DNA of 64,000 nucleotides, from positions 1,854 to 65,853 of the forward strand of contig JBAZUT010000001.1 of NCBI GenBank assembly GCA_041661265.1. The letters run 5' to 3'. This document shows, one piece after another, positions 1 to 64,000 of the stretch. This DNA is from Minisyncoccota bacterium (GTDB lineage: Bacteria > Patescibacteriota > Minisyncoccia > JAHIHE01 > JAGLIN01). The notes beneath the pieces were generated by a model. It searched no databases, was not told the origin of the DNA, and saw only the letters and a list, made by a program, of their open reading frames with translations. Numbering within the stretch: the first letter of the stretch is position 1; each line of letters opens with the position of its first letter. The position numbers were made by a program, and so were the translations under genes.

Positions 1-3000
1 GAAGGATTGGTCGATTCTTTATTAATGAAGCTTAGAGGAAGAGTGTCTGACGCTTCATAGGCAACCGAAAGAAGGACGCTTCCGCTCGAATCCGTTCCTG
101 AAAAAACGAGAGATGCGGTATTATCGGTTATCTCCACGACATCATCATTTAAACTATGCGAAGCGGGACTTGATCCTCTTGCAATGCCGGATATTGTATC
201 GGCAGTATTATTCTTGGACGTATAGGAAATGTGCTCATCCCCTATCTGGATCGTGCCCGAGCTTCCCATAAGATCGGTTGAGGTGAGAGAAATATCCGAA
301 GTACTGGAATTATCAAGAGCCTGATTCAATTTGATGCCATAGGCTATCGTCGGATCGGTCGTATCTGTCTGGTCTCCGGCAGTCTCAAATTGGAGATATG
401 GAGAAACATTCGGATAGGTTTTTGTGTTGGGAGTTGCAGCAGCATCCGCAGAGACGACCTGATAGTTATAGAACCTTCCGGAGGCCAGATTGGCATCAAT
501 AATGACATAATGTTCGGTAACTTTCTCGGTCTGCGTTGCTGTTGAAAATCCGGTTGCGGGATCCACAGTAAAATCATCCAGTGTGGATTCAACGTATTTC
601 ACTTGTGAAGTGGAAGCCTCGTCCGTCCTCCAATAGACAGTGGCATTGGTTCTCCCCGGAGTGACCGTAGGACCCAATGTTATGCTTGGCTCTTGGATAT
701 CCGGAACCTGAGCATTGGTTGTAAAAGTGTGATATGGATCGGTCGGAGGATTGAGGGGATGCTCCATGAGATTTCCCGCGCCATCCGCGGAAAGCACCTG
801 GTATTCATAAGCTGAATCCGATGTCAGGCTGGATAAAGCGACTGTGTGCAGATAGTCCGAACCGGGAGTAACCTCCGTTACAAAAGCAGCATCGTCTTTG
901 TTTACGGAGCCGGCAATGGAAAATTCAGCCGCACCGATTCTGTATTTAACCAGAGAATATGATCTTTCATTTGTGTTCCAAGTGATCGTGGCCGAGTTTG
1001 TCGATCCGGAGCTTACGCCATCCGGAGCGGGACCGGAGATCAGAACCGGCTTCGTGCTGTCCGGATCAGTGGAAGTGCCGAACTGCAAAAAGGGAGCGGC
1101 GGAAGGAGAGGTTGCAGTGTTCGGCGTTGCGGCATTATCGGAAAATATCACCTGATAATTATAGAACTTGCCGGAGGAAAGATTGGTGTTTATTATCACA
1201 TAATGCTCGGTAACTTTTTCAGTTTGCAGGGCCGTAGAGAATCCTCCTGCGGGATCAACCGTAAAATCATTTTCGGTCGATTCGATATAGTTTACCATGG
1301 AATCCGATACCTCATTCGTCTGCCAATAGATAGTGGCAGTATCTCTTCCCGGAACAACGGTGGGTCCCGAAGTCACAGAAGGAGAAGTGCTTGTGGTAGA
1401 AAAAGTATAATAGGGATCGGTCGGAGGATTATTGGGACTCTTCATAAGAAGGCCCGCCGCGTCCGCAGAAAGAACCTGATATTCATATTGCGTTCCCTCT
1501 GCAAGTCCCGTGATATCGACCGTATGGCTGAAATTGACCGAACTGATCTCCTGCACGAAATTGACATCATCCTTATCGACTGAGCCTGCAATAAAGAAAG
1601 GAGAAGTTCCTGCTTTTCTGTATTTCACGATGGAATATGATCTTTCATCCGTATACCAAGTTATTCTTGCAGAAGTATTGCTATTATTCGAATCAACAGG
1701 AAGAGGAGAAATGAGGCGCGGAGGAGTCGTGTCTCCGATTGGCGTCTCTCCGATGCTGGATCCGTCGGGTCGGGCGGAAACTACCGAGGAATATATGGAA
1801 ATGCCGTCGGCATCTTCGGCAGTTACTCTGTAGTAATAGTCAGTCGTGCTGTTTAAGGTTCCGGGAGTGGCGCTGTCCGCGCAATTTCCGTCTCCCTCGT
1901 CGTAGCAATAATTGGTTGAGCCGCTATTGATCGTGACAAAGGGAGACAACCCATAGTCGGCGCCATCGGTAGAGCGCCACACGTTATATTTGGTCGCACC
2001 CGACACTATCTCCCACCAGACAACAAGGCTGTAATCGGAATTAGGAACAACTGTTATGTCGGACTTGTTCATCCCTTTCGGATTGGCGGGTATGGTCACA
2101 AACTTTATCGTCGGATTTTCGTTATTGAAATTATCCTTGGCCTGAAAGCATACAGTAGCTATATTGGTTGCATCAAAAGAAAGAGTCCAGACTCTGGTGG
2201 CGGAAATAGCTTCCCAGCCGGTAGCGGAAGGATCGCTGGCAAGATCGGTGGCACAAGTTGAACCATCGATATTGGAAGCATTGGCGAAGCGGACATATTT
2301 CGTGGAGCTCTCAGTGAGAGAGATATCCGTAAGCTTATACCCCGAAGCATTGGCATTGATCTTGAAAGGAGGAGTCGCATAGACCGGTATCACGGTATCC
2401 ACGGCAAAATTGGAGCTATCCGCTGTTCCGACCTGCCCCCCTCCGTTTGCATCGTTCAAAGCTATGCGGACTTTGACATTACTCAGATATATTCTTGAGT
2501 TGAGATCAGACGCCGGATCAAGAGTAAGACCGGAAGTGACAATGGGGTTTTCCGTGTATGAAACTCCAGTGACATCCCCTTTTACGGTTGCGCTCAGAGC
2601 ATAGACCCATACTGTGGTCGGGACCGTCTCATGGGCTACGGCAAGGGTTGTATATCCCACTTCCGGCCACTTGCCCCTTCCCGTTGTCACAGTAAGAACG
2701 CCTCCACTATTAGAATCATAGTATATCACCTCGTCCTCGATCATAATGTATCCGGAAGTTTTTAGAACCGAATTGGGATCGCTCACGCTGACATTGCCTG
2801 AAGCCAGAACTCCGGCAGTCGTTGTAACTCCGGCATCATAGAAATATTGGATATTGACAGTACCTCCATCCTTGTCTCCGGGCGAGTCGGATAGTCCCGA
2901 TTCCTCAAAATCAGAGATCTGATAAGAACCGACTACGATCTTTCCAATGTTGCTCGGACTTGCATCGCTGTTCTGGCTCGCAGTGATCGTGTTTTTCACG

Positions 3001-6000
3001 CAATCTCCGGTCACATCATCAGTAACCCCGACACAAGGCGGAGTGTTTCTTACATAGAGGACGGAAGCATCGGAAAGCACCGGAGTTTGAGACCCGTCAG
3101 TCGATTCCAGCCAAGCCTTATATTGCATCCACTGATCATTCGCACCTGCGCTCTGGGTCGAATTTATGGTTTCTCCGGATGAAGTTGTTTCGTAATAGGT
3201 CTGCGTTCCTCCTCCGCCGTCGCAGTTCGTCGCGTCCCCCGGACCGCACCAGGATGCCGTTGTGAGCCCCGCCTTGGATGCTGCAGTCCTGATCCTGAAT
3301 TTGAGATTCGTTCCCGCCGGTTTCTCTCCGAGATTTCCCGACTGAGCATTCCAGGAAAAAGTATTGAGCATGGAAGCGGGGCTTCCTGTATCATAAGGAG
3401 AAGAAACCAGAGTCTGAGGAGACACACCGGTATCGGGATAGTGAGTATAGTAAACCTTGAGATCGGAGAAAGTGGGTGTCGATACGCCATCGGAAGAGGT
3501 CATGGTTACTTCATATTGAAAATAGCGATGGCCGGCAACCATGGAGCTCAGAGCGCTCAATGCTGAGCTGCTGGCGCCAGCGGTCATAGCAATGCTCTGA
3601 GCAATACCGCTAAAAGCGGTTTCGCCTGAACAGGCAGAATCGTCGCAAGAGCGGACTTTGACGGTCATTCCGGTATTCGAAGGAATAGCTGTAGCCGCCG
3701 ACCACTCGGCAAGACCCCAAGAAAGATCTTTCTGTCCGGTATCGATGATCTGGGAAGTGAAAGTGCCGGAAGAATAATATCCTATGGAAGTAGAATAATA
3801 ATTTGGTGTCGGTATGGTACCGCTAAAAGAACCGTATTTAGCATATGTTCTTCCTTCACCGCCATTCCCACCGGAATAACTACCTGTTCCTCCGCCTGCT
3901 CCGCCTACGCCGCCATTAGCGCCTATACTACCGCTATCAGTGATATTTTGAGCTGTAATAATCAAAGAACCGCCTGCGCCTGCTCCGCCACCACCACCTT
4001 TATCCAAAGAAGAAACAGCCGCATTACCTCCATTATTTCCATTGGAATTTATTGAACTACCGGCAGAAATTACTAAATTATTAGAATAAATTACAACTAC
4101 TCCTCCGCCTTTACCGCCTGCTCCACCAGATGAAGCGGCCCAAGCACAACCACCCGCTCCTGCACCACCAGCCCCGCCACCACCGCCAAAATATGCGCGC
4201 GTATTTAGTGTTGAGGAACCAGCGCCGCTAGCAGTTCTTCCATCATTTCCACCACCACCACCACCACCACCCACAATATTACCACCACTACTGCCACCTG
4301 TCCCGCCATTGGAATTTGAACCAACGGATCCAGTACTAAAACCAGCCCCACCACTACCTGGAGAACCGTTACCACCTCCTCCTCCACCGCCGCCTTTTGA
4401 AGAGTTACTTCCTGAAGTAGCCACACCGCCACCGCCACCGCCATTCCCTAAAGTTCCATCCCCGCCTACTCGCGTTCCACTCCAAACAGAACCACCGCCG
4501 CCGCCGCCACCATTGAGACTATTACCCGTGCTAGCACACAAGCCTCCGCTTCCTCCGGTGCCATTATAAGATTCGCCTCCAGCTGACCCGCTAGCAGCAC
4601 TAGCCGCGGCCGCTCCACTAAAACCTAAACCATTGGCATTAATCCCATTAGCTGCACCTACCGTGACCGTACCAGTTGCCCGAAAAGCCAACACTCCGCC
4701 TTTAGTGCCGTTCCAGGCTGTCGAAATAAGCGATGCTCCGGAACTAATCGTGACATCCGTATAATTCGGAACACGCTGAACCATTGTCTTCTGTGTCGTA
4801 CTATCGCCAAATGTATAGCTAAGAGCGGAGTCTAAGGTAAGCGTGTTGGTATTAATGGCAGTTATCGTCCTAAACTCGTAATTACCAGTGTTACTATAAT
4901 CGCTGGACGTCCCCTTGAGGTTTATGATCATTATTTCATCATTAACAGCCAGGCCTGTTGGCGTTGAAGACAGCGTAACGGTTGTTGCCCCCGAGTTGAT
5001 CGTCCCAGTTGTGGAAAAATTAACCGCACTCAGAACCGTGTTCAGCGATGAAACGACCAATGCGCCATCCGCGCCATCTCCTGATCCATAATCATAATTT
5101 AATTTTATATCATTTGCATTCACTGTCACATTATTCCAGGTGCTCTCATAATAAATCTTCACTTCGCTTAAAGTCGGGGTCGCGCTGAGATCGGTTTTAG
5201 AATTCAAAGTAGCTCTATATTGAATATATCGTTTATTGTTTAAATTATAAAGGGAACCTCCGTTTGTCACCGATGCAAATGATCCGTCTGAGCAATTGGA
5301 ATTGGCGCAAGATCGCACTTCCATTGTGACCGACGATCCGCCTCCGACAGTTGAGCTGTTGTCGGTCCATGCAATTTTTCCAAAATTCTGATTCACACCC
5401 ATATCAAATATGCGGGAAGTGAAAGTGCCGGATGAATTGTATAACAAAGATGCGGCATAATAATTCGGACTCGGCGCCGTACCGCTGATGGAAGCATATT
5501 TAGCATAGGTTCTTCCTCCTCCTCCCGCCCCTCCCGCATAGCCCGATGTGATGGTCCCGCCACTACCGCCATTGGACGTGATGCTTCCGCTATTACTCAG
5601 GTTTGGCGTAAGAATAATAATTGATCCGCCAGCTCCGCCACCGCCGCCGCCTGAATACTGTTGAGAATTAATTGTGCCATTTGTGCCATTTGTGCCATTT
5701 GCAGAAATAGAAAAACCTGTCGGAATCGTAATTTGCCGGGCAAAAATTGCTATAATTCCTCCTCCTTTTCCCCCTCCTCCACCGTTTATCCCGCCGCCTG
5801 CACAAGTTGTAGAATTTTGACGTGCGCCTCCTCCAGCCGCGCCGCCGCCGCCAAAAATCGCTTTCCTGTAAAGATTAGACGAACCGGTACCATCCGCGGT
5901 TAAACCATCATTGCCGCCGCCGCCGCCGCCGCCGCCTAATGCATAAGTTGCGCTATTTCCTCCACCGCCGCCATTAAGAACTCCTCCGTCAACACCATTA

Positions 6001-7238
6001 TTTCCGCCATATCCCAAAGATCCAGCTGAACCTCCTCCTCCTCCTCCTCCTCCGCCGCCCTTTGTGGTACTTGAAGAGCCTCTTAGTGCGCCGCCGCCGC
6101 CGCCGCCGCCAACACCGGCGAGTCCGCCTGCTCCTATATATAAAGTACCATAAACACCTCCCCCTCCTCCACCACCCTGTCCGGAATTTCCATCAGTAAG
6201 AGAAGTCCCCCCGCTTCCTCCCGTGCCGTTATACGACTCGCCGCCTCCCGCATTTACACCGCAATTTCCTCCGGCTCCTCCCGCAAAGCCTAAAGCATTG
6301 GCATTGATCCCATTGGCAGCATTTACTGTTACTGTTCCAGTCGATCTAAAAGCCAATACGCCCCCCTTGGTGCCATCCCAGGTCGAGGGGATGAGAGATG
6401 CGCCGGAATTGATCGTAACATCAGTATAATTCGGCACCCGCTGAACCATTATTTTTTGCGTGGTACTGTCGCCATAGGTATAGCTAAGCGCGGAATTTAA
6501 AGTGAGAGTGTTGGTATTTATCGCAGTTATCGTTTTAAATTCATAATTACCCGCATTGCCAGAATCCGCAGAAGTACCCTTAAGATTGATTATTATGATC
6601 TCATCATTAACAGCCAGGCCTGTTGGCGTTGCAGATAAAGTGACAGCAGTCGCTCCGGCGCTGATCGTACCAGTGGTGGAAAAATTAACTGCACTCAGAA
6701 CCGTGTTCAACGATGAAACGACCAATGCGCCATCCGCGCCAGTGCCGCCGCCATAATCATAGTCAAGCTTTACGCCGCTCAAAATTTGCACCTTGCCAGA
6801 CTCCGGAGTTCCTAAATTAAAATTCTCATCAGTCGAATCGGTGGAAAGAGCGGACTTTCCGTTAAATTGCGTATCCGCGGTTTCTTCCACGTTTTCGCTT
6901 ACGACAGAAAGCTTCAATACTTTATCTTCATTAGGCTGGCCCGAGTTGAGGACGATCGAATCGATGGAGTCCTTGCTCTCATAGGTAGCCCATCCTGTTT
7001 TGTTGGAAGCATGAGTCGGATAGCAGACCGAGCCGTCCCACGTTCCATTGACCGCAGTGCATTCTCCGGCATTGGCGGGAGGAGCTATGTCCCAGCCCGC
7101 CTGTATCCATGAATTCGTGGCCGCCCTTCCGCTTGGCTTGCCGGGCATAAAAAAATACAGCACGGAACTCGTGACTATCGTGCTTACCAGGATCATAATA
7201 AAAGCGGTCTTGCTTAGAAATCTGACTTTTCTTTCCAT
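1..7238 (-). CDS. giant secreted/cell-surface protein, 3'-truncated by window edge (>2400 aa): N-terminal signal anchor, two ~560-aa tandem units (beta-rich domain + ~300-aa Gly-rich tract + Cys-containing domain), then repeated FN3-like modules
   Basis: Start ATG at 7236-7238 (rc), protein begins MERKVRFLSKTAFIMILVSTIV. This minus frame stays open to position 1, and no listed minus-strand ORF lies in it. Repeated motifs ITWxTxE...YEYQV and PLNPPTDPYHTF occur twice. Plus-strand poly-Pro ORFs are antisense artifacts of GGN codons. Confidence 0.8.
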   Translation of the reverse strand, partial: MERKVRFLSKTAFIMILVSTIVTSSVLYFFMPGKPSGRAATNSWIQAGWDIAPPANAGECTAVNGTWDGSVCYPTHASNKTGWATYESKDSIDSIVLNSGQPNEDKVLKLSVVSENVEETADTQFNGKSALSTDSTDENFNLGTPESGKVQILSGVKLDYDYGGGTGADGALVVSSLNTVLSAVNFSTTGTISAGATAVTLSATPTGLAVNDEIIIINLKGTSADSGNAGNYEFKTITAINTNTLTLNSALSYTYGDSTTQKIMVQRVPNYTDVTINSGASLIPSTWDGTKGGVLAFRSTGTVTVNAANGINANALGFAGGAGGNCGVNAGGGESYNGTGGSGGTSLTDGNSGQGGGGGGGVYGTLYIGAGGLAGVGGGGGGGALRGSSSTTKGGGGGGGGGGSAGSLGYGGNNGVDGGVLNGGGGGNSATYALGGGGGGGGNDGLTADGTGSSNLYRKAIFGGGGAAGGGARQNSTTCAGGGINGGGGGKGGGIIAIFARQITIPTGFSISANGTNGTNGTINSQQYSGGGGGGAGGSIIILTPNLSNSGSITSNGGSGGTITSGYAGGAGGGGRTYAKYASISGTAPSPNYYAASLLYNSSGTFTSRIFDMGVNQNFGKIAWTDNSSTVGGGSSVTMEVRSCANSNCSDGSFASVTNGGSLYNLNNKRYIQYRATLNSKTDLSATPTLSEVKIYYESTWNNVTVNANDIKLNYDYGSGDGADGALVVSSLNTVLSAVNFSTTGTINSGATTVTLSSTPTGLAVNDEIMIINLKGTSSDYSNTGNYEFRTITAINTNTLTLDSALSYTFGDSTTQKTMVQRVPNYTDVTISSGASLISTAWNGTKGGVLAFRATGTVTVGAANGINANGLGFSGAAAASAASGSAGGESYNGTGGSGGLCASTGNSLNGGGGGGGSVWSGTRVGGDGTLGNGGGGGGVATSGSNSSKGGGGGGGGNGSPGSGGAGFSTGSVGSNSNGGTGGSSGGNIVGGGGGGGGNDGRTASGAGSSTLNTRAYFGGGGGAGGAGAGGCAWAASSGGAGGKGGGVVVIYSNNLVISAGSSINSNGNNGGNAAVSSLDKGGGGGAGAGGSLIITAQNITDSGSIGANGGVGGAGGGTGSYSGGNGGEGRTYAKYGSFSGTIPTPNYYSTSIGYYSSGTFTSQIIDTGQKDLSWGLAEWSAATAIPSNTGMTVKVRSCDDSACSGETAFSGIAQSIAMTAGASSSALSALSSMVAGHRYFQYEVTMTSSDGVSTPTFSDLKVYYTHYPDTGVSPQTLVSSPYDTGSPASMLNTFSWNAQSGNLGEKPAGTNLKFRIRTAASKAGLTTASWCGPGDATNCDGGGGTQTYYETTSSGETINSTQSAGANDQWMQYKAWLESTDGSQTPVLSDASVLYVRNTPPCVGVTDDVTGDCVKNTITASQNSDASPSNIGKIVVGSYQISDFEESGLSDSPGDKDGGTVNIQYFYDAGVTTTAGVLASGNVSVSDPNSVLKTSGYIMIEDEVIYYDSNSGGVLTVTTGRGKWPEVGYTTLAVAHETVPTTVWVYALSATVKGDVTGVSYTENPIVTSGLTLDPASDLNSRIYLSNVKVRIALNDANGGGQVGTADSSNFAVDTVIPVYATPPFKINANASGYKLTDISLTESSTKYVRFANASNIDGSTCATDLASDPSATGWEAISATRVWTLSFDATNIATVCFQAKDNFNNENPTIKFVTIPANPKGMNKSDITVVPNSDYSLVVWWEIVSGATKYNVWRSTDGADYGLSPFVTINSGSTNYCYDEGDGNCADSATPGTLNSTTDYYYRVTAEDADGISIYSSVVSARPDGSSIGETPIGDTTPPRLISPLPVDSNNSNTSARITWYTDERSYSIVKYRKAGTSPFFIAGSVDKDDVNFVQEISSVNFSHTVDITGLAEGTQYEYQVLSADAAGLLMKSPNNPPTDPYYTFSTTSTSPSVTSGPTVVPGRDTATIYWQTNEVSDSMVNYIESTENDFTVDPAGGFSTALQTEKVTEHYVIINTNLSSGKFYNYQVIFSDNAATPNTATSPSAAPFLQFGTSTDPDSTKPVLISGPAPDGVSSGSTNSATITWNTNERSYSLVKYRIGAAEFSIAGSVNKDDAAFVTEVTPGSDYLHTVALSSLTSDSAYEYQVLSADGAGNLMEHPLNPPTDPYHTFTTNAQVPDIQEPSITLGPTVTPGRTNATVYWRTDEASTSQVKYVESTLDDFTVDPATGFSTATQTEKVTEHYVIIDANLASGRFYNYQVVSADAAATPNTKTYPNVSPYLQFETAGDQTDTTDPTIAYGIKLNQALDNSSTSDISLTSTDLMGSSGTIQIGDEHISYTSKNNTADTISGIARGSSPASHSLNDDVVEITDNTASLVFSGTDSSGSVLLSVAYEASDTLPLSFINKESTNP
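3430..6790 (-). repeat. intragenic tandem duplication (~1680-bp period, two units) inside the giant surface-protein gene, with stretches of near-identical nucleotide sequence
   Basis: For example 4720-5080 vs 6400-6760 share long identical runs (cagccaggcctgttggcgttg; gtggaaaaattaac.gcactcagaaccgtgttca.cgatgaaacgaccaatgcgccatccgcgcca). The two protein units align over ~560 aa. Confidence 0.7.
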
Positions 7239-7695
7239 CTTTTTATATTGACAGAAAGAATTATTACAGAATATCACCGATTCTTTTCCAAGCTTGGAAA
7301 AGATGAGAAAATTTTCTGCGCTATCGCCAAAAAGAAGGCAGATAAATCTTACAACCAACCTTGCAGCCTCCAGAGAGTATAGCTTCAGAGAGTCAAAAAA
7401 CATCAGAACTTTGTTCCCTTCTGTTTTCGACTGCTCTATTTCCTTCCTGATCCTGTCTGTGAGCAATATTATCTTTTCATACAAAGCAAGAAGCCTCATT
7501 TTTTTGTTTTGTTATATGCACCTCAGGAATAACAATTAGCTCTATTTATTAACTACAATATATCAGCAAGAAGATGCCTTCTGTTTTTTTTATTTGGGTA
7601 ACTCATAATAGAATTATACAATAAATTGCAAAATATAACAAATAGGCGTGCTAGTCCACCTCATATTGCATCAAGTAACCAGGTGCAAAGACATA

Positions 7696-8181
7696 TCATG
7701 CAAGCGACTCATCTATTTTTTTGGCCCAATCCATGGCCTTTTTCGCATTTTCATCCTTGTTTTTCAGAACATCGACAAAATCCGCCTCACCGATAAATTC
7801 ATTCCCTTTCAGTTCTTTTTTCATATCTTCCAGCGCTCTTTTCATCCCTCCGCTATGAGAGCAGAACGGTGCTATTTTCTTTCCGGAAAGTTTTGCTTTC
7901 GAAAAAAAAGTTCCGATGGGAGGAGAGAACGTGAAAGACCAGACAGGAGTGCCGATAATGATCGCATCATAATCGCCGGGATCCACGGAGAAAGGAAAAA
8001 GTTCCGGCTTTTCCTTCATGAACACCTGCCTTCCTCCCCAAAAATATTTCATAAATCCATTTGCGGAGATCTCCTTTTTCGGTTTCAGTTCCATGACATC
8101 TGCGCCAAGCGCTTTTGCAACAGCTTCCGCGATGAATTTGGTGTTACCCTCAAGCGAATAATAGACTACCAGTTTTTTCAT
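7696..8181 (-). CDS. flavodoxin-family protein
   Basis: MKKLVVYYSLEGNTKFIAEAVAKALG...AIIIGTPVWSF flavodoxin-like fold signature. The overlapping plus ORF 7648-8499 is low-complexity antisense. Confidence 0.65.
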   Translation of the reverse strand: MKKLVVYYSLEGNTKFIAEAVAKALGADVMELKPKKEISANGFMKYFWGGRQVFMKEKPELFPFSVDPGDYDAIIIGTPVWSFTFSPPIGTFFSKAKLSGKKIAPFCSHSGGMKRALEDMKKELKGNEFIGEADFVDVLKNKDENAKKAMDWAKKIDESLA

Positions 8182-8301
8182 ATTTTTTCATTATGGATTA
8201 TTAAAGCCACCGCGCGACGGCTGATCGCTGCCTGCATTTATTATAACACAAAACGCATCAAAATTGATGCGTCAAATCCAAAGTCCCAAGAAACACGATC
8301 C

Positions 8302-8526
8302 CTAGAACAACTTATCAAAATCTCTCGAATATTTTCCCATTTTTTCGATCATTATATCCACGATCCCGCTCTTGTAGATCTTGTCCTTATATGCCACAGT
8401 CAATGCCAGAACCGCAAGAAGAATAAAAACCATAACTATAAGCAGGTCCCTTTTCTTGTTCAAGTTTTTTCTTATCAGCATTGGCATGTCTCTATTTGAA
8501 AAATAAAGAATTGATGTGCTTGGCAA
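8302..8526 (-). CDS. small membrane protein (hypothetical), between TetR and flavodoxin genes
   Basis: 74 aa with one predicted TM helix (LLIVMVFILLAVLALTVAY), co-directional and overlapping the TetR stop. Confidence 0.3.
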   Translation of the reverse strand: MPSTSILYFSNRDMPMLIRKNLNKKRDLLIVMVFILLAVLALTVAYKDKIYKSGIVDIMIEKMGKYSRDFDKLF

Positions 8527-9079
8527 TATCTTTCGATTTCAGGTTCTTTCCACCGTCCAAAATCTCTCCAAGAACGAACGTGTTGAGCATTCCAATAAGA
8601 AGATGAGTCGCCATGTTGCTCGAGATGGAATCTTTTTTTCTGAGAACGAGAACGTCCTTGACTATGGGCTCGAATTGGCCCGCTATCTCATCCTTTTTTC
8701 TGGAAATAAAATCCACGATATTCTCATCTTCCTTGGCATATTTCTCATTCGTAAGCTTTGCAAGGTCTTTTTCCTCAAGGCAAAAATCCACATAGGAAGT
8801 TATCGCCTTGCAAAATTTTTTCTGGACCGAGAAATCCCCTTCGCTTATCTTTTTTATCATGCCGGAAAATTCGCTGAAGGCTCCGTCGATCACTTCCAAA
8901 TAAAGCTTCTCCTTGCTTGGAAAATGATAATAAAGCGCGGCCTTGGTCATCTCGAGAGACTTTGCGATATCCGACATCGAAACCCCGAGATAGCCGAACT
9001 TCGAAAACAGCTTTTCCGCCACATCGACTATGAGGTTTTTCGTCGGCGACGACTCTAGTTTTTCCGAATTAGGATCCAT
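8492..9079 (-). CDS. TetR/AcrR-family transcriptional regulator
   Basis: N-terminal HTH KNLIVDVAEKLFSKFGYLGVSMSDIAKSLEMTKAALYYHFPSKEKLY. Confidence 0.8.
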   Translation of the reverse strand: MDPNSEKLESSPTKNLIVDVAEKLFSKFGYLGVSMSDIAKSLEMTKAALYYHFPSKEKLYLEVIDGAFSEFSGMIKKISEGDFSVQKKFCKAITSYVDFCLEEKDLAKLTNEKYAKEDENIVDFISRKKDEIAGQFEPIVKDVLVLRKKDSISSNMATHLLIGMLNTFVLGEILDGGKNLKSKDIAKHINSLFFK

Positions 9080-9395
9080 ATATGTAAATTTCTTATTACC
9101 AAAAAAAGGGAGATCGGAGAATTTTATTATTCTCTCATTCTACTTCCGGCACGTTTGCCTTCTCCATCTCCGCAATTCTGCGTTCTACTACTCCCATAAA
9201 TTCTTGCTGCGTCCTGGCTGCTTTTACTTCCGGCTCATTGAAGAACTCGGACATTTCTGCAACCAACGTTGTGAATCTGTCTATTCCTTGGAACATTTCT
9301 TTCCTCTTTTTTTGTTTTACTTACTTACCGTTCGGTAAGTAGCTATTATCATCGTACACCCCGGACATTATCTGTCAAGGCAAAATATGAGTGAA

Positions 9396-9833
9396 TTATT
9401 CGAATTTCTTGTAAAAAAAGCCATTAAGATAGCATTCTATGCTTCTTTCGCTTGCATCAAAATGGGGCATGGGAATGTTCTTTGGGTCCGCCCAGATCCA
9501 TCCCTCGCATTTCTCGGGTTCCATGATCCGTGGTTCTCCTGAGAAATCTTTAGCCAGAAGGACAACGGAAATATAGTGCACTCCTTCGTTCCTGTATGTT
9601 TTCAAATTATTCGTTACGGCGATCACTTCCGGATGCGAGATATCCATTCCGGTCTCTTCCTTGATCTCCCGAATGGCGCAATCCTCGAACGTTTCCCCGG
9701 CCTCAAGCCGCCCTCCGGGGATCGAAAAGAACGGCGCATGGCTCCCCTTTCTTTTCCCAAAAAGAACGTTTCCATCTTTGTTGATTATAATGACGCCAAT
9801 GCCGACGCCGGGCCTCGGTTTATCTTTTTTCAT
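9396..9833 (-). CDS. NUDIX hydrolase
   Basis: Nudix box GGRLEAGETFEDCAIREIKEETGMDI. Start moved to the internal ATG (MKKDKPRPGV) at 9831-9833. Confidence 0.75.
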   Translation of the reverse strand: MKKDKPRPGVGIGVIIINKDGNVLFGKRKGSHAPFFSIPGGRLEAGETFEDCAIREIKEETGMDISHPEVIAVTNNLKTYRNEGVHYISVVLLAKDFSGEPRIMEPEKCEGWIWADPKNIPMPHFDASERSIECYLNGFFYKKFE

Positions 9834-10059
9834 AATAAAAAAGTTACGATTTATTATTGTCCATAAAGGATATGCTTTAATATTATCAAAGTTCCGGCTT
9901 TGTTTCAAATTACCGCCGGAAATAAGGATCACATCCGCATTGTAATACTATTACGGCATGTTCCGTCTTTACCTTGAGTGGATAAGATCAGCATTTACGG
10001 AATGCCTGAATCATCGATAGATGCTATAATCATATCATTGCCGAAAGATAAAAATAAAT

Positions 10060-11370
10060 ATGAACGCAATGGCGCAAAAAAACACAGCGTGGATGGTGAT
10101 TTTGTTCATGACAATTCTGCCTGTTTTGAGATGGGCCCAGATCTCCCCCCTGGAATACAGATTCCTGGATTTTGGCGCGACCATGGGAAGTGCCGGACAA
10201 ATTACTGCGCTCATGGGCATGGTCTTGTTTTCCATAAATCTCATTCTCTCCGGAAGGTTCAAGGTTCTCGATAGATCCATGCACGGACTTGTTGATGTTT
10301 ACAACAAGCACCACATCGTCGGCGCGATCTCCTTTTCCCTACTCTTGTTCCATCCCCTGTTTCTGGCTCTGAGATTTATGCCCATATCTCTCCGGGAGGC
10401 GGCGCTATTCCTTCTTCCCGGTCAGAACCAGGCTATAAACTACGGCATAATCTCGCTCCTCCTTTTTATCCTGCTTATAGTATTCACTTTTTTTGCCTCT
10501 CTAGGATACAAGCGCTGGAAAATTTCGCACACCTTTATGATCCTGGTCGCTTTCTTCGCGATCCTGCATTCATTCAGGACGACAAGCGATGTATCACGGG
10601 ATCCATTGTTGAGATCTTATATATTAGGATTGGCTTTCATTGGGTTTGCTTCTGCGTTCTATCAGGCATTTCTCAGCAAATTCATCCGGAAAAAATATAT
10701 TTACGTCGTGGAAAAAGTATCCAAAGTCGGTCCGGGGATCGTCGAGATCGAAATGTCTCCGAAGAACAGACGGATGACCTTTGAAGCGGGACAATTCATT
10801 TTCATCCGTTTTTCAAGCAAGATCGTCGGAAACGAGGTCCACCCGTTCTCCATTTCTTCGGGAGAGGACGATCCGAATTTGTCCGTATCGATAAAATCAC
10901 TTGGAGATTTCACAAAAAATGCCGCCGGCATCGAGATCGGAAGCGAGGCGGCGATCGAAGGACCATATGGCAAATTTTCACGCAGGAATTCTGCGAGCAA
11001 AGATCAGATCTGGGTGGCGGGCGGGATCGGCATCACTCCGTTCCTCAGCATGGCGAGAAGCCTGAAGGATGACGATTATAGGATAGATCTTTTCTACAGC
11101 GTGAAAAGCGTTGAGGAGGCGGCATTTCTGAACGAACTCGAAGAGATCTCAAGGTCTCATCCCGGATTCAAAGTGATAAGCTGGATCTCCAACGACAAAG
11201 GATTCCTCAGCTGCAACGCGATCTCGGAAATAAGCCTGAATTTTTCGGATAAAGACATATTTCTCTGCGGCCCCCCTGTTTTCATGGAATGCATCCATGC
11301 TCAGCTTATTGGCCTTGACATTCCGGAATCAAGGATCCACTGGGAAATTTTTAATTTTTCTCCAAAATAA
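10060..11370 (+). CDS. ferric-reductase/NOX-like membrane flavocytochrome (bis-heme TM domain + FAD- and NAD(P)H-binding domains)
   Basis: Paired His in TM helices (HHIVGAISFSLLLFHP; ILHSF), HPFSISS FAD motif, GGIGITP and CGPP NAD-binding motifs. Confidence 0.75.
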   Translation: MNAMAQKNTAWMVILFMTILPVLRWAQISPLEYRFLDFGATMGSAGQITALMGMVLFSINLILSGRFKVLDRSMHGLVDVYNKHHIVGAISFSLLLFHPLFLALRFMPISLREAALFLLPGQNQAINYGIISLLLFILLIVFTFFASLGYKRWKISHTFMILVAFFAILHSFRTTSDVSRDPLLRSYILGLAFIGFASAFYQAFLSKFIRKKYIYVVEKVSKVGPGIVEIEMSPKNRRMTFEAGQFIFIRFSSKIVGNEVHPFSISSGEDDPNLSVSIKSLGDFTKNAAGIEIGSEAAIEGPYGKFSRRNSASKDQIWVAGGIGITPFLSMARSLKDDDYRIDLFYSVKSVEEAAFLNELEEISRSHPGFKVISWISNDKGFLSCNAISEISLNFSDKDIFLCGPPVFMECIHAQLIGLDIPESRIHWEIFNFSPK

Positions 11371-11374
11371 AACT

Positions 11375-12226
11375 ATGAAAAAATTAGTAGGCGTTTCGCT
11401 CTTTGTTTTTTGGGCATTTGTTGCGGCGATCCTGACCGCAGGACTTGTCTTTTATCAGAACAATAAAAATTCTCCGGCTGGAAATTCCGTCCTCCCCTCC
11501 GGAGCAAGCGACCCGGTCCAGGAAGAACAAATAACGCTTGATGCGGCCGAGATCGCAAAACACGGATCGACCCAGGACTGCTGGCTTCTGATAAACAGCA
11601 AAGTTTACAATGTTACAACCTATCTTGGAACCCATGCGGGCGGAGTGGCGACCATCGCTCCCTATTGCGGAAAGGAAGCGACCCAGGCCTTTGCCACAAA
11701 AGAGACGGGATCCTCCCATTCTTCATATGCGAATGAGCTTCTTGCTTCGTATTACGTCGGAGATCTGAATCAAAAGATCGGCGCGCCTCAACCCGGACAG
11801 AATACGCAAAACGCGAACACGCCTCCCCCGCCGCAACCAAATCCCTCCGCCGCAGATCCGGCTCCGAAACCTCCGCCGCCCCCGGTCAGTCAGACGTCTC
11901 TCAATGCCGCCGAGATCGCAAAGCATAATTCAACGGGCGACTGCTGGATAATTATCAGCAGCAAAGTGTACAACGTCACAAGCTATCTTCAAGCGCATCC
12001 GGGCGGAGTCGGAACAATCTCTCCTTATTGCGGACAAGATGCAACCCAGGCATTCCAGGGAAAAGGGCATTCTTCTTATGCAGACAGCCTGCTTGCTTCA
12101 TATTACATCGGATCATTGAATCAGACCGTTGACACTCCCGTAATACAGCAGAATGTCCAAAACACCAACAACACTCCTCCTCCGATCAACATACGAGGAG
12201 ACGATGACGATGACAATGACGATTAA
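11375..12226 (+). CDS. secreted/membrane-anchored protein with two cytochrome b5-like heme-binding domains and Pro-rich linkers
   Basis: Two copies of DCW(L/I)(L/I)I(N/S)SKVYNVT.YL..H.GGV cyt b5 signature (HPGG). N-terminal signal/TM MKKLVGVSLFVFWAFVAAIL. Starts 4 nt after the upstream stop. Confidence 0.75.
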   Translation: MKKLVGVSLFVFWAFVAAILTAGLVFYQNNKNSPAGNSVLPSGASDPVQEEQITLDAAEIAKHGSTQDCWLLINSKVYNVTTYLGTHAGGVATIAPYCGKEATQAFATKETGSSHSSYANELLASYYVGDLNQKIGAPQPGQNTQNANTPPPPQPNPSAADPAPKPPPPPVSQTSLNAAEIAKHNSTGDCWIIISSKVYNVTSYLQAHPGGVGTISPYCGQDATQAFQGKGHSSYADSLLASYYIGSLNQTVDTPVIQQNVQNTNNTPPPINIRGDDDDDNDD

Positions 12227-12248
12227 AGATACGCCACGCACTGCAAAA

Positions 12249-12273
12249 ACACATACGACTTATGTGTTTTTTA
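12249..12273 (+). terminator. rho-independent terminator after the cyt b5 gene
   Basis: acacata-cgact-tatgtgt hairpin followed by TTTTTT. Confidence 0.6.
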
Positions 12274-12307
12274 TTGACTAGAACCGGTTTTATGCCAAAT
12301 GCGAGGA

Positions 12308-12336
12308 TTGACTTTAAATTGGATATATGCTAAAAT
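12308..12336 (+). promoter_or_regulatory. sigma70-type promoter TTGACT-17-TAAAAT
   Basis: Consensus-like hexamers with 17-nt spacer upstream of the 12428 gene. A 7-bp hairpin GTTGCAT..ATGCAAC lies in the leader. Confidence 0.5.
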
Positions 12337-12427
12337 AGCATGTTATCGGTTATTTTACAACTCCCGATAATGCCAGTTGCATGGTTTAATGCAACGAAAT
12401 GCACATTTATATGCAGGAGAGAAAAAT

Positions 12428-13240
12428 ATGTATCTGAAGAAATATACAGAAATACTGAAAAGATTACGAAACGATCCTATGATAAATCCGTCAGCCGGAG
12501 ATATCGCGAAGCTATGTCCGCACCTGGCCGCAGAGGAAATAGAGAGAATGTTCAATCAAAGCGATACTATGTTCATCGCCTGTCCGAGCTTAAAGGTTCG
12601 GGGCGCATTCCAGATCATCTATCTTGAACCGGCCGCAAAGAATCAACCCGTGACGCTCAGATGGGGCCATACGGGCAAGATCAATTATGCTCCGGAATAT
12701 CCATATACGGCGGAAGCGATTAAATTTGCCGAAGATAACTGGGGAAAATATCTGATCGATGATAGCTGGTCGGAAGTCGCCGAAGTGAGGATAATGGATC
12801 CGACAGATCTCGTATATGGCGAGCTCTATCCGGGAGGCGCTCCTAAAAATGTAATGACCATTATCGCCATCATGAGCCAAAGAAGCGAAGTGATGTCCCG
12901 CGACCATTCGCGTCCGAGAAACAAATTGTTCGATGAAGCGATCATCGAAATGTCCACCGATCCTCTGATATCAGAAGAACTGAAAGACGGACGCCACCCG
13001 TACACATATTATTTTTGCGGATTTTGCGGATCGGGATTCGAACCTTCATATTGTCCCGGATGTGACAACGGATTTGAGGGAGGCTACTTTGAAGATCGTG
13101 CTTCAAGAATGGCTCTGCCGCCAAAATTGGCGGAGTTTGCCAGACAGAATGGACACGTCTTTAAAAAAGACCCCAAGATAGCCCTGGAGAAGGAATTGAA
13201 AGGATTCAGAGAAAACAAGTATTATTATTGGAGAAAGTAA
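12428..13240 (+). CDS. hypothetical protein with C-terminal Cys4 zinc-ribbon (CGFCGSG...CPGCDNG)
   Basis: ORF with AGGAGA-N7-ATG, terminator hairpin GCCAGTTG..CAGCTGGC at ~13270-13300. Confidence 0.5.
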   Translation: MYLKKYTEILKRLRNDPMINPSAGDIAKLCPHLAAEEIERMFNQSDTMFIACPSLKVRGAFQIIYLEPAAKNQPVTLRWGHTGKINYAPEYPYTAEAIKFAEDNWGKYLIDDSWSEVAEVRIMDPTDLVYGELYPGGAPKNVMTIIAIMSQRSEVMSRDHSRPRNKLFDEAIIEMSTDPLISEELKDGRHPYTYYFCGFCGSGFEPSYCPGCDNGFEGGYFEDRASRMALPPKLAEFARQNGHVFKKDPKIALEKELKGFRENKYYYWRK

Positions 13241-13349
13241 AGCGGCGATATTTTTTGCCGCGATATAAATGCCAGTTGCAACGAACAGCTGGCATCTTTT
13301 AATTATCATTCAAATTTCAATCGCACAGAAAATATGCAGGATAAACTGC

Positions 13350-13378
13350 TTGACAAATCATGTTTGATGTAATATAAT
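13350..13378 (+). promoter_or_regulatory. sigma70-type promoter TTGACA-17-TATAAT (perfect consensus)
   Basis: 13350 TTGACA, 17-nt spacer, 13373 TATAAT. Drives the 13448 gene via a ~70-nt leader. Confidence 0.6.
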
Positions 13379-13447
13379 GCATCGTTTCAAGCTGAAATAC
13401 AGACATCAGAAGCTTGCAAACGAAAAGATATATCAGGAGAGATTATT

Positions 13448-13810
13448 ATGGATATGAATCCAATATTGCACATAGTATATGCGATCTTGATCGCCGCAGG
13501 TTTTATCACGATGATGTGGTCCTGGGCGTCCAGCGAGGGCGAACGCATTTCTGATGAACAAAGAAAGTTTTACGGACGCACATTCCTGGCAGGTGCCGGT
13601 CTAATATGTGTCACAGTGGTATATATCTACCCTGCAGCTTTGGGTGTTATAATCACAATAGCATCATTAGTCGGGCTTGCATGGTTCATGACAAACTACC
13701 ATATGAATAAAGATACGGAAGAGCGCCGCCGGATAGACAGCGCGATAATAACAAGATGCCACGCAGCGATAACAGAAATAAACCAAAGAAATAAAGCAAC
13801 AAAGGGATGA
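13448..13810 (+). CDS. small membrane protein (hypothetical)
   Basis: 120 aa with 3 predicted TM segments, RBS AGGAGAG upstream. Confidence 0.5.
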   Translation: MDMNPILHIVYAILIAAGFITMMWSWASSEGERISDEQRKFYGRTFLAGAGLICVTVVYIYPAALGVIITIASLVGLAWFMTNYHMNKDTEERRRIDSAIITRCHAAITEINQRNKATKG

Positions 13811-13892
13811 AAGAGCATCCTCTTTTTTTATCTTAATAGATCACATTCGTGTTTGAGAGAAACCGTTTCAACTCATTGAATAATTCGATGGC

Positions 13893-13921
13893 TTGACAAA
13901 TTACGTTTATTACAATAGAAT
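13893..13921 (+). promoter_or_regulatory. sigma70-type promoter TTGACA-17-TAGAAT, paralogous to the 13350 promoter/leader
   Basis: Same hexamers and a similar downstream leader (caggctg..ggcttg hairpin). Confidence 0.55.
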
Positions 13922-14003
13922 GCGATGTTTCAGGCTGGAATATAAATATTACTGGCTTGTGAACAAAACAAATGTTTACTGGGATAAACAAGGGAGAAAA
14001 AAT

Positions 14004-14417
14004 ATGGCAGTTCAAATGTCTATACAAATTAATGTGAAAGAGCCGGAAGAGATGAGCAGACTTTCCCGAGCAGCTGAGACACGATCGTGGACATATAGTG
14101 ATTGGCAGGCCATCGAAGAAGCAGAAAAACATTATGAAGAAGAGATCATAGAAGCCATAAAAAGAAAAATGGAAACCGTCATAGTGATTCCAGAAAGTGA
14201 AAATGTACTTATCTACAGACAGCAAGTCATTAGCGAAGACAAGGAACGGTCCTTGGAAGACGCACTAGACTTCATGGTAAACATGGCATCAAGATCAGGA
14301 CGAAAAGTTTTGAGCCACAGTGTGGCCTATGAACCAAAAATCAATGATCCGCTTTCAGGCTGGGATTCAGCGCCAAAATATTTCTATTGTATCACCATGA
14401 TCCTCGCTCCAAAATAA
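14004..14417 (+). CDS. hypothetical protein
   Basis: ATG at 14004 preceded by AAGGGAGAAAAAAT, 137 aa, charged. The upstream ORF extension overlaps the promoter. Confidence 0.45.
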   Translation: MAVQMSIQINVKEPEEMSRLSRAAETRSWTYSDWQAIEEAEKHYEEEIIEAIKRKMETVIVIPESENVLIYRQQVISEDKERSLEDALDFMVNMASRSGRKVLSHSVAYEPKINDPLSGWDSAPKYFYCITMILAPK

Positions 14418-14476
14418 AAAACATCGAAAACCGCCTGGAATGATCCGGCGGTATTTCTTATACGCAATTTTGATAT

Positions 14477-15046
14477 TTAATAAATAATATTCGTATTCGG
14501 GAGAAGCCGTTTCAATTCATTGACGCTGTCCAGGGAATATTTATTATTCGATATGTCCAAGGTCTTAAGATTGTCTTTGAGATTTGCGATCTCATTTGGA
14601 AAAGTATCAAGACCGTTATAGGAATAATTCAGCGTGGAAAGATTCTTGAGTTGTCCGATCTCCGCCGGAATGCCGGTCATGCTGTTATATTGGACATCCA
14701 GGATCCTCAAATTGGACATTTTCCTTATTTCCCCGGCAAGCGATCCCTGAAGTTCATTGTGATCGAGATACAGCTCCTCGATGTTCGAAAGCCCGCCGAT
14801 CTCGGAAGGCAACGACCGGAGTTTGTTGTTGGAAAGAACGAGCTTCGTCACCTGGGTCTGGCTCAGTGTTTCTTTCGGGATCGAGGTTAGATCCTTTCCG
14901 CTTAAATTTATTTCCTTCGCGCCGCCGACACCGGGAATATTCGGAATGATACTGGCTGGAGTTGTCCGCATTGTCCCCAAAAGATATGCAGAAGCAACAA
15001 CCAGAATGGCGGCGACCGCGATCAGCAAGATCGATGTTTTTGTCAT
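14477..15046 (-). CDS. leucine-rich-repeat (LRR) protein with N-terminal signal anchor
   Basis: Repeated LxxLxLxxNxL units (LVLSNNKLRSLPSEIGGLSNIEELYLDHNELQGSL...). Confidence 0.75.
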   Translation of the reverse strand: MTKTSILLIAVAAILVVASAYLLGTMRTTPASIIPNIPGVGGAKEINLSGKDLTSIPKETLSQTQVTKLVLSNNKLRSLPSEIGGLSNIEELYLDHNELQGSLAGEIRKMSNLRILDVQYNSMTGIPAEIGQLKNLSTLNYSYNGLDTFPNEIANLKDNLKTLDISNNKYSLDSVNELKRLLPNTNIIY

Positions 15047-15081
15047 GTATTTATAATAATTATTAACGAATTATGAACGGG

Positions 15082-15573
15082 TCAATCTATCTTCGCAAAA
15101 AGAACGACATAGTTCTTGCCATATGCTTTGGCACATCTGGGACAGGTGGTGTATGAAAAATAAAGCTTCTTCATTTCTTTCCCTTTGTTTTTCACATAGT
15201 CCGCCATATCCTGCGCCCATTTCCCCGCATTGCCATAGGGGCCTTCATATACCCTGGTAAGATACGTTCCGGAAATTCTTGCCATCTCGCAGCCCGGAAC
15301 TTCCTTGGCCACATCTATATAGACGTCCGCACCCCACAAAGATTTCTCATCGGTAAGCATCAGCTGATGCAAAGCGGAAGCATCCGCGTCATTTATTGCT
15401 TCCATGTTTTTTACGATCACTTTCCCCATGTTCAACGGAATGTGCAAAAAACACGCGACATGATCTTTCACGAATAATTTATCTTTCCAGACTATTTCCT
15501 TCTCCTGCCAGGGTGCGGGATCGAACGGTTCGCAGCACCCGGTCGGTTTGATAGTCTTACTGACACTTTCCAT
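15082..15573 (-). CDS. hypothetical protein
   Basis: 163-aa ORF, no confidently recognised domain. Confidence 0.45.
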   Translation of the reverse strand: MESVSKTIKPTGCCEPFDPAPWQEKEIVWKDKLFVKDHVACFLHIPLNMGKVIVKNMEAINDADASALHQLMLTDEKSLWGADVYIDVAKEVPGCEMARISGTYLTRVYEGPYGNAGKWAQDMADYVKNKGKEMKKLYFSYTTCPRCAKAYGKNYVVLFAKID

Positions 15574-15760
15574 ATTTTTAATTTAAATATTATTTATCTT
15601 TTTTGTCCGCAAAAAGAAAAACTGTCCCAAGGGCCGAAAAAAGCAGCGCTTCCGGAAAATTCCCCTTTTGAACCGCTTCAATGAGCGCAACTCCGAAAAA
15701 CAATATAAAAACCGCAAAATTCTTTCCGATCTTGATCTTTACCATATTTTTGTATGTTAG

Positions 15761-16279
15761 TTATTTTCTCTTTATCAGCATGTCGCTATAGGAATCGGCA
15801 AGAAGATCTTCTTTTTTGATGCCAAAGAGCTCAAGGTAGCGGTTGCACTGCTCCAGCAGTTTCTCCCTGCCTATCTTCCCGTCTTTATCGGCAGCCTCGA
15901 TCTCGGCAAAAGTCCCAAGACCGCTGACGTCATCCAGATGGAATTTCACATTATCTATATAATAGATCTCCCTTTTTTTGTCGACTACGACCAATTGTCC
16001 CAGAGACCTTGAAAGAACCTCTTTCAGGCTTGATCGCGGATCGGAATCGAACAGGATCGTGCTTGACTCCTTGGGGCCCTTTTTGTTCTCCCGTTCGTAA
16101 TAGACAAGATGATTCTCAATATCCCCCTCCCGCAATTTCAGCCTCCCTGAGTTCACATTGAAATATGTATCGATCTGATGGTCGATCCCCTTGAAATCCG
16201 CATTATGCGAATTCAATATCTTCCTGATCTTGTCCTGATCGGAGCACTTTGCCTTTATTTCTATATTCAAATACTTCAT
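15761..16279 (-). CDS. CYTH-like domain protein (class IV adenylate cyclase / triphosphate tunnel family), tentative
   Basis: ~170 aa with N-terminal NIEIKAK (ExExK-like) and a downstream acidic cluster. Call is weak. Confidence 0.4.
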   Translation of the reverse strand: MKYLNIEIKAKCSDQDKIRKILNSHNADFKGIDHQIDTYFNVNSGRLKLREGDIENHLVYYERENKKGPKESSTILFDSDPRSSLKEVLSRSLGQLVVVDKKREIYYIDNVKFHLDDVSGLGTFAEIEAADKDGKIGREKLLEQCNRYLELFGIKKEDLLADSYSDMLIKRK

Positions 16280-16319
16280 TTTATTTATTTTTTTATCTTA
16301 TAATATTCGGAAGTTCCCT

Positions 16320-17015
16320 TCAGATCCCGGCAGAAAAACCTTCCTTATGCCTTCCGTCGCAAAATGGCCTGTTCTTCGACCTTCCGCACCGGCAAAGAGT
16401 GACGCGGTTCCGGACCTCGTAAACCTTGCCATCCGACCCCTCGACGGGAATGCCTCCGCGCGCCCAGATCGGACCGCTGACACCGGCCTCGGGATCTTCG
16501 ACAAGCCCTATGGACGGCTTGAAGTCCGGCTCAATGGCTTTCTTCGTTTTTTTATCCCAAGCCACAAGGCGGCCTCCCGGGCAATTGCACGCCTGTTCCG
16601 TTGCGAGTTTTTTGGATCCGGGATCATCCGATTTGGCTGTCAGTTCCCACGTCCCTTCAAAGCGGTCGCAGAATCTTGCAGACACGCAAAGGTCTTCGCG
16701 ATCCGTCAGCACAAGATCAGGCCCTTCAAGCTTCTCGGCGCAGTCAATATATTTCTTCCTGCTGGCCGTTTCCGACCCGTCAAATCCCACTTTCTCATGA
16801 GTTTTGTCGCAATAGGGCATGTCCCCGGACCTTCCGCAACGGCAAAGATAATATTCTTCCTTGTCGGGATAGCGCCTGCCCTCCTCCCACTCCTTTGAGT
16901 ATCCGTGCTCGTCCGCGATTATGGTCTGCTTTGACATCGGAACGCCTCCCGTCACCTTATAGGGACCGTTTTTCATAATCTTTATTCTCGGATCTTTTTT
17001 GTTATTTTTTTCCAT
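16320..17015 (-). CDS. CDGSH-type iron-sulfur domain protein (two CDGSH modules)
   Basis: CRCGRSGDMPYCDKTH and CRCGRSKNRPFCDGRH motifs. Confidence 0.75.
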   Translation of the reverse strand: MEKNNKKDPRIKIMKNGPYKVTGGVPMSKQTIIADEHGYSKEWEEGRRYPDKEEYYLCRCGRSGDMPYCDKTHEKVGFDGSETASRKKYIDCAEKLEGPDLVLTDREDLCVSARFCDRFEGTWELTAKSDDPGSKKLATEQACNCPGGRLVAWDKKTKKAIEPDFKPSIGLVEDPEAGVSGPIWARGGIPVEGSDGKVYEVRNRVTLCRCGRSKNRPFCDGRHKEGFSAGI

Positions 17016-17041
17016 ATATTTTAAATTATATGATAACAAGT

Positions 17042-17743
17042 TTAAAATCTTTTATTCTCCAATTCCCTGATCGCATCGCCCGCGATCCACTTTGCGGACC
17101 GGGAATCCGATCTTCTTATTTCCTTTGCAACCTTCAGAGCCTCCTTGTTCAGAGTTCTATTTCTCTTTCCGATCTGGCGGAGCGCCCAATTGACAGCTTT
17201 TTTCACAAAGTTCCTTTCATCAACGCATTCTTTTTTTATGTATGGAAAAAAATCAATGAATGCGCCGTCATTCGCAGACTTATCATGCACCGCAAGAGTC
17301 GCCATCAGCACGAACCCGGCACGTTTCACAAACTCTTCTTTTCGTTCGCTCCACTCGGCCGCCTTGTCATATGCGAATTCGGTCCTGTCAAAAAGGTTTC
17401 CACAGGCCTGGTCGCACAGGTCCCAGGACTCCAGATCCGAAACCCAGGACTCCATCTGCGCCTCGGTCACCAGATCCGGATCATCGACAAGCACGGCAAC
17501 GATCCTTGCTTCATGGATCTTTGAATTCCAGAGCTTAAGCGCCAGATCATGGCGATATCCGGAAACGTCTTTTTCTCTCTTCGCTTCTTTTTTCACCGTC
17601 CGGGCAAGGTCCCTCAGATACGGCATACCCACACCAAGAGTGTTCTTTGAGCTGATGCCGAACCTCGCCATTCCCTCAACGTTCTTCCGGCTCCCATTGG
17701 CTCTAAGTTTTGAGATTATCTCTTTGCAATTCATATGTTTCAT
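17042..17743 (-). CDS. DNA alkylation repair enzyme (AlkD-like HEAT-repeat protein)
   Basis: Overall similarity pattern of the DNA_alkylation family (WNSKIHEARIVAVLV..., WALRQIGKRN). Confidence 0.65.
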   Translation of the reverse strand: MKHMNCKEIISKLRANGSRKNVEGMARFGISSKNTLGVGMPYLRDLARTVKKEAKREKDVSGYRHDLALKLWNSKIHEARIVAVLVDDPDLVTEAQMESWVSDLESWDLCDQACGNLFDRTEFAYDKAAEWSERKEEFVKRAGFVLMATLAVHDKSANDGAFIDFFPYIKKECVDERNFVKKAVNWALRQIGKRNRTLNKEALKVAKEIRRSDSRSAKWIAGDAIRELENKRF

Positions 17744-18516
17744 TGAAGATTATCGAAAAAATTGCATCTTGAAGCCGCATCCAGATCGTCCGTCTCTCCT
17801 ATATAGATTTCAGTAAATTTCGAAACATCCAGCCCATCAATGCCCACATGGCAGATAATGCCGCCAGAAAGAAAATATTTCAGCGGTCCGTCCGAGAAAG
17901 TGCCGTTCGGGACATTCAGGCATACCGTATCTATCCTATTGTCTTTCAGAAGTTTCCTGATGCCGCCCAGCAAATTTTCATATTTATCCGAGATCAGGAG
18001 GTCATCGGGAAGCCATTTGCAGCTCGCACAGGTCGAAACTTGCGGAAATTTTTTCTTGAACGAAAGCAGCCTTCCGAGGTTTGACCACTCCGTGAGATAA
18101 TCAGGCTCCCCTTCCCTGCGGCTATATCCAAACCTCAATTCCTCCGCAAAAGAATGAACCAGACATTTTTGCGCACCGATCCTGGAAACCGTTTTTTCGA
18201 CGACCGGCCACGCATCAGGATGTTTGCAATCGATAACGACAGGGATCATTGCTTTCGAAACCAGACCCACAGCTTCCCAGATGGGCATGGAAACGGCCCG
18301 AGCTTCCCCGCTTTTTTCATAATATTCTTCCGAGTGGCCGAGATACGGTTTTCCCGAACCGTCCACGCATACATCAAGGTCCATGCTCTTCTTCTCGCCG
18401 ATCGCCTTCCGGACGATGTCTTCGCTTGCCGAATATGTGTGAAAAAGCGTGAAAGGCTTTTTTGAATCAAGTATTTTTTTTGTAAGAGACATATTATATA
18501 GAGTTATTCTCGACAT
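17740..18516 (-). CDS. hypothetical protein (start uncertain: 18516, 18492 or GTG 18534)
   Basis: Long ORF overlapping the downstream gene stop by 4 nt, no recognised domain. Confidence 0.4.
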   Translation of the reverse strand: MSRITLYNMSLTKKILDSKKPFTLFHTYSASEDIVRKAIGEKKSMDLDVCVDGSGKPYLGHSEEYYEKSGEARAVSMPIWEAVGLVSKAMIPVVIDCKHPDAWPVVEKTVSRIGAQKCLVHSFAEELRFGYSRREGEPDYLTEWSNLGRLLSFKKKFPQVSTCASCKWLPDDLLISDKYENLLGGIRKLLKDNRIDTVCLNVPNGTFSDGPLKYFLSGGIICHVGIDGLDVSKFTEIYIGETDDLDAASRCNFFDNLQ

Positions 18517-18715
18517 ATATATGATAACATCCACCGGTGTTTATTGGAATATAGTTATCAACACAAAATGCGTATTTTCCCGGCATGATCCGAAAATGCA
18601 GCTTGATTTTATTATCGTCGGCAAGTGCCGCTAAAAACAAAAAAGGAAGCCGGATCGATCGACTTTCGGCCTCTATTTAAAATACGAAAACGGAAAAAAC
18701 TGATCCGCGATCGCT

Positions 18716-19702
18716 CTATCCGTCGGATAATTCTTTTTTCAATCCGTTGCGTCCCAGATCAAGCCAGTATCCGGTTTCTTCACTGTCATTGCCGTTGATA
18801 TATTTCTCCTGGTGAGCACCCATGAATTCCATCGCTATGCCGGCTAATGCATACGGATAGACATACTTTCGCTCTTCCTGGGTGAGCGGATTAAACCCGG
18901 AATATTCGTCTGAAACCAGTTCCGCTTTATCCCGCAAGGACAAGGAGTCATTCTTGTCATAAAGCAAATTAGCCAGAATTACCGATATCTCCTGGATCCT
19001 CGGCTGCCAATTCGAAACTGAAAAATCCAAAATATACATTTTTCCATCGTCGCCCTTTATAATGTTGGCTTTTGTGAAATCGCCATGGACAAAACAGCAA
19101 GGCAGACTGCCGGCCGGAATTGCATCGTATTGAGCCAGAACTCTTTCGACCAGCTTGAGGTCATCGGCCTGAATGAACTTCCGAACCTTCTGAAATGTTC
19201 TATGGATATTTGGAATAGCCCAGCTGTCGGACAAATATGCAGGGTGATGGTCTATCCTGTCTATCTTGGCAGCCTGTTTAATTATCGCCCGCCGCTCGCT
19301 GTCATCAGGGCAGCGGCCCATGTCCAAAAATGTCTTGCCCTCGATGAATTTCATCAGCACCATCGAGATACCGTTGGCAGCGCTGTCCATATACACCACC
19401 CCTCCATCGCTCGTTTTTTCCAAAAAGGGATGATTGACCCCCGCATCTATGGCTTTTTTCATTATAGTGCCGTATCGCAAAATGATCACGGGCGTACGTT
19501 CTTTGGAAAATATTTTCGCCACATATTTTCCCCCCGATGCTTCGATGGCCACGTTGCAATCTTCATAGCCCATTTCAATCACATAGTAGCCTGCGGGCTT
19601 CCCGATCCCATAGGCACCGCAAAGACGGTCTACTACCGGGCCAAGATCTCCCGAGTAATTCAGCCTGTCGGCCGGCGTTTTTTTGTTCATTTCCATGCTC
19701 AT
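18716..19702 (-). CDS. aminoglycoside/choline-kinase-like phosphotransferase (APH family protein kinase-like fold)
   Basis: HGDFTKANII catalytic loop and ILDFS motif. Confidence 0.7.
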   Translation of the reverse strand: MSMEMNKKTPADRLNYSGDLGPVVDRLCGAYGIGKPAGYYVIEMGYEDCNVAIEASGGKYVAKIFSKERTPVIILRYGTIMKKAIDAGVNHPFLEKTSDGGVVYMDSAANGISMVLMKFIEGKTFLDMGRCPDDSERRAIIKQAAKIDRIDHHPAYLSDSWAIPNIHRTFQKVRKFIQADDLKLVERVLAQYDAIPAGSLPCCFVHGDFTKANIIKGDDGKMYILDFSVSNWQPRIQEISVILANLLYDKNDSLSLRDKAELVSDEYSGFNPLTQEERKYVYPYALAGIAMEFMGAHQEKYINGNDSEETGYWLDLGRNGLKKELSDG

Positions 19703-19817
19703 TATATTAATACCCTATTTTAATATGAATAACGCAACTCTTCAAGGTCTTTCGTAAAAATGACTCCGGGTTGACTTCCATAAAAACCGTGTGTTATTGT
19801 TGAGATCGGAGGCAAGA

Positions 19818-19970
19818 ATATGTGCGAAAAATGCAAAAAATGCCATGAAAATCCTGCGATCTCGAGCGGTTTTTGCATCGAGTGCCTGGCAGACGAATGG
19901 GGAAAAATAATAGATAGCGGGCATCCGATGATCTCGCCGCAATCACTGATAAAAACCAAGACAGAAAAAT
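19818..19970 (+). CDS. small Cys-rich (CxxCxxC...CxxC) protein, ~50 aa, not in ORF track
   Basis: GGAGG-N7-ATG, MCEKCKKCHENPAISSGFCIECLADEWGKIIDSG. Confidence 0.3.
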
Positions 19971-20013
19971 GATATCTGTCTTTTTTCTTGCGCCTTTTCA
20001 GAATGCTTGGCCG

Positions 20014-20607
20014 TTAACTCTGCCAGCGGCATTTCTTTTTGAAAATATTCTTCCTGTGTATGCAGATGACAAGCGACGCGTTTATGATCACAAGATATGC
20101 CGGAAAAGCGTATGAAGAAAAATTCCAGGTTTTGATCGCAGTGAAACTCGTAAGCGCGCTGAAAAATCCGGCCGAAAAAGCATCCGCCGTTTCCGTTTCG
20201 GGATATTTCCATGATTTCACCAAAGTGGGATATGTGGCAAAGAGGTCGCTCACGAGCGCAAATACTATGGCGACCGTCGGTTCTTTGGTTATTCCCCAAA
20301 GGACCAGGGCCAGAATTGAAAATAGCCCGCAAAAATAATCGCTTTTTTCCAGTTTCCAATATGATTTCTTATTCGCGAAAGACGCCGCAAGCACCAGCAA
20401 TGGAGCCAATCCTGAAACAAAGACCGGAACCGCGGCAAGCCCCACTCCGTCCGAGACCGCGGCAAATGCCGCAATAAGCGGAGCTATGGACCAGAGGAGC
20501 CACGAGATCCTGTTCGGCTTGGTCCTGCCCTTCAATGTTTGTTTGATATATGAAGCTTTTCCGATCAGCTGAACCGCAACTGCAACAAAAACTAGATTTT
20601 CGATCAT
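20014..20607 (-). CDS. multi-pass membrane protein (hypothetical)
   Basis: 197 aa with ~6 hydrophobic segments. Confidence 0.5.
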   Translation of the reverse strand: MIENLVFVAVAVQLIGKASYIKQTLKGRTKPNRISWLLWSIAPLIAAFAAVSDGVGLAAVPVFVSGLAPLLVLAASFANKKSYWKLEKSDYFCGLFSILALVLWGITKEPTVAIVFALVSDLFATYPTLVKSWKYPETETADAFSAGFFSALTSFTAIKTWNFSSYAFPAYLVIINASLVICIHRKNIFKKKCRWQS

Positions 20608-20758
20608 ATAAGTCTTAATAGATAATTACCATGCTGTTATTATCATATAATAGATCCTGTGTATTTGAAAGAGGATATTTTTTCGCCTCACATTTTTTTC
20701 TGACGCTCCGGCGGCCGCCGGTTTTCTTCGCCATACACCTTGACAAAACGCATATTTT

Positions 20759-21130
20759 TTGATAGTCTTTCATTGCAAAAAGGAGGCATTGTTTTTGACA
20801 GGAGAAAATATAATAGTTGTCGTAGAAGCGAATATCGGCCGCGAAGACAGAGAAAGCGGAGAAAAAGTCATCAGGGACGCCGCATGGGATATTGTATCCC
20901 GCGTATTGATCACGGAAATTATCGGCTTAGTGTCAAAAGCTTCGCTGATTCTCAACATGATCGATGCTCCGTTTAAAGATACGAAAGTGTATGTGCAAAC
21001 ATATATAATAGGCGGCTACCCCAGGGAAGAAGAGGTGGAAGATATAAGAAAATCGTTCGCGAAAATACCCTGGTGCGTTAAATCGCAGATAGTCACGATA
21101 CCTGAGAAAAATTTAATAAAAATAATCTGA
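20759..21130 (+). CDS. hypothetical protein
   Basis: ORF only. Confidence 0.3.
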   Translation: MIVFHCKKEALFLTGENIIVVVEANIGREDRESGEKVIRDAAWDIVSRVLITEIIGLVSKASLILNMIDAPFKDTKVYVQTYIIGGYPREEEVEDIRKSFAKIPWCVKSQIVTIPEKNLIKII

Positions 21131-21266
21131 AGGGCCGTCGCTCTTTTTTTTCTATTTTACCCGCCCGATAGATTTTTTTGGAACACATTTTCGCATATGC
21201 GATGACCGGCGTTGCACGCCGATCCGCACTATGATAAGGTGAAATTAATAACAACTATGTTTTAAT

Positions 21267-21698
21267 ATGACCAGCAATAATAAGATCGAGAAAAAAGAGC
21301 TCTATGACGCTTTCAAGGATGACGACGTCAAAGAATACCAAGAAGAAGCAAAACGGCGCTGGGGCGCAACCGATGCCTACAAGCAGAGTATGAAAAAAAT
21401 CGGAAAACTTACCAAGGCCCAAATGGAAAAACTGAAAAAAGACGGCATTGAACGCACCAGAGAAATTGCCGCCGGCATGGACAAGGGCGTCGGGGACAAA
21501 AAAGTGCAGGAACTTATTGCCCGGCACTACCGGGGCATCCAATTTTTCTATGACTGCCCTCTTGAAATGTACCAGAACCTCGGAAAAATGTACGTGGATG
21601 ATCCCCGCTTCACGGCCCACTATGACAAGCACCGCCCGGGACTTGCTGTTTTCATGAGAGATGCTATCGCATATTTCTGCGAAACAAATCGGAAATAG
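21267..21698 (+). CDS. TipAS-like (antibiotic-recognition domain) protein
   Basis: Pattern WGATDAYKQS...HYRGIQFFYDCPLEMYQNLGKMYVDDPRFTAHYDKH...AIAYF typical of the TipAS/Mta C-terminal domain. Confidence 0.55.
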   Translation: MTSNNKIEKKELYDAFKDDDVKEYQEEAKRRWGATDAYKQSMKKIGKLTKAQMEKLKKDGIERTREIAAGMDKGVGDKKVQELIARHYRGIQFFYDCPLEMYQNLGKMYVDDPRFTAHYDKHRPGLAVFMRDAIAYFCETNRK

Positions 21699-21893
21699 CT
21701 TGCGAATTTGCCGTTCATTGCAGGGAACATATTGAGCGCATTTGTGTGACTACATCCCTCTGCCATTCCCGACCTGATCGGGAATCCATTTAGTACGAAA
21801 TATTTCAATTTTATTGGATTCCTGCGTTCGCGAGAATGAAAAATTGCACGACAGGTATAGTTTTGGCAACGACCTATCGTATCGGGTTATCCT

Positions 21894-21923
21894 TTGACAT
21901 CAATATCTTATTTAAGATAGAAT
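21894..21923 (+). promoter_or_regulatory. sigma70-type promoter TTGACA-18-TAGAAT for the HD gene
   Basis: Hexamers at 21894 and 21918. Confidence 0.45.
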
Positions 21924-21948
21924 GACATAAATGAATAAAGGAGGTAAA

Positions 21949-22575
21949 ATGCCCAAAAAAATAAACTACATAAAAAAGATCATACAGGAAGCGGAAAGAT
22001 CCCTGAAGAGAAAGGAGAAACAATCGATCAGCCACCGGATGGACCACATGGAACGGGTCTGGAAAAGGGCCAAAGCAATTGCCATGAAAATGATGGAAGA
22101 ACTGGATATCGTGATCGATATGGAAGCACTGGAAGCAGCCTGCCGCCTCCACGATCTGGACGAATCCTATGAAGGGAAAAAAGCGGACCATGTGGAAAAC
22201 AGCATGACGGACGGAGAAACGCTGATGCGGAAGATCAAGTATCCTCCATGCAGAAGGCGCAAAGTCCTCCAGATAGTCTCGGAACATTCCTCGGAGAGCA
22301 TCAGGACGCCGACCAGCATTGAAGCAAAGATACTGTTCGATGCGGATAAGCTCGACGGCCTTGGAGCCATAGGGATCGCCAGAGTATTCGCGCTGTGCGG
22401 ACAGCAGGGACTGAGCATCGCCGAAACCGCAAAGTGGTATCGCGCCAAAATACAGAAAGCAATTCCATATATGCAGACGGACATCGGCAAAAAGCTCGCC
22501 GCAAAAAATCTGCCATATGTGATCTCATATCTTGAAAAGATCGAGAAGGAGCAGGCGGAACTGGAAGCCATCTAA
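21949..22575 (+). CDS. HD-domain phosphohydrolase
   Basis: H..RV and LHDLD motifs. AAGGAGG-N6-ATG at 21949. Confidence 0.7.
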   Translation: MPKKINYIKKIIQEAERSLKRKEKQSISHRMDHMERVWKRAKAIAMKMMEELDIVIDMEALEAACRLHDLDESYEGKKADHVENSMTDGETLMRKIKYPPCRRRKVLQIVSEHSSESIRTPTSIEAKILFDADKLDGLGAIGIARVFALCGQQGLSIAETAKWYRAKIQKAIPYMQTDIGKKLAAKNLPYVISYLEKIEKEQAELEAI

Positions 22576-22681
22576 TAAAGATGGTTTATTTTTTTCGGAT
22601 AAATCAAGGTTCAAAAAAATCCGCCAAGACGTCATGCCGGGTGGTTTTTTTATTTGCTTTTCCGGACTTTTGCATGCCCTA

Positions 22682-23521
22682 TCAGCTTGAGATCGGGAGA
22701 TTATCGGAAGAAATAAGCTCAAGCAGGGCTCCTTTATTTATTTCCCAATCGCTTTGATAATCTTTCGATATTTCCACCGTGATAGCCGGATTTCCTGTCA
22801 TCTCCTTGAACCACTTCGTCGCCGTACCCGAATAATCCCAGCCGCCATAGAATTCGTATCCGGTCCTAGCGGAATACCATTTTGCCAAGGCGACGGAAGG
22901 TTCACCTGCTTCCGGCGAGATCAGATTTCCGTGAGCGTGGAAAGATATCATGGCCTTCGGTTTATACTGCTCGACAAGATCCCTGATCACGCGACTCTCA
23001 CTTTCGGAGAATGGCGCCGGACCGGCATAGTTCCCCTCGGGTCCGTATTGCTCCCACAAGGAAGTAGCGAAATTCAGATTCAGATTAACGCCGCTGGCAT
23101 TCAGCTTGTCTGTCCGGTCCTCATATCCGTCCGGATTGGCAACCGGAATAATGATCAGTTTTTTTGACTGGGAAACAATGTCAGGATCCAAAGAGATCTC
23201 CAGCACCAGGCGATTGAGAAGATCGGCCGTGCCCATCTCGTTGCCATGGATCGCCGCAAATATCAGCAGACTGTCTTTTCCCGACCCGATCTCATAGCCC
23301 TCAATGTTCTTCCCCTGCTGCGACTGACCGAAAACCTTCTTTTCGATCTTTGTTTCTTCCGGAACTTTGATTTCTTCTTCGTCAACCGTTGCGATTTCAT
23401 CCGAAGGCGGCCGGATGATATTGTTCGCGAAAAGGGAGTATCCGCCCGCCAAAAATACGAACAAAAAAATTACGAGATAATACAATAAGGAATTTTTTCT
23501 TTTTGCATAATATAATTCCAT
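22682..23521 (-). CDS. M14-family zinc carboxypeptidase (MpaA-like)
   Basis: Zn-ligand motifs AIHGNE and HAHGN. N-terminal signal anchor. Confidence 0.7.
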   Translation of the reverse strand: MELYYAKRKNSLLYYLVIFLFVFLAGGYSLFANNIIRPPSDEIATVDEEEIKVPEETKIEKKVFGQSQQGKNIEGYEIGSGKDSLLIFAAIHGNEMGTADLLNRLVLEISLDPDIVSQSKKLIIIPVANPDGYEDRTDKLNASGVNLNLNFATSLWEQYGPEGNYAGPAPFSESESRVIRDLVEQYKPKAMISFHAHGNLISPEAGEPSVALAKWYSARTGYEFYGGWDYSGTATKWFKEMTGNPAITVEISKDYQSDWEINKGALLELISSDNLPISS

Positions 23522-23692
23522 CTTTGTTCCCTTGGAAATTAAAAAGTACTTTTCGTCCCATGCTTATTACATCGGATAACATCGGGATTTTGCATGTATA
23601 TTGTCAATATATCAAATTACATCCGTCCGGGCAAAAAAAACCCGCGAATTTTCGCAGGTAAATATGCTATTTTTTTTTGAAGTCTCTTCGGC

Positions 23693-24175
23693 TCAAAATT
23701 CCGACAAGAATAATATTATTATGGCTTCAATGAAAGAAGTGATCAATGATGCCTTGGCTCCGGCGATCATGGCTCCCGCAAATCCGTTCAGCAGATAAGC
23801 GGCGGATGCCGCCTGAATGAAAAAATGCGCAGGAAGAGCCAGCAGCAGAATAATAATGACTATATTTTTTATGGATATTATCTTTTGGTCGAAATCGAGC
23901 TGCCGGCTTACTATTTCCAGAGCGCACCAGAATATTCCGATCACCAGCGCCGCAGCTACTGTAATAATTATGCCATATATTATTGTTACAAAGTTGCGCG
24001 AGACTATATAGTCAATGACCAATACTGCGATGATCGCCAATATTATCGTCAAGATCGCAATATTTTTTCCATACAATCGCAGAGACCTTTCCTTCATGTC
24101 TTTAAGCTTTCCCTTAATCGCAAAGACCCATTCCAACACCGTTTTTTTATTTTTCTTTTCCTTTCCACTACTCAT
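23693..24175 (-). CDS. membrane protein (hypothetical)
   Basis: Start at MSSGKEKKNKK with AAGGAGGG RBS, 3-4 TM segments. Confidence 0.45.
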   Translation of the reverse strand: MSSGKEKKNKKTVLEWVFAIKGKLKDMKERSLRLYGKNIAILTIILAIIAVLVIDYIVSRNFVTIIYGIIITVAAALVIGIFWCALEIVSRQLDFDQKIISIKNIVIIILLLALPAHFFIQAASAAYLLNGFAGAMIAGAKASLITSFIEAIIILFLSEF

Positions 24176-24223
24176 CTTTTCCCTCCTTAGTTCATTAAAT
24201 TCAGCCAACACATTTATTCCCTT

Positions 24224-24586
24224 TTATTCAGGCAGATGCCGGTTTCTTGCTTCAGCCGTACAGTGTTCGCAGAAACGTATCCTCAAGCACGGCACATCGA
24301 CATATTCTCTCCCGTGCTTCTCACATATTTTACTTGATATCAGCGTCAGTACGGCAGTTCCGGATTTGGCATTCATAATGCCATTATATTTAAAACCATC
24401 TTCTTTCAGCCTCTTTAGATACAAATTCGACACAACGCCGTTGCACCTCGGAGTAATTCTGGAGATGTCGAACAGATAAACGCGATCGGGAATGTCCCGA
24501 GGTTTAAAAAGAATGTTTCTTTTTTCATCTCCTTTCACATTTATTCCTAATTTTTTCAGAACATGGAGAACTATATTTTTATTCAT
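24224..24586 (-). CDS. hypothetical protein
   Basis: ORF only. Confidence 0.4.
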   Translation of the reverse strand: MNKNIVLHVLKKLGINVKGDEKRNILFKPRDIPDRVYLFDISRITPRCNGVVSNLYLKRLKEDGFKYNGIMNAKSGTAVLTLISSKICEKHGREYVDVPCLRIRFCEHCTAEARNRHLPE

Positions 24587-24739
24587 TACTTTTTTCCTCC
24601 CCCTGTTCGCGAAAAATGTTTCGCGATCTTTTTTGAAAGTCTTCCGGTTTTAGCTGATGCCTTTTCTCTTTTTTCTTTCCACTTCCATTGTTCATCTTTT
24701 CCCTCCTTCAAGTTTTACGTTATGCGCACCGACGCAATA

Positions 24740-25096
24740 TTACGCATGACACACATTTGAATCTTTTTTTATTTTTTCATCCCGCTGCGAGGCCCCTACC
24801 TGACGCATGTTTTCAAATTCCGTTTTCATGTATTTGAATACCCTTTTTGCATGTTCGCAAAGCTTATTATCCAAAGCCCTTCTGATCGCTATTAACAATA
24901 CGATCAATGAATAAATATTGATCATTGCCAGATCCACGCCTTTGTACATCAGGTAAAATTCGACAGCAAACAAAAGAATGAACAGCCTGATCTCATAGCA
25001 AACAAATATAGCAAGCACCAGCGGGTCTATGATCGCTTCAGTAAACGCTGATCTGTTTTTTTTCGTTCTATCATTTACATTATTATCTTTTTCCAT
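24740..25096 (-). CDS. small membrane protein (hypothetical)
   Basis: ORF with hydrophobic segments. Confidence 0.4.
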   Translation of the reverse strand: MEKDNNVNDRTKKNRSAFTEAIIDPLVLAIFVCYEIRLFILLFAVEFYLMYKGVDLAMINIYSLIVLLIAIRRALDNKLCEHAKRVFKYMKTEFENMRQVGASQRDEKIKKDSNVCHA

Positions 25097-25404
25097 ATTT
25101 TTCCTCCATCTGATTCCTTTCCAAAGATACCGGGATCCCTTCCTTCTCTTTGAAACAGGGAATATAGGCGCAAACAGTGTTTATGCCCATGTTACCTGCT
25201 TAAAAGTTTTGGATTGTAAATGTGCAGCTAAGCCCTCGATAATTAATCAGAGTTCTTCTAAGTTTACCTTTTTAAAAGATAAACTTGGAAAAAGTTGGAA
25301 GTTAAAAAATCTTAACTTCCATAATTGTTATTTTTTTTAACAACCAACAAACCTTTTTATTATTTCTTGTCTGCAATCTTCCTCGGCAGGTTTATTATTT
25401 TTAT

Positions 25405-26019
25405 CTATTTTTTTTCGAAACAACGGACAGATTGAGCATAACTTTTAGGAGTAGCTACAGATGAACTGCCATTTAAACCTATCAAGCCTATTTCATAACT
25501 GTATGCCTCCCTCGAAAGGCGGTGCCAATGAGGCACATTGAGATCATCATCGCACCAAAAATACGCGCGATTACCCTGATCTTCAAACACTCTGTCAACG
25601 CTATATCCACAGCAAACCTTGATACAGTGTCTCCCTGCAAAAACAATGTTTGGAATGCTTAGCCCATATATTTCCCACTCGTCACTGTTTGGCATAAATT
25701 TTCCAGCTCTCCGAGTTTCACGCCTTGCTGCTCTCCATGAAAAAAGCTGCTCTCCTTTAAATTTTCCATGAAGGAATTCGCAAATATCTCCTTCCGGATT
25801 CATTAAAAAGCTTTTTTGTCCCAACCACCCCCTCCAGATTTTCTCCCAGCCAGCGGAGTCAACATGGAAATTCCTTTCTTCTAACTTCAATATTACCTTT
25901 GTATTTTCATCCATTTCTTTTTCATCTTCTCCTGCCAAAATTGTTAGAATATTCTCTTTCTCTTTGGAGCAGGCAACCTGGACATTCATTATATTAAATG
26001 CCCATATTGTCTGCTTCAA
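25405..26019 (-). CDS. hypothetical protein, possible Fib_succ_major-like domain (ends ...SVRC)
   Basis: Weak motif similarity only. Confidence 0.4.
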   Translation of the reverse strand: MKQTIWAFNIMNVQVACSKEKENILTILAGEDEKEMDENTKVILKLEERNFHVDSAGWEKIWRGWLGQKSFLMNPEGDICEFLHGKFKGEQLFSWRAARRETRRAGKFMPNSDEWEIYGLSIPNIVFAGRHCIKVCCGYSVDRVFEDQGNRAYFWCDDDLNVPHWHRLSREAYSYEIGLIGLNGSSSVATPKSYAQSVRCFEKK

Positions 26020-26380
26020 AGTTTTTTGTTTTCGTTATTAATTCGATTTTCAAGGTGCGATCCCTGCCTTCAAAAAACGATCAGAGGCAAATAAAAAACC
26101 TTCCCATAAACAAAAAACGCTCTTATCACTAAGAGGTTATTCAGGAAAGGTCCTTAAATTTTTATAAAAGACGAACCAAGCTAACCCCTTAATGATAAGG
26201 GGTTCTGACGATCCAACTGCACCTTTGTTTCGAACTGTGAATTATACGTCATAGGATTTTTTGATACTAACTTCAAAGTGTATCATACAATTTTGGAAAT
26301 GTCAAGCCCGGCCAGCACACATGCTACGTTCTATCTTCAACGATAAAAAATCCCCTCGGCGGTGCCGGGAGGAGTCGGTT

Positions 26381-26779
26381 TTATGTATTGACGATCTTTG
26401 CCCGGATATCAGGCCACTTCATGCTGATCCTTTCAAAGATTATTTTCGCCTGGTTGGCGGTTTTTTCCAATAACTTTTTTTCTTCGTCCGGTCCGCTCAT
26501 GGCGGACAGAAATCCGATGAATCTCTTGTAAATAAATTGTTCTCCATCTCTGGTTGTGGACATCAGCCGGACAAAATATCTGCGTCCTACAATTTCCGTA
26601 AAGAACAAATAATTGTCCGAAACGACATTCTGGCTTTTTTGGATCTCGAATGTCGCCATGATCTCAATGGGGTTTCCGTTTTCGATCGCCGCCTGTGCAA
26701 AATCATTTAGTGTTTCCGCCTCCGGGGGAAACATATTCCTTATGAACCTCAGTATTGGTCCTATTATTCTATCGAACAC
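26381..26779 (-). CDS. hypothetical protein
   Basis: ORF only. Confidence 0.4.
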   Translation of the reverse strand: MFDRIIGPILRFIRNMFPPEAETLNDFAQAAIENGNPIEIMATFEIQKSQNVVSDNYLFFTEIVGRRYFVRLMSTTRDGEQFIYKRFIGFLSAMSGPDEEKKLLEKTANQAKIIFERISMKWPDIRAKIVNT

Positions 26780-26891
26780 ATAATCACCTCTTTTGTTGCC
26801 TTCATATTAAATGATTGACGGAGTTTGTCAATGAATTCTTTATGGCGGCCTTCGAAAAAAAAACTGCTATCGAAAAAAAAATAAAGGTGAT

Positions 26892-27383
26892 TTATTCACC
26901 TTTTATCCTGTTCACCTTGAAAATAAGTATATTCTCGAAATATTTATTCGCAGCCTTTGCGAATCTCTTTGCATCCTTTTTGGAAATAAAGTACATATCT
27001 TTGAGCAGATATTCTCCTTCAGTATCTTCATAATTATTCAAGAATAAATTATATGAATTGGACACAAGATAAACATTATTCAGCTTCCTGGAAATAATTC
27101 CACATGCAACCAATAGAATCTGCTCCCAGAAAAAGAATACGCCTTTATCATTACCGCCTTTCATTTTCAGCGATTCCATGTGTGATTTTATATACATTTT
27201 ATTCTTTCCCTCCAGATATAATGGCCAATTTATTTCCGTACCATTTTTATTCAGAATTATTCGGAAATGGTTTTTCATTGCCTCTTTATCGTCATTGGTT
27301 GTTTCTTTGTCATCAAAAAATGAGTCAATGAATTCACTGGCCTTTTCAAATAGAGTTTGTTTCTTCAAAGTTTTTTTCTTCAT
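26892..27383 (-). CDS. hypothetical protein
   Basis: ORF only. Confidence 0.4.
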   Translation of the reverse strand: MKKKTLKKQTLFEKASEFIDSFFDDKETTNDDKEAMKNHFRIILNKNGTEINWPLYLEGKNKMYIKSHMESLKMKGGNDKGVFFFWEQILLVACGIISRKLNNVYLVSNSYNLFLNNYEDTEGEYLLKDMYFISKKDAKRFAKAANKYFENILIFKVNRIKGE

Positions 27384-27492
27384 GTTAAAGACCTCCGCCT
27401 GCTATTTGCGCAGAACTGGACAAAATAGCATGGAAAGTTCATTTTGTCAACAGTCCATGGCAAAACCAAACGGCTTTTTAAAGCCGGCCATC

Positions 27493-27521
27493 TTGACAAA
27501 CAGCAAAAGATGGTGTAGTAT
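27493..27521 (+). promoter_or_regulatory. sigma70-type promoter TTGACA-17-TAGTAT plus identical leader and AGGAGG (27527-27532)
   Basis: Near-identical to the cassette at 32465-32503. Confidence 0.6.
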
Positions 27522-27540
27522 CTCGCAGGAGGCTTCGACA

Positions 27541-27846
27541 ATGATCACGCCAGATTTTATAATGGATGCCCTTGGAGCAATGTTTTTTTTGGGCGCGGCT
27601 TATTTTGGACTTTGTCTGATATTCAGAAAATCTATATGGAACTATCCGCCTATAGCATCAATGTATATCGCCATTGTGATATATTCAGTGTTTTCCGGGA
27701 TAGTGCTCATCCTGCAAATAGCTATTTCGAACACAGCTATCATTCTTTTCTGCATAGTCACATTCGTCTGGGGATACATCACCAGCCGCCTGCCGGCAAG
27801 AAAAGTAGAAAAAGAAATAATAATTGAAACAAATAAAGGCACCTGA
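27541..27846 (+). CDS. small 3-TM membrane protein (paralog of 32029-32334)
   Basis: ATG 8 nt after AGGAGG, ends ...TNKGT, followed by an AGGCA..TGCCT-T8 terminator. Confidence 0.6.
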   Translation: MITPDFIMDALGAMFFLGAAYFGLCLIFRKSIWNYPPIASMYIAIVIYSVFSGIVLILQIAISNTAIILFCIVTFVWGYITSRLPARKVEKEIIIETNKGT

Positions 27847-27860
27847 ATGCCTTTTTTTTA
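27837..27860 (+). terminator. rho-independent terminator
   Basis: AGGCA-cctgaa-TGCCT + TTTTTTTT. Confidence 0.6.
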
Positions 27861-27892
27861 TTGTCTTCAAGCTCGGATCGGATCGAAGCAAT

Positions 27893-28795
27893 TCAGGAAA
27901 AGAATATCATTATGATCGAGGTGGAAACGAATCCAAGCAGGATCGAAAGCGAGATTATTTCCGCGGCGAATTCTTTGTCCAAATTCTCCAGCGATGAGAA
28001 CGTCAGAGTGTTATAGCCTACCGGCGCGGCGGAGGAAAGGAGCACGATCGTCCTCGTCAGCCCCTCAAGACCAAACACCTGCGAGAAGATCAATCCGAGA
28101 ATGAATCCGAAAAACATCCTGATCAAAAGAACGCAAGCGGCGGGAGCGGCATGTTTTATATTAAGACTGAAATATATCCCGAGCGCCAGCATGACGAGGG
28201 GCGTGACCATGTTTCCCAGAAGCTGGAAAAAATCATCCGCCACGCCGGGCATGCGAATGTTGTAAGCGTTGAGGGTGATGCCGATCATAAGCGCCCAAAG
28301 AAGCGGAGAGAAAAACAATTTTCTCGATATGCTTTTGGGATCATATCCATTGGTTCCATATTTACAGGCGACATAATATACGAACGTAAATACAACCAGC
28401 GCGTTTCCGAGATCAAACAAAGAATATCTCGCCATCCCATCTTTGCCATAGACAGCGATCACAAAAGGAAGGATGAAGTGGGTGTTCATGATCATCGAGC
28501 CGACCAGGAAAACCCCAAGGGTCGGCCTTTCAAGACCCAGCTTCCTACCCGTCGCGCGAGCAAGCACCGAGGTGCACAAGATGATGAGCATGGCGATCAC
28601 CGGAAGATAAATGAAAGCGAACTCAAGCGCGAGGCTCGAAACTGAAACAATGACGAGAGACGGCGCCGCCGCATAAAAAACTATCTTCAAAAAAAGGTCC
28701 GCGTCTTCTTTTTTAAAAATGCCGATCCTTTTCAGGATGTTTCCCGATAGAAATATAAGGAATATGGGCGCGATCTTTATTATTATCTCATTCAT
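27893..28795 (-). CDS. AEC-family (auxin efflux carrier / malate permease-like) transporter
   Basis: ~10 TM segments, N-terminal MNEIIIKIAPIFLIFLSGNILKR typical of the family. Start at ATG 28795 preferred over GTG 28819. Confidence 0.7.
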   Translation of the reverse strand: MNEIIIKIAPIFLIFLSGNILKRIGIFKKEDADLFLKIVFYAAAPSLVIVSVSSLALEFAFIYLPVIAMLIILCTSVLARATGRKLGLERPTLGVFLVGSMIMNTHFILPFVIAVYGKDGMARYSLFDLGNALVVFTFVYYVACKYGTNGYDPKSISRKLFFSPLLWALMIGITLNAYNIRMPGVADDFFQLLGNMVTPLVMLALGIYFSLNIKHAAPAACVLLIRMFFGFILGLIFSQVFGLEGLTRTIVLLSSAAPVGYNTLTFSSLENLDKEFAAEIISLSILLGFVSTSIIMIFFS

Positions 28796-28999
28796 AGGAT
28801 TGCAATTTAGCAGTTTCACTTTCTATATCCTAACAAATTTCCGAAGTTTATTCAAACAAAAACGCGATGACGGAGTAATAATTAATGCTTTTTTTAAAAG
28901 TACGGATTATTCTATATCTTATTTTGTATAAAAAAAATCTCCCTGCAATATTTTATGATATCGCGAGAGAGATCAAATGTTTACTTATTCCGATTTTGT

Positions 29000-31156
29000 T
29001 TATTCAAACAAAACCTTACGAAGTCTTATCAATTCTTCTTTTGTCAAGTCACCCAGATTCTTGACTTCCAATTTGACTCCTTCAGCAAATTCTTTTTGCC
29101 TTAACTCCGACGTTGTTTTCTCTATAGTATTTTTGAATTCCGCCGGAGACTCATATGCTTTTTTGGCTAATTCTCTTGCCTCTTTTTTCCCTACATATCT
29201 ATATCCTATCTTTAGAGTACCTTGTACTACTGGTGCCGAAAATGCAATAAACTCAAGATACTCCAAATCAATATAATATACCGTTTGGTTCAATACATTA
29301 TCTGGAATATTTCCTTTTATTAAAACGGAACTTAAGTTTACTGAATTCTCATCTTTAACACTATACTCATAACTAAGGCTATAGTTATATTGAGGATAGG
29401 ATAGCCTGCTAAGAAGATACATAGGTTTACCGTCATATAAAATTGTTTTATTGAAAGTATAAACTTCGGTCTCAATACCTTTATTTAGTATGTATTTATC
29501 CTTAATACTCTCGTACTGGACTATAGCTGCTTCCCAGCTATCCGAAGTTACATTCCTTTTCAATTTTATATCCTTGTTTTCAAGGATGTAATTCAAGCAA
29601 GACGAAACCTTCCAAGTCTCTGGCTGTGAATCAACGCCCGAAAGAGTACAGGCATTTCCTTTTATTACCAATGTCATTTCCTCATTCAAACTGTACATTC
29701 TCGAATTAGGTACTGACAATATAGGTTTTGATTCTTCAATTTTCTCCAGCTTTACATCGTCGATATAATATATATCTCCTGCCGCTGCTTGGGACGCAAG
29801 CCAGAACATTAAGCGTCCGTCATTTACCGCACCGGTAAAACCGGTTGTGGTAAATTCAGTCGTAAATGTCTGCCAGCCAGTGCCAAGATTAACATAATAA
29901 TCCGGCATATAAGGAGTATATGGCGATGCGTGCTTGATCAGCCTAACCTTTATATTTCGACCTACATTCGAGTAAGCCGCAAAGGTCAACCGATATCGCG
30001 TATTCGATTCCAATACTACTCCAGCTTGATACAACTGGATATTTGAACTGTTGCCGGTAATTGCAAGCTTTGCAACATTTCCCGTAACGTTGGAAGGCTC
30101 AATACTGAAAGTTCCTGCTTTTTTTGCATAAAATATCCAGGGCAATGTTCCTGATTCAAACCCGCTGTCGCCAATAATATTTACTGGGGTTGGTTCCGGG
30201 GTTAGTTCTGGCGTGGGTTCCGGAGTCGGTTCCGGAGTCGGTTCCGGCGTGGGTTCTGGAGTTGGTTTTTCGAGCTCAAAAGTTATCCTCCTATCCGCAT
30301 CGGAATAAAAGGAATAGGAATCACTTGGCGTGATATTCTGTAGTTTATTTGCCCATGCCCATTCCGGATTATCCATAGCAGGATCGTAGAATATCCATGC
30401 GCTATTGGACCAATTATAATGCCAGACTATTACTCCTGTAAGATTTTTAAAAATCTTTGTGCTGGTTACACCTGATTCTTTCGGTGCTTGCCAAACATTT
30501 CCATCTGGCACTCCGGTAGCAAGGTTCAATGTTACAGACCATGGCTGGACCGGAGTAATTACCGGTTCAGGAGTTACTTCGGGGGTTGGTGCCGGAGTTG
30601 AAACTGCCGTAGGAGCTACGGTTGGCTCCGGAGTTGCTACGGGCTTTTCTTCTAAAGTGACGAATACATCAGAACTACTGAAATCAACTCTTTTTGTTTG
30701 AGTTCTATATTCCGAACTTTCAAAAACAAGTAATTTACCAGTATCTCCTTGGCAAACCTCAACCTTAAACGGAGTAGTGCCTATCCAGCCTACATTAAAC
30801 TCAGTTATATCAATTCCTGACGGACTGGATGAAATTACCAGATATTTGCACTGCGAATACGCAATCGGTGTATCTGAAATAATTATATCCGCAAAGGAGT
30901 TTGTAACTCTTTTGACTGTTATATAAATATGCCCGTGAGCCGTATTTATTGCCCCTTCCTGGTAAAATACATCTTCTCCTGAAATGGTTAATGTAACCAA
31001 ACACCTTTCTCCGCATCCGAAATCTTTTACCACAACATCATATCCCGGATACTGATCTCCTTTGTGCATTTCCACTGCACCAACTGTCGATGGTGCCATC
31101 AGAAGCACCATTGCGGCAAATATTATTGCCCTTACTATGTCTCCATTTCTATTCAT
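29000..31156 (-). CDS. large secreted protein with (PTPE)n linkers (hypothetical surface protein)
   Basis: N-terminal signal peptide. PTPEPTPEPTPEPTPEPTPELTPEPTP linker encoded by 12-nt tandem repeats at ~30180-30265. Confidence 0.7.
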   Translation of the reverse strand: MNRNGDIVRAIIFAAMVLLMAPSTVGAVEMHKGDQYPGYDVVVKDFGCGERCLVTLTISGEDVFYQEGAINTAHGHIYITVKRVTNSFADIIISDTPIAYSQCKYLVISSSPSGIDITEFNVGWIGTTPFKVEVCQGDTGKLLVFESSEYRTQTKRVDFSSSDVFVTLEEKPVATPEPTVAPTAVSTPAPTPEVTPEPVITPVQPWSVTLNLATGVPDGNVWQAPKESGVTSTKIFKNLTGVIVWHYNWSNSAWIFYDPAMDNPEWAWANKLQNITPSDSYSFYSDADRRITFELEKPTPEPTPEPTPEPTPEPTPELTPEPTPVNIIGDSGFESGTLPWIFYAKKAGTFSIEPSNVTGNVAKLAITGNSSNIQLYQAGVVLESNTRYRLTFAAYSNVGRNIKVRLIKHASPYTPYMPDYYVNLGTGWQTFTTEFTTTGFTGAVNDGRLMFWLASQAAAGDIYYIDDVKLEKIEESKPILSVPNSRMYSLNEEMTLVIKGNACTLSGVDSQPETWKVSSCLNYILENKDIKLKRNVTSDSWEAAIVQYESIKDKYILNKGIETEVYTFNKTILYDGKPMYLLSRLSYPQYNYSLSYEYSVKDENSVNLSSVLIKGNIPDNVLNQTVYYIDLEYLEFIAFSAPVVQGTLKIGYRYVGKKEARELAKKAYESPAEFKNTIEKTTSELRQKEFAEGVKLEVKNLGDLTKEELIRLRKVLFE

Positions 31157-31505
31157 TTTTTCACCTTTTTTGTTTCTGTTTTTTCTTTACTTACCTTTTT
31201 TTGCAACTAATAAATAGCTGCTTTTTGTTTCTTCTCCGCGGAAAATCTGATGACTCTTCCGTTCGACCCATCTATCATGCACCCTCAGAACACTCCTCCA
31301 TGTCCCTTCAATCAGCAAATTGTAAAGTGCGATAATTGACTCTGAACATATTTTCTCGTCCAGGCCAACTAAACAGATTACTACTTATTGTAAAATTGTC
31401 AAGAGTAATGTAATGATTATCATTTAAAAAATGAAAACGGGCAGTTCTCCTAAGCCTATTATTGACATTTTTTATTTTTGGGTTAAAGTTTGAAAAGGAG
31501 GCATA

Positions 31506-31889
31506 ATGTCGAAAGAAAAAGTTATCGCGCATTTGAACAAAATGCTTGAACACACAAAGGAAGCGGAAGCTGACGGATCATTGCAGGATAGCGGAAGAAC
31601 GGTGGCAAGTTTGGAGAAAGCGATAGAAGCGGTCAAGAACAGCAAGGATTTCGAAATATTTTTCTCTAAATTTATTTCATGCAGAAAATTCCCCTGTAAG
31701 TGCGTATCATTCACCTTGCTTCACAACAATATCCGCATAAGATCGGATTTTTATTATCGGGGAATCGTATTATGCACAAATCTGAAGCAGAGTACCAATA
31801 CAAATATATATTGCCAGGGAATCGACGTGCACCCTGATATCTACAAAAACCCAAAGAAGGAACAGCTATATGAATTACTTATGTTGTAG
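31506..31889 (+). CDS. hypothetical protein
   Basis: AAAGGAGG-N6-ATG. Confidence 0.45.
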   Translation: MSKEKVIAHLNKMLEHTKEAEADGSLQDSGRTVASLEKAIEAVKNSKDFEIFFSKFISCRKFPCKCVSFTLLHNNIRIRSDFYYRGIVLCTNLKQSTNTNIYCQGIDVHPDIYKNPKKEQLYELLML

Positions 31890-32028
31890 CATGCAGTCTC
31901 GCTACAACTTTTTTTATTCACACGTTTCCTTTTGTTCAGATCATATGCGAGCCGGACTATTTTCACAAGCAGCTGGATTGACAAAGCGCAGAATATAAAT
32001 TAATGTCTATATCACAGGAGGTTTTAAA

Positions 32029-32334
32029 ATAGTCTCGTCGGATCCGTTGATACTCGGCATGGGAATCCTAGCGCTCTTAATTGCAGCATCTCTTGGTTTA
32101 TGCCTATATAAAGCCAAGAGCATGTGGAATTATCCGTATATTCTGTCGATATATATCGGCGTCATAGTATTTTTCGTTTTTTACGGAATAATGTTCATTG
32201 AAGAAATCGAGTTTACATTCGAAATGAATATAGCGTTCTGGGTTATTGCAGGCATATGGGCATTAGTAACGCTGTGCTTGCCATCCGAAAGAAAAAAGGA
32301 TGAAGAAGTAAACATAACAAGCAAAGGCACCTAA
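32029..32334 (+). CDS. small 3-TM membrane protein (paralog of 27541-27846); start codon uncertain (ATA 32029, TTG 32047 or ATG 32059)
   Basis: Alignment with the paralog extends to MVSSDPLILG. The only codon 7 nt after AGGAGG is ATA. Same C-terminus ...SKGT and same terminator. Confidence 0.5.
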   Translation: MVSSDPLILGMGILALLIAASLGLCLYKAKSMWNYPYILSIYIGVIVFFVFYGIMFIEEIEFTFEMNIAFWVIAGIWALVTLCLPSERKKDEEVNITSKGT

Positions 32335-32348
32335 ATGCCTTTTTTTTA
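32325..32348 (+). terminator. rho-independent terminator
   Basis: AGGCA-cctaaa-TGCCT + T8. Confidence 0.6.
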
Positions 32349-32359
32349 CTTTTCAACTT

Positions 32360-32392
32360 GTCATTGCGAGACACGGCAACACCGTGGCAATC
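32360..32392 (+). repeat. partial copy of the interspersed GTCATTGCGAG...CGTGGCAATC repeat family
   Basis: gtcattgcgagacacggcaacaccgtggcaatc. Compare 39781-39852 and 55377-55506. Confidence 0.5.
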
Positions 32393-32396
32393 TAAT

Positions 32397-32429
32397 CCCC
32401 TCTTGAGAGGGGCGGGGGTGTGTTGAATT
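32397..32429 (+). repeat. palindromic element CCCCTCTTGAGAGGGG + CGGGGGTGTGTTGAATT (copy 1 of 2)
   Basis: Second copy at 32921-32954. Confidence 0.55.
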
Positions 32430-32464
32430 TGAAAAAGACATCCGACACCCTCATTTCGGCCGTC

Positions 32465-32493
32465 TTGACAAAAGACAAGAAATGAGGTAGTAT
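32465..32493 (+). promoter_or_regulatory. sigma70-type promoter TTGACA-17-TAGTAT plus leader and AGGAGG (32498-32503), duplicate of the 27493 cassette
   Basis: 17-nt tagtatctcgcaggagg identical in both copies. Confidence 0.6.
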
Positions 32494-32509
32494 CTCGCAG
32501 GAGGTTGTT

Positions 32510-32890
32510 ATGACAATTGAAGATAGTATAAAGAGAATTCAAGAACTCGCAAAAAAGATCCAGGACGATACATCAATGCATCCGGCCAAACGGAAAGCCA
32601 TCGTTCAGCATCTGGAAAGCGCGGAGGAATCACTTTTGAAAAGCGAGAGTGATTATATAAAGAAAGAACAGATCATGGGAATAGCAGGCAAATTGACGAT
32701 AATATTCGTTCCATTGTTTATGATCTGCCTTCTGATCTATAGCTATGGAATTCCGAATTATGTTCCCCGTGAATCAATTACGTTTTTCCGCATAAGCATT
32801 GCCTCATTCGCCATCGCGATGGGCAATATGGTAATTGCACCCGGATTATACTGGATGCAACATAAGATTTTCTCACCCAAAAGTGCCTAA
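32510..32890 (+). CDS. hypothetical protein with C-terminal TM segments
   Basis: ATG 7 nt after AGGAGG. Hairpin terminator AGTGC..GCACT-T7 follows. Confidence 0.5.
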   Translation: MTIEDSIKRIQELAKKIQDDTSMHPAKRKAIVQHLESAEESLLKSESDYIKKEQIMGIAGKLTIIFVPLFMICLLIYSYGIPNYVPRESITFFRISIASFAIAMGNMVIAPGLYWMQHKIFSPKSA

Positions 32891-32920
32891 AGCACTTTTT
32901 TTCTTTTTCATCTGACAATT

Positions 32921-32954
32921 CCCCTCTTGAGAGGGGCGTAGGGGTGTGTGAATT
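32921..32954 (+). repeat. palindromic element CCCCTCTTGAGAGGGG + CGTAGGGGTGTGTGAATT (copy 2 of 2)
   Basis: See 32397-32429. Confidence 0.55.
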
Positions 32955-33110
32955 GTCACCCTGAGCAAGCCTACTGAATTTATCGTCCCAGGTCCATGAA
33001 AAAGGGACGTGACACCTTTATTTTTTCCAAAAAAATATAACTATTATTGACACCAACGTCTTTCTTCATTATCATGTCATAGCAAATGCCGATCCGGCAG
33101 GAGGAATAAC

Positions 33111-33563
33111 TTGATAAAAAATGTATTGATCAAAACTTCAGGAGACACGAGCGATCTCGCCGCATTCCGGGAATTCGCCATTGAAAAAGCGAAAAGCAAT
33201 TATGTCGTGGTGATCTGCGGAGGAGGATCCCAGATCAACCAGGCGCTGAAGAATGCGGGGTTCGAGATCAAATTCAACGACCACGGACGAGTGACCGAGA
33301 CATGGGAAGAAAGAAAGATCGCGCGCGACATTCTTGAAAAGGAGCAAAAGGATCTTCAGGATTCTTTCGTCGGAAAAGGAATCTCCGTCCTGGCTCCCCT
33401 TCTTGAAGCCTCTTCCGTGCTCTGTCCCATCAATGGCGACAACATGGTGAAAGCATTCTATCTCGGATTCGACGAGATATATGTCTTCACGCTCAAAGAC
33501 AGGATCGATGCGAAGAAGGAAGTCTTCAAGAAATATGAAAAAGTGCAGATCGTGGGAATTTGA
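33111..33563 (+). CDS. compact amino-acid-kinase (AAK) superfamily-like protein, tentative; TTG start
   Basis: AGGAGG-N7-TTG. N-lobe VLIKTSGDT...VVVICGGGSQIN and C-lobe NGDNMVKAFYLGFDEIYVFTLKD resemble AAK motifs, but only 150 aa. Confidence 0.35.
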   Translation: MIKNVLIKTSGDTSDLAAFREFAIEKAKSNYVVVICGGGSQINQALKNAGFEIKFNDHGRVTETWEERKIARDILEKEQKDLQDSFVGKGISVLAPLLEASSVLCPINGDNMVKAFYLGFDEIYVFTLKDRIDAKKEVFKKYEKVQIVGI

Positions 33564-34099
33564 GGAGGAATATGTTTCTCACGGACATCTTCATGAAGAT
33601 GGTCATCTTCTTCGGATGTAAAACGGGATTATATCACCTGAGAGCAAAGTGGACCAAGGAAGGGCTGGTTTGCGAAGATTGCGGATATTTCGAAGATAAA
33701 GCTGCATATCAAGCAAGCCTGCACTCCGGTGCGGGATAACAAAAATACACGAAAATCGTGTAATTTTTTTAGGTGAAAAAAGCACCTTACACTTTTTTTC
33801 CCGAACAAATCCTTTTCGTCTGACTTTCACAGACTCATCAGTAAGCTAAGCTTATAAGGAAAAATGGCCTCAAGATAAAATAAAAGAAGATAAAGTATTT
33901 TCATAACAGTAAGAATTATTGTATTTATTAATCTTAAAAACAGCATCAATTTTAAGGTACGTACAAATATTATGTCGCCTGCCATCATCAGTTTAGAGAG
34001 GCCATTCTCTAAAGACACAAATTGATAACCCAAATGTGTTTCGGCTATGAAACTAGGATGTATATATTCTAACAAGAAAATAAAAAGATGCAACCATGA

Positions 34100-34495
34100 C
34101 TATATCCTTTGAATAATTCGATCTATAATTTTCTGGCCGTTTTTTAATTGATGCTCCCAAATTCGAAAAATTTTCCAGCCAATTTTTTTATAATATTTCG
34201 TTACTTCCCTATCTCTTTCAACATTCCGTGCTAACTTTAATTGCCAAAATCTTTTTCTGGTATTTGGCATACTCCCATGCCTTTTGCATCCATGCCAGAA
34301 ACAAGAATCTACAAAAATGACAGCCTTGTATTTTGATAAAACCAAGTCGGGCTTCCCGAAATATTTTGATGAATTTTTACAGTAACGAAATCCCACTTTC
34401 CAGAGTTTTTTTCTAAATTCAATCTCCAGCTTGCTGTCCTTGCTTCGGACTTTAGACATTATCTCGCTTCGCTTCTTTTTTGAGTAAATATCCAT
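34100..34495 (-). CDS. vsr: very-short-patch repair endonuclease Vsr
   Basis: FRKKLWKVGFRY, GKPDLVL, FVDSCFWHGC, ...IFRIWEHQ family signature. Confidence 0.85.
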   Translation of the reverse strand: MDIYSKKKRSEIMSKVRSKDSKLEIEFRKKLWKVGFRYCKNSSKYFGKPDLVLSKYKAVIFVDSCFWHGCKRHGSMPNTRKRFWQLKLARNVERDREVTKYYKKIGWKIFRIWEHQLKNGQKIIDRIIQRI

Positions 34496-34500
34496 ATACT

Positions 34501-36207
34501 TTAGATTGTTTCCGCATTATCCAATCGATTGAATAAATGTGATAAAAGACTTAATGCGTCTAGACAATCTTGTTCCGTATATAAGCCAGACTGTCTCAAA
34601 TCTTCAGCAGTTTCGTGCGCCTTTGGATTTCTAAAAGCCATCCACATCGCACGAGCCAATAGACCATGTCCTTTGGAAATGTTTTCCAATGTAAGTGGCT
34701 TAAAATCTGTACCATCGGGCCGTTTATACTTTTTTGTTACAGATAATATTGGTAGAACAGGAGGCAGAGGCGGGTTTTGTGGTTTCGGCTGATCCGGTGA
34801 AAAAGCTTCTTTAATCAATCTAAGATCAACATTACTGGATGCGGTTTTAGCTTTAATCTGATTAACATATTCAGTCACACCCTCCAGTACGGCACCATAA
34901 TAATCGCTATTTTTATAATAATTAAAGACAATTTTTTTTAAAACTGGATGCAAATTGCGCCAGTGAAAGTACGGATATGGTTTAATTATATTTTGAAGAC
35001 CCTTTAAACTGCTTACAAGCTTTTCTTCTGTCATCTCAGAATCTTTCAATAAAGCACCGATGATAGGATCAAGATCTTCTCTAATATTTTCAGGTATATG
35101 ATTTCGCCACTCACCAATACTCATGCCAGTTTTATTTTCTGCCTCTTTTGATCTTATTTCTGCTCTTCTTTTACGCCAATCTTGTTCCAGCCAATTAATA
35201 ACTTTTCTTAAATAATCTCTTAATTTTAACATTTCCGGATGACCCCAATTTAAAGATTTTCGATCTGTAGCTATAACGTCTTCATCAAGATCATCAATAA
35301 AATCTACTTCCAGCCAACCAGTCAAATACGAAAAGAAATGACTTGACATGCTTTCAGAAAAATACTCCGGTAAATTTACCAATTTTTTCCTAGAAAATAA
35401 AGTAACTCCACGCATATTAGTTTTTGGTGAAATCGGCGTTTCTGTCGCAATAAGATATCCAGTAACTTTATTTTTTTCTGAATAATCTGATTCGAGTTTA
35501 ATTTCTTTTGGAACGTCCCACTCAACTTCTTTTTTTAAATCCGCATACTTCTTCTCGTTTTCAACAAAAAAAGGGTTTTCTTCATTATACTGGATAGAAA
35601 CTTTAAAAGTATTATCTACAATAAAGATTTTTGACAATGCAACAGCAAGAGCTGACGAATCAAATTCGGTTTGACGATGAAGTCCACGAAGGATAATTGT
35701 TGTACCATTTTTAGCATCGCAAGGTTCATCAATCTTTATAAGTTGCGGATGATATTCAGCGGTTTTAGATTCTTTTATGTCTTGCCATCGAAGAATAAAA
35801 ACGTTCATTTTTAAATTCTTCTTCGTAATCACTTCAATCTCCTCAGCAATCCCAAAAAATGATAACTTCCCTATGCCCTTTTTCCCTATTACTTTTCTCC
35901 CTCCTGTAATACTTTCTACTTCTTCCTCATCTCGTCTATTACGACCGATACGAAGAAATTTACTATTGATTTCTTCGAGATTCATTCCAATACCATTATC
36001 TTTGACAGCAATTTCCCGTTTTCCGTATTTATCATATAGAAAAACAGTCACGTCTGAGGCATTAGCATCATAAGAATTTGCTACCAACTCAGCGAGAACC
36101 GGTGGTAACGTTGAGTACATTCGAACGCCAAGATGTTCAATCGTCGCCGGATCAAATGTCATTTTTAAAATATCCTTTTCTTGATCATTTTGATTCATAA
36201 TTTTCAA
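34501..36207 (-). CDS. GHKL/MORC-like ATPase (HATPase_c_3-type) with C-terminal HEPN-like Rx4H motif; uncharacterised defense-associated protein
   Basis: Bergerat-fold motifs ELVANSYDA (N-box), DNGIGM (G1), GKKGIGKLS (G2). C-terminal FRNPKAHE (Rx4H) at 34612-34635. Overlaps the dcm stop by 23 nt, 5 nt upstream of vsr. Confidence 0.75.
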   Translation of the reverse strand: MKIMNQNDQEKDILKMTFDPATIEHLGVRMYSTLPPVLAELVANSYDANASDVTVFLYDKYGKREIAVKDNGIGMNLEEINSKFLRIGRNRRDEEEVESITGGRKVIGKKGIGKLSFFGIAEEIEVITKKNLKMNVFILRWQDIKESKTAEYHPQLIKIDEPCDAKNGTTIILRGLHRQTEFDSSALAVALSKIFIVDNTFKVSIQYNEENPFFVENEKKYADLKKEVEWDVPKEIKLESDYSEKNKVTGYLIATETPISPKTNMRGVTLFSRKKLVNLPEYFSESMSSHFFSYLTGWLEVDFIDDLDEDVIATDRKSLNWGHPEMLKLRDYLRKVINWLEQDWRKRRAEIRSKEAENKTGMSIGEWRNHIPENIREDLDPIIGALLKDSEMTEEKLVSSLKGLQNIIKPYPYFHWRNLHPVLKKIVFNYYKNSDYYGAVLEGVTEYVNQIKAKTASSNVDLRLIKEAFSPDQPKPQNPPLPPVLPILSVTKKYKRPDGTDFKPLTLENISKGHGLLARAMWMAFRNPKAHETAEDLRQSGLYTEQDCLDALSLLSHLFNRLDNAETI

Positions 36208-37243
36208 TTATAATTTTACCAAGCTGTCTCGCAAATTCGGGAGGAACAGCGTTCCCTATCATTCGCGCAATATCTGACATATTCTTCGCATAAAATACAT
36301 AGTCTTTGGGAAATGTTTGCAGCGTCGCACCTTCTCGAATAGAAATAGCCCTATTTTCTTCAGGATGAGCAAACCTACCATTAGAAATGCTTAAAAATTT
36401 AGTCGTAATAGTCGGGGCAGGCTTATCCCAGCTCATACGACCATAATTATCAATAAAACCATTACCTTTGTATTTTTTCCTTTTTAAATTCTTATCATGG
36501 GCCCAATCAAGCCAAGAACCTCCATTTTTTGCAGTCTTCTTAAGACGAAGTAAATTCTTTGATGTAAGGCCGGCAACCGAATGATTAAATTCCGTATCAT
36601 CCCTAAATCCAGCCTTCACTTTTTGAAATCCATTTTTCTCCCCTAAAACATCAGCAACGGTACGTTTTTTATTTATTGAATATTCTGGAAATATTTCTTT
36701 GTCAATCACTCTGCTGGCAACCAAGGAAAATCTTTTGCGAGCCTGAGGAATGCCATAATCACTCATATTCACAATCTCAAAATGAACCTTGTATCCCCTG
36801 TCTTTTAAATTGGAAACAAAATTATTCAAGCCGCTCTGATCTTTTTTCCGTAATATTCCCGGGACATTTTCAACCAATACATAACCAGGGTTAAAGTAGT
36901 CAACGAATCTCTTAAATTCAATAAGAAGATTTTTTGATTTTTGCGATTTTGTTTTATCATGCTGAATAATAGACCAATACTGACATGGGCTGCAACCAAT
37001 AAACACAATCTCATCATCGTTTTTTTTCAATCCAAGTCTTTTCGCAAGATCAATTTCTTTTAAAGCAAATACATCAGCCGTTATGAATTGCGAGTTGGGA
37101 TTATTCTTTTCATATGTCTCTTTGCATGAAGAATCATTATCTATGCCAGCAATCACGTCAATCCCTGCCTGAATTAGACCATTCGTCATTCCACCTCCCG
37201 AGCAAAAAAAGTCAACTGCTCTTATTTTTGTTTTTTTTTGCAT
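36185..37243 (-). CDS. dcm: DNA (cytosine-5)-methyltransferase
   Basis: Motif I DFFCSGGG, IV GCSPCQ, VI ENVPG, VIII QARKR, X GNAVPP. Confidence 0.9.
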   Translation of the reverse strand: MQKKTKIRAVDFFCSGGGMTNGLIQAGIDVIAGIDNDSSCKETYEKNNPNSQFITADVFALKEIDLAKRLGLKKNDDEIVFIGCSPCQYWSIIQHDKTKSQKSKNLLIEFKRFVDYFNPGYVLVENVPGILRKKDQSGLNNFVSNLKDRGYKVHFEIVNMSDYGIPQARKRFSLVASRVIDKEIFPEYSINKKRTVADVLGEKNGFQKVKAGFRDDTEFNHSVAGLTSKNLLRLKKTAKNGGSWLDWAHDKNLKRKKYKGNGFIDNYGRMSWDKPAPTITTKFLSISNGRFAHPEENRAISIREGATLQTFPKDYVFYAKNMSDIARMIGNAVPPEFARQLGKIIIENYESK

Positions 37244-37246
37244 ATA

Positions 37247-38083
37247 TTAAAAGTTTATAAACCATTCTTTATTCACCTCTACAACTTCTTCCGTCTTGAG
37301 ATTAATTCCAATTTTGAGTTCTTTCATTTTTTCCACCAGTTCATCTCCTTCGATCAAATCAATAGGAGGCGCGCCATCTCTCGTCGCTTCTTGTTTGGCA
37401 TCCCGAGTAAATGTGCCAGTTGTAATAACCAGACCCTTGTCAGCTCGACCTACCATCGCACCTCTAAAATCTCGTATTTGTTGTGACGAGACACTTCCCG
37501 CATAACGTTTACATTGAAATATAATTCTAAAACTCAATAGGCCTCCAATTTTAATAATACCCCTCCCATCTATACCGCCATCACCCGAACGACCAGTAAC
37601 TTCTACTTGGACAAAACCTGATTCACGCAAAATTCTCTGACATAACCTCTCGAAAGCTTCCGGGCTCAGTTGCAAACATTGTTCAAGTAATTCTTCCTCC
37701 CAAAGTTTCGGCGCACCTTCCGGCTCAGTACCTTCTGCAACCTCCGCCTCAATTGAATCAGTTTCACGATCGATGGTTTTAACAAAATGATTCACAATAT
37801 TTTTGTCAACGCTATTCACCTCTCTTCCCTTGGTTGTAAGGGCCCATACTCCTCTTGATGAATTCTCCAATACACCAAAACGCTTCAAATAATTACGCGA
37901 CCAAGCAAGGCGATAACCAAGCTTGGTTCTGTTTCCCCGATGAATTTCATTAATTTCATCTTCGCTAAGTTTCAATAAATTAGCAACTTTTTCCTCAATT
38001 TCAGCAATAGAACCGGAGCCGCCAAGTTCATGCAAGGCTTTGATTACTGGATTAAATAAATTATCATAAGTTGGGATAGCCAT
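37247..38083 (-). CDS. mrr: Mrr-family restriction endonuclease (Mrr_N winged helix + Mrr_cat PD-(D/E)xK)
   Basis: N-terminal IPTYDNLFNPVIKALHELGG. Catalytic region GDGGIDGRGI...FQCKRYAGSVSSQQIRDFRGA...GLVITTGTFT. Confidence 0.8.
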   Translation of the reverse strand: MAIPTYDNLFNPVIKALHELGGSGSIAEIEEKVANLLKLSEDEINEIHRGNRTKLGYRLAWSRNYLKRFGVLENSSRGVWALTTKGREVNSVDKNIVNHFVKTIDRETDSIEAEVAEGTEPEGAPKLWEEELLEQCLQLSPEAFERLCQRILRESGFVQVEVTGRSGDGGIDGRGIIKIGGLLSFRIIFQCKRYAGSVSSQQIRDFRGAMVGRADKGLVITTGTFTRDAKQEATRDGAPPIDLIEGDELVEKMKELKIGINLKTEEVVEVNKEWFINF

Positions 38084-38283
38084 AATGAATTAGTTTAATT
38101 GTTTTCGCGAATTCTACCACTTAAAAGTTACCAATAAAGGGTTTTTATCTCACCCAAATTATACTTCATTTATATTGATATTACAAGAAAATCCAGCCTT
38201 TCGGCTGGATTTACTTAAATCCCCTTTTTCAAGGGTAAGAACCAAAATATGCGCATTCCCTGCCCTATAATTATTCAAAACTA

Positions 38284-38715
38284 TCAAGCCTTCTCCGGCT
38301 TGCTCTTTATTCTATTCCTGCATTTCTTGCTTCCGCATTTGCATTTCATTTTCAAACCGACTATAGATTCTTCGGAAAAATTGATCGTGATCTCTTCGCC
38401 TTTTTTGATATCCCTGGAAGCGATATCACGGGCATTTTTCGCGAATGTGTTTGCATCGCAGGAATGATTTAGATATTTCCCAGGAGACGTCGGAATGATA
38501 TATTTTCCTTTGTAGTAATAGACATTTTTTCTGATCGGATCCGGAAGATCCGGAATGTCTTCTTTTTTCACTTGACTCTTCAAGTCCCACTCGATGACAA
38601 CTTCCCCTTTTTTGAAATCGCGCGCCGCAAACACGCCCTTGCCAAGTATCTTTGATCTCTTCACTATCCAATCTTTGTGCCTGGAAGGATCTTTTCCTAC
38701 TGATGTTTTTTTCAT
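38284..38715 (-). CDS. SET-domain protein (putative lysine methyltransferase) with post-SET Cys cluster
   Basis: GKGVFAARDFKKGEVVIEW, NHSCDAN, post-SET CKCGSKKCR. Confidence 0.8.
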   Translation of the reverse strand: MKKTSVGKDPSRHKDWIVKRSKILGKGVFAARDFKKGEVVIEWDLKSQVKKEDIPDLPDPIRKNVYYYKGKYIIPTSPGKYLNHSCDANTFAKNARDIASRDIKKGEEITINFSEESIVGLKMKCKCGSKKCRNRIKSKPEKA

Positions 38716-38750
38716 TCAATTAATTTTAACTGGTTACAAAACAGTTCCCA

Positions 38751-38818
38751 CTATGAGACGAGATAAAGTATGGGATTGCCGGCACTGTGTCGTGTATCAA
38801 AATGACAGTCTTAATTTA
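38751..38818 (+). repeat. partial copy of the interspersed repeat family (GAGATAARGYATGGGATTGCC...CAAAATGACAG)
   Basis: Aligns to 39786-39852. Confidence 0.45.
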
Positions 38819-38908
38819 TATACCTTCTACCCCCAACAAATCTCCCTCAATCCCTCTTTTCCAAAGAGGGAAATTACTAGGAAAGAAAAAACCAACGAAT
38901 ACCGGATT

Positions 38909-39712
38909 TCATTTCTTTGGCTTGTTCAGCTCCCCCACCTTCCCGATCACAAATCTTATAAACTCCACCACCTCTTTCTGCCGTTTCATCTCCTGACCAT
39001 AGCGCCAAGCCTCGGCTTCTTCGATCAGGTTTTTCCATTCGCCAAATTCATTCTTAATCCAAGCGGCGGATTTCGGCTTGGAAGCAAGTTTCCCAGTCAA
39101 GATCGTATAGAGGATCCGGCACAGGTGCAACACGAGATAGGACTGCTGGTGCGGATCGTTCAGATATGCCGTGTCCTTTATTTTCGGCTCCCATTCCTCG
39201 AACAAGTCTCGTATGCGAGCTTCGATTAAATCTTTGCTTTCAATCCGTTTCTTGATGAGCGTTTTGAACTCCGGACCGATAAGCGCAATTCCATCGTGAA
39301 CAAGAACATACTGATCAATGATCCATTCGTTTCCATATTTCGCCATGGGACAAAATTTTCCCGCTCCGAAATAGGGCCGTCCTTCTTTGGGCGGAAGAAT
39401 GTTTTCAAGCATGAAAAGTGAAATATATGAGCACTCGATCCTTTTGGCCCATCTTGGGAATTTTTTCTCCGCGTCAATGTGCAATTGTTTCACTTTTTGG
39501 ATCTTTTCGCCAGGCGCCGGATTTTTCAGAACGACCGCAAGATCGATGTCGCTCCGCTCTTTGTTGAAATCGCCATAGGATAGAGATCCGGTGAGATAGA
39601 TCCCGACCAGATCATCGGCAAAAATATTCTGAATCCCCTCTGTCAAAAAGCAGAGTACATTGTTGATGACCTTGTGCGGCGTCGCTTTTTTGATGTGTTC
39701 AAGATTTTCCAT
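38909..39712 (-). CDS. aminoglycoside nucleotidyltransferase-like protein (ANT(3'')/AadA fold: NTase domain + DUF4111-like C-terminus)
   Basis: GIYLTGSLSYGDFNKERSDIDLAVVL NTase motif (GS...D.D), length 267 aa as AadA. Confidence 0.7.
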   Translation of the reverse strand: MENLEHIKKATPHKVINNVLCFLTEGIQNIFADDLVGIYLTGSLSYGDFNKERSDIDLAVVLKNPAPGEKIQKVKQLHIDAEKKFPRWAKRIECSYISLFMLENILPPKEGRPYFGAGKFCPMAKYGNEWIIDQYVLVHDGIALIGPEFKTLIKKRIESKDLIEARIRDLFEEWEPKIKDTAYLNDPHQQSYLVLHLCRILYTILTGKLASKPKSAAWIKNEFGEWKNLIEEAEAWRYGQEMKRQKEVVEFIRFVIGKVGELNKPKK

Positions 39713-39780
39713 TTATATTTTCTATTATAATCCCGGTGTATTGCGAAGGACAGCAGTGCTTCCGATATCCATCGGAACAA

Positions 39781-39852
39781 GCTCCGCTAGATGAGATAAG
39801 GCATGGGATTGCCACGCTCTCCGCCCCAGGCGGATCGCTCGCAATGACAGAA
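39781..39852 (+). repeat. interspersed MITE-like repeat copy (GATAAGGCATGGGATTGCCACGCTC...TCGCTCGCAATGACAG)
   Basis: Matches the reverse complement of 55430-55506 and 38751-38818. Confidence 0.55.
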
Positions 39853-39881
39853 TTGGTACGACCAGCTCCCGTTTGGAGGCC

Positions 39882-40523
39882 CTATTCCTTATCACAAACT
39901 TCTCTGTTATTAATATGTCTTAAGGATTCTATAATTATTTGTAACGATGAACGAATAACAATAAGAGCTATAATAAAGCCAATGGTGATATCCGGCCATA
40001 TAGAATTAAAATGCGCCACCAAAAAGCCGGCTGCGATGACACCAACATTCGCCAGCATATCATTGCGAGAACAGAGCCACGATGACCTGACATTTAGATC
40101 TGTCGACCTGTGCTTATAAAGCAAGATAAAAGAGACAGCATTTGCCATTAATGCCGCAAAGCCTATGATAGTGATCGTTCCGGCAGTTGGAACAACAGGA
40201 TTAATAATTTTGAATATGATTTCGGCAAAAACAAAAACTCCCAGGAGAAGCATTATGATACCCTTTGCAAGAGACCCCTTGGCTCGGACAGAAGGATGTT
40301 TCGACATTACCGCAATAGTAATCCCATAAATAAAAGCATCCCCGAGCATATCAAGAGAATCGGCAAGCAGAGAATTCGAATGTGCTATAAAACCGCCAAT
40401 TATTTCTACAAAAAACATCCCAAAGTTAATTAAAAACACTATGATCAAAACCGTTTTAATATTTTTATTCCCGGAATTTTCTAAGTTAATAGCGCAACAA
40501 TCATCTCCATGATCTTTTTGCAT
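39882..40523 (-). CDS. cation diffusion facilitator (CDF) family metal efflux transporter (TM domain only)
   Basis: HSNSLLADSLDMLGDAFIYGI signature, 6 TM segments. Confidence 0.8.
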   Translation of the reverse strand: MQKDHGDDCCAINLENSGNKNIKTVLIIVFLINFGMFFVEIIGGFIAHSNSLLADSLDMLGDAFIYGITIAVMSKHPSVRAKGSLAKGIIMLLLGVFVFAEIIFKIINPVVPTAGTITIIGFAALMANAVSFILLYKHRSTDLNVRSSWLCSRNDMLANVGVIAAGFLVAHFNSIWPDITIGFIIALIVIRSSLQIIIESLRHINNREVCDKE

Positions 40524-40661
40524 ATTTTATTTGGATTATAAAGATTAGAGGATGCTAAATACTTTTTAAAATAATTCATCTCTAGGACTTTCCTTTCGCC
40601 CAAATTATAAGCTATTTGTGCCATTTTTACAAGAGAATAAGATAAAAAAATAGAGAAGCGT

Positions 40662-41057
40662 TCAGCTTCCCTTTCGGAAAAATATCGTATGCGAAGGCCT
40701 TCCGCATCCAGAATATTGATATTGGCGCTTGGAGCTGAGCTCCATTGCGATCTTTGCCCCTTCTGTTTCGACTAATTCTTCGAGTATTTTGCGGGCTCTT
40801 TCCGGCTTGCCCGCCACAAACGCTTTTGAGATCTTCTCAATCGCATCTTTGTATGCCTCATCCCGCCTTTTCTCTTCCTCCTCAAGGCGCTGTTTTTCCG
40901 CGATCTTCATTTCTTCTGTCATTTTCGCGATTACCTTATCGAGTTCGGACTCGTGTTCGGGCGCTTTCGGATAGACCCATTTCGTTTTTGCGTCCTTCTT
41001 TTCGATCTTTTCATCGCCCGTTCCCGCGCCGATCTCGCTTGGAATCCTGTCTTCCAT
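40662..41057 (-). CDS. hypothetical charged helical protein
   Basis: ORF only. Confidence 0.4.
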   Translation of the reverse strand: MEDRIPSEIGAGTGDEKIEKKDAKTKWVYPKAPEHESELDKVIAKMTEEMKIAEKQRLEEEEKRRDEAYKDAIEKISKAFVAGKPERARKILEELVETEGAKIAMELSSKRQYQYSGCGRPSHTIFFRKGS

Positions 41058-41191
41058 TTATTTTCCTCCGTTAATCCATGCTAGCGCAATAATATTGGAA
41101 GGTCAATAGGATTATGGACGCGAGGCTGAACGGATCTCACGGATTCCGCAGGAGGCCGCCATATGTGATGATTATTGTTTCTTGATCCCTA

Positions 41192-41335
41192 TTATTCGAT
41201 ATCTTTCGGCCGGAAGCTGTCTTGCGGGCATTGATTCGCGTCCTTTTCCGCCTCCACTTCATGGCCGAAACAATCCCCCTTGGTTGAATCGTCTTCATCG
41301 GCTTTGTAAAATTGGCAGTCTCTGCATACTGGCAT
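41192..41335 (-). CDS. 47-aa CxxC/C...C mini-protein (copy 1), not in ORF track
   Basis: MPVCRDCQFYKADEDDSTKGDCFGHEVEAEKDANQCPQDSFRPKDIE. Paralog at 42197-42343. No SD, so coding status uncertain. Confidence 0.35.
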   Translation of the reverse strand: MPVCRDCQFYKADEDDSTKGDCFGHEVEAEKDANQCPQDSFRPKDIE

Positions 41336-41442
41336 AGTTTTATATAAAAGATTAATTAACGAAAATATTTATTATACCGATAACTTTGGATTATTTTCAT
41401 CGTTCTTTTTCATTCGCGCTTTCACAAATTAACAGCCGCTTA

Positions 41443-41952
41443 CTACAACACTTTCTCAAGCTTGCGCAGAGACTGCTTCCAACCCTCCTTCATTTTGAAT
41501 AGATCGTCGGAGCTGATTCCGCCGACATCGGGGCATTGCAGAGTAAGTTTCGTGTCTCCATCTTCCTCTTTGAATGTAACCGCTATCATCATTTCCAAAG
41601 GGAAATTTTCGTTCATTCCATAATATGAAGCAGGAACTTTATTCCCTTTTTCGTCAGTGAAAGAATCGATCATCACGATCTTTCCCTGCTGCATCGAATC
41701 CGGCGACGAAATGTCACGGAAGACTCCACCTCTCCAAAAATCCCGTTCCTTTCCGCCGGGACTGTTGACTCCGCGAATACAATAAAGATATTTTCCCCCG
41801 ACGCGGAGATCAATTTCGATATGTGTCGCAACAAAACCATCGGGTCCCCACCATTTTTTGATCTGATTCTTATGCGTCCACGCCTTCCACACTTTTGCAG
41901 GCGGAGCATTGAATTGATAGGTCACAATAAGATCGCTTTTTTCAATTGCCAT
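41443..41952 (-). CDS. AHSA1/SRPBCC-domain protein (activator of Hsp90 ATPase homolog-like fold)
   Basis: VWKAWTHKNQIKKWWGPDGF...GG...GW pattern. Confidence 0.65.
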   Translation of the reverse strand: MAIEKSDLIVTYQFNAPPAKVWKAWTHKNQIKKWWGPDGFVATHIEIDLRVGGKYLYCIRGVNSPGGKERDFWRGGVFRDISSPDSMQQGKIVMIDSFTDEKGNKVPASYYGMNENFPLEMMIAVTFKEEDGDTKLTLQCPDVGGISSDDLFKMKEGWKQSLRKLEKVL

Positions 41953-42196
41953 ATTATTTTATGATTATTTATCCGGAATGTTTTCTTGGATATTGTTCGA
42001 TCAATGCATGAAGACCGGAAAATCCTGCTTTGATCTAATCATATTATAATCAAAACTTCCGGGCAAAAAAACTATGCACACAGAGAAAAGCAAACGGATC
42101 GCCGCGCTTTTTCCAGTTTATCCCGAGCTTATCGAAGGGTCGAAGGACTCGAAGCGGCAGAGCGGGCAATCAATGTGGTTATTGCTTTTTTGATCC

Positions 42197-42343
42197 CTAT
42201 TCTTCGATATCTTTTGGCTGGAAGCTCTCTTGCGGACAATAGTTCGCGTCCTTTTCCGCCTCCACTTCATGGCCGAAACAATCCCCCTTGGCCGAATCGT
42301 CTTCGTAGGCTTTATAAAATTTGCAATCTTTGCATGCTGGCAT
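42197..42343 (-). CDS. 48-aa CxxC/C...C mini-protein (copy 2)
   Basis: MPACKDCKFYKAYEDDSAKGDCFGHEVEAEKDANYCPQESFQPKDIEE, embedded in a ~190-bp block duplicated from 41150-41340. Confidence 0.35.
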   Translation of the reverse strand: MPACKDCKFYKAYEDDSAKGDCFGHEVEAEKDANYCPQESFQPKDIEE

Positions 42344-42400
42344 AGTTTTTTCATTATAAATTAATTTGGAAATACTGTTTACTTTATAGCTTTGATTAAA

Positions 42401-42889
42401 TTATTTTTGCAGCTCGATCCTCTTTTCCGTCGTCAGGATCTTGACTATCCTGACAGAGACCGCCTGCGAGGAGTCGTATTCTTTCGGAAAATTATTGAGA
42501 TTGAAATAGATCGCATAAAATCCCGTGGGAATATTCTCGAAAAGCGCGGCCCCCGCGTCGTCCGTTTCCATCATGTAGTATTTGTTGGCTCCCGGAACAG
42601 TCCCCAAATCAACTTCCACCTTTGCCATCGGCTTCCCTCCGGCCGTGACCATCACTTTCAAATTTCCCGAATCTTCGGGTTTTTTGAACGCGGAGCAGGA
42701 ATTTGTCTGGATTTCGCAAAGGACGGTTCCTTGGGGCTTCTCTTTTCCATCGACCGGCGCCTTGGCCCCGTTATTCTGGAGAAGATACAGCTGTTTTGTT
42801 ATATTCGTGTCAGCGCCATTATTGAGGGCGAAGTATCCTCCCACGAAGATCAAAGTTGCAGAAAGGAATCCCAGAAGAAATTGTTTCAT
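42401..42889 (-). CDS. secreted protein (hypothetical)
   Basis: N-terminal signal peptide. Confidence 0.5.
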   Translation of the reverse strand: MKQFLLGFLSATLIFVGGYFALNNGADTNITKQLYLLQNNGAKAPVDGKEKPQGTVLCEIQTNSCSAFKKPEDSGNLKVMVTAGGKPMAKVEVDLGTVPGANKYYMMETDDAGAALFENIPTGFYAIYFNLNNFPKEYDSSQAVSVRIVKILTTEKRIELQK

Positions 42890-42896
42890 ATGTTTA

Positions 42897-43457
42897 TTAT
42901 AGATTTAAAGGGTTCTTGGGGGTGGAATTGGTTTTGAATATATCCACGCTGCCGCCGGAATTCAAGAGTTCTTCCCGCGCGATTTTCTGAAGTTTCATTT
43001 CCAGGGGGCGGATGTCATGCGCCCGGATGCGCAACTGGACATTCAAAGGAAAGATCTTTTTGACGTCTTCCGCATATCGGGATCCGTCGCTTGGCGCTTC
43101 AAAAGAGAACATGCTCGGATCATAGTTCTCCGTCAAGCCGGAATAGTTTATCTTCACAGGCCCGGAAGAACCGCTTATGATCTTCAGGGCGCCGCTTTCC
43201 ATCGACAGTTCTTCGCACAGCGCCCAGACATACACGGGGAAAGATTCGCGTCCGGGATCCAAATTCTCGATCTCACAATAGTTGCGGCTGTTCGCCTGAT
43301 TTTTCCAGCTGAAATAACTCCGGGTCAGAAGATAATTATTTATGGCTTTTTCCAGGTTGCTGTTCCCGAAACCGGAATACATCCGGACATATAGCAAAGC
43401 CATCGCGCATATTGCGATCGGGATGGCAGCTAATAATATGACCTTTTGCCTGGACAT
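42897..43457 (-). CDS. secreted protein (hypothetical)
   Basis: N-terminal signal anchor. Confidence 0.5.
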   Translation of the reverse strand: MSRQKVILLAAIPIAICAMALLYVRMYSGFGNSNLEKAINNYLLTRSYFSWKNQANSRNYCEIENLDPGRESFPVYVWALCEELSMESGALKIISGSSGPVKINYSGLTENYDPSMFSFEAPSDGSRYAEDVKKIFPLNVQLRIRAHDIRPLEMKLQKIAREELLNSGGSVDIFKTNSTPKNPLNL

Positions 43458-43487
43458 GGTTGTTGATATTTTATCTTATGGAACAAA

Positions 43488-44252
43488 TTAAGCTAATTCC
43501 TGCGACGGCATTCTTTCCACGACCGGATCATCAAAATCGCTGTTGTTGATGGCTATATCCGCTTTTTCTTTCGGGTTCGCGTTTTTGAAATATAATTTCT
43601 GCCCGGGGATATAACGTTTTTCGTATTTATCTGTGATATTGCTATCCGTCCCCAGATATTTTTTATCCTTTGTCCTCTTGCGAACTCTTTCCAGTGTGAT
43701 CTCAAAAGGAACATCGAGAAATATTTTCAGGTCCCAAAAAGAAAAAAGTTCCGGCCTGAAAAGGAATATCCCGTCGAAGATCAATATTGAATCTTTTTGG
43801 GCTTTTTCCGGCGACGAATCCGATTCCTTGTCGCTCATATAGTCGAATATGCCTTTTCTGTATTCCATCGGCCCGTTCGACCCGAGGGGTTCAAGCAAAT
43901 TATCAATCAACGCCCGGTTATCGAATGAACCAAAATAGTAGCCTTCGGGAGAATATTCCCCTTTCTGATATCTCACTTGTTTCGCGTTATGAAATTTATC
44001 GATCGATGCTCTGATGATCTGCCTTTTCGTCCTTTTGAGATGATCCGCAAGATCATCGGCAAACACGGTCTTTCCCGATCCATCAACGCCGTCTATCGCG
44101 ACCCTGGCGGGATGGCTCAAATTGATATCCCTGATCTTTTTCTCCAGAAGTTTGAAAATATTCTTTCTTTCCATAAATTTATCATGCTTTTTAAAATAGT
44201 TCCGGAGCTTCTTCCTGCGATCAGTTACCGGAAATATCCGGTGCGAATACAT
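43488..44252 (-). CDS. P-loop kinase, uridine kinase/phosphoribulokinase-like
   Basis: Walker A IDGVDGSGKTVFA. Confidence 0.5.
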   Translation of the reverse strand: MYSHRIFPVTDRRKKLRNYFKKHDKFMERKNIFKLLEKKIRDINLSHPARVAIDGVDGSGKTVFADDLADHLKRTKRQIIRASIDKFHNAKQVRYQKGEYSPEGYYFGSFDNRALIDNLLEPLGSNGPMEYRKGIFDYMSDKESDSSPEKAQKDSILIFDGIFLFRPELFSFWDLKIFLDVPFEITLERVRKRTKDKKYLGTDSNITDKYEKRYIPGQKLYFKNANPKEKADIAINNSDFDDPVVERMPSQELA

Positions 44253-44392
44253 TCCTCCTGCTTAAATTATATTCCAACATCACCCATACTACAAGGAGAT
44301 CAAGCTAAAAGGATTGCCTATTCAATAAGGCATGTTTTATTCTCATCGGATTTCTTTTGAAGCCCCCGAGTAGAGAAAAAAAGAAAGGTGAG

Positions 44393-44881
44393 TTAATCAC
44401 CTTCGTATACATAGTTTTCCACTGTTTTTACAAGAACTATTTTTATTTCCGGTTTATAATCGTGCGCTTTCTGGTGCGAGGACCTGTAGGCCCGCGCAAA
44501 ATCATTTGCATCCTCTCTTGTTTTACATACAAATGTTCTATTATCCAAACCGGACGAGCTTATTCCGAATACCGACAAGCAACTGATATGCGCATAGCCG
44601 TTTTCAGCGCCCGATACCCTCAATACACTACCATCGAATTGTACGGCGATTATTTTAGCATTAAGCAGCAAGTCGCAGACCTGGCAAAAAAGATCTTTCT
44701 CTTTCATATTCGTTTCTTTTTCGATTTCTTTGCGTGGGACATAAAGCGGCGAATTGGTTCGCCTTATTTCATACCCTATGATCAGGTCGGTTAACACCTC
44801 CCAATCGCCTTTTTCAATTATTCCTTTTACAATTTCTTCGGCTGTTTTTTCTCCGGTTATTCCCATTTTCTTTCTTCTCAT
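44393..44881 (-). CDS. hypothetical protein
   Basis: GGAGG-N6-ATG (MRRKKMG...). Confidence 0.45.
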   Translation of the reverse strand: MRRKKMGITGEKTAEEIVKGIIEKGDWEVLTDLIIGYEIRRTNSPLYVPRKEIEKETNMKEKDLFCQVCDLLLNAKIIAVQFDGSVLRVSGAENGYAHISCLSVFGISSSGLDNRTFVCKTREDANDFARAYRSSHQKAHDYKPEIKIVLVKTVENYVYEGD

Positions 44882-44943
44882 TTCATTCCTCCAAAAAAAT
44901 TCGTATTCAAACTCTAGCAAATGTTCACGCTGGTGTCAATTTA

Positions 44944-44961
44944 ATATATATATATATATAT
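44944..44961. repeat. (AT)9 dinucleotide microsatellite in divergent intergenic region
   Basis: atatatatatatatatat immediately upstream of a TTGACA -35 on the minus strand. Confidence 0.8.
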
Positions 44962-45119
44962 CAACTCATTGTTAATTTGAATATGCAAAAAAAGAAGACG
45001 GCTAGGGATTCTTAGGCGTCCGCAATGCTTCCGAATGCCCTGACGGGGAAAATTGTTTTGAACTTGACCCAAAGACAGCGTTCTTATAAGATGAATATAC
45101 AATTGCCAAGGAGGCTTCA

Positions 45120-45377
45120 ATGTTAGAAAAAGATCCGGAAGGGTTGTTCGCTGTCCTGTTTTGCTCCAACATAGAGCATTGCGGCGAAATAATTATTGAA
45201 AAAAGACGGAAGGGGGAAGTTCCTATTATCAAAGTCAGATCTGATCATTGTTTGACCAACTTCGAAAAATCCGGCAATGGACCGTTTATTCAAATGGTCC
45301 CCGATAGTGTCAAGATCTTCCCGAAAAAGTTCGGATACACTATGAAAAGATCCGGTGAGTATGTTATTTTCCGATAA
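45120..45377 (+). CDS. hypothetical protein
   Basis: AAGGAGG RBS. Hairpin AACCCC..GGGGTT-T7 terminator at 45384-45409. Confidence 0.45.
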   Translation: MLEKDPEGLFAVLFCSNIEHCGEIIIEKRRKGEVPIIKVRSDHCLTNFEKSGNGPFIQMVPDSVKIFPKKFGYTMKRSGEYVIFR

Positions 45378-45383
45378 ATTTCC

Positions 45384-45409
45384 AAACCCCAAAAATCAGG
45401 GGTTTTTTT
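45384..45409 (+). terminator. rho-independent terminator
   Basis: AACCCC-aaaaatca-GGGGTT + TTTTTTT. Confidence 0.6.
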
Positions 45410-45511
45410 ATGGCGAGAAGTCCAGTCTTTCAAGGCGATCTTCATTCTCCTTATTGACATCATCAATATTCCGTCTTATTCTTCAAATACCCCAAAAAGG
45501 GAGGAGAACAA

Positions 45512-45859
45512 ATGAAATACACAAGACTGGACGAACTGTGGGAAGAAGATGAAGAAGTGCAGAAAATAATTGCGATAAATGAAGGGATCCTGAAACTTCT
45601 GGATGTCCTGACCGCAAGACAAACTCCGGTGAGGCTCCGAAGCTATAGAGCGGGAGTCGAGCTGATGGCCGCAATGGAAAAAGACAAAAAGCCGGTCGGA
45701 CTATCCGATTCCGGCTCATTCAGACAGACCGAATATAACGCAGGGATCATCCCGATCCTGACGGAGGCTCTAGAAAAAAGATCGTGCAATCTCATGCAGA
45801 AAAAAAAGATCGCGATCTTGGACATGTTCTTCACAAACCTCGAGATCGGAGAAGACTAA
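45512..45859 (+). CDS. hypothetical protein
   Basis: GGGAGGAGAACAA-ATG. Confidence 0.45.
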   Translation: MKYTRLDELWEEDEEVQKIIAINEGILKLLDVLTARQTPVRLRSYRAGVELMAAMEKDKKPVGLSDSGSFRQTEYNAGIIPILTEALEKRSCNLMQKKKIAILDMFFTNLEIGED

Positions 45860-45915
45860 GCAAGAAACATCTTGCTTTTTTTATTTCATTACTATCCGTC
45901 CAATTCTGAATTATA

Positions 45916-46197
45916 TTATTCAATCAGGTCGTGCACTTCTTTCTTTCCCTTTTCCGGCTCAACGACCTGCTCCAGATCGTCCCTGAGAAGCAAAGTCTGA
46001 AACTCCCCCATGTGGGTTTTTTCTTCCCTGGCGATATCAAGAAGTATCTCTTTGATGATCTTGCTATCCGTAACCGCTGCCAGCTGCTCATATAGATTGA
46101 TCGCATCCAGCTCCGCGATCATTCCAACGCGCAAGATCTCCTTGTTTATATCTTCTTTGGCCACTTTCTTGCTGCCATCGGGTATTTGCGACATCAT
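45916..46197 (-). CDS. small ferritin-like (EncFtn/rubrerythrin-like) protein, tentative
   Basis: ELDAINLYEQLA...IAREEKTHMGEF (E..H) four-helix-bundle-like motifs. Confidence 0.4.
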   Translation of the reverse strand: MMSQIPDGSKKVAKEDINKEILRVGMIAELDAINLYEQLAAVTDSKIIKEILLDIAREEKTHMGEFQTLLLRDDLEQVVEPEKGKKEVHDLIE

Positions 46198-46241
46198 ATT
46201 TTAATTTTTAGCGATTAAATCAGGCAAGAAACTCAAAAAGA

Positions 46242-46781
46242 TCAGTACGAGCTCGGCGACGCAGCAGTGCCGGCCGGGACCAGATTATCAGATGCGACCT
46301 TGTAGACCGACCAAACTCCCCCCACGCCCTGCCCGTTGGTGTCGCCCGCTTTTTTATCCTGGATATAATAGTATAGCGGCATGCCTTCAAAAGTTACCTG
46401 TTTTCCCCCATCGGTCCGGGTTGTGACGCCAAACTTGCTTGCGATCAGGTTGGATCCGATCTTGGGAGAGGCGCTCACTAATAGAGGCGGCCAATTCACG
46501 GCGCAACCGCCATAACAAGCGCTTACGTCCTTCGTGTCTTTGCTGTAGGTGTATAGAGTCATTCCGTTGCCATCAGTAAAAATATCCCCAAGAGCAACGT
46601 TGTTCTTGACCATTACATCGATTTGCCCCTGTGCGGGAGAAGCCGGGTTATTATTCGCCTGCTGATCCTGAACTGTATTGGCAGGAGAATAGGGCGAACT
46701 GTATCTGGTCTGCATGATATAGGCAGCCCCGGCGATAACGATCAAAATTCCCGCTATGGCGATGATAATTTTTTGATTCAT
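46242..46781 (-). CDS. secreted protein with two Lipoprotein_15-type repeats
   Basis: GMTLYTYSKDTKDVSACYGGCAVNWPP and GMPLYYYIQDK...W motifs. Confidence 0.55.
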   Translation of the reverse strand: MNQKIIIAIAGILIVIAGAAYIMQTRYSSPYSPANTVQDQQANNNPASPAQGQIDVMVKNNVALGDIFTDGNGMTLYTYSKDTKDVSACYGGCAVNWPPLLVSASPKIGSNLIASKFGVTTRTDGGKQVTFEGMPLYYYIQDKKAGDTNGQGVGGVWSVYKVASDNLVPAGTAASPSSY

Positions 46782-47235
46782 ATTTTTATATTAATTATTA
46801 AAGCTGAAATATGCGGGGTACGTCTTCTCTATAATGAGTTTATTTCATGGTTTTGTTTTAATAATTAAAGCTGGACTTTGATCTCAGAAAATGACGCGGA
46901 AGATATTCCGGATATTATCTGGCAGGCTTCGATAAGTTCTATGCCGAGATCGATCGGCCCGCGACATATGAAAACGGCTTTTAAAAAATGCGCCTGTTTT
47001 AAAAAACAAGCGCTCGAAAAAACTCTGCATTTTCCGTGAATATATTTCTTCTGGCATTATCCATCTTCATATATCTGTTATGAATGTTTATGCAACGAAT
47101 TCCATGATCCGAATTTTCAATGATACAGCCACCCTCCTTCTTATATTCTATAACATTAAAGAGCTGATGCAAGATAATTATTAACAGGTAAAAGAACCAA
47201 GATGAAAAAATTGCCTTCTTTGAAAGCAGCTATCA

Positions 47236-48141
47236 TTACGAAAGATCTTTCCCTATCTCATAGACCTTCCGCGCATCTTTCAAAATATCCATATCAACTT
47301 CCCGGACAAACATCGCCTCCCTGCTGTGCGGCAATTTTTTCAAACACCCCTTGAACGGAACCGCTATCTGTGAATGTCCCGCCAAAGTGTCCATTGAATT
47401 CCCGACCTTCGTTTTTCCGGCGGCATTGCAGAAAACAAAAATGATCCCGTTCTCAAACGCCCTTGCTGTGCAGATGGAATCAATGAGCTTTATCTCGGAA
47501 TTTTTGTCATATTTCATCCCGATGCCCGCATCTTCAAGACGCCAATAGCTCGAACAAAACACCAGCTCGGCCCCCTTTGCCGACATTCCGGCGAATATAT
47601 CCGGAAAGAAAAGATCCCAGCAGATGACAAGCCCGATTTTCCCGAACCTCGTATCAAAAACGGAGGACTCGCTCCCGGCGGAAAGACTCGGCTTTTCTGT
47701 GCCCCAAAGATTGATCTTCCTGTATTTTCCCAGCACCTCCCCGCCGCGATCGATATAGTATGAAGTATTGTATAGTTTTTTCTTGTCCCTTTCCACCATC
47801 GATCCGGCCACAATATCGATCCTGTGGACCTTTGCCAAATTCCGGAAATATTCCACATATTCATTTCCATGGCTAAAACGATCGAGATCCCGCTTTCTCG
47901 TTCCGTCAATGAAATATTCGGGAAAAATGACCACTCCGGCTTTCGAATCGGCGGCTTTCTTTATGAATTTTTCAGCGCGCAACAGATTATTATCGCAAGA
48001 TAGCTGATCGATCATGAATTGCGCGACGGCGATCTTTAGTTTCATATTGTTTTGCATCAAATTTTTTAGCGTTTTGGTGGAAATCATCAGTCCGTCATCT
48101 CCATCACCCCCATGAAAATCATTTAAAGCCAAGATCAGCAT
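47236..48141 (-). CDS. carbon-nitrogen hydrolase (nitrilase superfamily)
   Basis: Catalytic triad context: FPEYF (Glu), YRKINLW (Lys), VICWDLFFP (Cys). Confidence 0.75.
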   Translation of the reverse strand: MLILALNDFHGGDGDDGLMISTKTLKNLMQNNMKLKIAVAQFMIDQLSCDNNLLRAEKFIKKAADSKAGVVIFPEYFIDGTRKRDLDRFSHGNEYVEYFRNLAKVHRIDIVAGSMVERDKKKLYNTSYYIDRGGEVLGKYRKINLWGTEKPSLSAGSESSVFDTRFGKIGLVICWDLFFPDIFAGMSAKGAELVFCSSYWRLEDAGIGMKYDKNSEIKLIDSICTARAFENGIIFVFCNAAGKTKVGNSMDTLAGHSQIAVPFKGCLKKLPHSREAMFVREVDMDILKDARKVYEIGKDLS

Positions 48142-48169
48142 TTATCATTGCGCCGGATAACATGTTCAG

Positions 48170-49036
48170 CTATTTCGGATCATTTAGCTCTGAAGTGCGC
48201 CCGATTCCCTTGCATGCCGGACATGCTGCCTGATAGGATTCCTCGATCTCGATCTTCTTATTGCCCTTGCAGACGCTGCAAGGTAATGGTGTTTCCATGA
48301 ATCCCGTTCCGCCGCAATAATCGCATTTCATATAGCTTTCGAGATTCTCTTCGGTCTCCGGTACTGTGAGCCCCACGCCATATCTGCCCGTTCCATTGCA
48401 GTATTTGCACAATTCCCTGCCCGTTTTCTTGCAGCTTCCGCAATCAACGGTCTTTTTCCTTTTTTGCTCCACTTTTCCGCTTCCGCTGCAAGTCTTGCAA
48501 ACAGTTCCGTCATCTTCAGCCGGCAGTTCACGTTTCTTGTCCTTTTTCAACAGCCTGCGCCACCACTCAAATCCGAAAAAAGCCGAAATAATAGCGGCAA
48601 TAACTGCAAGATAAAATAAGTTTTTAAATCCCTGTGGGGAAACTGGATCGATAATTTGTTGACTGTATTTATCTGACGGTATATTTTTATCCTCTGCCTG
48701 TGTCTGCGCCTCCGGCAATGCTTCATCCGATGCAATTATATTATTTTCTGCAGCCGGAGTTTCCAATGCCGAAGATGGCGCCTGGCCGGTTTGGGGCTGG
48801 ATCACAGATTCCGGATTGATTGCCGGCGACACCCCGCCCCCGGAAGCATCGGGAACATTGCTCGCACTATTGACCTGCCTCTGATATTGCTGAATCATTT
48901 CCGGAGAGATATTGTTCACTTGAGCCAAAGCAAGATCAAAAACGGACAATATGCCCAGAAGAACAAATGAAGCTTTATTTAATCTTTGTTTCATATCCAC
49001 TGAATGGTAAATTGATTTAAAATTGTTTTTATTCAT
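48170..49036 (-). CDS. secreted/membrane protein with C-terminal CxxCxGxG (DnaJ-like zinc-finger) repeats
   Basis: CKTCSGSGK, CGSCKKTGR, CKYCNGTGR, CDYCGGTGF, CSVCKGNKK, CPACKGIGR. Confidence 0.5.
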   Translation of the reverse strand: MNKNNFKSIYHSVDMKQRLNKASFVLLGILSVFDLALAQVNNISPEMIQQYQRQVNSASNVPDASGGGVSPAINPESVIQPQTGQAPSSALETPAAENNIIASDEALPEAQTQAEDKNIPSDKYSQQIIDPVSPQGFKNLFYLAVIAAIISAFFGFEWWRRLLKKDKKRELPAEDDGTVCKTCSGSGKVEQKRKKTVDCGSCKKTGRELCKYCNGTGRYGVGLTVPETEENLESYMKCDYCGGTGFMETPLPCSVCKGNKKIEIEESYQAACPACKGIGRTSELNDPK

Positions 49037-49365
49037 ACTTTCTTGTCTTTTCTGTTCATCTTGATCTCCCTGAATCCCAAGATCACCAATATCAGAATAA
49101 CGGCTTTCAGGAAATAGTAGCCTTTCGGATCGAGAAATTCCTCCGTCATAGGCGTTTTATTTCCGGAAAAAGAGTGGGCCAGGATGCCGATCGGCAAAAC
49201 GAGATATAGCCAGCTCTTTCGCGAAATGTCCAGACCCGCAAGTCTGAACAGTCTGGAAAGAAGCGGGGCAAGAAGATAAACCGCCAAAAACGAGGCTGCC
49301 GTATCAAAAACGGTGAAACCTCCGATCCGGAACTGCCTTAAAAAAGTAAGAATATCGGTGTCCAT
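49033..49365 (-). CDS. small membrane protein (hypothetical)
   Basis: ORF overlapping the upstream stop by 4 nt. Confidence 0.4.
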   Translation of the reverse strand: MDTDILTFLRQFRIGGFTVFDTAASFLAVYLLAPLLSRLFRLAGLDISRKSWLYLVLPIGILAHSFSGNKTPMTEEFLDPKGYYFLKAVILILVILGFREIKMNRKDKKV

Positions 49366-49391
49366 ATATATGAATTATCAAATTAGCATAG

Positions 49392-50216
49392 TCATTCGTT
49401 CTTCCCGGCTCTTTTCCAAAAAAAATAAGCGCCTGAGATATATGCAAAATAGCCCAAAACTTCGACAAGCGACGGATTCCCATTGTATCCAAACAGGCTT
49501 TTGAATATGCTTCCAACAGACCCGTTTTCATGAAGTGCGGGAAAAGAGCCGTCGGAATTGACCGGAGGATTTATGTCCCAGACATGCTCGATCAAGACAG
49601 GTATCGCTCCCGCCTCCTCGAACTCGTGCACGCCCTGAGCCACCAGTCCGGCCGCAAAAAAAATCAGGATCAGGCTCGTGAAGTTGAAAAACATTTTCAC
49701 ATTTATTTTCATCGAGCCCACAAAAACGGCATATCCCAAAAGAACCGCAACAGAAACTCCGAGCACCGCCCCGATCAAATTGCTGTTCCCCGATGCAAAA
49801 CTCGCCGCACCAAGAAAGATGACCGTTTCCACTCCCTCCCGCAAGATCGATATGAAAACCAGGAAAAACAGTCCGGCCTTGTGCTTTGCCGAAAGCTCCA
49901 AGGATATATTTTTCCGGAGATCCTGCGCGACATGCTTTTGCCCCATCATCCAGAAGATCATGGTCGAAAGAAGGAATGCGCCGAAGAACATCGTGACTCC
50001 CTCAAAGATCATCTCGCCCCTGCCGCTGAATCCGCCATATATATTTTCAAATATGAAAGCGGCAAACACGCTGGCTATGATCCCCGCCGCAATTCCGACA
50101 TAAACGACGTTGTTATATTTCGTCTGGCCTGTTTTCGAAAGATATCCGAGAACGATCCCGACCACGAGAGCGGCTTCGAAAGTTTCCCGGAACGTGATGA
50201 TAAAATCCGCGATCAT
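49392..50216 (-). CDS. FTR1-family high-affinity iron permease
   Basis: Two REXXE motifs (RETFE, REGVE) in TM helices. Confidence 0.8.
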   Translation of the reverse strand: MIADFIITFRETFEAALVVGIVLGYLSKTGQTKYNNVVYVGIAAGIIASVFAAFIFENIYGGFSGRGEMIFEGVTMFFGAFLLSTMIFWMMGQKHVAQDLRKNISLELSAKHKAGLFFLVFISILREGVETVIFLGAASFASGNSNLIGAVLGVSVAVLLGYAVFVGSMKINVKMFFNFTSLILIFFAAGLVAQGVHEFEEAGAIPVLIEHVWDINPPVNSDGSFPALHENGSVGSIFKSLFGYNGNPSLVEVLGYFAYISGAYFFWKRAGKNE

Positions 50217-50442
50217 AGTTTTTCATTAAATTATTTTTTTGATTTTCACAGAGAGGCTTGTCGGGAAATGCACCGGAGCGCTCTCTCTTCAGCCCCTACG
50301 GTCGATCCCCTGTATTTTTTGTCCATATATAAATTATAGACCAAATATGCGGAAAATGGAATGAACTTCCCGATATTTATCGTAAAATATCAAAAAAGGC
50401 GTTGCCAAAATCAAACGTCGTATTCTTGACATATTCCTTATT

Positions 50443-50742
50443 TTGTATTATCATTATGCGTTGACAACGGGAGGTGTTGACATGAACGGGAACATGAAAA
50501 TGGCCATATTGAATGTTCAGATCGAGACTAATATGACATCAATAAGGGCAGGACTGGCGTTCAATAAGAACGGGAAAATAGAGCTCCATTTTTGCGATCC
50601 TGCAGACCTGGGATTGGACACTGAAATTTTATCAGAAAGTTCTTTTCCCAATTCGGGATCAGCATCTGGGGGAAAATACAGTTTATGGATGTCTATGTTT
50701 GAAAGATATATAAAAAAAGGAAGCAATACCGACGATCTTTGA
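50443..50742 (+). CDS. hypothetical protein
   Basis: ORF only. Confidence 0.3.
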   Translation: MYYHYALTTGGVDMNGNMKMAILNVQIETNMTSIRAGLAFNKNGKIELHFCDPADLGLDTEILSESSFPNSGSASGGKYSLWMSMFERYIKKGSNTDDL

Positions 50743-50928
50743 TCGATTCGGTTTTTTTATTTTCCGGCCGTTATTCATTTCTTGATGCATAAAACAAAAT
50801 AATCCATGAGGTCCGAATAATTCGAAATGCTCCTTCAGACACGCCGGACATTTCCGCATGCAAAAACATTGGCTTATTCGCGCCCGTATATATACTTATT
50901 TTGCTGATATTCACAGGGGGGTGAAAAA

Positions 50929-51288
50929 ATGACAGCAACAACGCTAAGGCCTGATCTTGAGACCATGCTTGAACTATTGAGGAGAAGAGCGACAAAGGCT
51001 GATCTGGAATGGTTCAGAAGAACAAGCCCCCGACGCTATGAAAGATATGAGGAGCTGATCGGAAATAAAGATGATCTTGCGGATGTCATAAACGCCGAAA
51101 CAATAACGCTGGGCATACAATATCTTGTGGATGCGATCACTCGCAAGACCGGAAGCGTCTATCAATATTCGGACATTCCCAAAAATTATCTCCCGAGGTT
51201 AGCATCGATCCTTGGTGTGCCTGTCCCCAAAAAGTTCAGGAAAAAAGAATTGATCGCAAAAATATTGGAAAATATCGGGAAAAATTAA
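50929..51288 (+). CDS. hypothetical protein
   Basis: GGGGGTGAAAAA-ATG. Confidence 0.4.
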   Translation: MTATTLRPDLETMLELLRRRATKADLEWFRRTSPRRYERYEELIGNKDDLADVINAETITLGIQYLVDAITRKTGSVYQYSDIPKNYLPRLASILGVPVPKKFRKKELIAKILENIGKN

Positions 51289-51403
51289 GCATACCAAAAA
51301 GCGACTCCCTGAAGATCGCTTTATTTTTTTTCTCCCACCCCCCGTACTATGGGCCGGCAATCGTAATATCCGAAAAAAAATAGGCTTTTGCCTATTATCA
51401 TTT

Positions 51404-52159
51404 TTAATCCGCGTTCCAAATATGATCCGCGCTGACCGCATCGATAGCGGTGTGCGCGAGTGAATCTATATGATCTATACTGCGCCGGTTGTATACTCCG
51501 ATCACTCCTCCGCGCGATCCGCGTTCGCACGACCTGCGAGATCCGATCCTGAATTCTCTCCTTCCGAATTTCCAGATCCTCTTGGCAAGATCAATGCCGA
51601 AAAACCCATCATCATATTCCTCCATGGCTTCCTTCACGGAAACGACTTGGACACAGCAGGTGTTATCGGCATATTTCATGACGACCAATTCCTTCATTGA
51701 AATAGCATTCTCTTTGCGTATTGCCGTGAGCGTCTTGCAAAATAGCTCCTTGGGCAGCGACGTATCCTGGCCCTGCGAATCCGCTTCATGTGTTATGGTT
51801 TTTTTCCCGGTCGAAAGAAGCGCCTCCATCGCATCCGGATTGTCCCTGTATTTGGACCTCATCGCCCTTGCGATAAGCTCATGATGCGCATCGGAATCAT
51901 AGACGATTCTCTTGCCCCGCCAATAAACGAAATCATTCTTGGCGCTGGCGCCAAGAAGCCTCGCTTCAAGCGGTGTAGCTTTCATGATGAGAGACCTCAT
52001 CGGATCGCCTTCAGGAAACTTCAGCCACTCTATGAATATATCCACGCGGGGCATCCATTCGCGTCCGATCCAGAACCGGTGAGCCGAAGAATTATCCAAT
52101 ATTCTTTCTATTGGATCCTCCGAACTGCTATTCACGTTTACTATTCCTTCATTTTTCAA
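51404..52159 (-). CDS. hypothetical protein
   Basis: ORF only. Confidence 0.45.
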   Translation of the reverse strand: MKNEGIVNVNSSSEDPIERILDNSSAHRFWIGREWMPRVDIFIEWLKFPEGDPMRSLIMKATPLEARLLGASAKNDFVYWRGKRIVYDSDAHHELIARAMRSKYRDNPDAMEALLSTGKKTITHEADSQGQDTSLPKELFCKTLTAIRKENAISMKELVVMKYADNTCCVQVVSVKEAMEEYDDGFFGIDLAKRIWKFGRREFRIGSRRSCERGSRGGVIGVYNRRSIDHIDSLAHTAIDAVSADHIWNAD

Positions 52160-52378
52160 TCTTTACACCTCCATTTATTTCCGATCAAAACGGCATGTTT
52201 TGATCTCTGATTCTAGCACGACCGAACATTAAGTCAAATCCGGATTAGCCGATTCTGCAGCCTGCTCCTCCAAAAAACCGATAATGTCCATAAGAAAGGC
52301 TAGAACTTATTGCATAAAAAGCTATTTATTGTAGAATTAAGTTAGATCCGTCCCGGTTCACTTGCCTAACATAAATAC

Positions 52379-52777
52379 ATGAAAAATATGGAAACTTTAC
52401 ACGCAGAAAAAGAAACTGAAAATAATGAGACGAAAGATGAGATCGATAATGCCAATGAAGCGAAAGTTTTTCCAAACGAAACCAAAATGGCAGAAAAATT
52501 AAGTTCTGATGAAGATCTCGAGGGTGCGAAAATATTCGATGTAAAAAATAATATATCTAAAGAGGCAGCTCCGGTTGTTGCTTCCATGGAAGATGCAGAA
52601 AACACAGTGATCGGAAATGAGGAAGGATATAGACAGGACACAGATAAAAAGATCCGGGAGGCACGAGAAACACTTAGCTCTCTTTTTGATAATGCCGGCG
52701 AAGATACGGAGAAACTTGGAAATGGCAAAGAAAAAAAACGGCCCGTTCCAAACGCAGACATTTTGGATGCTGAATAA
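52379..52777 (+). CDS. hypothetical acidic protein
   Basis: ORF only. Confidence 0.4.
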   Translation: MKNMETLHAEKETENNETKDEIDNANEAKVFPNETKMAEKLSSDEDLEGAKIFDVKNNISKEAAPVVASMEDAENTVIGNEEGYRQDTDKKIREARETLSSLFDNAGEDTEKLGNGKEKKRPVPNADILDAE

Positions 52778-52807
52778 GACCTATCTTGGCGCAAGAAACA
52801 TCCGCTA

Positions 52808-52836
52808 TTGACAAATAACGTTTTTTATGATATTAT
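52808..52836 (+). promoter_or_regulatory. sigma70-type promoter TTGACA-17-TATTAT driving a 38-aa ORF (52857-52973)
   Basis: Hexamers at 52808 and 52831. ORF METYEYGDRVLEIGSVISMLMCIAIMAVLYYSSHPIHI, followed by hairpins. Confidence 0.45.
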
Positions 52837-53019
52837 ATGAGCAGAGGTATAATTTAATGGAAACATACGAATATGGCGATAGAGTATTAGAGATCGGTTC
52901 AGTGATCAGCATGTTAATGTGCATTGCAATAATGGCAGTACTATACTACTCCTCACACCCTATCCACATATAAACACAAATAAAATGACTTACGATGTAA
53001 GCCTTATTTTTTTATGCGT

Positions 53020-53052
53020 TTAACAAAAAAGATCATGCCCGGAGCATGATCT
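53020..53052 (-). terminator. rho-independent terminator for comB
   Basis: Perfect 10-bp stem AAGATCATGC/GCATGATCTT, loop ccgga, followed by a T-run on the minus strand. Confidence 0.6.
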
Positions 53053-53100
53053 TTTGATATTTCAGCATTACTAAACTGTGATAGCGTAATGCGGGAACCG

Positions 53101-53799
53101 CTACTTTTTCATTTCGATCCTCTTCAGATAGACCAGGCCATCTTCATATGGCTCAGCTTTCAGGATGAAGGAAAATCTGTCCAAGGCGATACAAAGATGA
53201 AAATCCCCTTCCGGATGGGATTCGATCTTGGGATCAAAAAAGTGCTTCGCAAAGCCGGCCGTTTTTAAATGTTCTACGATCGCACCAAAATCATTGGGTT
53301 CTCCGAGCAGGGCATTCCTGATGTATCGCGCGCATACTGCGTCTTCATCCAGAATGGTTTCATTGGCCGTTCCAGTGCAGACCAGCGAAATATTTTCAGG
53401 ATTTTTTGATCTTATATATTCGATAATTGCCGCCACATTCACAAAGCTTCCCGTGATGATCTCTGCAGCATTGATAGCATTGGCCATCCCGTTCGTTCCA
53501 TTGGCTGTGGTGTGCACGACTGTCCTGCCGCCAAAATCAACGCCCTGGATCTCGAAAGGAGAATTTCCAAAATCAAAACCTGGCTGGATGGCCCCGTCGC
53601 GTTCACCCATTAAAATAAAATCGGGATTTTCTTTTTTCAATCTGTAGGCAAGTTCTATGTCTCCTACCGGGATGATCCTCTCTGCGCCCTGGGCAACAAC
53701 ATAGCAAGCCGTAGAAAAAGCGCGGAAAACATCAATGATTACCGCGAGACCCCTCGCTTTTTTTGCGCCCTCGATATTCTGCAATATTTCTATTTCCAT
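53101..53799 (-). CDS. comB: 2-phosphosulfolactate phosphatase family protein (ComB-like)
   Basis: IIDVFRAFSTACYV, GERDG, FGNSP motifs of the ComB family. Confidence 0.6.
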   Translation of the reverse strand: MEIEILQNIEGAKKARGLAVIIDVFRAFSTACYVVAQGAERIIPVGDIELAYRLKKENPDFILMGERDGAIQPGFDFGNSPFEIQGVDFGGRTVVHTTANGTNGMANAINAAEIITGSFVNVAAIIEYIRSKNPENISLVCTGTANETILDEDAVCARYIRNALLGEPNDFGAIVEHLKTAGFAKHFFDPKIESHPEGDFHLCIALDRFSFILKAEPYEDGLVYLKRIEMKK

Positions 53800-53811
53800 A
53801 GATTTCTTCAG

Positions 53812-54645
53812 TTATATTTCTGTTATTTTCGCTCCCGCTGCCAGCGTTCTTTCGTCCATATTATAAATGGCATCGAGAAACGCGACTTTGAAACTGGCGG
53901 GACCTTCGATCTTTTTTTTCACTGCCAATTCCGCAGCGAGGCCGAAACAGGCCAGAGCGCCCGCGCTTGCGAGAGCTTGATCGTGATCAACGGCGCAAAA
54001 TGCTGCAACTGCCGTAGTGGACATGCATCCCGTACCCGTGATCCTGGGCAGCCAGGAATTTCCATTGTCGACGACATAAACTATCTTGCCGTCGGAAACG
54101 ATATCCCTCTTTCCTGTCGCAATAACGGTAGCCTTTGTTTTCGCTGCATATTTTTTCACCGCAGATACAAGATCGATCGAACTGCCGACGCTTTCCACTC
54201 CCCTGACCTTTCCTCCCGCTCCGCTCAAGATCCCGATCTCTCCGGCATTGCCTTTGATGACCGAAATATGCAATTTTTCCATAAGCTGTTCACACGTTTT
54301 TGTCCGATATGACGTTGCCCCCGCTCCCACCGCATCAAGCACTATCGGGATCCCTTTTTTGTTGGCAACAGCGCCTGCCAAGAGCATCGCCTCGATCCAA
54401 TATTCCGTCAGAGTCCCGATATTCAAAACCAGAGCGCCCGCATTTTTTGTCATCTCTTCCATTTCTTCATGGGCATGAGCCATGACGGGAAGCGCTCCCA
54501 GAAAGAGCGTCACATTCGCCGTGTCGTTCATCACCACAAGATTAGTGATGTGATGTATGAGCGGTTTTTGTTTTTTTATCTCGCCCAATAATTCCGAAAC
54601 CCGGGTATTTATTTTATCCACGTTGTTGTTTGTTATTTTTAACAT
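53812..54645 (-). CDS. thiM: hydroxyethylthiazole kinase
   Basis: HHITNLVVMNDTANVTLFLGALPVMAHAHEE...ALVLNIGTL family signature. Confidence 0.8.
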   Translation of the reverse strand: MLKITNNNVDKINTRVSELLGEIKKQKPLIHHITNLVVMNDTANVTLFLGALPVMAHAHEEMEEMTKNAGALVLNIGTLTEYWIEAMLLAGAVANKKGIPIVLDAVGAGATSYRTKTCEQLMEKLHISVIKGNAGEIGILSGAGGKVRGVESVGSSIDLVSAVKKYAAKTKATVIATGKRDIVSDGKIVYVVDNGNSWLPRITGTGCMSTTAVAAFCAVDHDQALASAGALACFGLAAELAVKKKIEGPASFKVAFLDAIYNMDERTLAAGAKITEI

Positions 54646-55303
54646 TTATGAATATTTTCAAGAGTTCTTCGGCCGCCCGCTTCGGGTCCCTGGCCGGCAT
54701 GATCGCTGAGACAACCGCAACGCCATCGGCTATTTTCGCGACTTCTCCGGCATTTTTCATATTGATGCCTCCGATCGCAACCACAGGAATTGAAACCGCA
54801 TTCTTTATGTTCTTCAATCCCTCCAGACCGATGGCGGGAGAAGCATCCGGTTTTGTCGAGGTCGGGAAAATAGGACCTGCGCCGATATAGTCCGCTCCAT
54901 CTTTTTCGGCCCTGATCGCCTCTTCAACGCTGCTTGCCGACACGCCGAGGATCATCGCATCCCCGATCATTTCTTTCGCCTTCAGAGCCGGCATGTCTTT
55001 CTGTCCCAAATGGATCCCTTGGGCGCCGATCGCCATGGCAGCTTTGATGTTGTCATTAATGATAAGCGGAATTTTCCCCTGCGTTATTTTCATCAATTCT
55101 TTCCCGACAGCGATCAATTCTTCATCGCTGGCATCCTTGTCCCGAAGCTGTATGATCGTTGCTCCGCCCAAGACAGCCCGTCTCACAACATCAGTTATCA
55201 ACCTTGATCCGGCCAGCTTCCTGTCGGTTATGACATAAAGGCTAAAACCAAGATTATTTTTCATCTTCATGTGAAAATACATATTAATATAAATATATCG
55301 CAA
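54614..55303 (-). CDS. thiE: thiamine-phosphate synthase (start uncertain; may begin at an internal Met near 55264-55270)
   Basis: LYVITDRK, GATIIQLRDKDAS, GADYIGAGPIFPTSTK motifs. Confidence 0.8.
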   Translation of the reverse strand: MRYIYINMYFHMKMKNNLGFSLYVITDRKLAGSRLITDVVRRAVLGGATIIQLRDKDASDEELIAVGKELMKITQGKIPLIINDNIKAAMAIGAQGIHLGQKDMPALKAKEMIGDAMILGVSASSVEEAIRAEKDGADYIGAGPIFPTSTKPDASPAIGLEGLKNIKNAVSIPVVAIGGINMKNAGEVAKIADGVAVVSAIMPARDPKRAAEELLKIFINVKNNKQQRG

Positions 55304-55376
55304 TATAAGTAGAATCTAAAATGCTTTATTGTTTCATCTTATAATTTATTTCTGTTGAAACAGTTATTAATCGGGC

Positions 55377-55506
55377 CATTGCGAGCGACCAGAAGGAGCG
55401 TGGCAATCCCTTATCCAAGCCATAAATACGAGATTGCGGAGTTTACCCTGAGTAAGCTCGAAGGGTCGTACCTCCCTGTCTACCGGTCAGGCAGGCTCGC
55501 AATGAC
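55377..55506 (+). repeat. interspersed MITE-like repeat copy with ~12-bp terminal inverted repeats (CATTGCGAGCG...GGCTCGCAATGAC)
   Basis: Internal CGTGGCAATCCC. rc matches 39808-39852. Confidence 0.55.
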
Positions 55507-55558
55507 AAGCAGAATTAGCACTATTTCATCATAAACTAATTAATATATTCACTGAAAC

Positions 55559-56017
55559 CTAATGGCGTTCCCTTAGATCTATCAAATGTTGATATTGCCA
55601 ATTGCGTTCCTTGGCTATGGCATCGTTGGAATCCGTGGCTCTACAAATAGCCTGCTGAGCATAAATTGCTGAACCGATAGAATGTCTGGGAACATGCGCG
55701 GTCGCAACCGCCTGGCCGCAAGCTCGGGCAGCAGAGCGGGCCGCATCATCCTCCCCCGCTTCACGAGCGGCGGCATGAGAGTCAAGCGAAGCTTTGCGAA
55801 TAACCGCCATTTTGAATATTCCCGTATTTATCCATTCCTGGAGTGTTTCCAGAGCTTGCCGGGGACGACGGTCTTGGGGATGTTTTTTCTCAAAATATGG
55901 CAAAATGCGCTTGGCGCAATCGATCGCCCAAACAGCCAAAGTTTTCTTCTCGGTTTTTTTCACAAGCTCTAAAGTTGCCTCGTCCCTGAACGAAACTAAG
56001 GACCTTGGTCTTTTCAT
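55559..56017 (-). CDS. hypothetical protein
   Basis: ORF only. Confidence 0.45.
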   Translation of the reverse strand: MKRPRSLVSFRDEATLELVKKTEKKTLAVWAIDCAKRILPYFEKKHPQDRRPRQALETLQEWINTGIFKMAVIRKASLDSHAAAREAGEDDAARSAARACGQAVATAHVPRHSIGSAIYAQQAICRATDSNDAIAKERNWQYQHLIDLRERH

Positions 56018-56059
56018 ATTTTTAAAATTATAGGGGATCAGACGCCAATCGTCAACTCT

Positions 56060-56674
56060 TTAGTTCCACGGACTCAAAAATTCCCACAAAGACGCGATCA
56101 AAAATATCGGCAGCACAAGACAATAGATCCACAAAATATCCCGCAGCGCTTCCCTGGGAATCCCGAACCACATAAATCCTGCGTTTTTGAGCCGCGAACG
56201 GAACATGGAGAGGCCCGCCTGGATGCCCGCTCCGGCAGCAAGCGAATATGCGAGGAGTTGCATAAACACGACGGAAAAATAATAGAAAGCCTGCTTCGGA
56301 TGAATCAACCGGCTTATATGATCAGAATCAACTGAAACAATTCCCCCGACCCATCCTCTATATGCAACCACAGGATAGGGAAAAATAATCCCGAACCCTC
56401 CCAAAGTATCAGCCGCCGCCCCGATAGAATTACCGCCAAAATCAGCCAGCCCTTTTGATAGTTGACTCTTCTGATTCAAGATGACGCCGGCATGAGCTTT
56501 CGCCACCAAATTATCCCGATATGACAAAGCAAACTGGTTTCCCGAATGTACCATGACAATTCCAATCGCAACAGAAACAAAATATGTTGCTGCCACAGTG
56601 AGAATGGGAATTTTTGCCCGCCAGAGTGCGGATCTTATCTGAGTGATTATCATATTGTTTAATAACTCATGCAT
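56060..56674 (-). CDS. membrane protein, possibly SpoIIM/DUF95-like
   Basis: ~6 TM segments, weak family resemblance. Confidence 0.4.
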   Translation of the reverse strand: MHELLNNMIITQIRSALWRAKIPILTVAATYFVSVAIGIVMVHSGNQFALSYRDNLVAKAHAGVILNQKSQLSKGLADFGGNSIGAAADTLGGFGIIFPYPVVAYRGWVGGIVSVDSDHISRLIHPKQAFYYFSVVFMQLLAYSLAAGAGIQAGLSMFRSRLKNAGFMWFGIPREALRDILWIYCLVLPIFLIASLWEFLSPWN

Positions 56675-56710
56675 TAGAATGTCCAGCTCCTTAGATTGTA
56701 ACCAACCACC

Positions 56711-57088
56711 CTACCCCCCTTTCCCGAATTGGGCTGATTCCCAGCTATGCCCCAATTCAGCAAGTATTAGCCATACCCTAACTTCACCAAACAATGCATC
56801 CTTTTTTTGAAGATACTTGGCGATGTTCAAACATATTTGGTCTTGTCTTTCTACCCGATCCTTAAAAGAGTGAGCCGTTATTTCAATTTCTACATCACCG
56901 ATCATTCCCTCACCGCTAACATTAACGAGACGAATACTTACTTCTTCCGGTTTAAGCTTAATATCATTACAAGTTAATTCTTGAGCAATAAACTTTTTCA
57001 GATCATCTTTTAGTGAATTCGACATTAGCTGCCGACCAACGTCTTTTTGTTGACCTAAATCTTTATAAAAAATATTTACGGTTGGCAT
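56711..57088 (-). CDS. hypothetical protein (Pro2 after Met; tautomerase-like fold cannot be excluded)
   Basis: ORF only. Confidence 0.35.
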   Translation of the reverse strand: MPTVNIFYKDLGQQKDVGRQLMSNSLKDDLKKFIAQELTCNDIKLKPEEVSIRLVNVSGEGMIGDVEIEITAHSFKDRVERQDQICLNIAKYLQKKDALFGEVRVWLILAELGHSWESAQFGKGG

Positions 57089-57347
57089 AATAAATGATAT
57101 TTATGTTTATTTTAATTATTTTATAATTAATTCTTAAAACAAAAAACTTATCCCTTCTAAATTAACCACATTAAAACTCTTAGAGCGAATTTTATTATCT
57201 GAAAAATATATATCCAATTATACCCCCAACCAAACAGTTAACGGAATATTAGAAAAATAGAACAGAACATCAAACTCCTAATCTTTTAATTCAATCACCT
57301 CGAAATTTCCGCGGCGTCAGAAAAGGAATCCGGTACCTTTTAAATAT

Positions 57348-58454
57348 TTATATTCGTAGATCATTTATCCCCGCCAACTCTAATCCGCAAGCTGAAACTG
57401 CTCGTTTATAGCCATATAATTCATTTAAGGAACGATACCATTGATTTCTATATACAGCACGAGTAGCAACGGCGAGCATTTTCTTCTCTAAAGAATTGTC
57501 AAATAACTGTAAATATGGCAAAGCTTTTTCGATAAACTTAGAAGCGTAAATTTGCGATTCTTTAATAATTTCTCTTTCAACCATAATTTTGGCTATACTT
57601 TCAAGATCATTCTTTTGCGCTTTTTGATTACCAAAAGCTTTTTTGAACAACTCTTTTTCATTTTTACTTGCTTTTTCTAGAAATAAAATATTTATTATTG
57701 TATATCGACCATTTTTTATGTCTTCAAAATCTTTTATAATATCGCTTATATCATTGGTAACCATATAAGCTATACCGATATTTTCACCGAAATTTGATAA
57801 TGCATTAATTCTTTCATTACTGCCACCGGCGGCAATTCCACCAATTTTTAAAATATGCTCCCAATAATTATATGCATAAGTTCTTCTTTCGTAAACATCC
57901 ATAGAGGGTTCATTATTATGATTTTCAATAAAAAATCCTTCATAAATATCCTTTATAAAGCTAGATACAGTATTTAAAATATAATGTGTTTGTTGCTCAT
58001 TTAATTTTAATTTTTCTATTGATTCTCCAATTAAATCATAGGCTAAGCTAATAAGTATATGAGAGATTATAATTTTATCCTGTACATTTTGACGATTTTG
58101 ATAATATCCAGGATAATCAAAAATTTTGTCACAACAGTAATAAGAAAATTCTAACAAATCCATTGATGCTGCTATCGGTAAAAAATTTATTAAATCCTTA
58201 CCACCGCAAATCTCATATCCCAATCTTGCAATGTGAGATCTCATTTTTGGTTTACCAAGTCTTCCTATGGCTGCTTCGTATAGTTTTTTATAAATCTCGT
58301 CATTATTGCATATTCTGCCTTTCGACTTTTCAAAATAATTTAATATTATTGGATCTACGAGATTTGAAGTTTCCTCCATTATACGAAAATATTTATCAAG
58401 CAAAAGCATGATCTCTTTTCTTTCATCTTTTTTGGTTTTTTGACCTTGTTCCAT
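57348..58454 (-). CDS. polyprenyl-synthetase-superfamily-like protein with degenerate Asp-rich motifs
   Basis: GIAYMVTNDISDI resembles the second DDxxD motif. The first motif is replaced by CDKIFD. Confidence 0.4.
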   Translation of the reverse strand: MEQGQKTKKDERKEIMLLLDKYFRIMEETSNLVDPIILNYFEKSKGRICNNDEIYKKLYEAAIGRLGKPKMRSHIARLGYEICGGKDLINFLPIAASMDLLEFSYYCCDKIFDYPGYYQNRQNVQDKIIISHILISLAYDLIGESIEKLKLNEQQTHYILNTVSSFIKDIYEGFFIENHNNEPSMDVYERRTYAYNYWEHILKIGGIAAGGSNERINALSNFGENIGIAYMVTNDISDIIKDFEDIKNGRYTIINILFLEKASKNEKELFKKAFGNQKAQKNDLESIAKIMVEREIIKESQIYASKFIEKALPYLQLFDNSLEKKMLAVATRAVYRNQWYRSLNELYGYKRAVSACGLELAGINDLRI

Positions 58455-58563
58455 ACATTTATATAACTTGCGGATGTTTAATTAAATCTCTGATTGAAAC
58501 CGCCTATACTTTAACGATTTTAATTTACAACTATTCCATTGTATTATTAGGTAAATAAAACAG

Positions 58564-59028
58564 CTATTCTGTCCCCAACTGAATAGTCAAAGGAATATTT
58601 GAAAAATAAGAAAGCACATCGAACTTTGAATCTTTTAATTCGATCATCTCGAAATTTACACGATCAATAAGCTTAAAATGCTCGTCATCTTTCAAATACT
58701 TTTCCTTGAAAGAATTGTAATCCCTGAGAGTAAAATCGGCGTCTCCGCGCTCCAGACGTGCTGGATCTGGCTTGCGAACTTTGAGAAGCCAAAGAGGCCC
58801 GGCAAGAGTTTGAAGCGGTTTATAAAATTTATAAAGAGGTCCAGTCGAGTTATCCTCCACAACATCACCAAGCTCAGAGGCTTCCCTGTTCAGCGCTTCA
58901 TATTCAGCCCTACTCTGACAAAAAATCGCCGAGTAGTTTACTTTTGTTGATTCATCCAATATATGAATTTTATTTAATTCTATTGTTCTTGGAATAATGT
59001 ATTCCAAGATTCCAGAAACTGTATTCAT
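58564..59028 (-). CDS. hypothetical protein
   Basis: ORF only. Confidence 0.4.
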   Translation of the reverse strand: MNTVSGILEYIIPRTIELNKIHILDESTKVNYSAIFCQSRAEYEALNREASELGDVVEDNSTGPLYKFYKPLQTLAGPLWLLKVRKPDPARLERGDADFTLRDYNSFKEKYLKDDEHFKLIDRVNFEMIELKDSKFDVLSYFSNIPLTIQLGTE

Positions 59029-59049
59029 AATAATTTGAAAAATGTGACT

Positions 59050-59790
59050 TTATCCAATCAGCACTTTGATAGCGGAAATTATAACAACAGTGCTGAAAAA
59101 AGCTTTTACCCATCTGTTCCCTTTCTTCACTGCGATATGAGCACCTAAATAACCGCCGATCAGCATTCCGATAAACAAAGGGATTCCTATCTGATAATCT
59201 ATTATACCATTAGCCATAAATATTATAACCGAGGCAACGGAAAAAATAGTGAAGGAAACCAGTTCGGTGGCATTCGCTTCGATCATCGGCAGTCCAAAAA
59301 AGAAAACAACGATACTGATCAAAATGGCGCCAAAGCCGCCAAAAAAACTGGCAATTATTGAAATTAGAAAATACAGGATATAGCCAACTATTTTATAATT
59401 TCTTGAAGTGGTTTTGTTTTCCAAACCAAAATCCTTTTTAAGAAAAATAGTCGGCACAAGAAGAAGGAGCAAGACTCCGGTCAGAGTTTTTAATGAAGCG
59501 GGATCAGCGGATAATAAGATTTTTGATCCGATCACGCTGGAAAAAATACCAGCGACGCTTAAACCAATGGCATATTTCCAAACTATTTTCTTTTCTTTTA
59601 TAAATTTATACAACCCGCCGATACTGAGCCCGATCCCGCCGAATTTGTTCGTCGCCAAAGTTATCTGCGGCGGAATGCCATAAAGCAGTAGGAGAGATAT
59701 CGAAAATAGTCCCCCTCCGCCGGCTACCGCTCCAACAAATCCGGAAAGGACACCGGCGAAAAAAATTGAAATTAATTGGACAAATATCAT
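59050..59790 (-). CDS. TauE/SafE-family (DUF81) sulfite exporter-like membrane protein
   Basis: GFVGAVAGGGGLFSISLLLLYGIPPQIATNKF signature. Confidence 0.75.
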   Translation of the reverse strand: MIFVQLISIFFAGVLSGFVGAVAGGGGLFSISLLLLYGIPPQITLATNKFGGIGLSIGGLYKFIKEKKIVWKYAIGLSVAGIFSSVIGSKILLSADPASLKTLTGVLLLLLVPTIFLKKDFGLENKTTSRNYKIVGYILYFLISIIASFFGGFGAILISIVVFFFGLPMIEANATELVSFTIFSVASVIIFMANGIIDYQIGIPLFIGMLIGGYLGAHIAVKKGNRWVKAFFSTVVIISAIKVLIG

Positions 59791-59972
59791 TTAAATATTT
59801 TTATTGTTCGGAAAAGATATCGGGTTATTTTAGTTACATTTGGCCATCGGTACATAAAACTCCTTGAACCAATGATAGCTTAAACTATAGGAAAAATCAA
59901 CAAAAAAACCGCCTTAAAGCGGATTTTTACGGCTTGCTGACATTCCCTAAGTCTTTCTCATTCAAACCTCGC

Positions 59973-60296
59973 TTATTCAACCCAAACTGCTGTTCCATAG
60001 CAAAGCACTTCGGTCACTCCTGACATAATTTCATTCGCATCATAGCGGACTCCGACAATGGCATTCGCGCCCATTTCTTCCGCGTGCTTGACCATCAGAT
60101 CAAAAGCTTCCTGACGCGTTCTTTCGCATAAACTTGTGAACAGAGTGATATTCCCTCCGACGAGAGTATGAAGCGCGCCGCCAAGAGTTCCGAAAATCGA
60201 TCTGGATCTCACCGTGATCCCTTTCACCAAGCCGAAATTCTTAACTATTTTCTTGCCCGGCAATTCGAGCACCGTGGTGATATTGTTGTATTCCAT
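59973..60296 (-). CDS. YbjQ/UPF0145 heavy-metal-binding-domain protein
   Basis: TVRSRSIFGTLGGALHTLVGG...GANAIVGVRYD family signature. Confidence 0.75.
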   Translation of the reverse strand: MEYNNITTVLELPGKKIVKNFGLVKGITVRSRSIFGTLGGALHTLVGGNITLFTSLCERTRQEAFDLMVKHAEEMGANAIVGVRYDANEIMSGVTEVLCYGTAVWVE

Positions 60297-60487
60297 ATTT
60301 ATAAATATTATTTAATAAACAATACGATGTCCGTCCTTAAATTTCAAACTGTAAATTTAATACGTAAAATTAATCTAGTTTTTTTTAATCAAGCTCGCCT
60401 TCGCGAATCTACTGGCCTGGCTTCGCCGGAGGCTACGCCAAGGCGAGCGGACTGTGTCACGCCGTAGCTTCGCTTCGGCGAAGCGAA

Positions 60488-60632
60488 GGCGGTGTGCGTT
60501 CGAAAATATCCGAACCGATTTCAGCGAAAATTAAGCGGAGCGGGCAGAATTTTTACCCCGTAGCGAGCTCGCTCTGCTTCGGGGCACCCCCAAACCCCCC
60601 TTCCGCCCGCCCGCGGAGGCGACCATTTCAGA
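60488..60632. repeat. left copy of 145-bp perfect inverted repeat (IR-A)
   Basis: Reverse complement of 61942-62086, identical over ~145 bp, contains the 12-bp palindrome AGCGAGCTCGCT (60562-60573). Confidence 0.85.
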
Positions 60633-60724
60633 TTGGACGATTTCAAGTTTTCTTTGGCGGCAAATTCTTTTAATTCGGAAAGTCGGGACTCAACGCTAAA
60701 AATTGTCGTTTTGTCCGGCATAAA

Positions 60725-61123
60725 CTATATTAATCTTATAAGAATAAAAGCTCCGATAATCCAATCATAGATCATACAAAAATAAATGTACCATTCCGGC
60801 ACTTTTGTTTTTACAATTTGAGATTCTCTGCGATGAATCGCATCCCATATCCCGTGCCAAAAATAACCGATAACGAGAACTAAAGGATTAATCCATAAAC
60901 CAGCGAGTATTAAGATAAAAAATAGCGTAATATTCGTTACTTCTATAATAATTTCTTTAGCGCCCCCGCTCAAAAAAGCATAACCAAAATAAACCGCAGC
61001 AATTCCCATAAGAACTACTGCAAAGAATTCTATTTCTTTTGGCTTTGAAAAAAACGAAGCAATAATAATCGTTATCAATGATAGAATTATTCCTAATATT
61101 AATCCTCTGTTTTTTTCACTCAT
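60725..61123 (-). CDS. membrane protein (hypothetical), paralog of 61159-61581
   Basis: Shared LAGLW(I/V)NPL...WD...P motifs, 4 TM segments. Confidence 0.5.
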   Translation of the reverse strand: MSEKNRGLILGIILSLITIIIASFFSKPKEIEFFAVVLMGIAAVYFGYAFLSGGAKEIIIEVTNITLFFILILAGLWINPLVLVIGYFWHGIWDAIHRRESQIVKTKVPEWYIYFCMIYDWIIGAFILIRLI

Positions 61124-61158
61124 AGTTCATAAAATTTAATAGTTAATATTTATCATTT

Positions 61159-61581
61159 TTACCGCCACCAAACTAAAATAAACACGCCGAGCAGAATGTC
61201 GAAAGCAACACATGTAGGCACATACCAAAATGCAACGGATGTATTGAGAGTCTTTGGATGTTCAATGATGATGTCCCAGACAGCATGTACAAAACATGCC
61301 AACGCGAGAAATAATGGATTCACCCAAAGACCTGCAAGCGCGAGAACGAAAAAAACCGCGGAAGCTCCGTCTTGAAGAGCAGCCTTCTTTAGGCTGGCAG
61401 TTAACAGTCCTACACCCAAATAAACGCCGCCAAAATATCCGACTAAAACAACCAAAATATCTCGAGCATGTGCCTTAGATAATAATGTAATAGCAAAAGA
61501 GACAACAATGGCGCCAATTACGCCAATGAACATAGGTATTTTACGATTCATAATATTTCCCTTCATATTTTCTTGTTCCAT
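61159..61581 (-). CDS. membrane protein (hypothetical), paralog of 60725-61123
   Basis: As above. Confidence 0.5.
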   Translation of the reverse strand: MEQENMKGNIMNRKIPMFIGVIGAIVVSFAITLLSKAHARDILVVLVGYFGGVYLGVGLLTASLKKAALQDGASAVFFVLALAGLWVNPLFLALACFVHAVWDIIIEHPKTLNTSVAFWYVPTCVAFDILLGVFILVWWR

Positions 61582-61590
61582 ATTATTATT

Positions 61591-61797
61591 TTATTTTATT
61601 AGATCTTCAATTGAAACGCCAAGAGCTTTAGCAATCTTTGCCATAATTAACACAGACGGTTTTTTAATCACATTACTCTCAATTTTTGTCAGGGTGGTAT
61701 ATTTAACACCAGATTTTTTGGCAAAATCCTCCTGCGATAAACCTAGCTTTGCGCGATATCGTTTTATATTTTCTCCAATATTGATTTCTGTTGCCAT
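61591..61797 (-). CDS. XRE-family (Cro/C1-type) helix-turn-helix transcriptional regulator
   Basis: IKRYRAKLGLSQEDFAKKSGVKYTTLTKIESN HTH signature. Confidence 0.8.
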   Translation of the reverse strand: MATEINIGENIKRYRAKLGLSQEDFAKKSGVKYTTLTKIESNVIKKPSVLIMAKIAKALGVSIEDLIK

Positions 61798-61941
61798 AAT
61801 TTCAATAATTTGATAGTATTATACTGATATGATATTATTTCAATATAATACTATCACAAAATTATAAATTCGGGAAGCCCGCTTTTGGCCTAAAATGAAT
61901 TCGAGCCGATATTTTTTCAGGTTCTTTGGCAGTTTTTCAAT

Positions 61942-62086
61942 TCTGAAATGGTCGCCTCCGCGGGCGGGCGGAAGGGGGGTTTGGGGGTGCCCCGAAGCAG
62001 AGCGAGCTCGCTACGGGGTAAAAATTCTGCCCGCTCCGCTTAATTTTCGCTGAAATCGGTTCGGATATTTTCGAACGCACACCGCC
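61942..62086. repeat. right copy of 145-bp inverted repeat (IR-A); its last 5 bp (CCGCC) are shared with IR-B
   Basis: Reverse complement of 60488-60632. Confidence 0.85.
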
Positions 62087-62140
62087 AGTTGGAAAACTGG
62101 GGGGAATTGGCAAGGGTTCGCCAGCCGATTTTCCCTTTAT
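62082..62140. repeat. left copy of ~58-bp inverted repeat (IR-B), begins with CCGCCA (= tRNA-Ser 3' end sequence)
   Basis: Reverse complement of 63600-63657. Confidence 0.8.
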
Positions 62141-62217
62141 GAATTTTTTATCTTTGCCCGCAGTAGCGGGCAGGCCAAAAGCGGGCTTCCCGAATTTTCT
62201 ATTTAATTTTAAAAACT

Positions 62218-63690
62218 ATGAAATATTTTATCTACACAAGAAAATCAACGGACAGTGAAGAAAGGCAAGTTTTAAGCATTGAATCTCAAATTTCCGAATT
62301 AAAAGAATTTGCCGCCAAAGAAAAACTTGAAATCGTCGCCTCGCCAAGCGAGGCAAAAACTGCCAAAGAACCTGGCCGAACTGTGTTCGGCGAAATGCTT
62401 GATCGGATTGAAAAAGGCGAAGCCTGCGGAATTTTGGCTTGGCATCCGGATCGACTGGCTAGAAATTCAATTGACGGAGGTAAAATCATTTATTTGCTGG
62501 ACACTGGAAAAATAAAAGATTTGAAGTTTCCGACATTTTGGTTTGATAGTACGCCGCAGGGAAAATTTATGCTAAACATTGCCTTTGGCCAAAGTAAGTA
62601 TTACATCGACAATCTAAGCGAGAATATCAAGCGTGGACACCGAGCAAAACTACGAAAAGGCATTTGGCCGACTTTTGCCCCGCTTGGTTATTTGAATAAC
62701 CACAAAACCAAAGGGATTGATATTGACCCTGAAAGAGCGTCATTTATTAGAAAAGCCTTTGAGCTTTACGGAACTGGTGAATACACACTAAAAGCCATTG
62801 TAAAGGTTTTGGGGCAAGCGGGGCTAAAAAGCTACAAAGGCAATGTTCTTTCCGTCTCCAGTGTCCAGCGTATGCTTCAAAACTCGATTTATTACGGCGT
62901 ATTTTCTTTCAATGGCTAAGTTTACGACGGAACGCATGAGCCGATTATTTCCAAGAAACTTTTTGATACTGTTCAACAAGTCATGAGTAATCGAGGAAAA
63001 AAGCAAAGAAAGAGAAAGCGTGAATTTGCTTTTTCAGGTTTGATGAAATGCGGTTCTTGTGATTGCCTCATAACCGCCGAAAAGCAAAAAGGACATCACT
63101 ATTATCGCTGCACCAAGAAAAAGCAAAAGTGCGATGAAAAATATTTGCGGGAAGAAAAACTTGTTGAACAAATGAAAGCAGTTATTCAAAAAGTTTCTTT
63201 GCCTGACGATTGGGTGAAAAATATGCTTTTAGAGATAGACAAAGAAAAAGAGCAAGTCAACGAAGAAACAAAAAATATTGTTCAAAATCTTTATAGCCGA
63301 AAAATTGAAATTGAAACAACAACCGAAAAACTGCTTGATCTTTTTATTGAAGGCAAAAGCATTGAGCCCGAAGAATACCAAGCTAAAAAACAAAAACTTC
63401 TCAATGAGAAGCTGGACATACAACAGCGGATAAAGGATTTTGAACAAATGGGAAATAATCGGCTCGAACCGATGAAAGAAATGATTTTAGCCAGTAGCCA
63501 AGCCAAAATTCTTTTGTCGCAAGGCGACAATCAAAAAATCCGAGCATTTCTAAAAAATATCGGCTCGAACTTCATTTTGAAAGATAAAAAATTCTTATTT
63601 AAAGGGAAAATCGGCTGGCGAACCCTTGCCAATTCCCCCCAGTTTTCCAACTGGCGGAGAGGGAGGGAGTCGAACCCTCGAGACTTTTGA
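62218..63690 (+). pseudogene. large serine recombinase (resolvase catalytic domain + recombinase domain + zinc-ribbon + coiled coil) interrupted by an in-frame TAA at 62917-62919; 3' end uncertain (ORF runs into IR-B/tRNA)
   Basis: YTRKSTDSEERQ catalytic Ser region. ...FSFNG*VYDGTHEPIIS... continues in the same frame. FSGLMKCGSCDCLITAEKQKGHHYYRC zinc ribbon. Confidence 0.8.
63600..63657. repeat. right copy of IR-B, abutting/overlapping the 3' end of tRNA-Ser
   Basis: Reverse complement of 62082-62139. Last 6 nt are the tRNA 3' terminus. Confidence 0.8.
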
Positions 63691-63741
63691 CGGTCTACCG
63701 CCTTTCCAAGGCGGCGCACTCGACCACTATGCGACCTCTCC
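63652..63741 (-). tRNA. tRNA-Ser (anticodon GGA), type II with long variable arm, encoded CCA
   Basis: GGAGAGG acceptor, 3-bp D stem, anticodon loop TTGGAAA, T-arm GAGGG-TTCGACT-CCCTC, 3' CCTCTCC-G-CCA. Confidence 0.9.
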
Positions 63742-63985
63742 AAATGTGTCATGTAGCAAAAAACATGAAACTTGAAACAAAGAACAAGCCGTTTATCAAT
63801 CGATATTTTTGCTAATTAAATATACTATTATTTCGGGGATTTGTAAATAATGGAGGTCAAAAGGCTTTTTTCGGAAAATAGCAGGATATTGTTGACCGAT
63901 GGGAGATTTTGTGATACAAGATAATGATACTCGGTCCAAACGCCTGAGTATAAACAGATAGGACAGTTCTAAAGGAGGAATTTGG

Positions 63986-64000
63986 ATGAAAAGGTTTATA
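63986..64000 (+). CDS. 5' end of a plus-strand gene (partial, only MKRFI visible)
   Basis: AAAGGAGG-N7-ATG at the window edge. Confidence 0.25.

Follow-up and report, generated by a model that had tools for sequence, protein, structure and literature searches.

Phage tailspikes are trimers. In the tailspike gp49 of phage LKA1, a beta-helix carries a barrel insertion and ends in a C-terminal jellyroll, and the P22 coat I-domain and the V-ATPase barrel are among the reported structural neighbours of the insertion barrel (PMC5701251). Glycine content links the protein described here to a second group, the polyglycine-II domains of S16 gp38, Pam3 gp24 and the GRD of ALK/LTK, with which it shares a composition of about 40% Gly, GGGGxGG motifs and variable residues between conserved glycines. 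A third point of comparison is AgmC, an adventurous-gliding protein of Myxococcus, to which the barrel domain of both units described below is homologous, while overall architecture and taxon differ. Epibiotic Patescibacteria depend on multiple protein adhesins, several of which genetic work in Saccharibacteria has shown to be essential (PMC10633639). A search of the literature on giant or Gly-rich proteins of the CPR returned nothing usable on the module considered here; one 'glycine-rich' match (PMC13622651) concerns a host Esx effector and was set aside as irrelevant.

The window analysed is a stretch of 64,000 nucleotides from a Minisyncoccota genome assembly (GCA_041661265.1, contig JBAZUT010000001.1). 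The coding sequence of interest occupies positions 1..7499 on the minus strand, the strand of all features below unless stated otherwise. From the ATG at 7499 the frame runs for 2499 stop-free codons to the window edge, with an in-frame stop four codons upstream of that ATG, and a chance origin is excluded because the open frame is too long. Its product is identical to residues 1-2499 of NCBI MFA6095992.1 (hereafter P0001), a protein of 3117 aa deposited as "FN3 domain-containing protein, partial" from Candidatus Paceibacterota. The giant protein is therefore already deposited; it is real, it exceeds 3,100 aa, it comes from an uncultured member of the Paceibacterota (CPR), and it is still partial at its C-terminus, where it stops at the contig end. 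No other contig with the gene was found, and P0001 forms a singleton cluster at 90% identity, from one MAG. The locus is annotated as a hypothetical-type protein, and its putative role is plausible.

A preliminary description of this DNA had placed the gene start at 7238, followed by an uninterrupted frame running off the window start, and had named internal stops as the finding that would speak against it. The frame is as described, since none of the 2412 codons from 7238 to 1 is a stop. The start is a different matter: the frame extends to ATG 7499, the start called by NCBI, and the 87-codon extension thus missed (7239..7499) is conserved as protein. P0001 residues 1-140, which include it, share 66% aa identity with the product of a syntenic orthologue, P0006, and across the extension pN is 0.23 and pS 0.81. 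Because these 87 codons are under purifying selection relative to the orthologue, the start is probably ATG 7499 rather than 7238. In a consensus scan only, a sigma-70-like promoter match (TTGTTA, 17 nt spacer, TATAAT; 10/12 positions) was found upstream of ATG 7499 at 7613..7641, just past a terminator-like hairpin (7661-7644) that lies 3' of the flavodoxin gene; the same scan gave no minus-strand match between 7499 and 7238. The extension has no Pfam match and is probably a small cytoplasmic domain. With the start at 7499, the hydrophobic stretch that had been taken for an N-terminal signal anchor at the start codon therefore becomes an internal membrane anchor behind that domain. It corresponds to a single transmembrane helix, TAFIMILVSTIVTSSVLYFFM (7140..7208), the sole 19-residue window with a Kyte-Doolittle mean above 1.6 in all 3117 aa. 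The helix is preceded by the basic stretch KKMERKVRFLSK, and by the positive-inside rule it would anchor the protein in the membrane with its N-terminal end inside. A juxtamembrane region of ~120 aa (6774..7139; Cys 60/72) follows, which has no family match and is conserved in P0006.

Beyond this region lie two tandem units. They had been described as ~560 aa long, and are found at ~555 aa within about 20 nt of the boundaries given: unit 1 spans aa 156-710 (6773-5109) and unit 2 aa 711-1265 (5108-3444). The beta-rich domain, Gly-rich segment and Cys-containing domain reported for each are all present in both. The unit 1 N-domain (6258..6773) is modelled by AF2 as a six-stranded beta-barrel with flanking beta-helix rungs and was also recognised by Foldseek, by a profile match and by the NCBIfam model AgmC_N; sequence comparison places the unit 2 copy, 81-84% identical in amino acids, at 4593..5108. 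Residues D57, E58, Q111, R112, P114 and F142 of the N-domain are invariant. The Gly-rich segments, each of 265 aa, were delimited by composition and alignment or sequence comparison, and in unit 1 also by AF2 (unit 1, 5484..6278, 41% Gly; unit 2, 3819..4613, 40% Gly). Each unit ends in a predicted C-terminal beta-sandwich with a CxxxxC pair, at 5109..5483 in unit 1 (Cys 644/649) and, by comparison with that copy, at 3444..3818 in unit 2 (Cys 1198/1203); the two are 34% identical. In the unit model this all-beta domain (unit residues 430-545, strands at pLDDT 66-90) gave weak Foldseek matches only, to small sandwiches, CBM61 among them (E about 0.15). BLASTP detected a third, more distantly related domain of the C-domain type at aa 1266-1405 (3024..3443; Cys 1331/1339), with E about 2e-6 to both other copies over the C-terminal strands; it had gone unmentioned in the preliminary description, and a copy also follows the one unit that P0006 has. 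The rest of the window contains no paralogue of any module.

The middle region that comes next (aa 1406-1756; 1971..3023) has no Pfam match and no PDB sequence match, and is covered by only 4-8 homologues. It leads into an array of FN3-like domains, which opens with a classical FN3 domain (1797..1970; Pfam fn3, local HMM). Pfam, self-comparison and a local HMM then delimit two tandem ~230-aa repeats (336..1733, as 1032-1733 and 336-1061), in keeping with the earlier report of at least two FN3-like repeats of that size; they lie at aa 1836-2069 and aa 2060-2301, are 57-60% identical and are saturated in dS (2.35). Each repeat consists of two FN3-like domains of the Pur_ac_phosph_N type (1443-1673 and 1119-1340; 765-995 and 426-647). 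A sixth domain starts within 1..119 and crosses the window edge, and five more follow in P0001, for a local-HMM count of 11. Both families exceed their Pfam gathering thresholds: Pur_ac_phosph_N (PF16656; threshold 30 bits) reaches 80.8 bits in the window part and 195.5 over all of P0001, and fn3 (PF00041; threshold 25 bits) reaches 40.2 and 99.4, respectively. No non-FN3 piece has a Pfam match, even at E <= 10. A suspected repeat of about 50 aa around the motif I-x-I-x-D/E-E-x-I-x-Y (aa 1498, 2330) was discarded, as BLASTP produced no alignment between the copies.

The Gly-rich segments had been pictured as ~300-aa polyglycine-like tracts, either beta-helical or flexible spacers. They are shorter than that, with glycine at 40-41% and longest G runs of 10 and 8, and TRF detects only short GGN-codon runs. 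Among homologues only 36-46% identical and from different phyla, about 12 Gly runs and many single glycines are invariant in register, with variable sequence between the runs, which argues against a flexible spacer. A beta-helical form is compatible with the models, in which the whole unit retrieves phage beta-helix tailspikes. AF2 is confident of short stacked strands in the second half of the Gly region (unit residues 310-430), and the last three coils carry regular hydrophobic strands; over unit residues 180-300, half of the segment and the part where Gly runs are densest, pLDDT is 43-60. Charged residues are few (5-6 D+E in 265 aa), and conservation is limited to E179, N359, S384 and R421. 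GGGGxGG matches number 10 and 6 in the two segments. RTX calcium-binding repeats were rejected, with one GGxGxD-type match per segment, as was a collagen-like triple helix, the longest (G-X-Y)n runs being 3 and 2 triplets. The plus-strand ORF at 4309-4569 translates as poly-Pro, antisense to the GGN codons, and was rightly dismissed earlier as an artefact.

Long near-identical nucleotide runs between the units had been taken to indicate a recent duplication or ongoing concerted evolution. The alignment does not bear this out: the units agree at 76-80% of nucleotides in the N-domain and at 48-65% in the other parts, identity at third positions is 0.30-0.66, and no exact common run exceeds 31 nt. 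Nei-Gojobori dS is 0.70 in the first 50 codons and about 1.5-1.8 in the rest, that is, near saturation. Concerted evolution was rejected as a general explanation, the lower dS being confined to those first 50 codons, where it is marginal and drawn from few sites. A repeat-collapse or repeat-expansion artefact of assembly is likewise ruled out by the divergence between the copies. The sub-domains have diverged unevenly because constraint differs among them (dN 0.09, 0.44 and 0.59 at similar dS), and dN/dS is well under 1 in every segment, at about 0.25 in the Gly segment. The two Gly-rich units are an old, diverged duplication.

The orthologue P0006 (L079), from an independent metagenome, is the nearest relative with the full architecture and is 26% identical overall. 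The window gene lies near genes for TetR, flavodoxin, NUDIX, ferric reductase and Cyt-b5 proteins, an order syntenic in this second genome, with TetR, ferric reductase and Cyt-b5 in common. P0006 contains one unit only, to which both window units are about 41% identical, vs 84% to each other in the N-domain. Since the syntenic orthologue has one cassette, the two cassettes of the window protein are a lineage-specific tandem duplication. The N-domain family as a whole comprises 6024 clusters (50% identity) at E <= 1e-3 and has no Pfam model. A protein may carry 1-5 copies of the module and be as long as 7697 aa; most occurrences are in Patescibacteria, the others including Planctomycetota, Dependentiae, Myxococcota, Bacteroidota and DPANN archaea. 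Related giants of Patescibacteria and Planctomycetota, 1400-7700 aa long, share the ~500-aa module, for example P0002, P0003, P0021 ('LamG-like...') and P0058 ('glycine-rich domain-containing protein'); they pair it with FN3, LamG, DUF2341 or CarboxypepD_reg, and their set of partner domains differs from that of the window protein. By sequence, the unit is a sub-threshold relative of AgmC_N (NF047640 gliding_AgmC_N), which matches in two stretches with 104.2 bits in all (E 7.5e-30), below the cut-off of 275. Relatives from Myxococcota, Minisyncoccus and TM6 also score below the cut-off (68-133 bits), over model positions 24-406.

Structure prediction points to a comparison with phage. The AF2 models, built on an alignment of only 17 sequences, have pLDDT 72 and pTM 0.72 for the unit and pLDDT 80.7 for the N-domain. 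For both, the top Foldseek matches in the PDB are phage tailspikes of the LKA1 gp49 and phi297 gp61 type and related depolymerases (4ru4, 4ru5, 4y9v, 7w1c, 7vul, 9k4a), with best E values of 6e-8 (whole unit) and 5.5e-7 (N-domain) and probabilities of 0.99-1.0. The N-domain aligns to 4ru4_B (E 5.5e-7, probability 1.0) with a TMq of 0.40, below 0.5, and the whole unit to beta-helix tailspikes with a TM of 0.14 and an rmsd of about 24 A. Because TM-scores are low, the resemblance rests on local 3Di and sequence similarity and on domain order, not on superposition. Secondary N-domain matches were the P22 coat I-domain, the V-ATPase N-terminal barrel and an endosialidase barrel, and a profile-to-sequence comparison weakly matched the N-domain to the P560 depolymerase (7vul_A, E 0.0016). 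A sequence search of the PDB with unit 1 found no match, and the A1 profile returned low-complexity noise only. A six-stranded barrel near the start of the beta-helix, as in LKA1 gp49, is seen in the N-domain model with moderate support (TM <0.5). In these models, then, the cassette order of barrel N-domain, Gly-rich solenoid and beta-sandwich looks like the layout of the portion of LKA1 gp49-type tailspikes that binds the receptor and carries the catalytic site. Unlike phage tailspikes, the window protein is cellular, chromosomal and membrane anchored, in conserved chromosomal synteny; it has no PHROG family match and belongs to no virion or phage genome. It also carries the cassette twice per chain, has 40% Gly in the helix region and lacks a recognisable catalytic motif. 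Among predicted viral structures, the best matches of the unit model were a Bathycoccus RCC716 virus 1 PA14-domain protein and 'collagen-like' proteins of Pandoravirus and Orpheovirus. These prasinovirus and giant-virus Gly-rich proteins align over 660 columns with E 7e-18, TMq 0.46 and 21% identity, both sides being predictions; they have no assigned function and, unlike the bacterial window protein, come from eukaryotic viruses.

Taken as a whole, the locus is best explained, with a probability that we put at roughly 0.55, as an anchored CPR surface protein in which tailspike-like cassettes that arose by an old duplication stand before an FN3 stalk and serve recognition of a glycan or other surface. 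A conserved cytoplasmic head (about 95 aa) and a single transmembrane helix would hold the protein in the membrane, leaving the remaining ~3000 aa outside the cell. The extracellular part would open with the two ~555-aa cassettes, each with a small six-stranded barrel set in the first beta-helix rungs, a solenoid-like segment with 40% Gly and, at the C-terminal end, a beta-sandwich whose Cys pair is of the disulfide type. Behind them would come the third beta-sandwich, some 350 aa of no recognised fold and a stalk in which 11 or more FN3-like domains act as a spacer. The true C-terminus lies beyond the deposited sequence and could bear the functional tip or an anchor to the wall. After duplication the barrel would have changed very little, in contrast to the diverging Gly-rich and sandwich parts. 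We infer that the cassettes may bind a surface polysaccharide, or some other structure exposed on a host or partner cell, and the diverged C-domains may give them different specificities. The most likely role would be recognition of, or adhesion to, a host-surface glycan. The preliminary description had proposed a giant extracellular modular protein, which the single helix, the short-range Cys pairs and the FN3 array support, and had offered adhesin and S-layer-like roles; an adhesin-type role is the most sensible interpretation, and no support was found for an S-layer-like one.

Two other readings of the cassettes we consider unlikely, to about the same degree. The cassettes could be surface-anchored polysaccharide depolymerases, lyases or hydrolases that cut host capsule, S-layer glycan or cell wall. 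Their best structural matches are catalytic tailspikes and depolymerases, and polar residues in or near the barrel are invariant (D57, E58, Q111, R112, R143) or present in at least 80% of sequences (E78, E179); the LKA1 gp49 barrel supplies the active-site Arg329 (PMC5701251). However, the solenoid is almost devoid of conserved acidic or basic residues, with its 5-6 D+E, a glycine face would make a poor substrate groove, and neither Pfam nor NCBIfam yields a glycoside hydrolase, lyase or pectate-lyase family match. Alternatively, the Gly-rich segments could form a polyglycine-II helix lattice of the S16 gp38, Pam3 gp24 or ALK/LTK type that binds through variable loop tips. The glycine content and the 6-10 GGGGxGG motifs per segment recall Pam3 gp24, which has 39% Gly and conserved GGGGxGG motifs (PMC9608196); moreover, AF2 is unsure exactly at the densest Gly runs, and the sequence between invariant runs varies. 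Against such a lattice, gp38, gp24 and ALK structures are absent from the top PDB matches by Foldseek or sequence, AF2 confidently models the final third of the segment as a stack of short strands in which hydrophobic residues are regularly placed, and the window segment is twice as long, ends in hydrophobic beta-strands and has no TNF-like base or platform domain.

The remaining readings are weaker still. A passive envelope or S-layer-type structural protein with the Gly-rich tracts as disordered linkers would fit the low-complexity composition, the low AF2 confidence at unit residues 180-300 and the frequency of giant repetitive proteins in CPR genomes; it is improbable given Gly runs and spacing kept in register between 36-46% identical homologues of different phyla, a dN/dS in the Gly segment that indicates constraint, and the constant association of that segment with the barrel domain, also in the AgmC_N model, which spans both. 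More doubtful again is a motility role of the AgmC type, named for Myxococcus xanthus AgmC, in which the protein would serve a gliding machinery as its surface adhesin. NF047640 is the sole curated model that matches the unit and it covers barrel and Gly segment in homologues, but its score here is far under the cut-off and involves model positions 25-192 of 412 only, the remaining architecture is unlike, many phyla without gliding possess the module, and our literature search found no account of the molecular function of AgmC. Least credible of all is an assembly artefact or decaying pseudogene. A repetitive gene adjoining a contig end and known as a singleton from one MAG might raise that suspicion, yet it has 2499 codons without a stop, unit copies too diverged for mis-assembly, purifying selection in every segment (dN/dS well <1) and a syntenic orthologue in an independent metagenome.

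A broader and more speculative extension of the preferred reading, recognition by tailspike-like cassettes on a surface protein, is that a cellular lineage domesticated the phage-tailspike design, and that CPR episymbionts and other small-genome or predatory lineages with this module display such cassettes as host-range determinants, strung in chains with a glycine face on a stalk anchored in the membrane. We regard this as possible, with the odds rather against it. If it were true, host surface polysaccharide would be the target that the cassettes bind and perhaps cleave, duplication with later divergence of Gly loops and C-domains would create new specificities, and the family of ~6,000 clusters, which no Pfam model covers, would represent a major class of modules for cell-cell recognition that has so far gone unrecognised. 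How Patescibacteria find and attach to their hosts is little understood, and the window gene belongs to a very large, uncurated family of giant surface proteins that have the barrel plus Gly-rich module at their core. If the tailspike-like layout holds, the module would offer a practical handle to predict host specificity from CPR genomes, and its differentially diverged duplicate cassettes would amount to a small natural experiment in the evolution of specificity.

The giant minus-strand gene is real and largely as the preliminary description had it, except for the age of its duplication and its start codon. Translation of window positions 7238-1 (-) yields 2412 codons with no stop, and the product is 100% identical to NCBI MFA6095992.1, a 3117-aa singleton cluster on a 283,647-bp contig, recorded as 'MAG: fibronectin type III domain-containing protein, partial [Candidatus Paceibacterota bacterium]'. 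This record begins 87 residues ahead of the Met at 7238, from which residues are numbered here, and extends 618 residues beyond the window start before ending without a stop, so the C-terminus is missing. The plus-strand ORF at 4309-4569 is an artifact, as had been proposed, translating as poly-Pro, the antisense of GGN codons.

The start had been placed at 7238, but the frame is open as far as ATG 7499, with an in-frame stop four codons further. The closest full-length relative, P0006 (2478 aa, JGI metagenome 3300009538), is considered a positional orthologue because its gene (locus L079) adjoins the same TetR, ferric-reductase and Cyt-b5 genes. It aligns across the 87-residue extension and beyond (66% identity in the first 140 residues), and the 87 codons give pN 0.23 and pS 0.81 (saturated), at the sequence level the signature of translated, constrained sequence. 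This makes ATG 7499 the probable start. The sole promoter-like match on the minus strand near the 5' end, at 7641-7613 (-), lies upstream of it, immediately behind a terminator-like hairpin downstream of the flavodoxin gene, and this position adds weak evidence for ATG 7499. The only strongly hydrophobic segment in the 3117 residues, TAFIMILVSTIVTSSVLYFFM, is preceded by basic residues and is a predicted membrane anchor with the N-terminus inside, which would leave a cytoplasmic head of ~95 aa and an ectodomain of ~3000 aa. Six short-range Cys pairs (60/72, 644/649, 1198/1203, 1331/1339, 1402/1413 and 1778/1786) fit an extracellular location.

Self-comparison recovers the two tandem units where they had been described, at aa 156-710 (6773-5109) and aa 711-1265 (5108-3444); the C-domain type recurs a third time, in more distant form, at aa 1266-1405, and no further copies of any module were found within the window. 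The duplication had been called recent, a view that the divergence of the units does not sustain. In codon alignment the nucleotides are 76-80% identical over the first 150 codons and 48-65% thereafter (a repeat finder reports 72-76% across the best 139-300-nt stretches), third-position identity is 0.30-0.66, the longest exact common run is 31 nt, and Nei-Gojobori dS is 0.70 in the first 50 codons and 1.5-1.8 in the remainder. The same divergence rules out repeat collapse or repeat expansion during assembly. Protein identity is very uneven (84%, 45-65% and 38%), with dN rising from 0.09 in the N-domain to 0.44 in the Gly-rich segment and 0.59 in the C-domain; this is attributable to constraint that differs along one old duplication, and not to recent copying or general concerted evolution. 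The first 50 codons (6624-6773 versus 4959-5108), with dS 0.70 against ~1.7 elsewhere, hold one of two exact 31-nt runs, the second being just beyond, at codons 48-58 (about 6601-6631 and 4936-4966). The low dS there, estimated from few sites, may reflect a short gene-conversion tract or chance. P0006 has a single unit, with a DUF2341 domain ahead of it and the same extra C-type domain after it. Each window unit has an N-domain ~41% identical to that of P0006 and 84% identical to that of the other unit, which makes the duplication lineage-specific, yet old at silent sites.

Downstream, the two ~230-aa repeats also lie where they had been placed (aa 1836-2069 and aa 2060-2301). Each comprises two FN3-like domains, with above-threshold Pfam scores for Pur_ac_phosph_N (80.8 bits) and fn3 (40.2 bits); ahead of them lies a classical FN3 domain, and a sixth FN3-like domain straddles the window edge. 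At 11437-12027 of L079 the giant gene comes to an end and, 125 nt on, a 154-aa FN3-like ORF stands by itself; that genome may thus have a frameshift, an assembly error or a decaying tail at this point.

The AlphaFold2 model of unit 1 (pLDDT 72.4, pTM 0.72) is confident at residues 10-170, 310-430 and 430-545 and poor (pLDDT 43-60) at 180-300; the N-domain modelled alone reaches pLDDT 80.7. With both models, phage tailspikes and capsule depolymerases rank first in Foldseek searches of the PDB (phi297 gp61, LKA1 gp49, AP22 gp54, K1 lyase, P560 depolymerase and K64-1 S2-4), at E 6e-8 and probability 0.99 with a TM of just 0.14 for the unit, and at E 5.5e-7, probability 1.0 and TMq 0.40 for the N-domain. 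Independently of Foldseek, a sequence profile matches the P560 depolymerase (7vul_A, E 0.0016). Other structural neighbours of the N-domain are the P22 coat I-domain, V-type ATPase N-terminal barrels and endosialidase barrels; the P22 coat I-domain and V-type ATPase barrels are also among the reported neighbours of the six-stranded insertion barrel of LKA1 gp49, whose beta-helix is broken by this barrel and gives way to a C-terminal jellyroll (PMC5701251). As modelled, the unit appears to run likewise from first rungs through barrel, rungs and a long solenoid-like segment to a predicted beta-sandwich. Given this order and the structural matches, each unit can be read as a tailspike-like cassette, although its helix body is unusually glycine-rich for one. 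This reading, the only mildly novel point, would have to be backed by an improved model or a structure. When the comparison is with predicted viral structures, a Bathycoccus prasinovirus protein with a PA14 domain matches best (E 7e-18, TMq 0.46), ahead of Gly-rich proteins of Pandoravirus and Orpheovirus.

The Gly-rich segments, previously described as polyglycine-like tracts of ~300 aa, are 265 aa long with 40-41% Gly and longest G runs of 10 and 8. An alignment of 17 sequences of the unit shows many invariant glycines and ~12 conserved Gly runs spaced 12-27 residues apart, with one gap of 44. That these positions stay in register at 36-46% identity, with dN/dS at ~0.25, speaks against a disordered spacer, and motif counts exclude RTX and collagen-like readings. 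An alternative is a polyglycine-II lattice carrying variable receptor-binding tips, as in the glycine-rich domains (~39% Gly, GGGGxGG motifs) of phage S16 gp38, Pam3 gp24 and the ALK receptor (PMC9608196). The composition is similar and the segments hold 10 and 6 GGGGxGG motifs; however, no fold or sequence match supports such a lattice, and in the model regular strands make up the segment's last third.

The window protein adds a member to a family of giant surface proteins that is large but little characterised. Most of its 112 database relatives match the unit alone, carrying one to four copies in proteins of 1400-4100 aa from Patescibacteria and Planctomycetota. The N-domain, in which D57, E58, Q111, R112, P114 and F142 are invariant across the 17-sequence alignment, gives a profile that matches 6024 cluster representatives out of 1.84 billion at E <= 1e-3 (3986 at E <= 1e-10), in proteins of up to 7697 aa with up to five copies. 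Species-representative genomes contain 323 confirmed stretches, mostly in Patescibacteria, including the cultured Minisyncoccus archaeiphilus, and otherwise in Planctomycetota, Dependentiae, Myxococcota, Bacteroidota, Nitrospirota and DPANN archaea. No Pfam model matched any part of the unit, even with the limit relaxed to E <= 10. The sole curated model to do so, NCBIfam gliding_AgmC_N (104 bits, cut-off 275, model positions 25-192), covers the barrel and Gly-rich part in other family members, still under its cut-off; the unit is accordingly only distantly related to the AgmC N-terminal region and is not a member of that equivalog. A Dependentiae homologue with the same barrel/Gly-rich module (candidate division TM6 GW2011_GWF2_28_16, CP011212.1, 448-6498) also matches a TafC-family fimbrial protein model sub-threshold (170 bits, cut-off 410).

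The gene adjoins a redox cluster (7696-12226; L079 counterpart 489-3697) of flavodoxin (7696-8181, -), TetR (8492-9079, -), NUDIX (9396-9932, -), a ferric-reductase/NOX-like flavoprotein (10060-11370, +) and a double Cyt-b5 protein (11297-12226, +), with TetR and the last two syntenic in L079. As listed, the latter two ORFs share 74 nt, which makes it probable that one of their starts is misplaced. No PHROG match was found for the giant protein, which, with its cellular neighbours and conserved synteny, indicates that this is not a phage gene. Elsewhere in the window, three adjacent genes (34501-38083) resemble a restriction/defence islet, their products being a HATPase_c_3 + Hypoth_Ymh protein (34501-36207, -), a C-5 cytosine DNA methylase (36185-37243, -) and an Mrr-type restriction endonuclease (37247-38083, -). 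The sole RNA gene found is tRNA-Ser(GGA) (63652-63741, -). Other putative surface or binding proteins are a 718-aa protein with a CBM_4_9 carbohydrate-binding module (29000-31156, -) and a small leucine-rich-repeat protein (14477-15046, -).

Alongside the observed architecture, anchoring signal, constraint pattern and distribution, we infer a surface protein whose cassettes would recognise some structure on the surface of a host or partner, most likely a polysaccharide, with the FN3 array as a stalk. This role is proposed by analogy with tailspikes and because epibiotic Patescibacteria need several adhesins (PMC10633639). The cassettes might also cleave what they bind; invariant polar residues lie in and near the barrel, but the solenoid is nearly devoid of conserved charged residues. 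In M. archaeiphilus PMX.108 (NZ_AP038758.1, 454-5883) the module sits in an ORF of at least 1810 aa, with an AgmC_N score of 133 bits spanning the barrel and Gly region. As the only cultured, described patescibacterium among the matches, this organism may offer an experimental entry point.

Follow-up and report, generated by a model that had tools for sequence, protein, structure and literature searches.

Gene layout and boundaries of the locus

Do the four minus-strand genes between positions 34100 and 38083 of the 64-kb stretch of DNA analysed here (the window) form one composite restriction/defence system of an undescribed type, as proposed in an initial annotation, or do they represent known parts placed side by side? 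All four open reading frames were recovered at the coordinates first proposed and on the same strand, and the following features were assigned.

38158-38302, minus strand: suggested upstream boundary, terminator-like hairpin and promoter-like site (consensus scan)
37247-38083, minus strand: Mrr-family gene, 278 aa ORF
36185-37243, minus strand: C5-methyltransferase (dcm) gene, 352 aa ORF
34501-36207, minus strand: GHKL-HEPN gene, 568 aa ORF from a TTG start
34501-36198, minus strand: paraMORC-type GHKL ATPase with C-terminal Ymh-family HEPN, putative "R" component (R.NmeAIP-like), based on profiles, model and gonococcal homolog
35749-36105, minus strand: GHKL (Bergerat-fold) ATP-binding domain, Pfam match to residues 35-153 of the 568-aa ORF
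34522-34959, minus strand: Ymh-family HEPN domain; its Rx4H motif RNPKAH spans 34615-34632
34100-34495, minus strand: vsr gene, 131 aa ORF
33746-33762, minus strand: terminator-like hairpin, some 340 nt past the end of vsr (consensus scan)

The 3-nt gap between mrr and dcm and the 5-nt gap between the GHKL-HEPN gene and vsr were obtained both by direct reading of the sequence and by computation, whereas the 23-nt overlap described between dcm and the GHKL-HEPN gene requires that translation begin at the TTG at 36207. In public gene calls the gene starts at the ATG at 36198 (565 aa, protein P0001), which gives a 14-nt overlap; the ATG at 36162, where the alignments of homologs begin, is a third candidate. 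Upstream of the cassette, a terminator-like hairpin at 38285-38302 follows the SET-domain gene and precedes a promoter-like site at 38158-38186 ahead of mrr. The consensus scan gave more terminator-like sites than expected (11 against an expected 3.7) and no more promoter-like sites than chance would give (17 against an expected 16.8), and the assignment of the upstream boundary is therefore only suggestive. The transcription unit may end at the hairpin at 33746-33762; the next called gene beyond vsr is the convergent one at 33111-33563. The identities given earlier to the neighbouring genes (SET, AadA_C/NTP_transf_2 and Cation_efflux) were confirmed.

Domains and conserved motifs of the four proteins

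Profile searches matched every domain that had been proposed for the four proteins, and the quoted motifs ELVANSYDA, Rx4H and GCSPCQ were all found in the translations. The product of 37247-38083 is predicted to be an Mrr-family Type IV (modification-dependent) restriction endonuclease, based on matches to Mrr_N (E = 2.8e-20), Mrr_cat (E = 1.1e-32) and PADLOC mREase_IV (E = 8.7e-32) and on a GIDG...FQCKRY catalytic region. The methyltransferase matched DNA_methylase (E = 3.5e-58) and TIGR00675 (141 bits, cut-off 100.65) and carries GCSPCQ at 36980-36997; the motifs FxGxGG, GCSPCQ, ENV, QxRxR and GNAVP are conserved across 67 partner methyltransferases of homologous loci. The product of vsr matched the Vsr profile (E = 6.3e-28), TIGR00632 (123.9 bits, cut-off 97.85) and PADLOC Vsr (E = 5.4e-22).

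The GHKL-HEPN protein matched HATPase_c_3 (E = 9.3e-23), the HEPN family Hypoth_Ymh (E = 9.2e-13) and TIGR02391 (53.4 bits, threshold 39.45). Its GHKL domain contains the N-box ELVANSYDA (36064-36090), DxGxG and GKKGxGK, and all 67 homologs share residues E37, D44, D67, G69, G71, G105, K107, G108, G110 and K111 without exception (66 of the 67 share N41). Given that the HEPN Arg and His are, like the ATPase motifs, essentially invariant across the 67 systems, down to 38% identity, both predicted enzymatic centres are maintained. [quoted passage not shown] An AF2 model was obtained (pLDDT 80), and in Foldseek about 400 columns were aligned to the ATPase modules of Hsp90, MORC2/3 and SMCHD1; the N-terminal ~400 residues match a two-domain ATPase module of this kind. 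Signatures of PD-(D/E)xK, HNH, GIY-YIG and PLD nucleases were looked for in the protein by profile search and none was detected.

Conservation of the gene neighbourhood

Full-length relatives of this protein (hereafter GHKL-Ymh) were found in at least 551 species genomes, and the neighbourhoods of 80 loci were sampled, 76 of which had enough upstream flank and 73 both flanks. A co-directional C5-methyltransferase gene was located directly upstream of the GHKL-Ymh gene in 69/76 loci, and Vsr was present in 40/73, in 15 of them immediately after the GHKL-Ymh gene and in 16 ahead of the methyltransferase gene; the remaining 33 had the pair of methyltransferase and GHKL-Ymh genes but lacked Vsr to a distance of 6 kb. 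The linkage of GHKL-HEPN homologs to dcm and vsr is thereby borne out, with the C5-methyltransferase as the conserved partner and Vsr as an optional yet frequent accessory. No gene other than these two recurred in the sampled loci, which argues that the module has no separate nuclease. The GHKL-Ymh protein is the only, putative, candidate for a "restriction" effector of the module.

Mrr, in contrast, was near the GHKL-Ymh gene in only 2/73 loci and is thus a neighbour rather than a conserved part of the module, although the 3-nt gap to dcm indicates that mrr is probably co-transcribed with it here. This counts against the original reading of a novel system whose four components, Mrr, Dcm, GHKL-HEPN and Vsr, act jointly. 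The tight spacing and the flanking terminator-like hairpins do suggest one transcription unit, and one other genome (locus L016) has the same four-gene order. However, close relatives lack Mrr, and the identity between the window and L016 drops from 83% (Mrr) and 71% (methyltransferase) to 54% (GHKL-Ymh) and 43% (Vsr), which points to mosaic assembly and not to a co-evolving unit. Type II and Type IV genes also commonly cluster in defence islands, and we regard a functional four-component system as highly improbable.

Relation to known systems

The arrangement, which the initial annotation could not assign to a described type, has in large part been described before. Proteins with a GHKL N-terminus and a Hypoth_Ymh C-terminus, the architecture of the window protein, were named in 2008 as the putative Type II REase subfamily R.NmeAIP (PMC2441816). 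In the same year the association of paraMORCs with cytosine methylases and Vsr was reported (Iyer, Abhiman & Aravind 2008; PMC2292703), followed by the fusion of paraMORC to Ymh HEPN in R-M neighbourhoods (Anantharaman et al. 2013; PMC3710099). The window protein shares the GHKL and transducer domains, the intact ATP motifs, the link to cytosine methylase and Vsr and the C-terminal Ymh HEPN of the class defined in these two papers, which were computational; we find no substantive difference and consider it an additional member.

The closest named systems are NmeAI, a Vsr-containing C5mCGG system, and NgoAXIV, a CCGG system with V.NgoAXIV, both from Neisseria (REBASE Type IIP, CCGG, m5C, V.NmeAI/V.NgoAXIV), which share the order C5-methyltransferase, GHKL plus Hypoth_Ymh, Vsr. 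On a gonococcal chromosome, at a locus identified as NgoAXIV (CCGG) by elimination, all three genes are homologous to those of the window over their full length, and vsr likewise follows a 5-nt gap. The GHKL-HEPN proteins are 37.5% identical over residues 11-563 and the Vsr proteins 44%; the methyltransferases are 63% identical over residues 3-182 and 56% over 182-350, the latter span including the TRD. It is well supported that the trio is a widespread and already catalogued NmeAI/NgoAXIV-type R-M-like module. By homology to the gonococcal enzyme the methyltransferase is likely CCGG-specific, an assignment based on only 56% identity in the TRD half to a locus itself named by elimination; CCGG was not avoided in the 64-kb host window (O/E 1.01). 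Protein identity between the window copy and the Neisseria systems is no higher than 37-63%, and the window belongs to an uncultured MAG that carries the label Paceibacterota. The window copy further differs in having an Mrr gene joined to the operon head and in its uninterrupted reading frames, as in-frame stops are present in the gonococcal copy examined.

In the BbrUII/HgiDII family (NF050001; GTCGAC systems with m5C methyltransferases) the gene also immediately follows a C5-methyltransferase gene, often with an overlap, in the slot occupied here by the GHKL-Ymh gene. The window protein scored 229 bits against NF050001 (cut-off 550), aligning only to profile positions 2-400 of 659, the homologous paraMORC ATPase module; the C-terminal ~260 residues of that family are an uncharacterised BbrUII-type domain in place of HEPN (Ymh). 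This pattern suggests effector swapping on a common ATPase scaffold. In VcSduA (paraMORC3/GHKL-Shedu), an experimentally shown anti-phage protein, the GHKL ATPase at the N-terminus likewise controls a nuclease effector at the C-terminus, but the effector is a PD-(D/E)xK DUF4263 domain, there is no methyltransferase partner, and the protein belongs to a different paraMORC family.

Proposed function and alternative explanations

That the region consists of a three-gene R-M-like module and an independent Mrr Type IV enzyme heading the same transcription unit is well supported. We consider the overall reading, an NmeAI/NgoAXIV-type trio whose GHKL-HEPN effector most likely cuts RNA beside a separate Mrr, to be probable. 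The literature searched contained no experimental study of a GHKL-Ymh protein, and every step of the mechanism is therefore inferred. The methyltransferase would mark the host's own sites, and the GHKL and transducer module would form an ATP-driven dimeric clamp, like those of MutL, MORC and Hsp90, responding to DNA without the methyltransferase mark, alone or with the methyltransferase as recognition partner; no GHKL-Ymh regions co-varying with the methyltransferase TRD were found. Closing of the clamp would activate the C-terminal HEPN dimer. The effector step would most likely be cleavage of RNA and not of DNA, because all characterised HEPN nucleases known to us use a metal-independent chemistry that depends on the 2'-OH of RNA; the outcome would be growth arrest or abortive infection. 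Loss of the methyltransferase would then be toxic, which would explain its near-obligate linkage to GHKL-Ymh. Vsr would repair the T:G mismatches arising by deamination of 5-methylcytosines made by the module's own methyltransferase, and Mrr would target foreign DNA bearing other methylation patterns.

We thus favour RNA over DNA as the probable substrate of the HEPN domain, although REBASE-style annotation treats the GHKL-Ymh protein as a DNA endonuclease. In a conventional Type II R-M system it would cut DNA at unmethylated sites, probably CCGG, by an unconventional HEPN or an unrecognised middle-domain site. This is consistent with its REBASE-derived class (putative REase R.NmeAIP), with its matches to the REBASE-derived REase_II models of PADLOC (E = 4e-33 and 5e-31) and with the lack of any other conserved nuclease gene nearby. 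Moreover, the BbrUII/HgiDII relatives, homologous over the N-terminal 400 residues, are DNA restriction enzymes in the same slot, and BbrUII genuinely functions as a barrier by restriction of DNA, so that a nuclease-domain swap keeping the DNA substrate would be a fair expectation. However, the PADLOC and NCBIfam restriction-enzyme matches are confined to the shared ATPase module and do not cover a nuclease domain, the C-terminal fold is that of HEPN domains, which where catalytic and characterised are to our knowledge 2'-OH-dependent RNases, and none of the four DNA nuclease signatures was detected. At one locus (L050) an HpaII-family REase is located between the methyltransferase and GHKL-Ymh genes, so that there at least GHKL-Ymh is not the sole restriction enzyme. 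We judge DNA cutting of this kind to be rather unlikely.

The joining of an ATPase to HEPN, and the complete HpaII-type R-M genes beside some GHKL-Ymh genes, would fit a guard, in which the R-M proteins hold the HEPN RNase inactive until a phage neutralises them. This was explicitly proposed for Ymh-paraMORC fusions by analogy to PrrC/RloC (Anantharaman et al. 2013; PMC3710099), anticodon nucleases that likewise fuse an ATPase to a C-terminal HEPN RNase inside an R-M locus, albeit with an ABC ATPase and a Type I R-M partner in place of a GHKL ATPase and a lone C5-methyltransferase. Since most GHKL-Ymh loci contain only the methyltransferase, with or without Vsr, and no separate restriction enzyme to guard, GHKL-Ymh would be the sole effector and not a back-up, and a guard role appears improbable. 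Even less probable is a repair accessory, in which a MutL-like ATPase stimulates the adjacent Vsr and thereby frees the dcm-vsr cassette from host mismatch-repair proteins. A functional interaction of MutL and Vsr is established in E. coli (cited in PMC2292703), the GHKL gene lies between dcm and vsr in both the window and Neisseria, and weak NCBIfam MutL matches were seen in the GHKL domain. The many pairs without Vsr and the kinship to restriction enzymes speak against such a role, which would also leave the invariant HEPN Rx4H unexplained.

Base composition and origin

The AT-rich character earlier ascribed to the cassette was confirmed. Its GC content is 36.4% versus 43.3% in the rest of the window, within the lowest 4% of same-size windows, and GC3 is 0.25-0.37 versus 0.52-0.56 in nearby metabolic genes; the region at about 56.4-60.4 kb is lower still in GC. 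The phyletic distribution of GHKL-Ymh relatives is very patchy over bacteria and archaea, and some adjoin recombinases or other defence genes. Together, these observations are consistent with horizontal acquisition of the cassette, and the original view of the region as a restriction/defence module of foreign-looking composition is supported.

Gene order and domain composition

The initial annotation described four minus-strand open reading frames between 34100 and 38083, and both their positions and their domain assignments were borne out, the latter by Pfam, NCBIfam and PADLOC HMMs:

37247-38083, minus strand: Mrr nuclease; Mrr_N winged-helix and Mrr_cat PD-(D/E)xK-type domains both found by profile search (PADLOC mREase_IV, E = 8.7e-32)
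36185-37243, minus strand: C5-cytosine methyltransferase (MTase, dcm); DNA_methylase domain by profile search, TIGR00675 above its cut-off
34501-36198 or 34501-36207, minus strand: GHKL-Ymh protein; HATPase_c_3 at the N-terminus (E = 9.3e-23) and Hypoth_Ymh (PF09509) at the C-terminus (E = 9.2e-13, 48.6 bits against a cut-off of 25; TIGR02391, 53.4 bits against 39.45)
34100-34495, minus strand: Vsr endonuclease; TIGR00632, 123.9 bits against a cut-off of 97.85 (NCBIfam)

The NCBI product names for the four are restriction endonuclease, DNA cytosine methyltransferase, ATP-binding protein and very short patch repair endonuclease. The junctions were read directly and agreed with the reported gaps, 3 nt from the stop of mrr to the start of dcm and 5 nt from the stop of the GHKL gene to the start of vsr. 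The 23-nt overlap of dcm with the GHKL gene holds if translation starts at the TTG at 36207 (568 aa) and shrinks to 14 nt with the ATG at 36198, which public gene calls take as the start (565 aa, P0001). Given that homolog alignments begin close to a further ATG at 36162, the true start of the GHKL-Ymh protein is uncertain. Translation also returned the quoted motifs ELVANSYDA, RNPKAH and GCSPCQ, and the frames of the MTase, GHKL-Ymh and Vsr genes, 3.1 kb together, were intact throughout. Terminator-like hairpins were found on both sides of the four-gene set. Promoter-like matches in the scan did not exceed the shuffled expectation and the host lineage is uncertain, so that the operon structure is read from gene spacing only.

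Residues 15-388 of the GHKL-Ymh protein matched NF050001, the BbrUII/HgiDII family of restriction enzymes, but only over profile positions 2-400 of 659 and with 229.5 bits, which is below the curated cut-off of 550 and does not make it a full-length member. The REBASE-derived REase_II models of PADLOC matched the same N-terminal region (E = 4e-33 and 5e-31). With both matches confined to the N-terminus, the protein has its ATPase module in common with known restriction enzymes but differs from them at the C-terminus. In an AlphaFold2 model (pLDDT 80), about 400 columns were aligned by Foldseek with the two-domain ATPase modules of Hsp90, MORC2/3 and SMCHD1, and the protein had the features of a paraMORC: a GHKL domain with an S5-like transducer module, intact ATP-binding motifs and adjoining restriction-modification genes. 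The C-terminal region had the all-helical HEPN fold and the conserved Rx4-6H motif of the Ymh family. Its HEPN relatives (MtlR, RnlA, Csm6/Csx1 and LsoA) were revealed by structure comparison only; a sequence profile of the C-terminus gave no match in the PDB even at E = 10.

Conservation of the gene neighbourhood

In a scan restricted to one genome per species, at least 551 genomes carried a full-length relative of GHKL-Ymh. The carriers span CPR bacteria, Bacteroidota, Bdellovibrionales, Pseudomonadota, Firmicutes and Actinomycetota, with DPANN archaea, Methanoperedens and Methanoregula as archaeal carriers among the matches listed, and the phyletic distribution was very patchy. Eighty loci were fetched for comparison of the neighbourhood, of which 76 had enough upstream flank and 73 had both flanks. 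The linkage to a C5-MTase was near-obligate: as in the window, a co-directional MTase lay directly 5' of the GHKL-Ymh gene in 69 of the 76 loci. Vsr was present in 40/73 loci, directly 3' of the GHKL gene in 15 and 5' of the MTase in 16, and Mrr in 2/73.

Clustering of the neighbouring ORFs in the 80 loci gave no other widely recurring gene and no separate conserved nuclease; after MTase and Vsr the top clusters were their antisense shadows, and the remaining ones occurred in at most eight loci. A conserved separate nuclease partner was therefore rejected. Based on this survey, the minimal system is MTase plus GHKL-Ymh, with Vsr optional and Mrr incidental. The close relatives of the window module confirmed the same minimal unit, and this is the unit that should guide annotation pipelines.

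One locus from an uncultured Flavobacteriaceae (L050:3642-7605) had a different MTase of 422 aa and, between it and GHKL-Ymh, a complete gene for an HpaII-family restriction enzyme (PF09561, E = 1e-109; CCGG), showing that a conventional CCGG endonuclease can coexist with GHKL-Ymh. A 207-aa ORF held the same slot in L046 and L066. A variant architecture was seen in Chryseobacterium sp. OSA05B (L058:1341-5928), where there was no adjacent MTase and GHKL-Ymh was preceded by a 996-aa protein, with a GHKL-like N-box of its own (ELIKNAHDAYA), and a 534-aa protein; a C5-MTase was located 4.7 kb upstream and Vsr 1.3 kb downstream. On plasmid p1 of Burkholderia sp. RPE67 (L085:2844-7778) both MTase and GHKL-Ymh carried the label 'putative membrane protein', and the next gene encoded a 560-aa protein with a SIR2_2 domain and a weak match to TIR_2; the stretch resembles a defence island that has been misleadingly annotated. 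In Parcubacteria GW2011_GWC1_42_11 a large serine recombinase (Resolvase and Zn_ribbon_recom domains; L091:7833-9458) was encoded about 2 kb 3' of an MTase and GHKL-Ymh pair that lacked both Vsr and Mrr, which is consistent with carriage of that module on a mobile element.

Probable mosaic origin of the window cassette

Mrr had been proposed as a member of a four-gene composite system. Besides its rarity in the survey, it was absent from the close relatives of the module, and the complete order of the four genes was seen in a single other locus of those fetched (L016:2-3829). Identity between the two cassettes fell steadily along their length, from 83% for Mrr to 71% for the MTase, 54% for GHKL-Ymh and 43% for Vsr. 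Such a gradient speaks for mosaic assembly and suggests that the cassettes were recombined within rather than inherited as a unit. Given this pattern and the rarity of Mrr near homologous loci, Mrr is an independent Type IV enzyme that is found at the head of the transcription unit here by chance.

Relation to described systems and the Neisseria counterpart

The region is a defence module whose domains were correctly identified in the initial annotation. The suggestion there of an undescribed type was wrong, as was the inclusion of Mrr, and MTase/GHKL-Ymh/Vsr is the described NmeAI/NgoAXIV type (PMC2441816, PMC2292703, PMC3710099). Orlowski and Bujnicki (2008) placed R.NmeAIP in a putative Type II restriction enzyme subfamily with a GHKL N-terminus and a C-terminus matching Hypoth_Ymh (PMC2441816). 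In the same year Iyer, Abhiman and Aravind defined the paraMORC ATPases and showed them in restriction-modification neighbourhoods that also encode cytosine methylases and Vsr endonucleases (PMC2292703), and Ymh was recognised as a HEPN family by Anantharaman et al. in 2013 (PMC3710099). The module has thus been catalogued since 2008-2013 and is present in hundreds of species, and the window locus alone adds little. The GHKL protein of a study on V. cholerae WASA was considered as a relative and rejected, being a paraMORC3-Shedu fusion outside the GHKL-Ymh family.

When PLSDB was searched by tblastn, two 2.17-Mb N. gonorrhoeae records matched residues 11-563 of GHKL-Ymh with 37.5% identity (E = 9e-113). 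These records are chromosomes filed as plasmids; NZ_CP119142.1 is almost without annotation, and the second strain, NZ_CP119140.1, gave an identical score. The locus taken from NZ_CP119142.1 (L084; 1548369-1557970, reverse complement, module at L084:2921-6057) matched the window in the order and orientation MTase, GHKL-Ymh, Vsr and in the 5-nt gap before vsr. All three module proteins were homologous to this locus, the identities by tblastn being 63% over MTase residues 3-182, 56% over residues 182-350, which include the target-recognition region (TRD), and 44% for Vsr. In this strain the GHKL-Ymh frame contains two in-frame stops, whereas the window frame is intact, and the partner MTase of the strain has one in-frame stop and a frameshift beside an intact Vsr.

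There are only two Vsr genes in the gonococcus, and in NgoAXIII a Vsr is followed by an MTase remnant (PMC6789123), so L084 was identified as NgoAXIV by elimination. NgoAXIV is the gonococcal counterpart of NmeAI and is described as a Type IIP, CCGG, m5C system with V.NgoAXIV (PMC6789123); NmeAI likewise has a Vsr, and its methyltransferase product is C5mCGG. With 56% identity in its TRD-containing half, the window MTase most likely has CCGG (C5mCGG) as its specificity. In a palindrome scan for the recognition site, avoidance of CCGG in the window gave no signal (O/E 1.01). In the same scan GATC was strongly over-represented (515 observed against 346 expected; O/E 1.49, z = 9.1), and GGCC (O/E 0.69), CGCG (0.74) and CTAG (0.52) were depleted.

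Conserved residues and pairing with the methyltransferase

Both active-site signatures were conserved in a set of 67 MTase/GHKL-Ymh pairs with identities down to 38%. The Bergerat-fold residues E37, D44, D67, G69, G71, G105, K107, G108, G110 and K111 were invariant and N41 was present in 66/67, while in the HEPN domain H528 was invariant and R523 was present in 66/67. Judged from these alignments, the ATPase and HEPN centres are both under strong purifying selection. The TRDs of the partner MTases formed only two similarity groups, with 52 and 14 members. When 30-residue segments of GHKL-Ymh were compared with TRD divergence over the 67 pairs, the correlations stayed weak throughout (rho 0.04-0.41) and no segment stood out. 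The family has the look of a pair that is inherited together and has very few specificities.

Relatives that differ at the C-terminus

An Acinetobacter plasmid, haloarchaeal plasmids and Yersinia phage P37 gave matches limited to the N-terminal part of the query (about 60-68%), and each one examined had a C5-MTase directly upstream. These proteins are members or near relatives of the BbrUII/HgiDII family: the one from Halobaculum (L087) is a true NF050001 member (801 bits, positions 1-659) and the others scored 315-329 bits over the full profile. Given these relatives, one ATPase scaffold appears with at least two alternative C-terminal domains. A sensor with a swappable effector is a common layout among defence proteins.

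Possible mode of action

The proposed scheme is that the MTase would protect the host, that the GHKL and transducer domains would form an ATP-driven dimeric clamp answering to unmodified DNA, possibly with the MTase as recognition partner, and that the pair of C-terminal HEPN domains would be the effector. Vsr would, in the simplest view, repair the T:G mismatches that arise from the module's own methylation. The long-noted question for the whole family is which role HEPN has at the 'R' position of a system resembling Type II, and no experimental study of any GHKL-Ymh family protein was found in the literature searched. Those catalytic HEPN domains that have been characterised are, to our knowledge, RNases that need no metal and rely on the 2'-OH of the ribose. 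By this family relationship the HEPN domain of GHKL-Ymh is a putative RNase, and an effector step of RNA cleavage, leading to growth arrest or abortive infection, is favoured for that reason, although we would put it a little short of an even chance. The fuller proposal, that the NmeAI-type 'restriction enzyme' cuts no DNA and that a MORC-like clamp reads missing C5-methylation, alone or via the MTase, and switches on a HEPN RNase, is tentative and somewhat less than evenly balanced.

The classical reading is that GHKL-Ymh is a Type II restriction enzyme that cuts DNA. BbrUII works as a restriction barrier in B. breve and HgiDII is a GTCGAC system, and both share the ATPase module; on the other side, a MORC-like ATPase joined to a HEPN domain with an Rx4H motif is ill-suited to a DNA endonuclease, even though this very common family carries the name of a Type II restriction enzyme. 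We regard DNA cleavage as rather unlikely. The remaining probability falls to three readings, namely a PrrC-like guard, a helper of Vsr in the manner of MutL, and a HEPN domain that is not catalytic. PrrC and RloC also combine an ATPase with HEPN, but theirs is of the ABC type and the partner is a Type I/III system, whereas the window protein has a GHKL ATPase and a lone C5-MTase, which makes the likeness an analogy only. A helper of Vsr would be paired with a gene that is optional in the survey.

If methylation-controlled RNA cleavage were true, self and non-self would be told apart by an epigenetic mark of the restriction-modification kind and the executioner would be an abortive-infection RNase. 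With the family present in at least 551 species genomes, bacterial and archaeal, this reading would redefine a large class of genes annotated as Type II restriction enzymes, and the family would provide a prokaryotic model for MORC ATPases sensing the methylation state of DNA. The window copy, compact and with intact frames unlike the gonococcal one, would be a reasonable construct for the question of RNA versus DNA restriction.

Base composition and surroundings of the cassette

The reported AT-richness of the cassette was confirmed. Its GC content was 36.4% against 43.3% in the rest of the window, within the lowest 4% of same-size windows, and its GC3 was 0.25-0.37, compared with 0.52-0.56 for metabolic genes nearby. 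GC content has its minimum elsewhere in the window, at 56400-60400 (35.3% over 4 kb, 29% at 57-58 kb), where a polyprenyl synthetase gene (57348-58454) has a GC3 of only 0.21, and this may be a second compositionally foreign region. The segment 33564-34099, a stretch of about 540 nt on the 3' side of vsr, has no called gene, a GC content of 35.8% and two terminator-like hairpins (33746-33762 and 33771-33787), and may be the edge of an inserted segment.

The proteins of the window are MFA6096032-MFA6096065, from a MAG labelled Candidatus Paceibacterota. They include hydroxyethylthiazole kinase, a ferric-reductase/FAD/NAD protein, tandem cytochrome b5 domains, a CDGSH iron-sulfur protein and a 718-aa protein with PTPEPTPE linkers, and the metabolism encoded is a lot for a CPR genome.

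Follow-up and report, generated by a model that had tools for sequence, protein, structure and literature searches.

The closest described counterpart of the gene reported here belongs to the NmeAI system of Neisseria meningitidis, which comprises the methyltransferase M.NmeAI (C5mCGG), a protein designated "R" and Vsr (PMC2441816, PMC3787668, PMC4676702). In this system, R is a GHKL ATPase carrying a Hypoth_Ymh domain, and its name R.NmeAIP bears the suffix "P" of a putative enzyme. The GHKL-Ymh architecture has already been published twice, both times on computational grounds: as R.NmeAIP by Orlowski and Bujnicki in 2008, and as paraMORC-Ymh fusions by Anantharaman et al. in 2013. These fusions, located in restriction-modification (R-M) neighborhoods, were predicted to be RNases similar to PrrC and RloC (PMC3710099). 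A literature search for experiments on GHKL-HEPN, Ymh or TIGR02391 proteins yielded these two computational papers and no experimental study.

Other known systems share parts of this design. The BbrUII and HgiDII restriction enzymes (NCBIfam NF050001) are built on a homologous chassis of GHKL domain, middle domain and helix, and their genes likewise directly follow that of an m5C methyltransferase, in many cases with Vsr in the vicinity. An anti-phage function has been shown by experiment for VcSduA (paraMORC3, Shedu type I-D) from Vibrio cholerae, which unites an N-terminal GHKL ATPase and a C-terminal nuclease-type effector in one polypeptide and needs both its ATPase and its nuclease residues; an entwined dimeric clamp is predicted for it (PMC12137116). 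Its effector is however a DUF4263 PD-(D/E)xK DNase rather than a HEPN domain, and its gene stands alone, no methyltransferase partner being described in PMC12137116. The PrrC and RloC anticodon nucleases combine an NTPase with a C-terminal HEPN domain (Rx4-6H) within an R-M locus, an analogy taken from PMC3710099. Their NTPase is of the ABC type (Rad50/SbcC-like), whereas the protein studied here begins with a GHKL domain and matched no ABC or AAA family in Pfam or NCBIfam. Moreover, PrrC lies within a complete type Ic R-M system having its own DNase, whereas the only partner of the present gene is a Dcm methyltransferase. Finally, an architecture in common exists with sacsin, the human ARSACS protein, a giant eukaryotic chaperone-like protein without any link to DNA methylation. 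The HEPN domain of sacsin is not known to act as an RNase, and the resemblance in architecture probably reflects convergence or a very distant relationship.

The window, i.e. the whole stretch of 64,000 nucleotides that was analyzed, brings no new architecture; its value is to provide a clean and intact four-gene example of such a cassette (Table 1). The genes form a compact operon in the order Mrr-Dcm-GHKL/HEPN-Vsr. The Mrr gene stops 3 nt ahead of the Dcm start, and the Vsr gene begins 5 nt past the stop codon of the ATPase/HEPN gene. The probable start of the latter is the ATG at 36198, which yields 565 aa, as in the public protein, and overlaps the 3' end of the Dcm gene by 14 nt. This identical public protein is assigned to a Ca. 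Paceibacterota MAG; Rfam, tRNA and NCBIfam markers gave no diagnostic signal for the taxonomy of the window. The succession of an m5C methyltransferase, a GHKL + Hypoth_Ymh protein and Vsr is that of NmeAI, as is the domain architecture; at 37.5% identity, the alignment with the gonococcal homolog covers 97% of the query. The two systems differ by this identity of only about 37% and by the additional Mrr gene of the window. The GHKL/HEPN gene holds the R-position, or restriction-enzyme slot, of a Dcm/Vsr cassette. The first-pass annotation had treated the gene in isolation, and neither this context nor the homology with BbrUII/HgiDII appeared in it.

Table 1. Genes of the operon and domains of the GHKL/HEPN protein, with positions in the window.
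Feature	Position	Strand	Basis or remark
Mrr-type (type IV, modification-dependent) restriction endonuclease	37247..38083	(-)	Pfam Mrr_N + Mrr_cat
C-5 cytosine DNA methyltransferase (Dcm-type)	36185..37243	(-)	Pfam DNA_methylase E 3.5e-58, TIGR00675
GHKL-ATPase/HEPN fusion gene	34501..36207	(-)	568 aa counted from TTG
GHKL (Bergerat-fold) ATP-binding domain, aa ~15-200	35608..36165	(-)	Pfam HATPase_c_3 E 9e-23
Middle/transducer (S5-like) domain, aa ~201-322	35242..35607	(-)	Foldseek alignments, conservation, BbrUII/HgiDII homology
Helical linker, aa ~323-404	34996..35241	(-)	AF2 secondary structure
Ymh-type HEPN domain, aa ~405-565	34513..34995	(-)	PF09509, TIGR02391
HEPN catalytic signature R526-N-P-K-A-H531	34615..34632	(-)	Conservation
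Vsr (very-short-patch-repair endonuclease)	34100..34495	(-)	Pfam Vsr E 6e-28; TIGR00632 123.9 bits (cut-off 97.85 bits)

The N-terminal GHKL ATPase recognized in the first-pass annotation is borne out by this analysis. The fold is predicted with confidence (AF2 pLDDT 82), and the motifs follow one another in canonical order: E40/N44/D47 in motif I, D70-G72-G74 in motif II, G108-K114 in motif III and T169 in motif IV. These residues are invariant or almost so in 76 sequences, a conservation consistent with an active enzyme able to bind and hydrolyze ATP. The following region of about 330 aa, in which no domain had been recognized at first, resolves into an S5/transducer domain of the Hsp90/MORC kind, a linker composed of a 37-residue helix (324-360) and short helices in the AF2 model, and the first helices of the Ymh domain. 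The middle domain carries the invariant basic residues R273, K275 and R316. The succession of a Bergerat fold and an S5/transducer-type middle domain is a trait of the MutL/Hsp90/MORC/paraMORC subgroup. Foldseek aligned the protein over some 380-400 columns (E ~1e-10) with the two-domain ATPase modules of Hsp90, TRAP1, MORC2/3 and SMCHD1, while the best PDB sequence match of the GHKL domain was MutL. The initial description of the protein as MORC-like claims too much specificity: MORC2/3 and Hsp90-family structures match about equally well in Foldseek, and membership of the MORC family proper, which cannot be distinguished here, was rejected. A MORC-specific sequence motif, reportedly identified by Iyer et al. 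in 2008, divides MORCs from paraMORCs. In this terminology, the ATPase of the window is a paraMORC-type GHKL, and Ymh fusions have been assigned to the paraMORCs (PMC3710099).

The identification of the C-terminus as a HEPN domain with an Rx4H motif is likewise confirmed. PF09509 scored 48.6 bits against a cut-off of 25, its whole profile (1-119) being covered by a match that begins at aa 417, and TIGR02391 scored 53.4 bits against a cut-off of 39.45. Structure prediction gave an all-alpha HEPN fold for the C-terminus, just as it gave an ATPase fold for the N-terminus; a different outcome at either end would have spoken against the initial reading. The R526-NPKA-H531 signature is located at the C-terminal end of a long core helix (504-530 in the AF2 model), and a conserved basic and proline-rich insert occupies aa ~471-505. 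The Rx4H motif is invariant in 60/60 sequences; across phyla, its arginine is kept in 69/71 and its histidine in 70/71 (~97-99%). A search of PDB sequences with a profile of the HEPN-domain alignment produced no match. In some proteins, sacsin and MtlR among them, the HEPN domain is a non-catalytic module for binding or dimerization. HEPN RNases proper work without metal ions and by way of the 2'-OH, as is well established for the superfamily (PMC3710099). If the domain of the window protein is catalytic, it would be expected to act in this metal-independent manner, from a composite active site formed by a HEPN dimer.

Taken together with the gene context, these domains point to the effector subunit, in the R-position, of an NmeAI-type module of m5C methyltransferase and GHKL-ATPase/HEPN protein, in which a methylation-linked and ATP-driven clamp would control a HEPN RNase. 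A probability of roughly 0.5 is given to this reading. The proposal initially made for the gene, namely an ATP-gated sensor coupled to a HEPN RNase of the abortive-infection type, agrees with the published prediction and seems plausible.

The comparison with BbrUII/HgiDII shows where this protein departs from known restriction enzymes. Homology extends over aa 1-~390 of the window protein with 29-40% identity, and the stretch common to the HgiDII-type relatives ends near aa 390, BLASTP alignments stopping at aa 386-393. A phage protein annotated ParaMORC3 matches over a similar portion of the query (residues 6-384). Against NF050001 the window protein scored 229.5 bits, restricted to profile positions 2-400 of 659; the whole-protein cut-off is 550 bits, and a true member, found in Halobaculum (L009), reaches 800.8 bits. 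The C-terminal ~250 aa of BbrUII/HgiDII (WLxDP...R.D...(E/D)xK, PD-(D/E)xK-like) are missing from the window protein, which carries HEPN there instead. Membership of this family was rejected because the score lies under the cut-off and the C-terminal domain is absent. The two C-termini are unrelated (hhalign probability 0.1%). Those of BbrUII/HgiDII type display an invariant D...(E/D)xK and weak matches to SduA_C, HSDR_N_2 and Tox-REase-9; on this sequence evidence they are probably PD-(D/E)xK nucleases. A profile of their alignment gave no match among PDB sequences. In the Pfam search, SduA_C matched only these HgiDII-type relatives, and not the window protein.

The same comparison bears on the possibility that the gene encodes a conventional type II restriction endonuclease, cutting unmethylated DNA at the site of the methyltransferase through the HEPN domain or through an unrecognized active site. 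The R position in an M-R-V operon and the homology of the N-terminal 390 aa with BbrUII/HgiDII would fit such an enzyme, as would the PADLOC REase_II models, which match at E 4e-33, and the type II label used in REBASE-derived resources. The Neisseria homolog has moreover been treated as the "restriction gene" of NmeAI (PMC3787668), and the gonococcal copy of R is a pseudogene whose decay resembles that of R-M systems. R.NmeAIP nevertheless remains putative, and the window protein is far below the NF050001 cut-off and entirely devoid of the D...(E/D)xK domain. Neither a PD-(D/E)xK, HNH, GIY-YIG or PLD family nor one with a MutL-type metal site was detected in it with Pfam, NCBIfam or PADLOC. 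In addition, HEPN chemistry requires a 2'-OH, which is absent from DNA. A DNA-cleaving type II enzyme is judged improbable.

The distribution of the cassette was surveyed in 80 related genomic loci. In 68/72, the gene immediately upstream, on the same strand, is Dcm. Of the other four, L050 is reordered as M-V-R and L057 has the order R-M-V, L045 contains a short Dcm-like ORF next to a transposase, and in L053 a truncated R comes after an N6/N4 methylase. Vsr is present in the vicinity of the pair in 26/67 loci (39%). L001-L003 and L028 are the only loci in which Mrr accompanies the cassette, apart from a single distant match in L035. Dcm is a near-obligate partner, Vsr a facultative accessory and Mrr a lineage-specific addition. 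No conserved third partner was found downstream of the gene in the Vsr-negative loci, and neither a further conserved nuclease gene nor any other conserved partner was found across the related loci. In one case (L004), the cassette is set between housekeeping genes. The cassette is frequent among Patescibacteria and DPANN archaea, and is also present in Neisseria, Burkholderia and Pseudolactococcus. The ATPase and HEPN active sites are both under purifying selection in 76 proteins from Patescibacteria, DPANN, Actinomycetota, Proteobacteria and others.

These counts weigh upon another explanation inspired by the neighboring genes. Vsr repairs the T:G mismatches arising from 5mC deamination, and the GHKL and S5 domains might form a MutL-like accessory stimulating the adjacent Vsr at such mismatches, with HEPN as a dimerization module only. 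In the window the gene is indeed sandwiched between Dcm and Vsr, MutL is the top PDB sequence match of its GHKL domain, and a functional interaction of the two repair proteins is documented, E. coli MutL stimulating Vsr according to work cited in PMC2292703. Such a role is very unlikely, given that Dcm is nearly universal in the family whereas Vsr is detected near a minority of its members, that the near-complete retention of the HEPN arginine and histidine is unexpected for a mere dimerization module, and that in related proteins the chassis bears what is probably a nuclease domain.

The partner methyltransferases were also clustered by target-recognition domain (TRD), and the identity of each region of R was correlated with TRD identity. 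The R tree largely follows the M class, and one TRD class occurs with both effector types, HEPN and HgiDII-type. The residual correlations between R regions and TRD are small (0.26 for GHKL, 0.17 for S5 and -0.2 for the HEPN C-terminus) and confounded by co-inheritance; this weak covariation identified no element of R reading the DNA sequence.

In the preferred reading of an NmeAI-type effector, the protein would be a dimeric ATP-driven clamp, like MutL, Hsp90 and MORC and as predicted for VcSduA. The clamp would engage DNA devoid of the mark of the partner methyltransferase, and this engagement would switch on the C-terminal HEPN dimer. Since the ribose 2'-OH takes part in canonical HEPN catalysis, the substrate would most likely be RNA (tRNA, rRNA or mRNA). 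Instead of restricting DNA, the system would then arrest translation or abort the infection, or else bring about post-segregational killing, with cognate methylation serving as the antidote. For the window protein, RNase activity, ATP dependence, DNA binding, methylation sensing and dimerization are all predicted properties. A more specific version is advanced only tentatively: an R-M module with an RNA-cleaving output, whose GHKL clamp would read the missing m5C mark on incoming or unprotected DNA and activate the HEPN RNase in an ATP-dependent manner to shut down translation, so that DNA methylation would provide the self/non-self signal. DNase (as in BbrUII/HgiDII and VcSduA) and RNase would be interchangeable effectors on one chassis. 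In such a module, the RNase might be directed locally against the nascent transcripts of unmethylated DNA, or it might act throughout the cell as abortive infection.

The same effector and the same outcome are expected if the protein functions as a guard of the PrrC/RloC type, as in Anantharaman et al. The HEPN RNase would be kept latent through binding to the methyltransferase or to some other host factor, regardless of DNA methylation, until a phage anti-restriction or anti-methylation factor frees it, leading to tRNA cutting and cell death. The association of an NTPase and a C-terminal HEPN domain within an R-M locus parallels PrrC/RloC (PMC3710099), and the tight overlap with the methyltransferase gene would favor stoichiometric co-production. 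PrrC, however, guards a complete type I R-M enzyme, whereas the core module here (Dcm and GHKL-HEPN) has no separate DNA-cleaving subunit, Vsr being present in 39% of the loci and Mrr rarely. The ATPase also belongs to the GHKL rather than the ABC type, and its homologs form the chassis of enzymes acting directly on DNA. A guard function is therefore considered unlikely, if less so than DNA cleavage by a type II enzyme.

Should the HEPN domain prove to be an active RNase under the control of DNA methylation state, this widespread cassette would blur the distinction between restriction-modification and abortive infection, and the GHKL/paraMORC clamp would be a general sensor platform on which nuclease effectors can be swapped. 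Current annotations as "ATP-binding protein" or type II restriction enzyme both miss the HEPN domain, and the term "restriction enzyme" may be wrong. In symbionts with small genomes and few defense systems, the cassette may be a major immune module.

Concerning the expression of the operon, a scan for sigma-70 promoters did not exceed chance, with 17 candidates against 16.2 expected from shuffled sequences. One 10/12 match, by consensus only, lies upstream of the Mrr gene at 38186-38158(-).

The open reading frame and the motifs on which the first-pass annotation relied were all recovered at the same positions. Read from its TTG codon, the gene encodes 568 aa, and the ATG at 36198 (codon 4) yields the 565-aa protein reported by public gene callers, which is 100% identical and which NCBI lists under a 'Candidatus Paceibacterota' MAG. 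The N-terminal motifs ELVANSYDA (aa 40-48), DNGIGM (70-75) and GKKGIGKLS (108-116) are accompanied by a Pfam HATPase_c_3 match (aa 35-153, E 9e-23), and the C-terminal FRNPKAHE by matches to the full Hypoth_Ymh profile (PF09509, aa 417-562, E 9e-13) and to NCBIfam TIGR02391 (53.4 bits for a cut-off of 39.45). Built on 60 homologues, the AlphaFold2 model reaches a mean pLDDT of 82. Foldseek aligned about 380-400 columns of its N-terminal part (E ~1e-10) with PDB structures of the two-domain ATPase modules of Hsp90/TRAP1/GRP94, MORC2, MORC3 and SMCHD1. Since this alignment spans both domains of these modules, the central region, initially described as devoid of any recognised domain, in fact starts with a middle domain of the S5/transducer type (aa ~201-322), after which come a helix of 37 residues and a helical linker. 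The later-listed matches of the C-terminal domain include MtlR, AbiA, Csm6, RnlA, LsoA, HepS and Cas13b. The assignment of this protein as a GHKL ATPase joined to a HEPN domain is well supported, and neither outcome that the first-pass annotation had named as refuting it (a non-HEPN fold of the C-terminus with R526 and H531 not adjacent, or an N-terminus lacking a confident ATPase fold) was observed.

Conservation was examined among 60 close homologues and, independently, among 76 proteins of species-representative genomes. The GHKL residues E40, N44, D47, D70, G72, G74, G108, K109, G111, G113 and K114 and the middle-domain residues R273, K275 and R316 are invariant in both sets. The HEPN arginine is found in 69 of 71 members (lysine in the remaining two) and the histidine in 70 of 71. 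As judged from these sequences, purifying selection acts on both catalytic centres.

The gene is the third of four closely packed genes, in the order Mrr, Dcm, GHKL-HEPN, Vsr. Mrr ends 3 nt before Dcm, the 3' end of Dcm overlaps the GHKL-HEPN gene by 14 nt (counted from the ATG), and 5 nt separate the stop codon of the latter from Vsr. The GC content is 33-36% over the cassette (34000-37000) vs ~43% in its flanks, which fits a mobile island. A second dip (57000-59000, 29-33% vs ~43-50% elsewhere) is present in the window, and these two low-GC stretches suggest horizontal acquisition.

Features of the window and of the related loci (positions of the latter refer to their own records)
Locus	Feature	Position	Strand	Remarks
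Window	718-aa ORF	29000-31156	-	Long PTPEPTPEP-type repeats, signal-peptide-like N-terminus, no Pfam family on record
Window	Vsr	34100-34495	-
Window	GHKL-HEPN gene	34501-36207	-	568 aa from TTG
Window	FRNPKAHE motif	34612-34635	-	aa 525-532
Window	C-5 cytosine methyltransferase (Dcm)	36185-37243	-
Window	Mrr	37247-38083	-	Mrr_N + Mrr_cat, type IV modification-dependent endonuclease
Window	Promoter-like match	38186-38158		10/12
Window	Terminator-like hairpin	38302-38285
Window	SET-domain protein	38284-38715	-	143 aa
Window	AadA-like nucleotidyltransferase	38909-39712	-	NTP_transf_2 + AadA_C
L045	Exception to upstream Dcm	2596-7650		Short (249-aa) Dcm-like ORF beside DDE transposase, then Vsr and intact GHKL-HEPN gene
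L050	Exception to upstream Dcm			Order Dcm, Vsr, GHKL-HEPN
L053	Exception to upstream Dcm	3061-7386		GHKL-HEPN without first ~90 aa (motif I), behind 945-aa N6_N4 methyltransferase
L057	Exception to upstream Dcm			Order GHKL-HEPN, Dcm, Vsr
L005/L020	Second m5C methyltransferase and NmeDI_C-domain protein	4292-6447		Actinomycetota MAG chromosome
L006	Decayed GHKL-HEPN locus	4092-7057		Neisseria gonorrhoeae chromosome
L007	SIR2_2 protein	7096-8778		Burkholderia sp. RPE67 plasmid p1

A word-indexed search returned 1426 relatives, the best 120 of which are all ~545-585 aa long with both Pfam domains; the named ones among these 120 are mostly from Patescibacteria. The scan of species-representative genomes gave 80 loci, found in Patescibacteria, DPANN archaea (Woesearchaeota, Nanoarchaeota), a Methanoregula MAG, Actinomycetota, Nitrospirales, Gammaproteobacteria, Bdellovibrionales, Planctomycetota, Gemmatimonadota and the cultured Pseudolactococcus laudensis. 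Further copies occur on a Burkholderia plasmid and, decayed, in Neisseria gonorrhoeae. Among 73 HEPN-type loci, 72 have room for an upstream gene, and in 68 of these Dcm lies directly upstream on the same strand. Two of the exceptions, L045 and L053, are possible intermediates of decay or re-pairing. Vsr is detectable within the flanks of 26 of 67 loci (39%), downstream of the GHKL-HEPN gene or upstream of Dcm, and Mrr in two; no other conserved partner was found in these flanks. The obligate unit is therefore the methyltransferase plus the GHKL-HEPN protein. With Vsr in such a minority of loci and a conserved HEPN site, a MutL-like role as helper of Vsr is highly improbable. In a complete Moraniibacteria genome, a Dcm, GHKL-HEPN, Vsr cassette is flanked by yceG and dnaJ, and its vicinity contains no further nuclease gene.

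The N-terminal part is shared with the BbrUII/HgiDII type II restriction enzymes, and it is their C-terminus that is replaced here by HEPN. Residues 15-388 align with positions 2-400 of the 659 in the NCBIfam model at 229.5 bits, a score far under the 550-bit cut-off that places the protein outside this family. Identity with the window's protein is 29% for a Halobaculum relative above the cut-off (800.8 bits) and 40% for one from Acinetobacter, and both alignments stop near aa 386-393. The C-termini of HgiDII-type relatives share an invariant WLxDP...E...R.D...(E/D)xK...A..Y pattern, match weakly the PD-(D/E)xK families SduA_C (E 8e-5), HSDR_N_2 and Tox-REase-9, and gave a profile-profile probability of 0.1% with the HEPN domain. 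Because the alignments end there and the C-termini are unrelated, the same ATPase chassis bears a HEPN domain in some proteins and a likely PD-(D/E)xK DNase in others. Methyltransferases with the same class of target-recognition domain pair with both versions. Canonical HEPN catalysis employs the ribose 2'-OH. A conventional DNA-cutting type II enzyme, as the common chassis might evoke, is consequently improbable, its nuclease domain being missing and the HEPN chemistry speaking against it.

Several elements of this picture are on record. Orlowski & Bujnicki (2008) described R.HgiDII as an N-terminal GHKL domain with an unassigned C-terminus, and R.NmeAIP as GHKL plus a C-terminal Hypoth_Ymh domain (PMC2441816); the three genes of the NmeAI system serve modification (C5mCGG), 'restriction' and short-patch repair (PMC3787668, PMC4676702). 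Iyer et al. (2008) defined the paraMORC families of GHKL proteins, which occur in R-M operons together with Dcm and Vsr (PMC2292703). VcSduA (paraMORC3), a GHKL protein with a DUF4263 nuclease, provides phage defence that requires both ATPase and nuclease residues (PMC12137116). Anantharaman et al. (2013) classed Ymh as HEPN, noted Ymh-paraMORC ATPase fusions in R-M neighbourhoods and proposed a functional analogy with PrrC/RloC (PMC3710099). A PrrC-like guard, in which protein contact keeps HEPN latent, is rather unlikely, since the module has no separate DNase to guard. A literature search for experiments on any GHKL-Ymh protein found none. The gene in the window is an intact member of this computationally described family; the initial proposal of an ATPase sensor driving a HEPN RNase was reasonable but not new, and had missed the R-M context.

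The architecture, the intact catalytic residues and the near-obligate, overlapping pairing with a methyltransferase are established for this module, as are the chassis common to DNA-acting enzymes and the swapped effector domain. The favoured reading, with a probability of about 0.5, is that the GHKL-HEPN protein would be a dimeric clamp driven by ATP, that it would engage DNA on which the methyl mark of its partner methyltransferase is missing, and that the engaged clamp would switch on the HEPN dimer. The substrate would most likely be RNA, given the need for a 2'-OH; growth arrest or abortive infection would follow, with methylation as the antidote. No DNA-sequence reading element was located in the GHKL-HEPN protein, and its covariation with the methyltransferase is weak and confounded by co-inheritance. 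The question raised is whether an R-M-like module can have an RNase as its output, and the four-gene cassette allows a direct test.

The window's operon combines a methyl-dependent (Mrr) and a methyl-protected system; outside the window's own lineage (L001-L003), Mrr stands beside the cassette only in locus L028 (83% identity). A little further upstream of the cassette are the SET-domain and AadA-like genes, separated from Mrr by the hairpin and the promoter-like match. The 718-aa repeat ORF may be a surface protein; the window also encodes one tRNA-Ser, ThiM, a nitrilase-like protein and a prenyl synthase, markers that neither bear out nor contradict the Paceibacterota label. At L005/L020, the tabulated genes lie directly upstream of the Dcm/GHKL-HEPN pair, forming two tandem cytosine-methylase systems, and a 132-aa gene without a Vsr Pfam match follows. 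On the Burkholderia plasmid, the 560-aa SIR2_2 protein (weak TIR_2 match) takes the place of Vsr after GHKL-HEPN, and the annotation there wrongly gives all three genes (Dcm, GHKL-HEPN, SIR2) the name 'putative membrane protein'. The N. gonorrhoeae homologue contains two in-frame stops next to an intact Vsr, and the upstream region, where the methyltransferase is expected, is broken into short ORFs; this chromosome-sized 2.17-Mb record is filed as a plasmid in PLSDB.
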